Part shown: positions 1 to 35,207 of the stretch, in pieces
Layout of the letters: each line of letters begins with the position of its first letter
How positions within the stretch are numbered: position 1 is the first letter of the stretch
Origin: a virus
Taxonomy: Duplodnaviria > Caudoviricetes
Reading direction: 5' to 3' (one strand)
Length of the DNA stretch: 35,207 nucleotides
Virus record (IMG/VR): IMGVR_UViG_3300009131_000004
Location: 1 to 35,207 of that record
The notes under the pieces: model-generated
Database searches by the model: none
The model's input: the letters and a program-made list of their open reading frames with translations, nothing else
Told to the model about the DNA's origin: nothing
Translations under genes and position numbers: made by a program

Positions 1-1
1 C

Positions 2-412
2 GCGCGCCGCCGGCACAACCTCGTGACGAGGCTCAACACGGCCCGCGAGCAAGGGCTCCTGAGCGAGGCCGGCCAGTTCTCGAAGAAGGATGTCGAAGCA
101 GCCGCCAGCGAGATGCTCGCGCAACTCAAGATGGGCCGGCTCACCCGCCAGCACATCGAGATGGAGCAGAAGCAGGACATGGACCGGCTCGCCGGCTGGA
201 AGGTGGTTGCTCCGGCCGAGGGCACCGACCTCCGCGCGAGGATGGAGGCGGTCCAGTACCGGATGACGGTCCGGGCTGCCGCGCTCGAAGCGTTCACCAA
301 GCAGGAACTCACCGCCCTGACCTCGACGACCGGCCATCACCGGGATGTCACCGACCCGATGACTCTGAAGCCGTGGCGGCCCGGTGTCGCTCCGGGGGAC
401 ATGAGGTACTAG
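2..412 (+). CDS. Hypothetical phage protein, probably 5'-truncated
   Basis: Frame is open from the window edge (first GTG at 23) with strong GC3 codon bias; stop TAG lies 3 nt before the next ATG. Confidence 0.6.
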   Translation, partial: ARRRHNLVTRLNTAREQGLLSEAGQFSKKDVEAAASEMLAQLKMGRLTRQHIEMEQKQDMDRLAGWKVVAPAEGTDLRARMEAVQYRMTVRAAALEAFTKQELTALTSTTGHHRDVTDPMTLKPWRPGVAPGDMRY

Positions 413-415
413 ACC

Positions 416-1042
416 ATGCCGCAAGCACCGATGCCGAACTCCGCAGGCCAGCCGCAGCCCGACAACGCCGGAGGTCAGGGGGGCGGGCAGTTCGGCTACC
501 TCCCGCAGGGGAAGCCGGGCGGGGAGATCATCATCTCCCGTGCCGAGGCCGCCGCGCTCACTGCTTTCGAGTCCGACGAGGACGAGAACGAAGGCCTCAC
601 GCGCGCTCGGAAGGAGTCCGGGCTGAGCGCCGACCAGTTGCGCCGGCTGAAGACGCGAGCGGAGAACCTCCGGGGCAAGGGCTACACGCTCAAGAGCGAG
701 CGCACCGTCTTCAAGCCGAAGAACTACGAGCAGCCGGACACCTCGCACGGGCTCATCGGCGACAAGGAACTCGGAGACGACTCGGCAGCCTCCGAGGAGC
801 GCCGGAAGCTCCGCGCCAAGCTCGATGGGGTGAAGGACCCGGAGAAGCGGAAGCAGATCCGTGCCCGCATGGAGGCCCAGAAGAAGCGGGCCGAGACCAT
901 GCAGTCAAAGCCGGCGGCCAAGGCGCGGGAGGCCGGCTCGGTGGGGTCGATGGCGTACCTCACGAAGGGTGCATCCCCCAAGATCCGGAAGCGGCTGGAG
1001 TCGGTCTCGCGCGGTCTCGCACGGTTCAAGCGGAAGGGCTGA
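416..1042 (+). CDS. Hypothetical charged/basic protein
   Basis: 208 aa, phage-like codon usage, GAGG upstream, tight packing with neighbours. Confidence 0.75.
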   Translation: MPQAPMPNSAGQPQPDNAGGQGGGQFGYLPQGKPGGEIIISRAEAAALTAFESDEDENEGLTRARKESGLSADQLRRLKTRAENLRGKGYTLKSERTVFKPKNYEQPDTSHGLIGDKELGDDSAASEERRKLRAKLDGVKDPEKRKQIRARMEAQKKRAETMQSKPAAKAREAGSVGSMAYLTKGASPKIRKRLESVSRGLARFKRKG

Positions 1043-1045
1043 CCG

Positions 1046-1648
1046 ATGGTCATCATCCCTGACGGCGACCCGATCTCCGAGATCGGGTGGACCGACGCCG
1101 CACGGCAGTCCTCCCTCCGGGCACGGCTGTCGGGGGCCTACGCGCGCTCGGTGCCGGACAGCTACAAGGCCAAGCAGGCGGCGAAGAAGGCGAAGGCCTC
1201 CGGCGGCGGGGGCGGAAGTAGCGGCGGAGGCGGCGGGACGCCGAAGAAGACGGCTACGACGACCAACGCGGCCGGCGAGCAGGTCCACTCGTTCAACGAT
1301 GGTGGCAGCGTCACCGTCCACAAGGACGGCAAGGCCACCTACACGCGCGCCGACGGCACGAAGGTCACCGGCACCTACAAGGAGCCGGTCCCCCGCGAGA
1401 AGCGGCCGGCGGGCTTCACGGGCGACGACGATCCATCCGTGGTCAAGAAGAAGGAGCGCGAGCAGGTGGCCGCCCAGAAGAAGGCCGAGCGCGAGCAGGT
1501 GGCCGCTCAACGAAAGAAGGCGCAGGCCGCGCGGGGCTACTACCCCGGTGCCGCCAAGCTCGACAAGGTTCGGGTCTCGCGGACCCGGAAGGGACCCATC
1601 GCCGGGGCCGCGAAGCAGCCCACCACCGGCTCGGTGTCGTCTCGGTAG
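1046..1648 (+). CDS. Basic low-complexity protein with WTDAAR motif (candidate internal head protein)
   Basis: MVIIPDGDPISEIGWTDAAR N-terminus, Gly linker, Lys/Arg-rich body, EREQVAAQ repeat. Confidence 0.75.
   Translation: MVIIPDGDPISEIGWTDAARQSSLRARLSGAYARSVPDSYKAKQAAKKAKASGGGGGSSGGGGGTPKKTATTTNAAGEQVHSFNDGGSVTVHKDGKATYTRADGTKVTGTYKEPVPREKRPAGFTGDDDPSVVKKKEREQVAAQKKAEREQVAAQRKKAQAARGYYPGAAKLDKVRVSRTRKGPIAGAAKQPTTGSVSSR
1454..1506 (+). repeat. 20-nt direct repeat (period 33) encoding EREQVAA twice
   Basis: gagcgcgagcaggtggccgc at 1454-1473 and 1487-1506. Confidence 0.85.
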
Positions 1649-1659
1649 GAGGTACCTGA

Positions 1660-2016
1660 ATGACCGCAGTTGAAGCAGCCATCGTCGAGATCACCGAGAA
1701 GCTCGCCGAGTTCGCGCCTCAGCACGAGGGGCTCCGCGACTTCACTCGGCTCAACCTGAAGGAGGCCACGCAGGCGGAGGTTGCGGCCTCGCTGGCGCTC
1801 TACGACACGCGCGTGGCTCTGCTCCTCGCCGCGAAGGCTGCGTGTGAGGCGCTCATGGCTGACGGCCACCCGGACATCGCGGTGCGGGAGATCTCGGGCG
1901 AGGCCTACGCCGACCTGACCGAGAACGACACCACCGTCCACGCCGCCTACTCGCGGTTTGCATTGGCCCCGGCGGTCAACCTCGTCGTGACCCCCGGAGA
2001 ACCGGAGAACAAGTGA
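1660..2016 (+). CDS. Hypothetical protein
   Basis: Strong SD (AGGAGG) 7 nt upstream of ATG; 118 aa. Confidence 0.8.
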   Translation: MTAVEAAIVEITEKLAEFAPQHEGLRDFTRLNLKEATQAEVAASLALYDTRVALLLAAKAACEALMADGHPDIAVREISGEAYADLTENDTTVHAAYSRFALAPAVNLVVTPGEPENK

Positions 2017-2252
2017 TGCTCTCAGTGGTCTTCCTCAAGACGACGAGCACGGGGCAGGAAGCCGTCGGCCATGCGCTCCTGAGGAAGGGTCGCGTGGTGC
2101 TCGATGTGCCGGACGGGATGCGGGAGACCATCGAGACCGTAGTCGTTGCCGGTCGCCGGCTGACGCCCGTAGACGGGGAGGACTACCTGCGTGCCCTGCC
2201 GGTAGCCTTCTCGGGCAGCTACTTCCGCGCGAGGCTCGACGAAACGTCTTGA
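2013..2252 (+). CDS. Small hypothetical protein
   Basis: GTGA overlap with upstream stop; C-terminal DGEDYLRALPVAFSGSYFRA. Confidence 0.65.
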   Translation: MMLSVVFLKTTSTGQEAVGHALLRKGRVVLDVPDGMRETIETVVVAGRRLTPVDGEDYLRALPVAFSGSYFRARLDETS

Positions 2253-2277
2253 CTTTGAGGCCTCACCGGGCTATACT
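2249..2277 (+). promoter_or_regulatory. Sigma70-type promoter
   Basis: TTGACT (2249-2254), 17-bp spacer, TATACT (2272-2277); near-consensus in high-GC DNA. Confidence 0.85.
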
Positions 2278-2283
2278 CGGTGC

Positions 2284-2369
2284 AGGTCGTAAAGCTCCTG
2301 CCCAACCCGCAGGATGCACACCTCCACAAGCCCGGTCGGTTGGTCACCGACCGGGCGCTTTCTTTTTCT
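2284..2369 (+). ncRNA. Putative ~85-nt leader/small RNA between promoter and terminator
   Basis: Bounded by the consensus promoter and an intrinsic terminator; internal CCTGC/GCAGG pairing. Confidence 0.5.
2330..2369 (+). terminator. Rho-independent terminator
   Basis: Perfect 11-bp stem GCCCGGTCGGT/ACCGACCGGGC, 5-nt loop, followed by GCTTTCTTTTTCT. Confidence 0.9.
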
Positions 2370-2409
2370 ACAGCCTCTTCTACAACTTGTAGTAATCTCC
2401 GTTCCTGCA

Positions 2410-3276
2410 ATGGAGATCCTGCGCTCGACTGACGGCAGCGAGATCGGCATCGTTGCCGCGACGTGGGAACTCAACCCGAAGGTCACCTTCGACAGCCTCG
2501 CCGACGAGTTCAAGCGCAACCCGTCGAAGGCGTGGCGAAACTACGGCTCGGTCATCTCGACCAGCATCGACGCCGCCATCAAGGAGCCAGACGCAGTGCT
2601 CCGGCGCGTCAACCTCGCGCGCCCGAGCCCGTGGGACCTCCGCCTGAACCAGTTCGCCGCGTGGTTCGCGCCGCGCTACGGCACCCGCTACTTCCTCCAC
2701 TTCGACCTCTCGCGCAACCGGGACGCCACCGGGGTGGCCCTCTGCCACCGGGAGAAGAACGGCGTGCTGGTCGTGGACTTCATGCTTCAGCACCGGGCCA
2801 TCGCCGGGAAGAACATCAACTTCGCGGAGCTTCGCGAGCGGTACGTCTACCCGCTCGTGGCCAAGGGCTTCCATCTCCAGTGCGTGAGCTTCGACGGCTT
2901 CCAATCCGATGAGACCCGGCAGGTGCTCGAAGAGCGCGGGCTCCACACCGACCACTGCTCGGCGGACAAGAGCACCGACGCCTACGACACGCTCATCGAG
3001 TACCTCTTCAGCGACAAGCTCGACTTCTACAGCTACCCGGTCTTCACGCAGGAGTTCGAGGAGCTTCGTCTCATCGACGGCAGGAAGTACGACCATCCGA
3101 AGCGGTTCAAGAACGGAGCAATCGGATCGAAGGATGTGGCCGACGCCGTGGCGTGCTCGGGGCTGATGGCCGTCCGCTACGAACTGGAGAACCCGGTGGA
3201 GGCACCGGGCAAGATCAAAGTCTTCCGCTCGAAGGCCATCACCGGCCTCACGTACGGCGAAAGGACGGCATGGTGA
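2410..3276 (+). CDS. terL: Terminase large subunit, C-terminal RNase H-like nuclease domain only
   Basis: TWELNP linker, FLHFDLSRNRDATGVAL, SFDGFQS and DHP..SKDVADAVA acidic motifs; directly upstream of portal; no Walker A/B. ATG 2410 is preferred over 2314, which would read through the terminator. Confidence 0.8.
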   Translation: MEILRSTDGSEIGIVAATWELNPKVTFDSLADEFKRNPSKAWRNYGSVISTSIDAAIKEPDAVLRRVNLARPSPWDLRLNQFAAWFAPRYGTRYFLHFDLSRNRDATGVALCHREKNGVLVVDFMLQHRAIAGKNINFAELRERYVYPLVAKGFHLQCVSFDGFQSDETRQVLEERGLHTDHCSADKSTDAYDTLIEYLFSDKLDFYSYPVFTQEFEELRLIDGRKYDHPKRFKNGAIGSKDVADAVACSGLMAVRYELENPVEAPGKIKVFRSKAITGLTYGERTAW

Positions 3277-3458
3277 GCAACGTCCACCGTCGCGGCTTCG
3301 CCTCGCTGTCCCCTGAACGACGCAAGGAAGTCGCGTCTCGGGGCGGCAAGAAGGCCCACGAGTTACGCAAGGCCCACTGCTGGACATCGGAGTCAGCCTC
3401 GGAGGCAGGCCGCAAGGGTGCGGCGGCGCGGCGGGCTCGCAAGGCGGCTACATCATGA
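3270..3458 (+). CDS. KGG-repeat (stress-induced, GsiB/YciG-like) small protein
   Basis: RRGFASLSPERRKEVASRGGKKAH...WTSESASEAGRKG matches the KGG family signature; AAGGA SD upstream. Confidence 0.8.
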   Translation: MVSNVHRRGFASLSPERRKEVASRGGKKAHELRKAHCWTSESASEAGRKGAAARRARKAATS

Positions 3459-6100
3459 GCATGATCACCGACACGAACGGCGACGCCCACCTGAAGGAGC
3501 TTGCCCGCGTGGCCGAGGCTGCCGCCGCCGAGGACCGGCCGGCAGGCGGGAACCACCTCGCCATCAAGCGGTACAAGTTCGTGGACCCCGACAAGGAGTT
3601 CGACGAGATGGTCCACACCGTCTCGACGAGGTTCGTCGAGGTGGACGCGAAGATGATGGAGCAGCGGGGCCGGGGCTACGAGCAGGTCCACTACCGCAGC
3701 CTCAAGGAGATGATGGCGGCCAAGCCTATCCGCCGTCGCGTGCTCAACGTGCTCTCCGGCTCGCAGCTTCGGGAGATCAACGAGCGGCTCGGTGACTACG
3801 TGTCTGGCCAGAAGGACCTGCGCGAGGCCCGCGCCAAGGGGAAGGCCGAGTTCGAGCGGCTCAAGGAGTCCGGCCGGCTTTCGGAAGCGTCCTCCAGCTT
3901 CTACCTTGGGCTCTACGGGGACGAGGAGCAGTTGTACGGGACGGGGCAGTCGAAGACCGTCTTCAGCTTGCAGGACACCATCCTGCCGGGAACTAGCAGC
4001 CCGCAGAGCAAGCAGCAACTCTTCATCGACTACCTCGACATGCACCGGAAGTCATGGGAGGCCGCGACGCGCAACCCGGTGGGCAAGCGCATCGTGGACA
4101 TCATCCCGCAGTTCGTGCTCGGGCGCGGGGTGATCGGCTCGACCAAGCATCAGGAGGGCCAGAACGCATGGGATGACTTCTGGAAGCGCAACAAGATGCG
4201 CGCGAGGTCCCGCCTGATCCTCAAGGAACTGCTGATCTACGGCGAGGTCTTCCTCCGGTACTTCAAGCAGCGGGACGGGCTCGTGGTCCGCAGCCTCGAC
4301 CCGAGCACGATCTGGGACATCGTGACCAACCCCGACGACATCGAGGACGTGAAGTACTACCATCAGCAGTACAGCATCCTCAACACCTCGCCGGTCCCGT
4401 GGGCCTCGACGACGCTCTTTCCCGGCACGCTCATCATCCGGCAGATCCCGGCCAAGGACATCGACCACTTCAAGATCAACTCGACCTCCTCGGAGAAGCG
4501 GGGCCGGTCGCAGTTGTACGCCATCCTCGGCTGGCTCCTCCGGTTCAAGGAGTTCGCCAACGACCGCGTGCTCCTCAACAAGATGCGCGCGATGTTCGCC
4601 CTCGATGTGGCCGTCAAGGGTGACGCCACCGACGTGGCCACGGCCGAGGCGCAGTTCTCGACGCCGCCCGGACCGGGGGCCGTGATGGTCCACAACGAGG
4701 CCGTCACCGTCGAGTACAAGAACGCGAACAACAACGCCAACGAGGCGAAGACCGACGCGGAGATGATCCTCAAGATCATCGCGGTCGGTGCGGGGGTCAG
4801 CCAGCAGTTCCTTGGGGTCACGGACTCGGCGACGCGGGCCGGCGCGCTCATTCAGACCGAGCCGGACGTGAAGAACTTCGAGATGTATCAGGAAGTCGTC
4901 GAGGACATGCTGATGGACACGTGGGAGCGTGTGAAGGCTTCCAAGGGCGTCCGGCAGTCCACCGTCATGGAGTTCACCTTCCCCGCGCTCGCGCAGGAGG
5001 ACCGCAGCGCGAAGCTCAAGGACATCGCGTTTGCCGAGGCGATGGACTACTTCTCGAAGGAGCGGTCCGGCACGATGGCGGCGCGCGAGTTCAACATCAC
5101 GACCTACAACTTCGAGACCGAGCAGACCAAGATCCGGGCCGAGCGCGGGAAGGATCCGGTCATGGCTCTCGGGATGCAGCAGATGCCGAAGGTCACGGCC
5201 GACCCGGCAGCGATGGGCGAGCAGCCGGGTCTCGGGGGCGACCTCGCGCCGGGCTCCGAGCCCGAGGCCCTCGCCGGCAGCCCGGAGCAGCCGCTCCCCA
5301 AGGGCTTCACGCCCGACAAGGGGCCGGTTACCCAGACGAGCGGGCAGATGGGCTTCTCGGCGAAGCGGCTCTCGGGCCGGGATCTGGCCAACACCAAGGC
5401 CACGCTCAACCGACCCGGCTTCGAGCGCGGGAAGGAGAAGCGGAAGATCAAGACGAACCAGTCGGAGGGCACGCCGTTGCGGGCGACCATGCCGCCCGAG
5501 CCCTACGGGATCCGGCTGCGCGAGACCGGCAACGGTCACGACTACTCGTCCACGCAGATCAACCTGCCGCCCAACGTGGCCACGGAGGTCAAGGCGCTCG
5601 CGGCGGTCATCCCCGACGATGTGCTCGCCGAGGACGGCCGTGAGGACCGGCCGCACGTGACGGTGAAGTACGGCCTGCACGGCAACGACCCGTCAACCAT
5701 CAAGCCGGTACTCGCCAAGCAGCCGCCGGTCGCCTTCGTCCTCGGGAAGACCAAGGTCTTCGAGAAGGACGATTGTGATGTCGTCTACGTCGAGGTCAAG
5801 TCGCCGGGACTCGGCAAGCTGCACAAGGCCGTCTCGGAAGCCCTGCCGAACACCGAGACCTACCCGACCTACGTCCCGCATGTGACGGTCGCCTACGTGA
5901 AGAAGGGGGAGGGGCAGAAGTACGCCGGCAACGCCACGCTCGTGGGCACGAAGGTGGTCGCCAGCGAGGTGCTCTTCTCGCCGAAGGACGGCACGAAGAT
6001 CAACCTCCCGCTCGGCAAGCCGCGCCACGTGTGGACCAAGGAGGCCCGCGCCAAGGCGCTTGAGGTCCGTCGGCAGAACGCGCTCAAGCGGAGGCAGTGA
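3455..6100 (+). CDS. Portal protein with C-terminal 2H phosphoesterase (Acb1-like) fusion
   Basis: Position after TerL; portal core (ELLIYGEVFL, LDPSTIWDIVTNPDD, RGRSQL); Pro/Gly linker; two HxT motifs HVTVKYG (5654) and HVTVAY (5879). Confidence 0.88.
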   Translation: MSMITDTNGDAHLKELARVAEAAAAEDRPAGGNHLAIKRYKFVDPDKEFDEMVHTVSTRFVEVDAKMMEQRGRGYEQVHYRSLKEMMAAKPIRRRVLNVLSGSQLREINERLGDYVSGQKDLREARAKGKAEFERLKESGRLSEASSSFYLGLYGDEEQLYGTGQSKTVFSLQDTILPGTSSPQSKQQLFIDYLDMHRKSWEAATRNPVGKRIVDIIPQFVLGRGVIGSTKHQEGQNAWDDFWKRNKMRARSRLILKELLIYGEVFLRYFKQRDGLVVRSLDPSTIWDIVTNPDDIEDVKYYHQQYSILNTSPVPWASTTLFPGTLIIRQIPAKDIDHFKINSTSSEKRGRSQLYAILGWLLRFKEFANDRVLLNKMRAMFALDVAVKGDATDVATAEAQFSTPPGPGAVMVHNEAVTVEYKNANNNANEAKTDAEMILKIIAVGAGVSQQFLGVTDSATRAGALIQTEPDVKNFEMYQEVVEDMLMDTWERVKASKGVRQSTVMEFTFPALAQEDRSAKLKDIAFAEAMDYFSKERSGTMAAREFNITTYNFETEQTKIRAERGKDPVMALGMQQMPKVTADPAAMGEQPGLGGDLAPGSEPEALAGSPEQPLPKGFTPDKGPVTQTSGQMGFSAKRLSGRDLANTKATLNRPGFERGKEKRKIKTNQSEGTPLRATMPPEPYGIRLRETGNGHDYSSTQINLPPNVATEVKALAAVIPDDVLAEDGREDRPHVTVKYGLHGNDPSTIKPVLAKQPPVAFVLGKTKVFEKDDCDVVYVEVKSPGLGKLHKAVSEALPNTETYPTYVPHVTVAYVKKGEGQKYAGNATLVGTKVVASEVLFSPKDGTKINLPLGKPRHVWTKEARAKALEVRRQNALKRRQ

Positions 6101-6101
6101 G

Positions 6102-6959
6102 ATGGAAGAGCCTCAGCCGCCACCGCTGCTCCAGCAGAGTCTCTACGAGAAGATCGCGGAGCTTCAGCGTCGCGAGTTCGACCTGATGCGACGGATCAAG
6201 GCTCCGTACGAGGCCGTGCTCCGAAGCTGGCGGGATGAACTCGAACGGTCGTTCCTCCGGAACTTCGTCCTGCCGATGGGTCCGGAGGGGCGGCAGCAGG
6301 TGTGGAACCCGGCAGTGGTGGAACCTGTGACCGAGAGCCTCATCGAGCCGCTCGACGAGGCCATCACGGAGGTGGAGGACGACCTGCTCGACGGGCTCGA
6401 AGAGGAGGAAGACGATACGTACGAGTTCGGCCTCCTCTTCGGGCTCTGGGAGTTGTCCCTCGGGGGCGTCGATGTCGAGGACTACGAGATGCCCGAGGAG
6501 GGAAGCTACCGGGACCTCCTGCTCGCCGGGGCGTTCCTCGGCATCCCGCTGGCGGAGCGGCTCCGGGCATGGGGCGACACCTACGTGGACAAGTTCCGCC
6601 GCTCGCTCCGGGGCAGTGTCGTCTCTGGCTCGACCCTACCGTCCACCCTCTCGACCATCGACATCCTCATGAAGGGGCTGCCGGCTCAGGCCGCCTCGCT
6701 CGGGGCCAACGAGATCTTCCGGGCCTTCGTTCAGGGGGAGCGCAGGGTCTTCGAGGACTTCGGTGAGGACTGGCTCTGGGTGACGAGGGCCGACGAGCGG
6801 GTCTGCTCACGGTGCGCGCCGCTGCACATGACCATCACGACGCTCGTCCCGGTGGATGACACGCATCCCGACTGCCGGTGCTCGATTATCCCCGTGCCGG
6901 CGGGCTATACTCCAACGCCATCCTCCTTCGCTGCTTTCGCCCAGAGGTTCACCGCATGA
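6102..6959 (+). CDS. Minor head/head morphogenesis protein (MuF / SPP1 gp7 family)
   Basis: WLWVTRADERVCSRC...HPDCRC signature; follows portal. Confidence 0.85.
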   Translation: MEEPQPPPLLQQSLYEKIAELQRREFDLMRRIKAPYEAVLRSWRDELERSFLRNFVLPMGPEGRQQVWNPAVVEPVTESLIEPLDEAITEVEDDLLDGLEEEEDDTYEFGLLFGLWELSLGGVDVEDYEMPEEGSYRDLLLAGAFLGIPLAERLRAWGDTYVDKFRRSLRGSVVSGSTLPSTLSTIDILMKGLPAQAASLGANEIFRAFVQGERRVFEDFGEDWLWVTRADERVCSRCAPLHMTITTLVPVDDTHPDCRCSIIPVPAGYTPTPSSFAAFAQRFTA

Positions 6960-8059
6960 AGGACCGTCCAGAAGTGCTTTGGCTCCACTCCGACCGGACC
7001 GGGTGTGGAACCTACCGCTGCTACGTGCCGGCACTCACACTTCAGGAGCGCGGTTTCGAGAACAACTTCCTGATGCACGACCAGTGCGTCCCTGCCAACA
7101 GGACCCAGTTGAACGGGATCGACCTCGTGGTCTTTCAGCGGGCGGTCGGGTCGCTCTTCCTCGAATGGGCGAAGGAGTGTCGGGCGAGGGACATCAAGGT
7201 CGTCTTCGAGATGGACGATGACCTCTTCCACATCCCGAAGAACAACCCGGCCTCGTGGTTCTGGCACAAGAAGGCCGTGCAGAAGCTCCTCCGGCAGATG
7301 CTCGATCTCTCAGACTGGATCATCGTCTCGACGCCTCCGTTGCGGGACGCTCTTGCCCACGAGACGGGTCGGAAGGACATCTCAGTCTGCTTCAACCACC
7401 TGCACCCAAGCGTATGGGGACCCGGTGCGGTGGACGATGTGCAGAAGTTCGAGAACTTCGGCAAGACCATCATCGGGTGGCAGGGCAGCAACACGCACGA
7501 CGCCGACTTCAAGGTGGCGCTCCCCGCCCTCGCACGCATCCTCGCTGATTACCCGCACGTGATGATGCGCTTCTTCGGCAACGTGCCTCTGAGCGTGAAG
7601 GGCATCGTCCCTGAGACCCGCTTCCAGTGGGCGCGCGGCGTGCCGTTCGACCGCTACCCGGCGACACTGCGGTTCATGAACTTCGACATCGGCCTCGCGC
7701 CGGTCACGACCGCGAAGTTCAACCAGTCGAAGAGCAACCTGAAGTGGCTGGAGTACTGCTCGCTCGGTGTCCCGTGCGTCGCGGCGAACGTCTTCCCCTA
7801 CGGGAAGACCGGCATCAGGCATGGAGAGACCGGCTTCCTCGCCGAGACGGAGGAGGAGTGGTACACTGCGCTTGCGGCATTGGTCGAGTCGGAGGACCTC
7901 CGCCGGCAGATCGGCGGACGGGCGCGTGACCATGCGTGGGAGAAGTGGGGACCGGATCGGGCGCTCGGGTGGGAGCAGGTCTTCCGCCCGCTGCTTGGTG
8001 TCAAGGTCGAGGAGAGGGTCGATGACCAACCTGCAACCGAACTCACGCAGTCAGCCTGA
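6956..8059 (+). CDS. GT-B (GT4-like) glycosyltransferase
   Basis: GCGTYR..P, VFQR, EMDDDLF, IGWQGS..H..D, DIGLAP..FNQSKSNLKWLEY, HGETGFLA motifs; ATGA overlap. Confidence 0.9.
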   Translation: MKDRPEVLWLHSDRTGCGTYRCYVPALTLQERGFENNFLMHDQCVPANRTQLNGIDLVVFQRAVGSLFLEWAKECRARDIKVVFEMDDDLFHIPKNNPASWFWHKKAVQKLLRQMLDLSDWIIVSTPPLRDALAHETGRKDISVCFNHLHPSVWGPGAVDDVQKFENFGKTIIGWQGSNTHDADFKVALPALARILADYPHVMMRFFGNVPLSVKGIVPETRFQWARGVPFDRYPATLRFMNFDIGLAPVTTAKFNQSKSNLKWLEYCSLGVPCVAANVFPYGKTGIRHGETGFLAETEEEWYTALAALVESEDLRRQIGGRARDHAWEKWGPDRALGWEQVFRPLLGVKVEERVDDQPATELTQSA

Positions 8060-8276
8060 GCAGGCTGCCCCCTTCATCCTCGAACGCCGCTACACGGCCA
8101 AGGACCGGCAAGAGATCCCCGAGCGGACGCCCTCGCGCTTCACCTACAAGGCGCAGCGGTGCCACAAGCACCTTCAGGCCAAGGGCTTCACCGGGGGCGC
8201 GGAGTACGCCATCTGCACCTCCAGCATTGGATACACCGGCAGCTACAAGCCGGGAAGCCGTCGAAAGGGGAAGTGA
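8022..8276 (+). CDS. Small basic hypothetical protein (RC..H...AEYAICT)
   Basis: GGAGAGGG SD before ATG 8022; fills the gap to the next gene. Confidence 0.6.
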   Translation: MTNLQPNSRSQPEQAAPFILERRYTAKDRQEIPERTPSRFTYKAQRCHKHLQAKGFTGGAEYAICTSSIGYTGSYKPGSRRKGK

Positions 8277-8503
8277 TGATCGATCTGACCAAGGTCCTCG
8301 TCATCGCGGCCGACTTGAGGCCGGTCATCGAGAAGTACAAGCAGGCCAACTCCGACGGGAAGATCTCCGTGGAGGAGGGCCTCGGTCTTGCGGTGCCGGC
8401 GCTCGAAGTCCTCGTCAAGCACGAGGTGACCATCGCCGACCTGACCGAACTCGCGAAGGCAATCGGCCCGCTCCTCCCGATGCTCAAGGAACTGTCGAAG
8501 TAG
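8273..8503 (+). CDS. Small hypothetical protein
   Basis: GTGATG start overlaps upstream stop; amphipathic; DGKISVEE motif. Confidence 0.7.
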   Translation: MMIDLTKVLVIAADLRPVIEKYKQANSDGKISVEEGLGLAVPALEVLVKHEVTIADLTELAKAIGPLLPMLKELSK

Positions 8504-8538
8504 ACCTGCGCACCACCCAGACGTAGAGGTCCATCTTT

Positions 8539-8769
8539 ATGGCGGAAACAGCCTTCCAGTACTTCCAAGGCCGGACGAACTCCCGCGTCGTCAACCTCCT
8601 TGAACGCAACCACGACGTGAGCAAGGTGGTCCTCGGCCTGCTCGAAGCCCTCGTCCAGTTCGCTGACGACAAGGGCGTGCCCATCGAGCGGGTGAAGCTC
8701 CACGACGCCTACCTTGAGCCCACCGACGCAGGCTACGCGCAGTTGCGTGCCCGGTTCGTGGTTCGCTAG
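8539..8769 (+). CDS. Small hypothetical protein
   Basis: GAGG SD, 76 aa, typical codon bias. Confidence 0.7.
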   Translation: MAETAFQYFQGRTNSRVVNLLERNHDVSKVVLGLLEALVQFADDKGVPIERVKLHDAYLEPTDAGYAQLRARFVVR

Positions 8770-8854
8770 ACCTTCTCCCCATAGTTTCAGCCCTGCCCGA
8801 GGGAACAAGCCATTAGCTCGGCCGGAGGTGTCTTTCCGTAAGTTGTTGACCTGC

Positions 8855-8887
8855 TTGTAGATCCCGGCGCTTTCGCCGTGCTACAAC
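8855..8887 (+). promoter_or_regulatory. Inverted repeat / candidate promoter-operator upstream of protease-scaffold gene
   Basis: TTGTAG..CGGCG cttt CGCCG..CTACAA; TG-n-TACAAC ends 9 nt before an ATG that lacks an SD. Confidence 0.4.
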
Positions 8888-8896
8888 GCACGCGAC

Positions 8897-10426
8897 ATGG
8901 CACGGGTAGAGAAGCGGAAGTTCACCGCCTACACACCTCTCTCAGAGTCAGGTGCCCGGCCGTCCGAGAGGACGGACCGAGGGCGCGTCTACAACGGCGT
9001 CGCTCTCATCAAAGCAGGCCTCGGCAACCGTCGGGATCGCAACTTCTATCCGCCCGAGGTGCTCAAGGAGGCCGTGGACCGAGGTCTCTTCGACGGTCTG
9101 CGCGCGTTTGCGGACCACCCCGACTCGGTGTCCGAGGAGATCCAGCCCGAACGCACCATCCGCGACATGGTGGGCGTGTACGAGAACGCCCGCTTCAACG
9201 AGTCGGACAAGACGGTGCGCGCCGACCTGCGGATCCTCAAGTCTCAGAGTTGGCTCTCCGACACCATCGACGAACTGCTGGAGATCGGTCACGGGGACAA
9301 GATCGGGCTCTCAATCAACGGGCGCGGACAGACAACTCCCGAGCGCATGAGGCTCGCGGAGGCAGGCGACGAGGAAGTGGAAGTGAACCGCCTCCAGAAG
9401 TTCCTCGAACTGCGCTCAACAGACGTAGTAACCGAGGCGGGGGCGGGCGGCGGCTTCTCAGCACTGCTGGAGTCCGCACGGCGCGCAAAGGAGACCACGA
9501 ACATGGGACGCGATCAGATGCTCGCGGCCTTGCGTGAGGCCGTCCGCAAGGGCGATCTCGACGAGGCCAAGGAACTCGAAGCCAAGCTGGCCGAAGAGGA
9601 CGAGACCGACGAGACCGACACCGAAGAGGCCTGCGGCGGCAAGAAGAGGATGGCCGAGGCCGAGGAAGTCGATCACGACGAGGAACTCGAAGAGGCCACC
9701 GAGGAGGCCAAGTCCCGCGCCGACGACGACTCCGACGAGGAGGACGAGGACGCCGAGGATCTCGACGAGGCGGAGTCGGATGACGACGATCTCGAAGAGG
9801 CCGGGATGTTCGGCGGCAAGAAGGCCGCGCCCTTCACCTCCGCCGTCAAGAAGCAGAAGGCCTTCGCCAAGGAAGCCGCCATCAAGGCGGCCACGGGCAA
9901 GCCCACGGGCACCGTCCAGTCCGGGTCGGGCAGCTACGTCAAGCCGGCCAAGCGTGTCGGGAAGTCCTCGATGGTGGCCAAGCCGAAGAAGCTGTCCATG
10001 CGCGAGGCGAACTACGACAGCGGCGAGACCGGGCTCGCCGAACTCCGCGCGGAGAACGCCGTCCTGCGTGAACGTCTCGCCTCCTGCAAGGCCAAGGGCG
10101 AGCGGCTCAGCGAGGCCCTCCGCATCCGCTCATCTGCGGATCGGGCGAAGAAGCTCCTTCGCGAGAGCAATCTCCCGAAGAGCGTTCGCCCGCACCTCAT
10201 CGACTCGTTGCTCGGGCAGTCCGATGAGGAGATGCGGCGTGAGATCCAGCGTCAGGAGCGGATCATCGAGGCGGCGGCGCAGCGGGTCAAGGAGGACCTG
10301 CTCGGCGACGACTTCGAGTCCGTCGAAGGCGCGGGTTCGACCATCCGTGAGTCCTTCACCGGCTCGCGCGACGGGAACGATCTGGGCGACATCCTCGCCG
10401 AGGTCGGCCTCCCGATGAAGCGGTAA
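8897..10426 (+). CDS. Prohead maturation protease fused to scaffolding protein
   Basis: N-terminal protease motifs (N...YP..VL, FADHP, IGLSING, DVVTEAGAGG), then acidic and coiled-coil scaffold region with many LxE-A/S sites; upstream of the capsid genes. Confidence 0.85.
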   Translation: MARVEKRKFTAYTPLSESGARPSERTDRGRVYNGVALIKAGLGNRRDRNFYPPEVLKEAVDRGLFDGLRAFADHPDSVSEEIQPERTIRDMVGVYENARFNESDKTVRADLRILKSQSWLSDTIDELLEIGHGDKIGLSINGRGQTTPERMRLAEAGDEEVEVNRLQKFLELRSTDVVTEAGAGGGFSALLESARRAKETTNMGRDQMLAALREAVRKGDLDEAKELEAKLAEEDETDETDTEEACGGKKRMAEAEEVDHDEELEEATEEAKSRADDDSDEEDEDAEDLDEAESDDDDLEEAGMFGGKKAAPFTSAVKKQKAFAKEAAIKAATGKPTGTVQSGSGSYVKPAKRVGKSSMVAKPKKLSMREANYDSGETGLAELRAENAVLRERLASCKAKGERLSEALRIRSSADRAKKLLRESNLPKSVRPHLIDSLLGQSDEEMRREIQRQERIIEAAAQRVKEDLLGDDFESVEGAGSTIRESFTGSRDGNDLGDILAEVGLPMKR

Positions 10427-10503
10427 GCACATCGGAAACAAACGTCAGTCTGGTCTGACGGGGCGGGAGAGCAGGTAGCCCGCACCAGAAGGGTAGAGAC
10501 AAC

Positions 10504-10980
10504 ATGGCAACTCGTGAATCCATCAACCGCGTGAAGATCGAAGGCTGGCGCGTCAGCAGGGTGCCGGTCAACGCTTCCGAGGACATCTATCAGGGCGACC
10601 TGCTCTGTTGGGACTCGGCGAACAAGCGTGCGACTCGTCTCACGACGGCGGCATCGGGAGCGAACTTCGTGGGCATGAGCGACACGAAGAACTCCATCGA
10701 GACGGCGGGCTCCTCGACGTTCCTCTCGGCCTCCACGACCAACAAGGTCAACGTGATCCAGCAGGGTCTCGTCGAGGTCATCTGGGGGGCGAACGAGACG
10801 ATCTACCCGTTCGACACGGTGGCGATCTCGGGCACCGACGCGCAGACCTGCCAGAAGAGCGCGAGCAACGTCATCGGCTTCGTCGATCCGGCCTACGGGT
10901 CGGCCGGCAAGGCGGCGGTGACGGGTGAACTCATCCGCATCTGGCTGAAGGTCGCCGACAGCTACCGCGCGATGTACTGA
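10504..10980 (+). CDS. Head decoration/cement protein
   Basis: 158 aa between scaffold and MCP; IYQGDLL, FVG and IGFV beta-rich motifs typical of capsid cement proteins. Confidence 0.7.
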   Translation: MATRESINRVKIEGWRVSRVPVNASEDIYQGDLLCWDSANKRATRLTTAASGANFVGMSDTKNSIETAGSSTFLSASTTNKVNVIQQGLVEVIWGANETIYPFDTVAISGTDAQTCQKSASNVIGFVDPAYGSAGKAAVTGELIRIWLKVADSYRAMY

Positions 10981-10995
10981 CGCGCGGCACACGAT

Positions 10996-11021
10996 GAGGG
11001 GGGACGGAAACGTCCCCCCTC
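10996..11021 (+). other. Perfect 11-bp GC hairpin with GAAA tetraloop in the MCP 5' leader
   Basis: GAGGGGGGACG-GAAA-CGTCCCCCCTC; no adjacent U-tract. Confidence 0.75.
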
Positions 11022-11059
11022 CGGCACGCGGTTCTTTCCCGGTAGGAGTGAAAACAACC

Positions 11060-12091
11060 ATGCGCCCCACTGTGGTTCGCAAGTTGAACGAGGTCGCCAG
11101 CAATCTGGACTTCAACGATGCTGGCTTCTCGTTCCGGAGGCTGCGCGAAGCGGCCTACCGTATCGCGGACCTGTACGAGGCCAACAGCGAGAGCACCTTC
11201 GGGTACTTGCTGCGGTCGGCCGTGCAGGAGTTCGCGAACGACGTGTACAACGACCTGCCCATCATCTACCCGAACTTCGTCACCGAGGTCTCCTCGAAGC
11301 GACGGAGCGAGGTGTACGGTGGGCTCTACCGTCCGGCGCTCCCGAAGCAGTTGGACGCGGGTGAGAAGTTTCAGGACACCGCGTTCAAGGGCTTCGAGCG
11401 CGAGATCGTCAACCACAAGTACGGCCACATCGAGACGTTCGAGCGCGAACTCTTCGATGACGACCAGACCGGGCAGATCCGCAGCCGTGCGGCGAACCTC
11501 GGCGAGGGCTTCCGGATCTTCGAGGAGATCTACGTCCTCACCCGGCTGTTCGGCTCGACGACCACGCAGGAGGGCGTCGAGGTGCCGGCCAGCACCTACA
11601 ACTCTGGCTCCCCGTTCACCGTGGCCATCGGCAACAAGCCGGCCACCTACGCGCGCCTGAGTTCGACCACGCTCGAAGCGGCGCACGTGGCACTCCGGTC
11701 GATCACCGACCCGCTCGGGAGGAAGTTCCTCGTCATCCCGACGGTGCTCATCGTGTCGCCCATCGACGAGTTCCTCGCGTGGACGCTGGTCAACAGCCCC
11801 ACGCAGGCGTGGAACACGACGAACGCACTCTCCCACATGGTCAACCCGTTGCAGGGCCGCTACACGGTCTACGCCTCGCCGTTCGTGACGAGCAAGGCGT
11901 GGATGGTCGGCGACCCGAAGCGCGGGTTCGTCTTCCAGCGGCGCGATCCGCTGGAGATCGTGCAGGAGAACGTCCAGAGCGGGAACAGCTTCATTCAGGA
12001 GGTCTACGCCTTCCGCGCTCGTGAGCGGTTCGAGGCCGACTGGATCGAGAGCCGGTTCTGCTACCTCGGCGACGACGGCACCGAGTCGTAA
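11060..12091 (+). CDS. Major capsid protein (HK97 fold, Mu gpT-like)
   Basis: TAGGAG SD; KYG...F.RELFDDDQ.GQI, DPLGRKF.VIP..LIV.P and NPLQG..V..SPF motifs; followed by a terminator. Confidence 0.9.
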   Translation: MRPTVVRKLNEVASNLDFNDAGFSFRRLREAAYRIADLYEANSESTFGYLLRSAVQEFANDVYNDLPIIYPNFVTEVSSKRRSEVYGGLYRPALPKQLDAGEKFQDTAFKGFEREIVNHKYGHIETFERELFDDDQTGQIRSRAANLGEGFRIFEEIYVLTRLFGSTTTQEGVEVPASTYNSGSPFTVAIGNKPATYARLSSTTLEAAHVALRSITDPLGRKFLVIPTVLIVSPIDEFLAWTLVNSPTQAWNTTNALSHMVNPLQGRYTVYASPFVTSKAWMVGDPKRGFVFQRRDPLEIVQENVQSGNSFIQEVYAFRARERFEADWIESRFCYLGDDGTES

Positions 12092-12120
12092 CCCCCGTCG
12101 TCGGGGCACGTGTGAGACCA

Positions 12121-12163
12121 AGGCGGGGTTGGGTCACTGACCCGGCCCCGCCTGTTTTGCTTT
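12121..12163 (+). terminator. Rho-independent terminator after MCP
   Basis: AGGCGGGGTTGGGTC-act-GACCCGGCCCCGCCT followed by GTTTTGCTTT. Confidence 0.85.
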
Positions 12164-12175
12164 CCGGGGGATGGA

Positions 12176-12766
12176 GTGCTCGTCAAATCGTTCACACGGC
12201 GGGGGGAACCGGACCCGATCTCCGAGGTGCTCGGGGACACGCGGTACGCGACGCCCTACTACCCGCCGGGCCTGAGCGACCCCCGCATGAAGTTCCCCAT
12301 CGGGGTGACGCGGCACTACATGCTCATGGACCCGCAGGTCATCGTGGACTTCGAGCCATCGCCGCTCGACGACCCGCCGCAGATGCACTGCGAGGCGAAG
12401 CGGAAGTGGTGCCACGAGCACGGCATCGTGTACGTCCCCATCTTCCTCCGCGAGAAGCTCACGCAGGAGCAGTTCGAGGAGCGGGTGAAGGTCGAGCGGA
12501 GGGCACTGGCAGAGAGCGTCGTGCAGGGCAAGGCCTACGAGGAGGCCCCGGCAGTCGATGATGACGAGTTCAACAGACAGGTGGACAAGGAGACCATTGA
12601 CCGCTTCACCGTCGTGTTGAGGCACTACAAGATGCCTCCTGCGGCGAAGACGAGCTACCTGAAGAGGCTGAGGAAGGAAGTCGAGGTCGAGTTCCTCCGG
12701 AAGAGGCAAGATGGCCAACTGGGACGTTACGTCAGCTATCGGCAGCCTGCGCTCGCTTCTCGGTGA
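12176..12766 (+). CDS. Hypothetical protein (possible degenerate PD-(D/E)xK-like domain)
   Basis: 196 aa; VIVDFE...EAKRKWCHEHGIVYVPI resembles the C-terminal helix-strand of restriction-like nucleases. Confidence 0.65.
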   Translation: MLVKSFTRRGEPDPISEVLGDTRYATPYYPPGLSDPRMKFPIGVTRHYMLMDPQVIVDFEPSPLDDPPQMHCEAKRKWCHEHGIVYVPIFLREKLTQEQFEERVKVERRALAESVVQGKAYEEAPAVDDDEFNRQVDKETIDRFTVVLRHYKMPPAAKTSYLKRLRKEVEVEFLRKRQDGQLGRYVSYRQPALASR

Positions 12767-13349
12767 TGGTTCCACCGACAAGTTCGAGTTCAAGGCGAAC
12801 GTCTACCCGACGCCGGACACGGTGACGACCCGGTTCTTCGTCGGGCAGACTCGCCTCGTCCCCAACTCGCTGGAGGTCTTCCACAACGGCGCGGCCGTGT
12901 CCCCGAGCGGCATCACCGACATCGACACGGCCAAGGGCAGCTTCACCTACGTGCCGGCCCCGAGCGGAGAGGTCCTTGCCTCCTTCTACTACCAGTGGTT
13001 CACCGATGCCGAGATGCTGGAGTTCCTGAACGAGGGCGTGAACATGCTCCTCGGGCTGGAGAGCGTTAGCGGCGACTTCGCCATCGGCCTGCGGCCCACG
13101 CTCATGCAGTTCGCCTGCTACAACGCCTACATGCGGAAGGCCGCCGAGTTCGCCGAGGCAGTGGAGGCCTCGGCTGCCGGCTACACCTTCAAGCGGGATC
13201 AGGCCTCGCCGAACTGGAAGGAATTGGCCAAGGCCGCGATGGAGAACGCGCAGGCCAAGCTCAAGCTCTACCTCGACAACCCCGTGGGCTCAGCAGCGGT
13301 GCAACTCAGGTTCATCAGCTACGCACTCAACAGGTACGTGGGGCAGTGA
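12711..13349 (+). CDS. Head-tail adaptor (connector) protein
   Basis: Synteny; FTDAEMLEFL helix and helical C-terminal domain; N-terminal beta insertion. Confidence 0.65.
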   Translation: MANWDVTSAIGSLRSLLGDGSTDKFEFKANVYPTPDTVTTRFFVGQTRLVPNSLEVFHNGAAVSPSGITDIDTAKGSFTYVPAPSGEVLASFYYQWFTDAEMLEFLNEGVNMLLGLESVSGDFAIGLRPTLMQFACYNAYMRKAAEFAEAVEASAAGYTFKRDQASPNWKELAKAAMENAQAKLKLYLDNPVGSAAVQLRFISYALNRYVGQ

Positions 13350-13351
13350 CC

Positions 13352-13888
13352 ATGAACATCGATCAGGCAGTGGACCGCATTCTCCGGGAGTCGAACGTCC
13401 GGCTCTTCGGCACCAACGACTACGACGACCTCATGGAGGTGTGGAGCGACGCCGCTCGTGCCGCCGCAATCGCGGCACGGAAGGCGCGGGCTGGCGGGAA
13501 GGACTGGAGGCAGGCCGCCCGTAAGGAGTACGGGAGCTACAAGTCGGGGATGGATCTAGGCTTCCCCGGTGCCGGCGACACCAAAGGAGTCAAGCGTCAG
13601 GAGCGGGATGCTCAGAAGTTCGCGAACCAGCGGAACAGGCGGGCGGTGGGTCGCATGGTGGACAAGGCGGCCCGGAAAGCCGCAGCCAAGACCGGCGATC
13701 CGGCAGGGGCTCTGGCCGCTTTCAACAAGCGCACCCCGCAGGGCCGCATGTCGCGGATGAAGCGAGCGATGGCGGCGGGGGTCAAGGACACCCCCTCCAA
13801 GATCAGCGGAGGCGGCAGCCCGGATCAGCGCACGCCGCAGGGCAAGATGGCCCGGATGCGCCGCATGATGCAGATGGGGATCTCCTGA
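13352..13888 (+). CDS. Basic WSDAAR-motif protein
   Basis: ILRES..LMEVWSDAARAAAIAARKARAGGKDWRQAAR; RTPQG(R/K)M.RM.R repeated twice; alternative GTG start at 13346. Confidence 0.75.
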   Translation: MNIDQAVDRILRESNVRLFGTNDYDDLMEVWSDAARAAAIAARKARAGGKDWRQAARKEYGSYKSGMDLGFPGAGDTKGVKRQERDAQKFANQRNRRAVGRMVDKAARKAAAKTGDPAGALAAFNKRTPQGRMSRMKRAMAAGVKDTPSKISGGGSPDQRTPQGKMARMRRMMQMGIS

Positions 13889-13889
13889 G

Positions 13890-14297
13890 ATGTTCCGAGG
13901 CCTGCGGGCTCCCCGGTGGTTCGTGCAGCGCGACATCCACGCGCTCGTGCGGAGCTTCCCCTCCGAGCGCCTGACCATCGTGCGCCCGACCACCGTGGTG
14001 AGCGGCATGGAGACCACGACGACGGACACCGTGGTCTTCGTCGGCGAGGCGCTCTTCATCCCGCAGGGTGGCGAGGTCAAGCGGTTCGGCCTCGGGCAGG
14101 TCGAGGAAGACCGCCCGTACATCCTTGTCCCCGGCAACCACGACATCCGGCAGGGTGACATGGTGACGCGCTCGCAGATGCTCCCCGGTGGCGTCGGATG
14201 GGAGCCGCCGAGGCGGTACCAGATCCTCTACCCACCGAACCATTGGCAGGCGTTCACGGTCTGTACGCTGAACAACTTCGAGCAGGGGCAACTGTGA
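13890..14297 (+). CDS. Head closure/stopper protein (SPP1 gp16-like)
   Basis: 135 aa, beta-rich, DIRQGDMV...RYQI motif; synteny. Confidence 0.7.
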   Translation: MFRGLRAPRWFVQRDIHALVRSFPSERLTIVRPTTVVSGMETTTTDTVVFVGEALFIPQGGEVKRFGLGQVEEDRPYILVPGNHDIRQGDMVTRSQMLPGGVGWEPPRRYQILYPPNHWQAFTVCTLNNFEQGQL

Positions 14298-15082
14298 TCA
14301 CACCTGACTCAAACGGCGAATCGGAGATCGGGGAGAAGGGCTGGACCGACGAGGCCCGCGCGGCGGCCCTCGCTGCCCGGCGTGCGCTCTCCGGCAAGGC
14401 GGCGCGGGCTGACGCGCAGAACTCGGCCAAGCGGCTCATGGACGAACGGCGGCGGGTGATGGCGGCCCACAAGGCGGCCTCTGCCTCCTCGCACCCGCTC
14501 GACCAACGGCTCGCGAAGATGCACGCCGACAAGCTGGCGGCCATCGACCGGGTAGGCGCGAAGCTCGCGCCGAAGGTGAGGAGCCCCCGCAAGGAAGCCA
14601 TCAAGTCGGCAGGCCGGGCAGCCGGGCGCTTCCTGAAGCGGCTCTTCGTCAGGGAGGCCGAGGGCGACACCAAGGTCCTGCGTTTCGTCGAGGCGCTCGT
14701 GGTCCTCGTCGAGGGCACCGACCTGCACGAGGCCAACTACGCCACGCTCATGGAGCGGTGGAGCGACGCGGCGCGGGCCGCCGCGCTGGCGGCTCGGCGG
14801 GCGAAGAAGCGCGGGCAGAACTGGAAGGCCGCCGGCCGTAGGGCGTTCCTCGATGCGCTCCCTGCCTCGGAGCAGGCCCGTCTCCGGCGCGGGGAGGCCA
14901 GCCCCGGTGACAAGAAGCTCGCCGCCAAGTGGGCCGGCCGGTACGCCAGCAAGCCGGGCTCACGAGTCGCGCGAGGGATGCAACAGGAGTTCGAGCGGGA
15001 ACGGGGGGAGCGGAAGGCGGCACGGTTCGCGCCGAGGCCGAAGCAGCCGCAGGCGCTCCGGGATCTCTGGGCAAGCCAGTGA
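14294..15082 (+). CDS. Basic protein with two W[ST]D[AE]AR motifs
   Basis: GTGA-coupled start; EKGWTDEARAAALAARR (14342) and LMERWSDAARAAALAARR (14759). Confidence 0.75.
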   Translation: MITPDSNGESEIGEKGWTDEARAAALAARRALSGKAARADAQNSAKRLMDERRRVMAAHKAASASSHPLDQRLAKMHADKLAAIDRVGAKLAPKVRSPRKEAIKSAGRAAGRFLKRLFVREAEGDTKVLRFVEALVVLVEGTDLHEANYATLMERWSDAARAAALAARRAKKRGQNWKAAGRRAFLDALPASEQARLRRGEASPGDKKLAAKWAGRYASKPGSRVARGMQQEFERERGERKAARFAPRPKQPQALRDLWASQ

Positions 15083-15600
15083 GCGAAGGTGGCCTGCTTA
15101 TCACGTGGACGGGCATGGGCGAGGTCACGCGCGCCCTCGACGACCTCTGCGCCGCCATCAAGGTGGACGCGGAGGCGGCTCTCCACTGGTACGGGCGGAT
15201 GGCCACGAGCGAGATGAAGTCTCAGCACGAGGCCGACGCGCACGACATCCAGCGGTACGTGAACCGGACGTGGAACCTGACACGCTCCATCGCGTACGAC
15301 GTGCAGCGGTTGTCGGGCGAGACCATCCGACTGCGGATGTACACGCCCACGTGGTACGCCGAGCCCGTCGAGTTCGGCACGCCGCGCTCGCGGGCCTACC
15401 CGTTCTTCTGGCCGGCGGTCCACGGGCTCGAAGAGGCGGGACGGATGCGGGTCATCAAGGCCTTCCTCGGCGCGCTCTCGGCGCACGAGTCGTGGGTGAA
15501 GGCCGGTGGCGGTCAGGTGCGGGGAATGATCATGGAGGTGGACTTCACGGTGCAGGAGATCAGTGAGATTGGCGAGGGCACGCGGGACTTCCTGACGTAG
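15079..15600 (+). CDS. HK97 gp10-like tail completion/neck protein
   Basis: RTWNLTRSI and YAEPVEFGT...AYPFFWPA signature. Confidence 0.8.
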   Translation: MSEGGLLITWTGMGEVTRALDDLCAAIKVDAEAALHWYGRMATSEMKSQHEADAHDIQRYVNRTWNLTRSIAYDVQRLSGETIRLRMYTPTWYAEPVEFGTPRSRAYPFFWPAVHGLEEAGRMRVIKAFLGALSAHESWVKAGGGQVRGMIMEVDFTVQEISEIGEGTRDFLT

Positions 15601-15605
15601 CGGCG

Positions 15606-16016
15606 ATGGATGACATCAAGCTGAAGCTGCTCGACCTGATGCGGACCGACCCGACGCTGCAAGCGTACCTCGGTGGGTCCGTTACCGATCCGCGCGTCTA
15701 CATGTACTACCAAGGCGACGCGCTCATCGACTCGCAGCATCCGGCCTACATCACCTTCAGCAACATCTCGACTGGGGAGGCCGCATCTGCCGTCGAGGAG
15801 CCCGTGTTCTCCGTCGTCGTGTGGTCGCGTACGTGGTCACGCTGCGAGGAGATCCGGGACCGGCTGCGCGCACTCTTCCATAAGAAGATCTTTGTCACGA
15901 CGCCGGACTCGCGCAGAATCTACACCAAGTTCGTGGGCGAGCAGGACAGCTATCAGGATCAACCGAAGTACGCCGGCAAGACCATCAGGCTGCGAGCCGG
16001 TTGGAGCACCGTGTGA
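15606..16016 (+). CDS. Tail terminator protein (DUF3168/gp17-like)
   Basis: DPTLQAYLG...RVY...PAYITF...VVVWS...EEIRDRLRALFH pattern. Confidence 0.75.
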   Translation: MDDIKLKLLDLMRTDPTLQAYLGGSVTDPRVYMYYQGDALIDSQHPAYITFSNISTGEAASAVEEPVFSVVVWSRTWSRCEEIRDRLRALFHKKIFVTTPDSRRIYTKFVGEQDSYQDQPKYAGKTIRLRAGWSTV

Positions 16017-16318
16017 TCATCACCCCGAACTCGTGGGGCACTGACTTCACCGAGGCGTGGAGCGACGCCGCGAGGGCTGCGGCGGTTGCCGCACGGCGGG
16101 CAAGGAAGCAGGGGGAGGACTGGAAGAGGGCCGCACGCGCGGCGTACTTGCAGTTCTCAAGACCTTCGGAACGGCGGCAGGTTGTGCGTGGCCGTAGGGA
16201 CAGGATGAGGCCGGGGGAGGGCACGGCAGACCTGAGGCGTCGAGCCCGACGCTTCGCCCCTGAGCCGACGGGTGACCGGATGAAGGCGTGGGCGGGGGGT
16301 ACTTACCTCCCCTTCTGA
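16013..16318 (+). CDS. Small basic WSDAAR-motif protein
   Basis: GTGA-coupled start; FTEAWSDAARAAAVAARRARKQGEDWKRAAR. Confidence 0.75.
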   Translation: MIITPNSWGTDFTEAWSDAARAAAVAARRARKQGEDWKRAARAAYLQFSRPSERRQVVRGRRDRMRPGEGTADLRRRARRFAPEPTGDRMKAWAGGTYLPF

Positions 16319-16325
16319 AAGACCG

Positions 16326-16847
16326 ATGGCGAATGACATGGACACGCTCACGAGCCGGCTCGTGAGCGAACTGAGCGCCGGCCTGACGGGCAACTACGCG
16401 AACCTCTACGTCGCGCGGGGGCTCTTCCGTCCCGCATCGCTCCCGGAGTTCGACCGATACGCGATCATCGTGACCCCCGCGCCCCGGCCGTGGGATGAGC
16501 GTCGGGTGGCCGTGCCGAAGATTCAGTACACCATGCGGGTGGACCTCTACGCTCTCGTCAAGAACTGGGAGCAGACGGACAACCCGCTCTTCGGAACGGC
16601 CGCCGGGAACCGAGGGATCTTCGAGCTTGTCAACGACATCAAGGTCCTGCTCCGCCTCTCGAACTTGAGCGGCCTGCTGGATAAGACGTACGACGAGCCC
16701 GGAGGTGACCCGTCGGCGCAGGGCGCGGGAGGGATCGAGTTTCAGGACACGATCCCCGGCTTCGACACGGGCGAGCACGCGCTCGTCCATCGAGTCCGCA
16801 TCCCGTATCAGGCGCGCATGGAACCGTTCTGTCACCCCCGACTGTAG
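16326..16847 (+). CDS. Putative second tail-terminator-like/neck protein
   Basis: 173 aa directly before the tube gene; alpha/beta pattern similar to terminator folds. Confidence 0.55.
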   Translation: MANDMDTLTSRLVSELSAGLTGNYANLYVARGLFRPASLPEFDRYAIIVTPAPRPWDERRVAVPKIQYTMRVDLYALVKNWEQTDNPLFGTAAGNRGIFELVNDIKVLLRLSNLSGLLDKTYDEPGGDPSAQGAGGIEFQDTIPGFDTGEHALVHRVRIPYQARMEPFCHPRL

Positions 16848-16892
16848 GTGCAGCAACCCTGACGCCGACCGAAGCATCGAGGAGAAGGGCCG

Positions 16893-17990
16893 ATGGCCGA
16901 ATCCGTTGTTCAGATCCGATGGGCGTACTCGAACAAGCGACAGAGTGCGTACCAGACCGAGAGTCCCTCGGGAGACATCACGCAGTCGCATCCGTTCGTT
17001 GGGGCCGACATGGGCGAGCACACGCCGAACATGTCGGACAACGCTCAGCAGTACGGCAAGGGGCACGAGTTCGCGACCCGCAACGAGATCCTCTCGTGGG
17101 AGTCGATGTTCCGGCGCTCCTTCCAAGCGACCACCAAGATCCTTGGGTGGGCGTTTGCCTTCCACACGGGGTCGGTGAACACCACAAACCTCGGTGGCGG
17201 GGCGTACCAGCACGTCTGCGAGTATCAGGACCCCCTCGGGACGGGCTACTACGGCTCCGGCCGTCAGCAGCCGGTTGCGACCATCTACGAGTTGGTGGCC
17301 AGCAACCTCCTGCGCATCTTCCCCTCGATGGCGGTCAAGGCCGTCGAGGTCACCGGCCAGCAGAACGACTGGGTGCTCTGCGCACTGGAGATGCAGGGCA
17401 GCGGCTCGATGCGCCGCATCCAGCCGTCCGACTTCACGTGGCCGGACTCGACCGACGCTACGCTCGGAGGCGAGGGCACGCTCCTGCGCAACGCCAGCCT
17501 GCTCTTCGAGCATGGGGTGTACGGCGGGGCTCAGGCCGATGAGTCGTGCAACGTGCGCAGCTTCCGGTTCCGGTCGGAGTACGCCTACTTCGACACGGAC
17601 GGGTACTGCCCCGGCTCCGGCTACCTCGTGAGCGGCGACCCGCACTCGGGGCAGATCCGGAACAAGCTGGAGTTCGCGCGCCGCGCCGTGGTCTTCGAGT
17701 TCGTCGTGAAGGCCCCGAGCACCGGCAACGTCATGTTCACGCGGCTCGAAGCCGCGACGAAGATGGCGGCCACGCTCACGGTCACCGGGGACGAGATCGC
17801 CTCCTCGGGCTACGACCACACGCTGAAGATCGAGATCCCGCAGTTGAACTACCGGGCTGTGCCCATCGGGACTGACGGGGATCAGATCATCTACTCTGCG
17901 AGCACCATCGTCTTCTACGACAACTCGGAAGCGAACCCGTGGAAGGTGACGGTGAACAACCAGTTCGCCAGCTACCTCGTCTCGTCGTAG
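16893..17990 (+). CDS. Major tail tube protein
   Basis: GGAGAAGGG SD; 365 aa, beta-rich; C-terminal LKIEIPQLNY...VTVNNQFASY; precedes TAC and TMP. Confidence 0.8.
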   Translation: MAESVVQIRWAYSNKRQSAYQTESPSGDITQSHPFVGADMGEHTPNMSDNAQQYGKGHEFATRNEILSWESMFRRSFQATTKILGWAFAFHTGSVNTTNLGGGAYQHVCEYQDPLGTGYYGSGRQQPVATIYELVASNLLRIFPSMAVKAVEVTGQQNDWVLCALEMQGSGSMRRIQPSDFTWPDSTDATLGGEGTLLRNASLLFEHGVYGGAQADESCNVRSFRFRSEYAYFDTDGYCPGSGYLVSGDPHSGQIRNKLEFARRAVVFEFVVKAPSTGNVMFTRLEAATKMAATLTVTGDEIASSGYDHTLKIEIPQLNYRAVPIGTDGDQIIYSASTIVFYDNSEANPWKVTVNNQFASYLVSS

Positions 17991-18017
17991 TTCCCCCCAC
18001 GACGAGCGGAACCCGAA

Positions 18018-18066
18018 GGGGGCGGCGGGATTGTCCGCCCCCACCCCACGCACCGGGGTCCGGTGC
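18018..18066 (+). other. Two intergenic hairpins after the tube gene
   Basis: GGGGGCGG..CCGCCCCC and GCACCGG-ggt-CCGGTGC; no U-tract. Confidence 0.5.
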
Positions 18067-18086
18067 CCAGACTGTAGGAGGCCCGC

Positions 18087-18590
18087 ATGGCTACGAAGCT
18101 CCGCCTGAAGCCTGAAGACTACGAGAAGATCGACCGGATCGTTGGACTGTCCGGCGAGGAGTACTACTCCGTCGTGACGCACCGCGTCCGGGGGAAGTGG
18201 ATCCGTTCCATCCACGTCTTCGCCCGGCAGCCCATGACCAAGGAACTCACCGAGTACGAGAACACCGCCTCGCGGATCAAGATGAAGGGCAACCGGACCG
18301 AGGTCGAAGGGTCCCAGTTGCTCGCCGCCAAGCACCTCTACGACGCGCTCATCTCCCGCGCGTACGACGTGCCCGTGGGCTGGAAGATCTACGGCGAGGT
18401 CGATGTCGATGAGACCGGCGCGGTGAAGAGCGGCAAGCCGCTCGACCGCCCCGAAGCCGTCAAGACCGTTCCCGCCACCATCAAACGCGAGGCCCTGCGC
18501 GACACGTTCGGCGAGGTCTACTCCGAGGCGCGCGTCGCGGAGATGGAAGGCGAGGACGAAGAGGTCAAGGGCGACAAGGAGGAGGACTGA
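18087..18590 (+). CDS. Tail assembly chaperone (lambda G-like)
   Basis: AGGAGG SD; lies between tube and TMP. Confidence 0.75.
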   Translation: MATKLRLKPEDYEKIDRIVGLSGEEYYSVVTHRVRGKWIRSIHVFARQPMTKELTEYENTASRIKMKGNRTEVEGSQLLAAKHLYDALISRAYDVPVGWKIYGEVDVDETGAVKSGKPLDRPEAVKTVPATIKREALRDTFGEVYSEARVAEMEGEDEEVKGDKEED

Positions 18591-18993
18591 CCGGGCCACG
18601 GGGCTCCGGCTGGCCATGCGGTCGGCCCTCTACCTGACGAAGCGGGACAGCTTCGGGTGTGAGAAGCCGGACTGCGAGTGCCCGAAGCACCTGCGCATCG
18701 ACGGCCTCGGCGAGCCGGACACGACGCTCACCCCGCGTGTCCGGCACATCGTCAGGCTGGAGTCGATGGTCAACGTCGGGTGCAAGTTCGGGCCGAATGA
18801 CCTGAAGCCGGACCAGTGGCGAGACCTGATCGTCCTCGCGCAGGAGCGCAACTGGATAGACGAGAGGGTGCAGGAGCACCGGGAGAAGGCAAGGGAGGAG
18901 CAGGCGCAGATCGACAAGGCGATGGCTGAGGCCCGAAAAGCCTCCGGGGTCCCGTCGCCGGGCCAGTCGCTCTTTCCGGGGAAGGGGAAGTAA
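18589..18993 (+). CDS. Tail assembly chaperone C-terminal (T-like) segment, probably reached by +1 recoding; first ATG at 18616
   Basis: +1 frame is open across the upstream stop (DRATGLRLAMRS...); no SD before ATG 18616; ends 3 nt before the TMP. Confidence 0.65.
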   Translation, partial: DRATGLRLAMRSALYLTKRDSFGCEKPDCECPKHLRIDGLGEPDTTLTPRVRHIVRLESMVNVGCKFGPNDLKPDQWRDLIVLAQERNWIDERVQEHREKAREEQAQIDKAMAEARKASGVPSPGQSLFPGKGK

Positions 18994-18996
18994 CCG

Positions 18997-21900
18997 ATGG
19001 CGATGCTGGCGGTCCTCGACGTAGACGATCTCGCGACGCCGAAGATCCAGCGGGTGAAGAACGCCCTCGACGATCTGACCGCCCAGACGGCTCAGACCGC
19101 GAAGGCCACGGCCTCGGCCTCGAAGGGCTTCATCGACCCCAACGCCATCGAGGACCAACTCAAGAACCTGACGGCGCTCAACCGGGAGATGGCCCAACTC
19201 CGTACCCAGTCCGGAGCGTGGTCCATCCTCGGCAAGCAGATGCAGGAGGGCACGAAGGTCACCAAGACGCAGGCCGCTGCGCTCATGGACCTGAGCGGTG
19301 CCCTCCTGATGAGCGACAACGCCTCCCACAAGCTCCAGTACGGCTCGATGGTGCTGGCCGGCGGCCTCAAGGAGGGGGCCGTCGTCACGGGAGAACTGCG
19401 CGAGAAGCTCCTCGCGATGGGGCAGGAGTTCGACAAGGCCAACGGGTTCATCTCGAAGACCGCCCCGGAGGCGAAGAAGGCCGACGATGCGCTCGCCGGC
19501 ATGGCGAAGACGGCTGGCACGCTCATGGGCGCGCTCGCCGCGCTCGGGGCCAGCTACAAGCTCAAGGGCCTGCTGGAGGAGAGCTTCAACCTCGCGGCAC
19601 GCAATCAGGTGCTCTCGACGACCATTCAGGTCGTCAGCAAGAACGCGCACATCGCCAGCAACGAGATGGAGTTGCAGGCGCAGAAGGTCAAGGCACTCGG
19701 CATCACCACGCGCGAGGCGCGCGAGGCCGTCATCTCGTTCGCGCAGGCGCAGTTGAACATCGCCGACACGGCGAAGATCGCGCGGGTCGCGCAGGACCTC
19801 GCGGTCGTGGCCGGCGTGAACTCCTCGCAGGCCTTCGACCGCCTGACCCGCGCCATCCAGTCTCAGCAGGCCGAGATCCTCCGCAGCTTCGGCATCGTCA
19901 AGAACACGAACCTGATCTACTCCGAGTACGCGGCCACCCTCGGCAAGGGGGTGAAGCAACTCACCGATCTGGAGAAGAAGCAGGCCTTCGTCAACCTGAT
20001 CATCAAGGAGGGCGAGAAGGTCGCCGGGGCCTACACCAACGCGATGAACGACGTTGGTAAGGCGATGACCTCGATGTCTCGGTACACCGAGGAGGCCAAG
20101 GCCAAGCTCGGGGAGGCCCTGCTCCCCATCATGCTGAAGATCGTGCTCGCCGCGACCGAGGTCCTGAAGTGGTTCGGGAACCTCTCGCCTGAGACCTACA
20201 AGTGGGCGGCGGCCATCGGTGCGGCCGTCGTCGTGATGACCTCGTTCCTCGGCATCGTGATGGCCGTGTCGGCGGCCCTCCCTCTGCTCGCCGCTGCATG
20301 GGCCGCGCTACTCGGCCCTATCGGGCTCGTCGCGCTCGCCATCGGGGCTGTCACCGCCGCCATCGTGCTCTTCACCGCCACCTCGACGCCGCAGGTTGAG
20401 AAGGCCAACGAGCGGGCGCTCGCGTACAAGGCCGAGGCCGAGACGCTTGAAGGCCTGAAGAAGAAGCTCGGGGAGCAGAAGGAGGCCTACGAGAAGGCCA
20501 ACGCTGCCTCCGCTGACACGATGGACCGGACCGGGAAGATCGACAAGGCCGCGCGGGACTATCAGGTCACCCTCGCGAAGATCTCCGAGACCTACCCCGG
20601 TGTCATCCGGGGCGAGCAGGCGGTCGGCGAGCAGTACGAGGCGAACGTCAAGCGCATCGACGATCAGATCCTCAAGCTCAAGGAACAGCAGATCATCCAA
20701 CAGCAGGTGGCCATCTCCGAGGGGAAGAGGGCCAAGGAGGAACTCGACAAGGCCACGGACAACGCAAACCGGCTCCGGGAACTGTACGCCCGTGTCCAGT
20801 CGGGCGGGGAGGGCGAGGTCCGGAAGGTCTGGGCGGAACTGGCAGCGACGGTCGGGGCCGTTTCGCCGGCCATCCTGAACGTCATGCAGATGATGGACGC
20901 CTTCGGCATGACCACTCAGCAGAAGGCGCTCCTGCTGAAGGTTCTCGGCAAGGCCCTCGGTGACGCCGAGGAGGATCTGAAGTCCCTCACCGCCCAGTTC
21001 GAGAAGTTCAAGGCCATCCTCGATCAGATCGACCCGTCCCGAGCGGCAGCCCGCGTGACGGCGGAAGTGGAGCGCATCTCCTCGGCAGCCGGCGGGATGG
21101 AGAAGTTCGCGGCCCGAGCCAAGCAACTTGGCGTAGACGTGACGCCCGTCGTGTCCTTCGACCGGAACAAGTTCGAGAAGGACGTGAAGGCGAAGATCGA
21201 CGAGGCGAACACCATCTACGGCAAGGCGATGGCGGCCACGGGGGAACGCCGCACCGCGCTCATGCGCGACTACGTTCGGGTGTTCGGGGAGATGGAGGCC
21301 CTCAGCAAGGAGACCACCGACAAGATCCTCGCGGCCGAGAACAACTTCACCACCAAGGACGCCGAGGACAAGAAGAAGCGGCAGGAAAACCTCCAGAAGT
21401 GGCAGGCGGCCTACAAGCAGACGTACGAGTCGATCACCGAGACCAACGCCACGGCCGGCGCGAACTTCGCGGGCGCAGCGGCAGCCCTCAACAAGGCCGG
21501 CCTGAGCACCGAGGAGTATGCGAGCCGGCTGCTCCGGGCGAAGAGCATCGTCGAGGCCTTCAACAAGGCCTCCCCGGAGATGAGGGCGAAGTTCAAGGAA
21601 CTGGCCGTCGCCGCCGACGAACTCGCGCGCATCAAGCTGCACGACACCCTCGACAAGTGGGAGAAGAAGTTCACCGAGGTCTCGACCAACGTCAAGGAGT
21701 CGGTCAACGACATGATGGAGGCCTTCGAGCGCGGCTCAGCCGAGCGCATCGAGGCCGCCGGACGCAAGCAGGTCGAGGAGGAGCGGAAGCTCGCGCGCAC
21801 GGTCGAGCAACTCCAGACGGAGTTGTACGAGCGGACCGTGGTCGCGAAGATGAAGGAGGTGGACCAGAAGATCTACGCCAACAACAAGTACTTCGAGAAC

Positions 21901-24858
21901 TACCGCCGGGGCATCGAGGATCAGATCCGCGCCCTACGGCTCGCGCAGGAGGAAGAGGCCCGCGCCATCCTGAAGCGGCAGGAGGCCGCCGAGCGCCAAC
22001 TCGACGACACCATCCACAAGGCGAAGATGCGCTTCAAGATCGAGGTCGAGACGGAGACCGAGATCGAGAAGGCGAAGAAGGCCATTCAGGAGGGCGGCAG
22101 CAAGGAAGAGATCGAGCGGAAGATCGCCGCCATCAAGCAGCGGTTCGACAATGAGATGAACCTGCTCCGCGATCAGGGGATGCGCCGGATCGCCGAGGCC
22201 ACGGCCCGCGAGCAGGAGGAACTTCGGATCCGGAAGGAGGGGCAGGACAAGCAGATCGCCATCATGGAGGAGACGGCGGAGCGCAGCAAGGACGTGCAGG
22301 CGCGGACCAATCAGGAGATCCGCAACGACTACGACAAGCTGCAACAGTACGCGAAGATGGCCTTCGGGGGCATCGTCGAAGGCATAACCTCCAACTTCGA
22401 GAAGGTCCTCACCGGGCAGGCTTCCTTCAAGGACGCCTTGATCGGCATCTGGCAGTCGATCAAGTCCACCATCTCCGGCATCATCGACTCCATCGTCAAG
22501 TCGTGGATCCAAGGGGCCATGAGGATGGCCACGGCGAACGGGGGCTTCTCTCCCGGCACGTTCCTCTCGGGCCTGCTCGGGAAGGGCGGGCCGATGGGTG
22601 GGCAGGGCGCGGGTGCGGACTTCGTGGGTCCGCCCGCCCCCGGTGGCGGCGGGCTGTTCGGCGGCCACATGTGGGGGAAGGGCCTGACGACGGGCGGGAA
22701 GGTGATGGGCGGCCTCGGGGGTGGGGCTATCGGTGGCATGGTCGGCTTCAGCGTGGGCCAGTCCACCGGCTCGAAGACGTGGGGTGCCGCCTCAGGAGCC
22801 GCCACGGGTGCAGCAACCGGAGCCATGTTCGGCGGACCCATCGGAGCCGGCATCGGCGCGGGCATCGGCGCGCTCGCTGGCCTGATCGGCGGCTGGCTCG
22901 GAGGGAAGAAGCAGGCCGAGGAGGCGAAGAAGATGCGGGAGGAGTTGATCCAGCAAGCCGGAGGGCTGGAGCAACTCAAGAAGAAGGCGGAGGAGGCGGG
23001 CTTCAGCATGGACAAGCTGATGAGCACGAAGAAGCCCAAGGACCTCCAGAGGGAGATCGAGAAGCTGAACAAGGCCCTCGAAGCGCAGGCGAAGATCGAG
23101 GCGCTCAAAAAGGCCAAGGAGGGACTCGACGACACCTACACGAAGATGATTACCCTCCAGAAGCAGGCGCAACTCGTCGGCTTCGACATGAAGAAGCTGT
23201 ACGACGCGAAGACCATCGAGGAGTTCAACGCCGAGCAGGAGAAGCTGAACAAGCTCCTCGAAGATCAGGCGAAGCGGATGGCCGGCCTGAACATGGCGGC
23301 CACCGGGCTCGCGAGCCGGGTGAAGGGGCTGACCGGGTTCCTCGAACGGTCCGTCGAGGACTGGTTCAAGCAGTTCTCCGACGAGAACCGGGAACGGTTC
23401 GAGGAGGACTTCAAGAAGGCCGGCGAGGCGGGCTTCAAGGGCTCGGAGTTCGAGTTCGCCCGCGCGAACGCCGAGAAGTACGGCCTCTCGCTCGACCGGC
23501 TCAACGAGCGGCAGGCGCGCGTGCAGGAGTCGATCAACCGCATCGGCCAGTACGCCACGGCCACCTTCGGCGGCATCCTCCGCGAGACCGGCGACATCAC
23601 GCAGGCCTTCGCCGCCGTCGCCGGTCCGCTCGACGAACTCGCCGCCATCATGGAGCAGACCGGCACGAAGGCCGAAGGCGCGCTCGGCTACCTGATGGAG
23701 TTCCGGAACACCATCCGGAACAACGAGGACGTGGCTGCCTCCCTGAGCGGCATCAACCAGATGCTCATGGGGCTGGCCGACGCCGGCCGGCTCACCGCCG
23801 AGATGTTCAACACGTTCGGGGCCGACGCCTCTGAGCAGTGGCGAATCATGGAGGAGCGGGGGGTCGCCGCCGATCAGGCGCTCCTGCTCATGCAGCCCAC
23901 CTTGCAGGCCCTCTATGAGGCCCAGAAGAACTATGGCTTCGCGACCGACGAGGCCACCCAGAAGCTCATCGACATGGGTGTGGCCAACGGCGTGGTCGGC
24001 GACCAGTTTCAGGATGTCAACAGCAAGATGCTGGACATGCTGACGATCATCGCCGAGGCCCTCGGCGCGACCATCCCGGACGCCTACAAGCGGCAGTCGC
24101 AGGCGGCAGCCGAGGCCGGGCAGGCTGGCACGCAGGCCGCGCAGGACACCGCCGCCGGGCTCGAAGAGCAGGCCCGGCAATCGGAGGAGGCCTACAAGCG
24201 GTGGCAACAGCTTGAGCGGGAGATGAGCCGGGTGGACACCTCGGGGGTGGACGGCCTCGCCGACGCCGTGGGTGGACTGCCCGACAAGTTCGGCGATGCG
24301 GCTGCGGCGGCGTGGGACGCCTCACAGGAAATTCAGGACGCGATGGCTGCGGCGCAGCCGGACGTGGACGCCATCTCCCTCGGCCACTCGCCGGGCGGCC
24401 TCAAGGAGATCCGCATCAAGTTGCGGGAGGCCATCGACTCCCTCCGGGAGTTCCGGGCAGCCGGGCGCGAGAACCTGCGGGGCGTCGAGGACTCGGTGAA
24501 CGCCGTCGTGGACCGCATGGGTGAGGTCAAGCCGGCGACCGACGACGTGTTCAAGGGCGACCGGAAGGACAGCACGGACCCGTTCGCTGACGAGACGGCC
24601 CCGCGCCCGGTGGTGGCGGCTCCGCCTACGGGCGAGCAGCCGGCCGAGGGGGAGAAGAAGCCCGAGCAGCCGGCCGTGCAGGTGGTGCTCTCGCCGGAGT
24701 TCAAGATCGACACCATCGACGCCGCCGGGATGGAGGCCGCTGTCCGCGAGAAGATCGGGCCGCAGATGATTGCCCAGATGCGGAACAACACGGACCAGTT
24801 GACGGTGGAGATCGGCCGTGCGCTCGACCGCTACTTCGGAGGGCGGAAGTCTGCATGA
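18997..24858 (+). CDS. Tail tape measure protein
   Basis: 1953 aa, Ala/Lys/Glu-rich helical; hydrophobic segments near 20130-20390; Gly-rich segment near 22540-22900; follows the chaperones. Confidence 0.95.
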   Translation: MAMLAVLDVDDLATPKIQRVKNALDDLTAQTAQTAKATASASKGFIDPNAIEDQLKNLTALNREMAQLRTQSGAWSILGKQMQEGTKVTKTQAAALMDLSGALLMSDNASHKLQYGSMVLAGGLKEGAVVTGELREKLLAMGQEFDKANGFISKTAPEAKKADDALAGMAKTAGTLMGALAALGASYKLKGLLEESFNLAARNQVLSTTIQVVSKNAHIASNEMELQAQKVKALGITTREAREAVISFAQAQLNIADTAKIARVAQDLAVVAGVNSSQAFDRLTRAIQSQQAEILRSFGIVKNTNLIYSEYAATLGKGVKQLTDLEKKQAFVNLIIKEGEKVAGAYTNAMNDVGKAMTSMSRYTEEAKAKLGEALLPIMLKIVLAATEVLKWFGNLSPETYKWAAAIGAAVVVMTSFLGIVMAVSAALPLLAAAWAALLGPIGLVALAIGAVTAAIVLFTATSTPQVEKANERALAYKAEAETLEGLKKKLGEQKEAYEKANAASADTMDRTGKIDKAARDYQVTLAKISETYPGVIRGEQAVGEQYEANVKRIDDQILKLKEQQIIQQQVAISEGKRAKEELDKATDNANRLRELYARVQSGGEGEVRKVWAELAATVGAVSPAILNVMQMMDAFGMTTQQKALLLKVLGKALGDAEEDLKSLTAQFEKFKAILDQIDPSRAAARVTAEVERISSAAGGMEKFAARAKQLGVDVTPVVSFDRNKFEKDVKAKIDEANTIYGKAMAATGERRTALMRDYVRVFGEMEALSKETTDKILAAENNFTTKDAEDKKKRQENLQKWQAAYKQTYESITETNATAGANFAGAAAALNKAGLSTEEYASRLLRAKSIVEAFNKASPEMRAKFKELAVAADELARIKLHDTLDKWEKKFTEVSTNVKESVNDMMEAFERGSAERIEAAGRKQVEEERKLARTVEQLQTELYERTVVAKMKEVDQKIYANNKYFENYRRGIEDQIRALRLAQEEEARAILKRQEAAERQLDDTIHKAKMRFKIEVETETEIEKAKKAIQEGGSKEEIERKIAAIKQRFDNEMNLLRDQGMRRIAEATAREQEELRIRKEGQDKQIAIMEETAERSKDVQARTNQEIRNDYDKLQQYAKMAFGGIVEGITSNFEKVLTGQASFKDALIGIWQSIKSTISGIIDSIVKSWIQGAMRMATANGGFSPGTFLSGLLGKGGPMGGQGAGADFVGPPAPGGGGLFGGHMWGKGLTTGGKVMGGLGGGAIGGMVGFSVGQSTGSKTWGAASGAATGAATGAMFGGPIGAGIGAGIGALAGLIGGWLGGKKQAEEAKKMREELIQQAGGLEQLKKKAEEAGFSMDKLMSTKKPKDLQREIEKLNKALEAQAKIEALKKAKEGLDDTYTKMITLQKQAQLVGFDMKKLYDAKTIEEFNAEQEKLNKLLEDQAKRMAGLNMAATGLASRVKGLTGFLERSVEDWFKQFSDENRERFEEDFKKAGEAGFKGSEFEFARANAEKYGLSLDRLNERQARVQESINRIGQYATATFGGILRETGDITQAFAAVAGPLDELAAIMEQTGTKAEGALGYLMEFRNTIRNNEDVAASLSGINQMLMGLADAGRLTAEMFNTFGADASEQWRIMEERGVAADQALLLMQPTLQALYEAQKNYGFATDEATQKLIDMGVANGVVGDQFQDVNSKMLDMLTIIAEALGATIPDAYKRQSQAAAEAGQAGTQAAQDTAAGLEEQARQSEEAYKRWQQLEREMSRVDTSGVDGLADAVGGLPDKFGDAAAAAWDASQEIQDAMAAAQPDVDAISLGHSPGGLKEIRIKLREAIDSLREFRAAGRENLRGVEDSVNAVVDRMGEVKPATDDVFKGDRKDSTDPFADETAPRPVVAAPPTGEQPAEGEKKPEQPAVQVVLSPEFKIDTIDAAGMEAAVREKIGPQMIAQMRNNTDQLTVEIGRALDRYFGGRKSA

Positions 24859-26132
24859 GCGTGCTTTTCGTCTACGGCCTCGGGCTCCTGAGCCATCCCA
24901 TCGGGCCGAGCGGGGCTCCCACGAGCGGGTACGTCTCCCCGGCAGCCTCGATGTCGGTAGGCACGGCAGACCGGGGCTACGGCCCGGAGAACCTCATCGA
25001 CGGGGTGGCCGGCGTCTACAGCCGGGCGAACGAGATCACGGCGGCCTACGCCATCGATCTCGGGTCCGCGAAGACGCCGCAACTGGCGGCGGTCTTCAAC
25101 CACAACATCGACCCGGTGGCCGACTGCCACTTGCAGGCCACGGCCTCCCCCTCCGGGGACTTCAGCGTGCTCACGGCGGACGTGCCCATGACGCCCGCGC
25201 AGCCGGCCTTCTGGGTGGACCTGCGCAGCCTCGGGGTGAGCGCCCGATGGTGGCGGCTCTCGGTGACGAGCAACACCGCCAACGTGAAGGTCGGGGAGTT
25301 CGTCCTCGGCCGGACCACCGAGGTCCAGAGCTACCAGTGGGGGTATCAGGACAGCCTCGCCTACCTCGAACGGATGCGGGGCGCGACCGACTACGGCACC
25401 CTCTCCCGGACGAAACACGGGATCAAGATGCGGAAGCGCGAAGTCCGCTTCGTCGGCCCCGACACGGTGGAGCGGGCGCTCCGGACCATCGACGCCCATC
25501 AGGCACGCTCTCCGTGGCCAGTCGTCTTCGTGCCTGACGATGCCAGCACGGACGTGTGGCTCATCGAGTGGCCGGACGAGTATGGGATCAAGCGGGTTAT
25601 CGAGAACCGGCGCGAGGTCACCCTCCCGCTGATGGAGCAGTCGCCGGGGCTGCTCACGTCCGTTCTGGGGGGCATCGAGGAGGCTACCGACGTGTCAACA
25701 CACCGCGCGCATGTGTACCTGAGCGCCACCATCAACATCTCCGACGCCACGCCGACGGTGGTCCCGTTCGATTCCGAGGTCTACGACGTTGGCGACCTGC
25801 ACGACAACGCTGTCAACCCGAACCGCATCACCATCGTCGAGACCGGGTGGTACCTGATCATCGCGCAGGCCTCGTGGCTGACCTCTTCCGGTGGCCGGAA
25901 GTCCATCAAGATCCTCGTGGACGGGACCATCGAGGGCATCGGCGAGGTGCCGGACGCGGGTGACAGTGGGCAGGCGATCTCTCACCCGGCCATCACCTTC
26001 ATGTCGATCAACGCCGGCTCCTACATCGAGGCCGAAGTCAGGCAGGACAGTGGGGGCGTGCTCGGGCTGCTCGGGGGCAACAAGGCCTTCGCGCACATGA
26101 AGGTCATCAAGCTGCCGTTCGTGGAGACGTAA
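24855..26132 (+). CDS. Distal-tail-like protein with discoidin-like insertion and C-terminal C1q/TNF-like domain
   Basis: Follows TMP (ATGA overlap); ENLIDG..IDLG..NHN..ARWWRL; C-terminal VPFDSEVYD...RITIVETGWYLI. Confidence 0.6.
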   Translation: MSVLFVYGLGLLSHPIGPSGAPTSGYVSPAASMSVGTADRGYGPENLIDGVAGVYSRANEITAAYAIDLGSAKTPQLAAVFNHNIDPVADCHLQATASPSGDFSVLTADVPMTPAQPAFWVDLRSLGVSARWWRLSVTSNTANVKVGEFVLGRTTEVQSYQWGYQDSLAYLERMRGATDYGTLSRTKHGIKMRKREVRFVGPDTVERALRTIDAHQARSPWPVVFVPDDASTDVWLIEWPDEYGIKRVIENRREVTLPLMEQSPGLLTSVLGGIEEATDVSTHRAHVYLSATINISDATPTVVPFDSEVYDVGDLHDNAVNPNRITIVETGWYLIIAQASWLTSSGGRKSIKILVDGTIEGIGEVPDAGDSGQAISHPAITFMSINAGSYIEAEVRQDSGGVLGLLGGNKAFAHMKVIKLPFVET

Positions 26133-26137
26133 AAGCC

Positions 26138-35207: not shown

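What the first reader, a model, noticed from the sequence alone, without database searches (positions are those of the whole stretch)
5150..6100. Portal carries an Acb1-like 2H phosphoesterase behind an LRE site: possible virion-delivered anti-CBASS enzyme
Seen: after the portal core come a Pro/Gly-rich linker, then IRLRE|TG (Glu690, 5522), a ~165-aa domain with two HxT motifs (PHVTVKYG His734; PHVTVAY His809), and finally the WTKEAR motif. Known: paired Hx[TS] motifs define 2H phosphoesterases, including T4 Acb1, which degrades CBASS cyclic nucleotides; portals are dodecamers. Inference: up to 12 enzyme copies per head could be cut free by the prohead protease and ejected, destroying cyclic-oligonucleotide signals before phage gene expression. 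RNA-end processing (LigT-like) is an alternative.
Basis: partly seen in the sequence, partly recalled or inferred. Interest (0 to 1): 0.88.

Follow-up and report, generated by a model that had tools for sequence, protein, structure and literature searches.

The report
Phosphoesterase inserted in phage portal tail
This uncultured phage has an intact nucleotide-cutting (2H) enzyme domain inserted into the tail of its head-portal protein; the domain is likely cut free inside the head and would be carried into the host as a counter-defence enzyme, but it falls outside the Acb1 family and such fusions were already described in 2017.

Summary
Observation confirmed. The 881-aa portal carries an intact 2H phosphoesterase (H734, H809) behind IRLRE690, and five other contigs encode the same protein. 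New here: the enzyme and its IRLRE site are a ~170-aa insertion into a conserved portal tail. Only 2 of 112 portal relatives have it. WTKEAR belongs to the ancestral tail. Cutting after Glu is well supported by context: conserved LxE sites in protease, capsid and decoration proteins, and an upstream run of cargo genes with a shared Glu-ending leader. The Acb1 label is weak: 28 bits against 148-203 for true members, Tyr12 and the Trp147 lid absent, fold closer to CPDase/LigT/YjcG, separate branch in a quick tree. The domain belongs to a large viral clade riding on four portal types, MuF, proteases, capsid and polyvalent proteins. Iyer et al. (2017, 2022) already reported 2H-portal fusions and proposed injection against nucleotide signalling. 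This scan found the theme five times on other DNA. CBASS is triggered late, which weakens the 'before gene expression' anti-CBASS story. Cleavage, ejection and substrate are untested. New member of a known kind; interest 0.4.

The parts
3455..6100 (+). Portal gene with inserted 2H domain, 881 aa
   Evidence: identical protein in 5 other contigs
4004..5164 (+). Portal core, about residues 184-570
   Evidence: PF05136, phrog_10963; confident part of the model
3818..3826 (+). LRE 122-124 in the portal's N-terminal extension, candidate propeptide cut site
   Evidence: L in 47 and E in 52 of 68 aligned portals
5213..5482 (+). Portal tail: Pro/Gly linker, then conserved basic segment ending GTPLR (residues 587-676)
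   Evidence: pLDDT under 50 for 587-649; conserved in relatives without the enzyme
5504..6019 (+). Inserted module, about residues 684-855 (IRLRE plus 2H domain)
   Evidence: gap in 66 of 68 aligned portals; spacer 198-199 aa against 18-46 aa
5510..5524 (+). IRLRE 686-690, predicted prohead-protease cut after Glu690
   Evidence: kept in P0002; in a disordered stretch 674-700; motif enriched in head proteins
5537..6013 (+). 2H phosphoesterase domain, about residues 695-853
5654..5662 (+). First HxT motif (His734, Thr736)
   Evidence: invariant in 26 of 26 and 31 of 31
5879..5887 (+). Second HxT motif (His809, Thr811)
   Evidence: invariant in 26 of 26 and 31 of 31
6032..6097 (+). Basic WTKEAR helix (860-881), ancestral end of the portal tail
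   Evidence: A864, R865, R872 in 68 of 68; helix in model; pI 11.8
8897..10426 (+). Prohead protease-scaffold with conserved LxE sites
   Evidence: phrog_15531 E 1e-12; sites kept in relatives
10504..10980 (+). Decoration (cement) protein starting xRE[SA]
   Evidence: PF09956 E 1e-4; motif kept in 3 of 3 phages
10994..12091 (+). Major capsid protein with RRLREAA and L[YH]E[AT]NS near the N-terminus
   Evidence: PF10124, PF25209; both motifs in 3 of 3 phages
1046..1648 (+). Small ORF with the shared leader, a Glu and the W[ST]xxAR helix
13346..13888 (+). Small basic ORF with Glu then WSDAAR helix
14294..15082 (+). Basic ORF with two Glu plus W[ST]xxAR helices
16013..16318 (+). Small ORF with the shared leader, a Glu and the WSDAAR helix

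Best explanation
A catalytically intact 2H phosphoesterase sits as an insertion in this phage's portal tail; it is likely built into the head with the portal ring, likely cut free after Glu690 by the phage's own prohead protease, and would then be ejected into the next host to break down nucleotide immune messengers. The predicted product is residues 691-881 (191 aa, 20.8 kDa), enzyme plus the basic WTKEAR helix, up to 12 per head. Shown: fusion, fold, intact HxT pair, insertion boundaries, motif context. Inferred: head location (about 0.9), cleavage at Glu690 (about 0.7), ejection (about 0.6), messenger hydrolysis (about 0.5). It is not an Acb1 family member. Messengers made early in infection (such as type III CRISPR oligoadenylates) fit the timing better than CBASS cGAMP; cGAMP as the true target gets about 0.25.
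For: Fold and tetrad. Insertion with its own IRLRE: 2 of 112 portal relatives have the domain; residues 686-700 are a gap in 66 of 68 aligned portals. Site accessible: 674-700 has pLDDT under 50. Glu-specific processing: LxE sites conserved in protease, capsid and decoration proteins of three phages; [LIVMF]RE[AST] occurs 7 times in 1,913 aa of portal, protease, decoration and capsid against 0.7 in shuffles (0 of 300 reach it), but 3 in 6,253 aa of other late proteins and 2 in 3,412 aa of early proteins; 13 of 13 copies of a cargo motif upstream have Glu at the same place. The clade is head cargo elsewhere: 22 of 47 large homologs carry a portal or MuF domain; of 39 homolog ORFs scanned, 15 portal, 1 MuF only, 1 capsid, 2 protease, 5 polyvalent-protein markers; a stand-alone homolog (P0054) has this phage group's leader ending LLE. 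Precedent: T4 gp21 cuts I/LxE (PMC12991175); the SPN3US portal is cut after Glu (PMC10052503); T4 packs and delivers foreign enzymes (PMC9026906).
Against: No activity, cleavage or ejection data exist. The motif pattern was chosen after seeing the head proteins and the count includes the site itself. IRLRE is seen in only two sequences, and the residue after Glu differs (T, R). In SPN3US about 80% of head proteins are not cut and 13 of 14 mapped cuts remove N-terminal propeptides. Twelve copies is far below T4's roughly 360 per internal protein. Two structural groups of viral 2H enzymes cut none of 18 messengers (Doherty preprint). The model is closer to RNA-end enzymes than to Acb1. A complete relative (G004) lacks the clade altogether, so it is dispensable.
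Confidence: 0.4

Rival explanations
1. The enzyme acts late in the producer cell. Fusion to the portal times it with head assembly, when the prohead protease itself triggers CBASS; unassembled or released copies degrade the signal there, and ejection does not matter.
For: Prohead proteases switch on CBASS from about 14 min in T4 (PMC12991175). Acb1 activity appears late (PMC9117128). A cultured phage, psageK9, has a true Acb1 on its portal (148 bits).
Against: A free late gene would give far more enzyme. The clade is nearly always on head proteins, polyvalent proteins or leader-bearing proteins, which points to packaging. Acb1's cGAMP-stacking Tyr12 and lid Trp147 are missing.
Confidence: 0.2
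2. The domain is an RNA-end enzyme or RNase (LigT/CPDase/Usb1-like) delivered from the head, opening 2',3'-cyclic phosphates left by host RNases or trimming RNA.
For: Best structural matches are drCPDase (Z 16.0, rmsd 2.9, 157 aligned), 4qak phosphoesterase (14.9), Pyrococcus 2'-5' ligase (14.9), YjcG (14.8), Usb1 (13.9), above Acb1 (12.2). PF13563 scores 54 bits against 28 for Acb1. One of 39 homolog ORFs also holds a KptA domain. Iyer 2017 names RNase activity as one option.
Against: None of 39 homolog ORFs is fused to an RNA ligase, and Iyer 2017 saw no ligase link for these 2H versions. The ThpR equivalog scores 26 against a cut-off of 66. The top Z values may only reflect the full-length ancestral fold.
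Confidence: 0.2
3. The domain stays on the portal or is degraded during maturation; it is a tolerated passenger in a permissive loop and never reaches the host.
For: 110 of 112 portal relatives lack it. T4 portals were engineered with C-terminal fusions. The loop varies from 18 to 46 aa.
Against: The tetrad and fold are intact in both carriers at 64-65% identity while the portal cores are 91% identical. IRLRE is kept in both. The same clade was gained by four portal families.
Confidence: 0.15

Closest known systems
2H domains fused to portal or MuF in phage polyvalent proteins (Iyer et al. 2017, PMC5512222; Iyer et al. 2022, PMC9503650)
   Same: Same architecture and same proposal: packaged in the head, injected, acting as RNase or against nucleotide signals. 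Homologs here sit in proteins with ART-PolyVal, LPD and InPase domains.
   Different: Here the domain is mapped as an insertion inside a conserved portal tail with its own candidate cut site; the passages read do not discuss protease release. Whether their alignment holds this exact clade was not checked.
Acb1 of phages T4 and FBB1 (PF23474; PDB 7T26/7T27; Hobbs et al. 2022, PMC9117128) and PDE-9 of BCSR5 (9Q2G/9Q2Y; Doherty et al. preprint)
   Same: 2H fold, HxT/HxT tetrad, aromatic residues at the Trp74 and Phe107 positions (F769, Y803). PDE-9 is the best profile hit among solved structures (E 3.6e-6).
   Different: 28 bits against 148-203; Tyr12 is Ser699; no Trp147 lid, the C-terminus forms strands instead; separate branch; T4 Acb1 is a free protein.
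Portal-Acb1 fusion of Pseudomonas phage psageK9 gp70 (NC_074661)
   Same: Portal gene after terminase ending in a 2H enzyme.
   Different: PF06381 portal and a true Acb1 domain; an independent fusion.
LigT/ThpR, YjcG, CPDase and Usb1 2H enzymes
   Same: Closest in overall fold (Z 14-16).
   Different: 12-15% identity; below the NCBIfam cut-offs for ThpR and PRK13679; cellular, not head-linked.
T4 internal proteins and Alt with capsid-targeting sequence, cut by gp21 (PMC9026906)
   Same: Cargo loaded in the prohead, cut after Glu, ejected with DNA; this phage has a leader-bearing cargo run upstream.
   Different: The 2H enzyme uses the portal as carrier, capping it at 12 copies; the protease here matches phrog_15531, and its specificity is inferred.

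Membership tests
2H phosphoesterase superfamily | Two Hx[TS] motifs | tested here: met
   H734/T736 and H809/T811, invariant in homologs
2H phosphoesterase superfamily | 2H fold | tested here: met
   model pLDDT 94; Z 16.0, rmsd 2.9, 157 aligned to drCPDase
Acb1 (PF23474) | Profile score typical of members over the whole model | tested here: inconclusive
   28.2 bits, just over the cut-off of 27, covering model positions 36-113 of 144; T4 Acb1 203 and psageK9 148 bits
Acb1 (PF23474) | Base-stacking Tyr12 | tested here: not met
   Ser699; no aromatic in 31 of 31 clade rows, Tyr in 9 of 9 Acb1 rows; a conserved Tyr/Phe two residues earlier might stand in
Acb1 (PF23474) | Base-stacking Trp74 and Phe107 | tested here: met
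   Phe769 (F in 30 of 31) and Tyr803 (Y, F or W in 14, H in 12 of 31)
Acb1 (PF23474) | Glu141 adenine contact | tested here: inconclusive
   aligned column is Thr847 here and mixed in the clade (E in 9 of 31); the C-terminal alignment is unreliable
Acb1 (PF23474) | C-terminal lid with Trp147 | tested here: not met
   Leu in 26 of 31, Trp in none; the model ends in strands. PDE-9 works with an N-terminal lid, so this does not exclude activity
Acb1 (PF23474) | Nests among Acb1 sequences | tested here: not met
   9 Acb1 rows form one side of a branch (SH-aLRT 90); the clade lies in a separate 34-row group (96). Quick tree only, long-branch warnings
Acb1 (PF23474) | Cleaves 3'3'-cGAMP and cyclic trinucleotides | not testable with these tools
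   needs purified protein
LigT/ThpR | TIGR02258 score above cut-off | tested here: not met
   26.4 against 65.7 bits
Head-linked 2H of polyvalent proteins (Iyer 2017) | Fusion to portal, MuF or polyvalent domains, without RNA ligase | tested here: met
   0 of 39 scanned ORFs with a ligase domain
Prohead-protease substrate (gp21-like) | I/LxE motif in an unstructured stretch | tested here: met
   LRE 688-690 within 674-700, pLDDT under 50
Prohead-protease substrate (gp21-like) | Cut observed in virions | not testable with these tools
   phage is uncultured; no proteomics

The most novel reading that the evidence does not exclude
A large viral 2H clade, separate from Acb1 and with no activity report found, is a dedicated virion-delivered phosphodiesterase. 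Phages plug it into portals, proteases, capsids or ejection proteins behind whatever cut site their own head protease reads, and it destroys an early immune messenger that Acb1 cannot (cA4/cA6, or an unknown one). In this lineage the portal tail is a cargo bay whose basic helix tethers the freed enzyme to the DNA for ejection.
Probability: 0.25. Interest if true: 0.72.

Novelty: new member of a known kind. Interest (0 to 1): 0.4.

Why it matters
If true it would be a clear case of a signal-degrading enzyme arriving with the phage DNA, acting before any phage gene is expressed, and it would assign a substrate to a widespread head-linked enzyme clade (543 confirmed stretches in 35 of 64 parts of IMG/VR) now mislabelled '2'-5' RNA ligase' or loosely 'Acb1'. 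The precise insertion gives a clean construct (691-881) and a clean control (E690Q). The general idea is in print since 2017, so the gain is a test case, not a new principle.

Tried and rejected
Assembly chimera or frameshift: rejected. WTKEAR as part of the enzyme module or as an Acb1-type lid: rejected, it is ancestral to the tail and absent from other clade members. Insertion by a mobile element with target repeats: no flanking repeat pair found; GC3 of the insert equals the core (0.94). A variant without the insert in reads: no joint in 4 runs laid, which are contigs and cannot show absence. Expression: no RNA holder listed. RNA ligases near by: PF09414 and PF01139 gave 0 of 4 records, PF09511 rang nowhere, and three of the four records are fragments, so this is weak; no tRNA genes in the window or in four loci. 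Host: portal matches in 5 MAG contigs are only 32-36% identical and from unrelated phyla, so no host call. Single-sequence search of solved structures gave only E 0.5-0.6; profile against T4 Acb1 gave probability 38% over 51 columns. The careful tree did not finish, and one LigT row cannot say which family is sister to this clade. The W[ST]xxAR ORF had no Pfam hit and no Atlas hit above 0.81. PMC12014285 held none of the terms. No 2H of this clade in 80 portal-relative loci within about 10 kb.

Full report
Setting. The window is a 35-kb fragment (29% complete) of an uncultured tailed phage; the longest contig with this protein is 117,566 bases. Gene order is terminase piece, portal (3455-6100), MuF-like, glycosyltransferase, protease-scaffold, decoration, capsid, neck and tail. 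The host is unknown.

Observation. The portal part matches PF05136 and phrog_10963. The C-terminal domain matches PF13563 (E 2e-14) and, barely, PF23474 Acb1 (28.2 bits, cut-off 27). Both HxT motifs are invariant in 26 of 26 aligned homologs. The model has pLDDT 94 and the top 21 VIA rows are 2H proteins. Five other contigs encode the identical 881-aa protein and another run holds the stretch in one contig. These may be one population, so they rule out an assembly error but are not independent evolutionary cases.

Anatomy. Of 112 proteins found with the portal core, 2 carry the 2H domain: this one and P0002. I aligned these two with 66 of the 74 closest relatives; 8 were dropped (6 intein-bearing, 1 aberrant tail, 1 partial). 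The relatives share a tail that runs from a basic segment ending GTPLR to a W[ST]xxAR helix. The spacer is 18-46 aa in the 58 relatives where both anchors were found, and 198-199 aa in the two carriers; residues 686-700 are a gap in 66 of 68 rows. So IRLRE and the enzyme came in together as a ~170-aa insertion, and WTKEAR is the old end of the portal. A complete relative, G004, has no member of the clade. In the full-length model the core (about 184-570) is confident, 587-649 and 674-700 are disordered, and 862-880 is a helix. That portal C-termini face the capsid interior is recalled general knowledge, not tested here.

Is LRE a cut site? T4 gp21 cuts after Glu in I/LxE (PMC12991175, Results read) and the SPN3US protease cuts its portal after Glu (PMC10052503, passages). 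Here LxE-type sites are conserved across this phage and two relatives at the end of the protease domain (LLESA), in the scaffold (LLRES, [IF]RES), at the capsid N-terminus (RRLREAA, L[YH]E[AT]NS) and at the start of the decoration protein. [LIVMF]RE[AST] occurs 7 times in 1,913 aa of the four head proteins against 0.7 in shuffles, 3 times in 6,253 aa of other late proteins (1.2 expected) and twice in 3,412 aa of early proteins (1.2). The pattern was chosen after seeing these proteins and the count includes the site itself. More independent: upstream of the window, on the overlapping contig G001, nine genes begin with one leader, and all 13 copies of a following motif have Glu at the same place, including two internal RVRE sites that separate domains of a GNAT plus ADP-ribosyltransferase polyprotein. 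A stand-alone homolog of our domain, P0054, carries that same leader ending LLE. Among portal fusions, the junction differs by portal type: [LIV][RK]E in 3 of 3 lambda-type, 0 of 11 HK97-type, 0 of 8 Mu-type, 0 of 12 PF06381-type; a Lys motif in 9 of 11 HK97-type; [FL]S or FA in 5 of 8 Mu-type; [RKV]AA-like in 7 of 12 PF06381-type (patterns post hoc, two rows had no anchor, two near-duplicate rows left out; that HK97 protease cuts after Lys is recalled). Against: IRLRE is seen in two sequences only, and most SPN3US head proteins are not cut. I put cleavage at 0.7. No Glu lies between the domain and the helix, so the product would be 691-881 (20.8 kDa).

Is it Acb1? Not by the tests made. True members score 203 (T4) and 148 (psageK9) bits on PF23474. 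Of the residues named by Hobbs 2022 (passages), the tetrad, Trp74 and Phe107 positions are kept; Tyr12 is Ser699 and non-aromatic in 31 of 31 clade rows; Trp147 of the lid is absent; Glu141 cannot be placed reliably. By structure the model is nearer drCPDase (Z 16.0), 4qak and the Pyrococcus enzyme (14.9) and YjcG (14.8) than Acb1 (12.2, rmsd 3.6, 135 aligned) or PDE-9 (11.8). In a quick tree of 44 rows the nine Acb1 sequences fall apart from the clade (careful search unfinished, long-branch warnings). For the Acb1 link: by profile the best solved hit is PDE-9 (E 3.6e-6), ahead of YjcG (5.6e-5) and Acb1 (1.4e-3); 24 of 26 homologs hit PF23474 weakly; Foldseek ranks Acb1 sixth; PDE-9 cuts cGAMP without the C-terminal lid. 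So it may work like Acb1 without being one.

The clade. It is large (543 confirmed of 600 stretches in 35 of 64 parts of IMG/VR) and almost wholly viral. Of 47 large homologs, 20 carry a portal domain of four families and 2 MuF alone. Of 73 distinct ORFs from loci, 24 are 1,800 aa or longer and 14 under 300 aa; several small ones start with a leader like that of T4 IPI. I scanned 39 of the 73: 15 portal, 1 MuF only, 1 capsid, 2 protease, 5 with polyvalent-protein domains, 1 of those with KptA, none with an RNA ligase. This recurring tie to head proteins is the best argument for packaging.

Mechanism. Shown: fusion, fold, tetrad, insertion, motif context. Inferred: built into the prohead, cut at Glu690, ejected, hydrolysing a nucleotide messenger. 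T4 delivers foreign enzymes through this route (PMC9026906, passages and section 2.2). Timing argues against CBASS as the target of an injected dose, since CBASS is triggered late by the protease. An early messenger fits better, and Acb1 itself cannot cut cA4. Viral 2H enzymes differ widely in substrate and some cut none of 18 messengers (Doherty preprint, parts 1-3 of 5 read; its supplements were closed and may hold a tested member of this clade). Odds: delivered messenger nuclease 0.4, late action in the producer cell 0.2, RNA-end enzyme 0.2, passenger 0.15.

What is known. Iyer 2017 (passages) reports 2H domains fused to MuF or portal and proposes RNase or nucleotide-degrading roles. Iyer 2022 (passages) says they are packaged and injected to counter SMODS (CBASS), cyclic mononucleotide and CRISPR signalling. 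The cultured phage psageK9 has a portal-Acb1 fusion. Eight literature searches turned up no experimental test of a portal-2H fusion or of its release; most subscription papers are outside the library. PMC13728456 was read in passages. This scan noted the same theme five times on other DNA and shared cargo leaders many times; these are unchecked notes, not support.

Verdict. A real, tidy new member of a predicted kind. The insertion mapping and the separation from Acb1 are the additions. Interest 0.4.

Noticed in passing
L108 6024-18692 (G001, directly upstream of the window): Nine genes in a row start with one leader (IxP[NDS]S[WY]G, then a Glu, then NDCHxPAG...GGQF-like motif). Cargoes include a GNAT plus ART-PolyVal polyprotein with internal RVRE repeats, a PI3/4-kinase-like protein (TIGR03843 E 4e-13), a weak SAM-lyase hit (E 1e-3) and an HExxH protein. 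Looks like a capsid-targeting cargo cassette; the leader recurs in relatives L161, L162, L165.
   Followed up: partly
window 1046-1648, 13346-13888, 14294-15082, 16013-16318: Small basic ORFs carry the same W[ST]xxAR helix as the portal end, in 5 of 5 copies 1-3 residues after a Glu; no family match. Possible DNA-binding internal head peptides.
   Followed up: partly
window 3455-3890: The portal has a ~140-aa N-terminal extension with several LxE sites (LRE122-124 conserved in most relatives), a candidate propeptide.
   Followed up: partly
P0088, P0092, P0115, P0125, P0126, P0135, P0162: Seven portal relatives carry an intein-type domain (PF14890), four with an HNH endonuclease.
   Followed up: no
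window 6953-8059: A glycosyltransferase (family 1 type) lies between MuF and the protease, inside the head module.
   Followed up: no
window 3276-3458: A 60-aa ORF just before the portal looks like a KGG-repeat stress protein (recalled resemblance; no PHROG hit).
   Followed up: no
L053, L079, L087, L094, L102: Stand-alone members of this 2H clade begin with a short leader resembling the T4 IPI start.
   Followed up: partly
L150 1052-2854 (Pseudomonas phage psageK9 gp70): Annotated hypothetical, but a PF06381 portal fused to a true Acb1 domain in a cultured phage; a ready test case.
   Followed up: partly
L059 1258-5439 and L047 3-4145: This 2H clade at the N-terminus of a capsid polyprotein (L059), and in a portal plus 2H plus topoisomerase IB polyprotein (L047).
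   Followed up: no

What the first reader, a model, noticed from the sequence alone, without database searches (positions are those of the whole stretch)
18574..18618. prfB-like +1 shift or stop-hop site joining the tail chaperones instead of the usual -1 slippery heptamer
Seen: the TAC gene ends AAG GAG GAG GAC UGA C. The downstream ORF is in the +1 frame, is open across the stop, and has no SD before its ATG (18616). An SD-like AAGGAG sits 3 nt before the last sense codon, and the stop is UGA-C. The codon GAC (18585) is repeated at 18589, overlapping the stop (GAC-U-GAC). Known: prfB uses AGGGGG-3 nt-CUU-UGA-C for +1 shifting; most siphophage G/GT pairs use -1 XXXYYYZ sites; tRNA hopping needs matched take-off and landing codons. 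Inference: peptidyl-tRNA-Asp slips +4 over the stop to give ...KEED-RATGLRL..., which would make the G:GT ratio sensitive to RF2 level.
Basis: partly seen in the sequence, partly recalled or inferred. Interest (0 to 1): 0.8.

Follow-up and report, generated by a model that had tools for sequence, protein, structure and literature searches.

The report
Short stop-codon hop joins tail chaperones
In this uncultured phage and its relatives, the first tail-chaperone gene ends in an aspartate codon plus a stop, and a matching aspartate codon follows 1-5 bases later in the frame of the second gene, so some ribosomes likely hop the stop to make the long chaperone, a trick so far described mainly in laboratory constructs.

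Summary
The tail assembly chaperone gene (18087-18590) ends AAG GAG GAG GAC TGA C. The next ORF (T) is in the +1 frame, and GAC repeats at +4.

Of 10 distinct junctions with DNA, 8 end in GAC-stop. In 7 of those 8 an Asp codon in the T frame follows at +4, +5, +7 or +8, in both the +1 and +2 frames, after TGA or TAG. A strong internal Shine-Dalgarno (SD) sequence abuts the take-off codon in 6 of the 7. T is conserved as protein upstream of ATG 18616, which is not a conserved start.

Best reading (about 0.57): peptidyl-tRNA-Asp, paused at the stop and pushed by the SD, re-pairs at the matched codon, giving a 300-aa G-T fusion (...KEED/RATGLR). RF2 sensing is not conserved.

Against: no expression data. 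Four of the 7 have a possible alternative start, one GAC-stop junction has no landing codon, and one clade starts T separately.

The scan had not noted this family. It had noted long hairpin-type hop candidates in other tail chaperones.

The parts
16893..17990 (+). Tail tube (major tail) protein, upstream neighbour that fixes the synteny
   Evidence: ESM Atlas: best hits carry PF18906 Phage_tube_2 (39-62% of members), structure TM 0.89 over 340 residues; no Pfam or PHROG hit
18087..18590 (+). Tail assembly chaperone, G part (167 aa), ends ...VKGDKEED*
   Evidence: Lies between tube and tape measure. Model pLDDT 83. Top solved match is 3FGX, Z 6.4, rmsd 4.0, 90 aligned, next rows 2.7; 2OB9 and 3KLU are also listed weakly. 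All three are called TACs in PMC9603447 (passage). 39 homologues.
18576..18585 (+). Internal Shine-Dalgarno-like run AAGGAGGAGG; AGGAGG at 18577-82 is 2 nt before take-off and 6 nt before landing
   Evidence: Strongest anti-SD pairing in the gene; strong in 6 of 7 Asp-stop-Asp junctions, weak in the 3 other junction types
18585..18587 (+). Last sense codon GAC (Asp), predicted take-off codon
   Evidence: GAC in 8 of 10 DNA junctions; GAT in the X19 relative; terminal Asp in 32 of 55 TAC proteins versus Glu in 8
18588..18590 (+). TGA stop, predicted slow A-site codon
   Evidence: Sequence; 6 TGA and 1 TAG among the 7 Asp-stop-Asp junctions
18589..18591 (+). GAC in the T frame, predicted landing codon (+4, one base skipped)
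   Evidence: Counterparts at +4 (L004, L008, L009), +5 (L005), +7 (L010) and +8 (L007)
18592..18993 (+). T part (133 aa from the predicted resume codon CGG): GLRxxIR helix, Cys-rich loop, VNVGCKFGPNDL, long helix
   Evidence: 74 homologues; model pLDDT 94 with helix 5-18 starting at Gly 18601, five codons before the Met; no fold match in BFVD
18616..18618 (+). ATG that gene callers use; an internal Met, not a conserved start
   Evidence: The same column reads ATG, ATT, GTG, ATC, GTT, ATC, ATT, ATT, ATC in 9 junctions
18997..24858 (+). Tape measure protein (1953 aa), starting 3 nt after the T stop
   Evidence: PHROG tape-measure families, best E 3.7e-08

Best explanation
The two ORFs between the tail tube and tape measure genes are likely the G and T parts of a lambda-type tail assembly chaperone, and a minority of ribosomes likely join them by a short hop over the stop codon rather than by a slippery-heptamer frameshift. 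Shown by sequence: G ends SD-GAC-TGA, a second GAC lies at +4 in the T frame, T is conserved as protein upstream of its first ATG, and relatives keep an Asp codon on both sides of the stop at +4, +5, +7 and +8. Inferred steps: (1) the ribosome pauses with GAC in the P site and the stop in the A site; (2) the SD pairs with 16S rRNA at too short a distance (2 nt), which favours forward movement; (3) peptidyl-tRNA-Asp lets go of GAC and the mRNA slides 4 nt; (4) it re-pairs at the matched GAC, now 6 nt from the SD, a relaxed spacing; (5) decoding resumes at CGG 18592, giving a 300-aa fusion with junction ...VKGDKEED/RATGLRLAMR... Most ribosomes would terminate and make the 167-aa G, setting a high G:GT ratio. 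No RNA structure appears to be needed. By analogy with lambda, G would coat the tape measure protein and T would recruit the tube protein (not tested).
For: (a) Identity of the genes: synteny plus folds. (b) T is translated upstream of ATG 18616. The five codons before that position show pairwise identity 0.64/0.69/0.37 at codon positions 1/2/3 in 9 junctions; the block was anchored on the motif, so the contrast with position 3 is what counts. The Met sits in mid-helix of a confident model. The X19 relative has a synonymous T-frame change at 18603. No canonical start lies upstream in frame in the window, L005 or L008. (c) Matched codons: 7 of 8 GAC-stop junctions have GAY in the T frame at +4..+8; 2.9 expected, P=8e-4 if independent, which overstates it because they are related. 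L005 (GAC-TA-GAC) and L007 (GAC-TGATC-GAC) use the +2 frame and fall in separate clades among +1 junctions, so the frame changed at least twice while both Asp codons stayed. L010 lost the +4 match but has GAT at +7. X19 changed take-off to the synonymous GAT. (d) SD: -7.0 to -11.7 kcal/mol and in the top 3% of positions of its own gene in 6 of 7, against -1.8 to -3.5 in the 3 other junction types. One of the two best AGGAGG registers is 5-7 nt from the landing codon in all 7, a post-hoc choice. T4 gene 60 has a mini-SD 6 nt before its landing site (passages). Glu codons at -3/-2 are GAG 8 of 8 versus 121 of 174 elsewhere. (e) Terminal Asp:Glu is 32:8 versus 97:149 in the preceding 11 residues of 55 proteins, and Asp is kept on the longest branches. 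(f) Stop hops between matched codons occur at low level in E. coli constructs (passages).
Against: No peptide, reporter or ribosome data, and the host is unknown. Only 10 distinct DNA junctions. Four of the 7 offer another start in the T frame: ATG at -2 (L004), GTG at -2 (L009), ATG at -14 behind GAGGA (L010), and CTG overlapping the stop (L007). With TGA and the +1 frame, a GAY at +4 arises about half the time by chance, so the weight rests on L005, L007 and L010, and only L005 is free of an alternative start. L012 ends GAC-TAA with no matched landing codon. L007 has a weak SD and a competing GAT at +4 in a dead-end frame. Protein-only homologues P0081, P0083 and P0084 seem, by my back-translation, to end in Asp-stop with no Asp close behind; P0081's cluster mate P0142 does have one at an inferred +10. 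The T-frame Asp could be an inherited residue rather than a landing site. Three of the 10 junctions clearly use something else.
Confidence: 0.57

Rival explanations
1. A G-T fusion is made, but by an SD-stimulated shift of one or two bases at the stop without matched re-pairing: a prfB-like +1 slip, or out-of-frame tRNA binding that skips 1-2 nt. The junction would carry the extra residue (…EED-D-RATGLR).
For: The SD sits next to the last codon and UGA-C is the prfB stop context (recalled). +1 shifts use an SD 3 nt upstream (PMC5009743 passage). All T frames are open right after the stop, and this reading would also cover L012 and P0081 without a landing codon. +1 shifts without P-site re-pairing are discussed for yeast (PMC12661321, abstract start only); +1/+2 shifts at stops in Euplotes are recalled.
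Against: tRNA-Asp has at most one wobble pair with the +1 codon ACU and none with the +2 codons CUA/CUG (base-pairing rules). It does not explain the GAY excess after the stop or the Asp-over-Glu preference at the last codon. A fixed +1 slip cannot serve L005 or L007. SD spacing is 2 nt in the prfB register.
Confidence: 0.17
2. No fusion: T is a separate protein made by coupled re-initiation near the G stop, with the SD serving initiation at whichever canonical or near-cognate start each lineage has (here ACG 18598 or ATG 18616).
For: L006 has GAG GAG TAA GTG in frame, and P0075, P0076 and P0077 begin with Met just before the motif. Possible starts exist in L004, L009, L010 and L007. Several protein-only homologues may have GTG/TTG right after the stop (inferred).
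Against: The window, L005 and L008 have no canonical start before the conserved GLR helix. The codons at initiation distance from the SD are GAC/GAT, not starts. In L004 and L009 the SD touches the putative start at 0-1 nt. It gives no reason for a conserved terminal Asp.
Confidence: 0.19
3. The frame change happens elsewhere or at another level: a +1/-2 slip further upstream in G (CCC at 18450 or 18471, CGC at 18531), or RNA-polymerase slippage across the short GAC repeat.
For: Such re-pairing options exist in the 160-nt overlap. -2 and +1 shifts are known in other tail chaperones (PMC5009743 passage). L012 and L011 probably do shift at other sites.
Against: The T frame is open only 42-51 nt upstream in L004, L007 and L010, so upstream sites are not shared. 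A 3-nt repeat is too short for polymerase realignment (established knowledge) and is imperfect in L010 and X19. The SD and terminal Asp point to the ribosome at the stop.
Confidence: 0.07

Closest known systems
Lambda gpG/gpGT and the conserved tail-chaperone frameshift of long-tailed phages (-1; -2 in Mu; probably +1 in HSTV-2) (PMC5009743, passages)
   Same: Position between tube and tape measure genes, TAC-like fold of the first ORF, a second ORF in another frame without its own conserved start, and an expected short/long product pair
   Different: No slippery heptamer. The change is at the stop itself. Target frame and distance vary within one family, and re-pairing would be at a non-overlapping codon.
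Phage T4 gene 60 translational bypass (PMC5009743, PMC7026636, bioRxiv 2024.12.09.627546; passages)
   Same: [quoted passage not shown]
   Different: Gap of 1-5 nt instead of 50. No conserved stem-loop. Asp instead of Gly. It would set a product ratio rather than repair an insertion. A nascent-peptide signal was not tested.
Laboratory stop hops and +5/+6 hops in E. coli constructs (Weiss et al. 1987; seen only as cited)
   Same: Matched codons flanking a stop, a jump of a few bases, no RNA structure
   Different: Here the arrangement is natural, conserved across proteins 45-64% identical, and coupled to an internal SD
Streptomyces phage Hau3 terminase bypass (PMC10732093, passages)
   Same: Short (7-10 nt) phage bypass with an upstream SD and a landing codon; junction peptide shown there in E. 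coli
   Different: Triggered there by the rare UUA codon and flanked by RNA structure; it removes inserts from an enzyme
prfB (RF2) +1 autoregulatory frameshift (PMC10885494 passage; SD spacing)
   Same: Internal SD just before the last codon, UGA-C stop, +1 target frame in this phage
   Different: CUU re-pairs at UUU whereas GAC cannot re-pair at ACU. Spacing is 2 nt rather than 3. Relatives use TAG and the +2 frame, so no conserved RF2 loop.

Membership tests
Tail assembly chaperone G/GT pair | Two ORFs between the tail tube and tape measure genes | tested here: met
   T is also followed by a tape-measure-like start in the related loci that extend that far
Tail assembly chaperone G/GT pair | First ORF has the TAC fold | tested here: inconclusive
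   Best match 3FGX, Z 6.4, well above the next rows but under 8; 2OB9 and 3KLU at Z 2.5-2.7; weak TAC hits in BFVD, none at E<=0.001; no Pfam or PHROG hit
Tail assembly chaperone G/GT pair | Second ORF out of frame and lacking a conserved own start | tested here: met
   exception: the L006 clade
Tail assembly chaperone G/GT pair | Fusion product made as a minority species; T binds the tube protein | not testable with these tools
   Needs expression; complex prediction was not run
Lambda-type -1 slippery-heptamer frameshift | X XXY YYZ heptamer with T in the -1 frame | tested here: not met
   None in 18427-18587, and T is in +1
prfB-type +1 frameshift | P-site tRNA can re-pair at the +1 codon | tested here: not met
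   GAC to ACU; the junction codon is absent from the re-pairing list
prfB-type +1 frameshift | SD about 3 nt before the shift codon, and UGA in the A site | tested here: inconclusive
   SD present at 2 nt in the prfB register; TGA in 6 of 7 junctions, TAG in 1
Programmed translational bypass (gene 60 type) | [quoted passage not shown] | tested here: met
   Window and 6 other junctions; 7 of 8 GAC-stop junctions
Programmed translational bypass (gene 60 type) | SD-like sequence about 6 nt before the landing codon | tested here: met
   5-7 nt in all 7 for one of the two best registers, chosen post hoc; weak in L007
Programmed translational bypass (gene 60 type) | Take-off stem-loop and flanking stem-loops | tested here: not met
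   60 nt after the stop: z -0.04 in the window, below -2 in only 1 of 10 junctions; the 5' side was not folded
Programmed translational bypass (gene 60 type) | Nascent-peptide stimulator; junction peptide lacking the gap residues | not testable with these tools
   Needs a reporter and mass spectrometry

The most novel reading that the evidence does not exclude
This phage family uses a natural, programmed, structure-free stop hop as its G/GT switch. An internal SD acts as a ruler that pushes peptidyl-tRNA-Asp off the last codon and sets it down on the Asp codon 5-7 nt away, so the jump has drifted between +4, +5, +7, +8 (and perhaps +10) and between frames without loss of function. Sister clades appear to have swapped in other matched re-pairings (a +2 move on CAC-AC, -1 on G-GGG-UAG), possibly a rare Arg codon in place of the stop, or a separate start. 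That would make the family a natural evolutionary series of minimal bypass signals.
Probability: 0.5. Interest if true: 0.86.

Novelty: new variant of a known kind. Interest (0 to 1): 0.74.

Why it matters
Natural bypassing is known from very few cases: T4 gene 60 and relatives, Magnusiomyces mitochondria and probably Streptomyces phage Hau3. Most of these repair insertions. A 2016 review treats short stop hops as findings from synthetic constructs and asks for cases where bypassing has a function of its own (PMC5009743, passages).

Here a roughly 20-nt signal with natural variants in jump length, frame, stop identity and SD strength would make the long-standing question of how take-off and landing are chosen directly testable in E. 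coli. It would add a further way of making the G/GT ratio. It also implies that gene callers truncate T in this family, and that frameshift predictors built on -1/+1 slippery motifs would miss the site.

Tried and rejected
More DNA junctions
- Genome collection: nothing with the TAC profile. Nine T-motif matches showed no homology beyond the motif and no TAC upstream, so chance.
- Viral collection: only near-identical copies and L017; L023 was chance.
- INPHARED phages and plasmids: no match for G, T or the tube. No cultured relative and no host.
- L013 and L014 end before the junction and were left out. L001-L003, L015, L016 and other copies match the window (100% G protein; junction DNA checked for L003, L015, L016) and were counted once. 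L017 was counted with L011.

Sequencing runs
- No RNA holder listed.
- The second laying of contigs gave only short unrelated matches.

Structure and slip sites
- A conserved 3' hairpin: rejected.
- An upstream slippery heptamer: none.
- T fold search: no match at E<=0.001.
- Reassigned TGA: would read on in frame 0, which closes at once and is not the conserved frame.
- RF2-specific regulation: not conserved.

Literature
- Ten searches found no report of a stop hop in a tail chaperone.
- The library lacks most subscription papers. Xu 2004, Baranov 2006, Weiss 1987 and the halovirus papers were not read (one look-up failed).
- No supplements were opened. The PRFect supplement on motif-less SEA-PHAGES sites could bear on prior examples.

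Full report
Context. The window is a linear 35.2-kb virus record, 66% G+C, holding a head and tail gene block: terminase fragment, portal, protease, capsid, tail completion proteins and tape measure. ORF 16893-17990 has no family hit but matches tail-tube clusters by features and structure (TM 0.89). ORF 18997-24858 is the tape measure protein. The two ORFs between them therefore sit where G and T of lambda sit. The model of the first (pLDDT 83) has as its only clear solved match 3FGX (Z 6.4, rmsd 4.0, 90 residues), with the HK97 chaperone 2OB9 and YqbN 3KLU weakly listed. PMC9603447 calls all three tail assembly chaperones (passage). Z is below 8, so the assignment rests on synteny plus fold.

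Observation. G ends AAG GAG GAG GAC TGA C, T is in +1 and open across the stop, GAC recurs at +4, and ATG 18616 has no SD. There is no slippery heptamer and no canonical start upstream in the T frame. A contig from another study reproduces the junction exactly. No other of 28 gene ends combines an SD with a matched codon after the stop.

T begins before its ATG. T homologues share a GLRxxIR..LY block that starts five codons before the window's Met. At the Met column 9 junctions read ATG, ATT, GTG, ATC, GTT, ATC, ATT, ATT and ATC. The five codons upstream vary mostly at third positions (identity 0.64/0.69/0.37). In the model (62 sequences, pLDDT 94) the Met is residue 10 of a helix running from 5 to 18. 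A ~90% relative differs between stop and ATG only by a synonymous T-frame change. So ribosomes must enter the T frame at or near the stop.

The junctions. Locus searches gave 12 metagenome and 3 viral loci. After removing copies of the window, two contigs that end early and one near-duplicate, 10 distinct junctions remain, with G proteins 39-64% identical to the window's. Eight end in GAC-stop, and seven of these have an Asp codon in the T frame right behind: window, L004, L008 and L009 GAC-T-GAC (+4; three also have a second Asp at +7); L005 GAC-TA-GAC (+5, +2 frame, TAG); L010 GAC-TGAG-GAT (+7); L007 GAC-TGATC-GAC (+8, +2 frame). About 2.9 of 8 are expected by chance, and P is 8e-4 if the loci were independent, which they are not. 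The +4 cases are weak one by one, because TGA in +1 gives GAY half the time. The informative ones are L005, L007 and L010. On the tree L005 lies in the clade of L004, and L007 in the clade of the window and L008, so the target frame changed at least twice while both Asp codons stayed. L005 looks like a one-base insertion into GAC-T-GAC that turned TGA into TAG. A fixed +1 slip would not survive that; a hop to a matched codon would. In the X19 relative the take-off codon is GAT, read by the same tRNA.

Supporting signals. Among 55 G proteins the last residue is Asp in 32 and Glu in 8, against 97:149 in the preceding 11 residues (five partial or distant hits were left out). The 10 nt before take-off give the best or nearly best anti-SD pairing in the gene in 6 of the 7 junctions and unremarkable pairing in L007 and the three other junction types (generic anti-SD, host unknown). 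One of the two best SD registers lies 5-7 nt before the landing codon in all seven, whereas its distance to take-off varies from -1 to 2 (register chosen after the fact). T4 gene 60 has a mini-SD 6 nt before its landing site, and +1 shifts use an SD 3 nt upstream (passages). No conserved structure follows the stop.

Mechanism. Most likely the ribosome pauses at the stop, the too-close SD pairing favours forward movement, peptidyl-tRNA-Asp re-pairs at the matched codon at relaxed SD spacing, and decoding resumes at CGG 18592. The product is a 300-aa fusion with a single Asp before RATGLR. These steps are inferred. They rest on stop hops seen in E. coli constructs and on gene 60 (passages). The stop would act as a slow codon, not as an RF2 sensor.

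What speaks against it. Nothing was measured. L004, L009 and L010 have ATG or GTG in the T frame at -2, -2 and -14, and L007 has CTG overlapping the stop, so separate initiation is possible there. Only the window, L005 and L008 lack it. L006 and its relatives end in EE* and start T with their own GTG/ATG. This shows that separate initiation works in this family, though also that the terminal Asp is lost when it does. L012 ends GAC-TAA without a landing codon. Its T motif overlaps the stop, and it shares a His-Thr (CAC-ACG) behind an SD-like run with four protein homologues, which suggests an upstream +2 re-pairing (inference). L011/L017 end GCG GGG TAG with T in -1, as for a -1 slip on four G's. 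By hand back-translation of gene-called N-termini, P0041, P0047, P0092 and P0095 fit the +4 pattern, P0087 may fit +8 and P0142 +10, while P0081, P0083, P0084 and P0098 show no near match. These are unverified and biased towards proteins that callers happened to extend.

Comparison and novelty. It works like lambda G/GT in purpose and like gene 60 or Hau3 bypassing in signal, but fails the defining tests of the -1 heptamer and of prfB re-pairing, and lacks gene 60's stem-loops. Ten literature searches found no stop hop in a tail chaperone. The 2016 review lists -1, -2 and +1 for these genes and says no natural in-frame stop hops were known. Papers seen as passages: PMC5009743, PMC10885494, PMC10732093, PMC3711429, PMC9603447, PMC7026636, bioRxiv 2024.12.09.627546. 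Seen as listing or abstract start only: PMC12661321, bioRxiv 2022.08.31.505936. The prfB sequence, release-factor specificity and the Euplotes shifts are recalled. The scan's own notes hold nothing on this family but three unchecked notes on long hairpin-closed hops in another chaperone family.

Verdict. The feature is real and conserved. A recoded G-T fusion is likely (about 0.8), and a matched-codon stop hop is its most likely mechanism (about 0.57). New variant of a known kind; interest 0.74.

Noticed in passing
window 3455-6100 (residues about 706-820): The portal protein carries a C-terminal 2H-phosphoesterase domain (PF13563 E 7e-13; anti-CBASS Acb1 PF23474 E 7e-05, below its cut-off). 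A counter-defence-like enzyme fused to a virion portal is unusual.
   Followed up: no
window 1046-1648, end of 3455-6100, 14198-15082 (twice), 16001-16318: A short peptide motif, W[TS]D[AE]AR.A.L..R, recurs in several small basic ORFs scattered among head and tail genes and at the portal C-terminus.
   Followed up: no
window 2314-3276: Only a 320-aa, apparently C-terminal part of the large terminase is seen (PHROG E 1e-05). No ATPase part was recognised in the ORFs scanned upstream, so the terminase may be split.
   Followed up: no
window 3153-3458: Small ORF resembling the KGG stress-induced repeat motif (family name recalled; not scanned).
   Followed up: no
window 6878-8059: Glycosyltransferase (phrog_7162, E 6e-34) between portal and head protease.
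   Followed up: no
L012 about 590-625; proteins P0035, P0037, P0039, P0059: A clade with a conserved His-Thr near the G end (CAC ACG behind GGAGGA in L012) and T in the +2/-1 frame: candidate +2 re-pairing of tRNA-His on CAC-AC.
   Followed up: partly
L011 and L017, 2939-2950: G ends GCG GGG TAG with T in -1: candidate single-tRNA -1 slip on four G's at the stop. The two copies differ by a synonymous T-frame change right after the stop.
   Followed up: partly
proteins P0018, P0020, P0022, P0023: G proteins that run on past the usual EED/EGD end into what back-translates as the T region in +1; the stop seems replaced by a sense codon. DNA not available.
   Followed up: partly
window 18637-18690 (T residues about 17-33): T has a Cys/His-rich loop (C-x4-C-x-C-x2-H) that is expanded or absent in different clades; possible metal site.
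   Followed up: no
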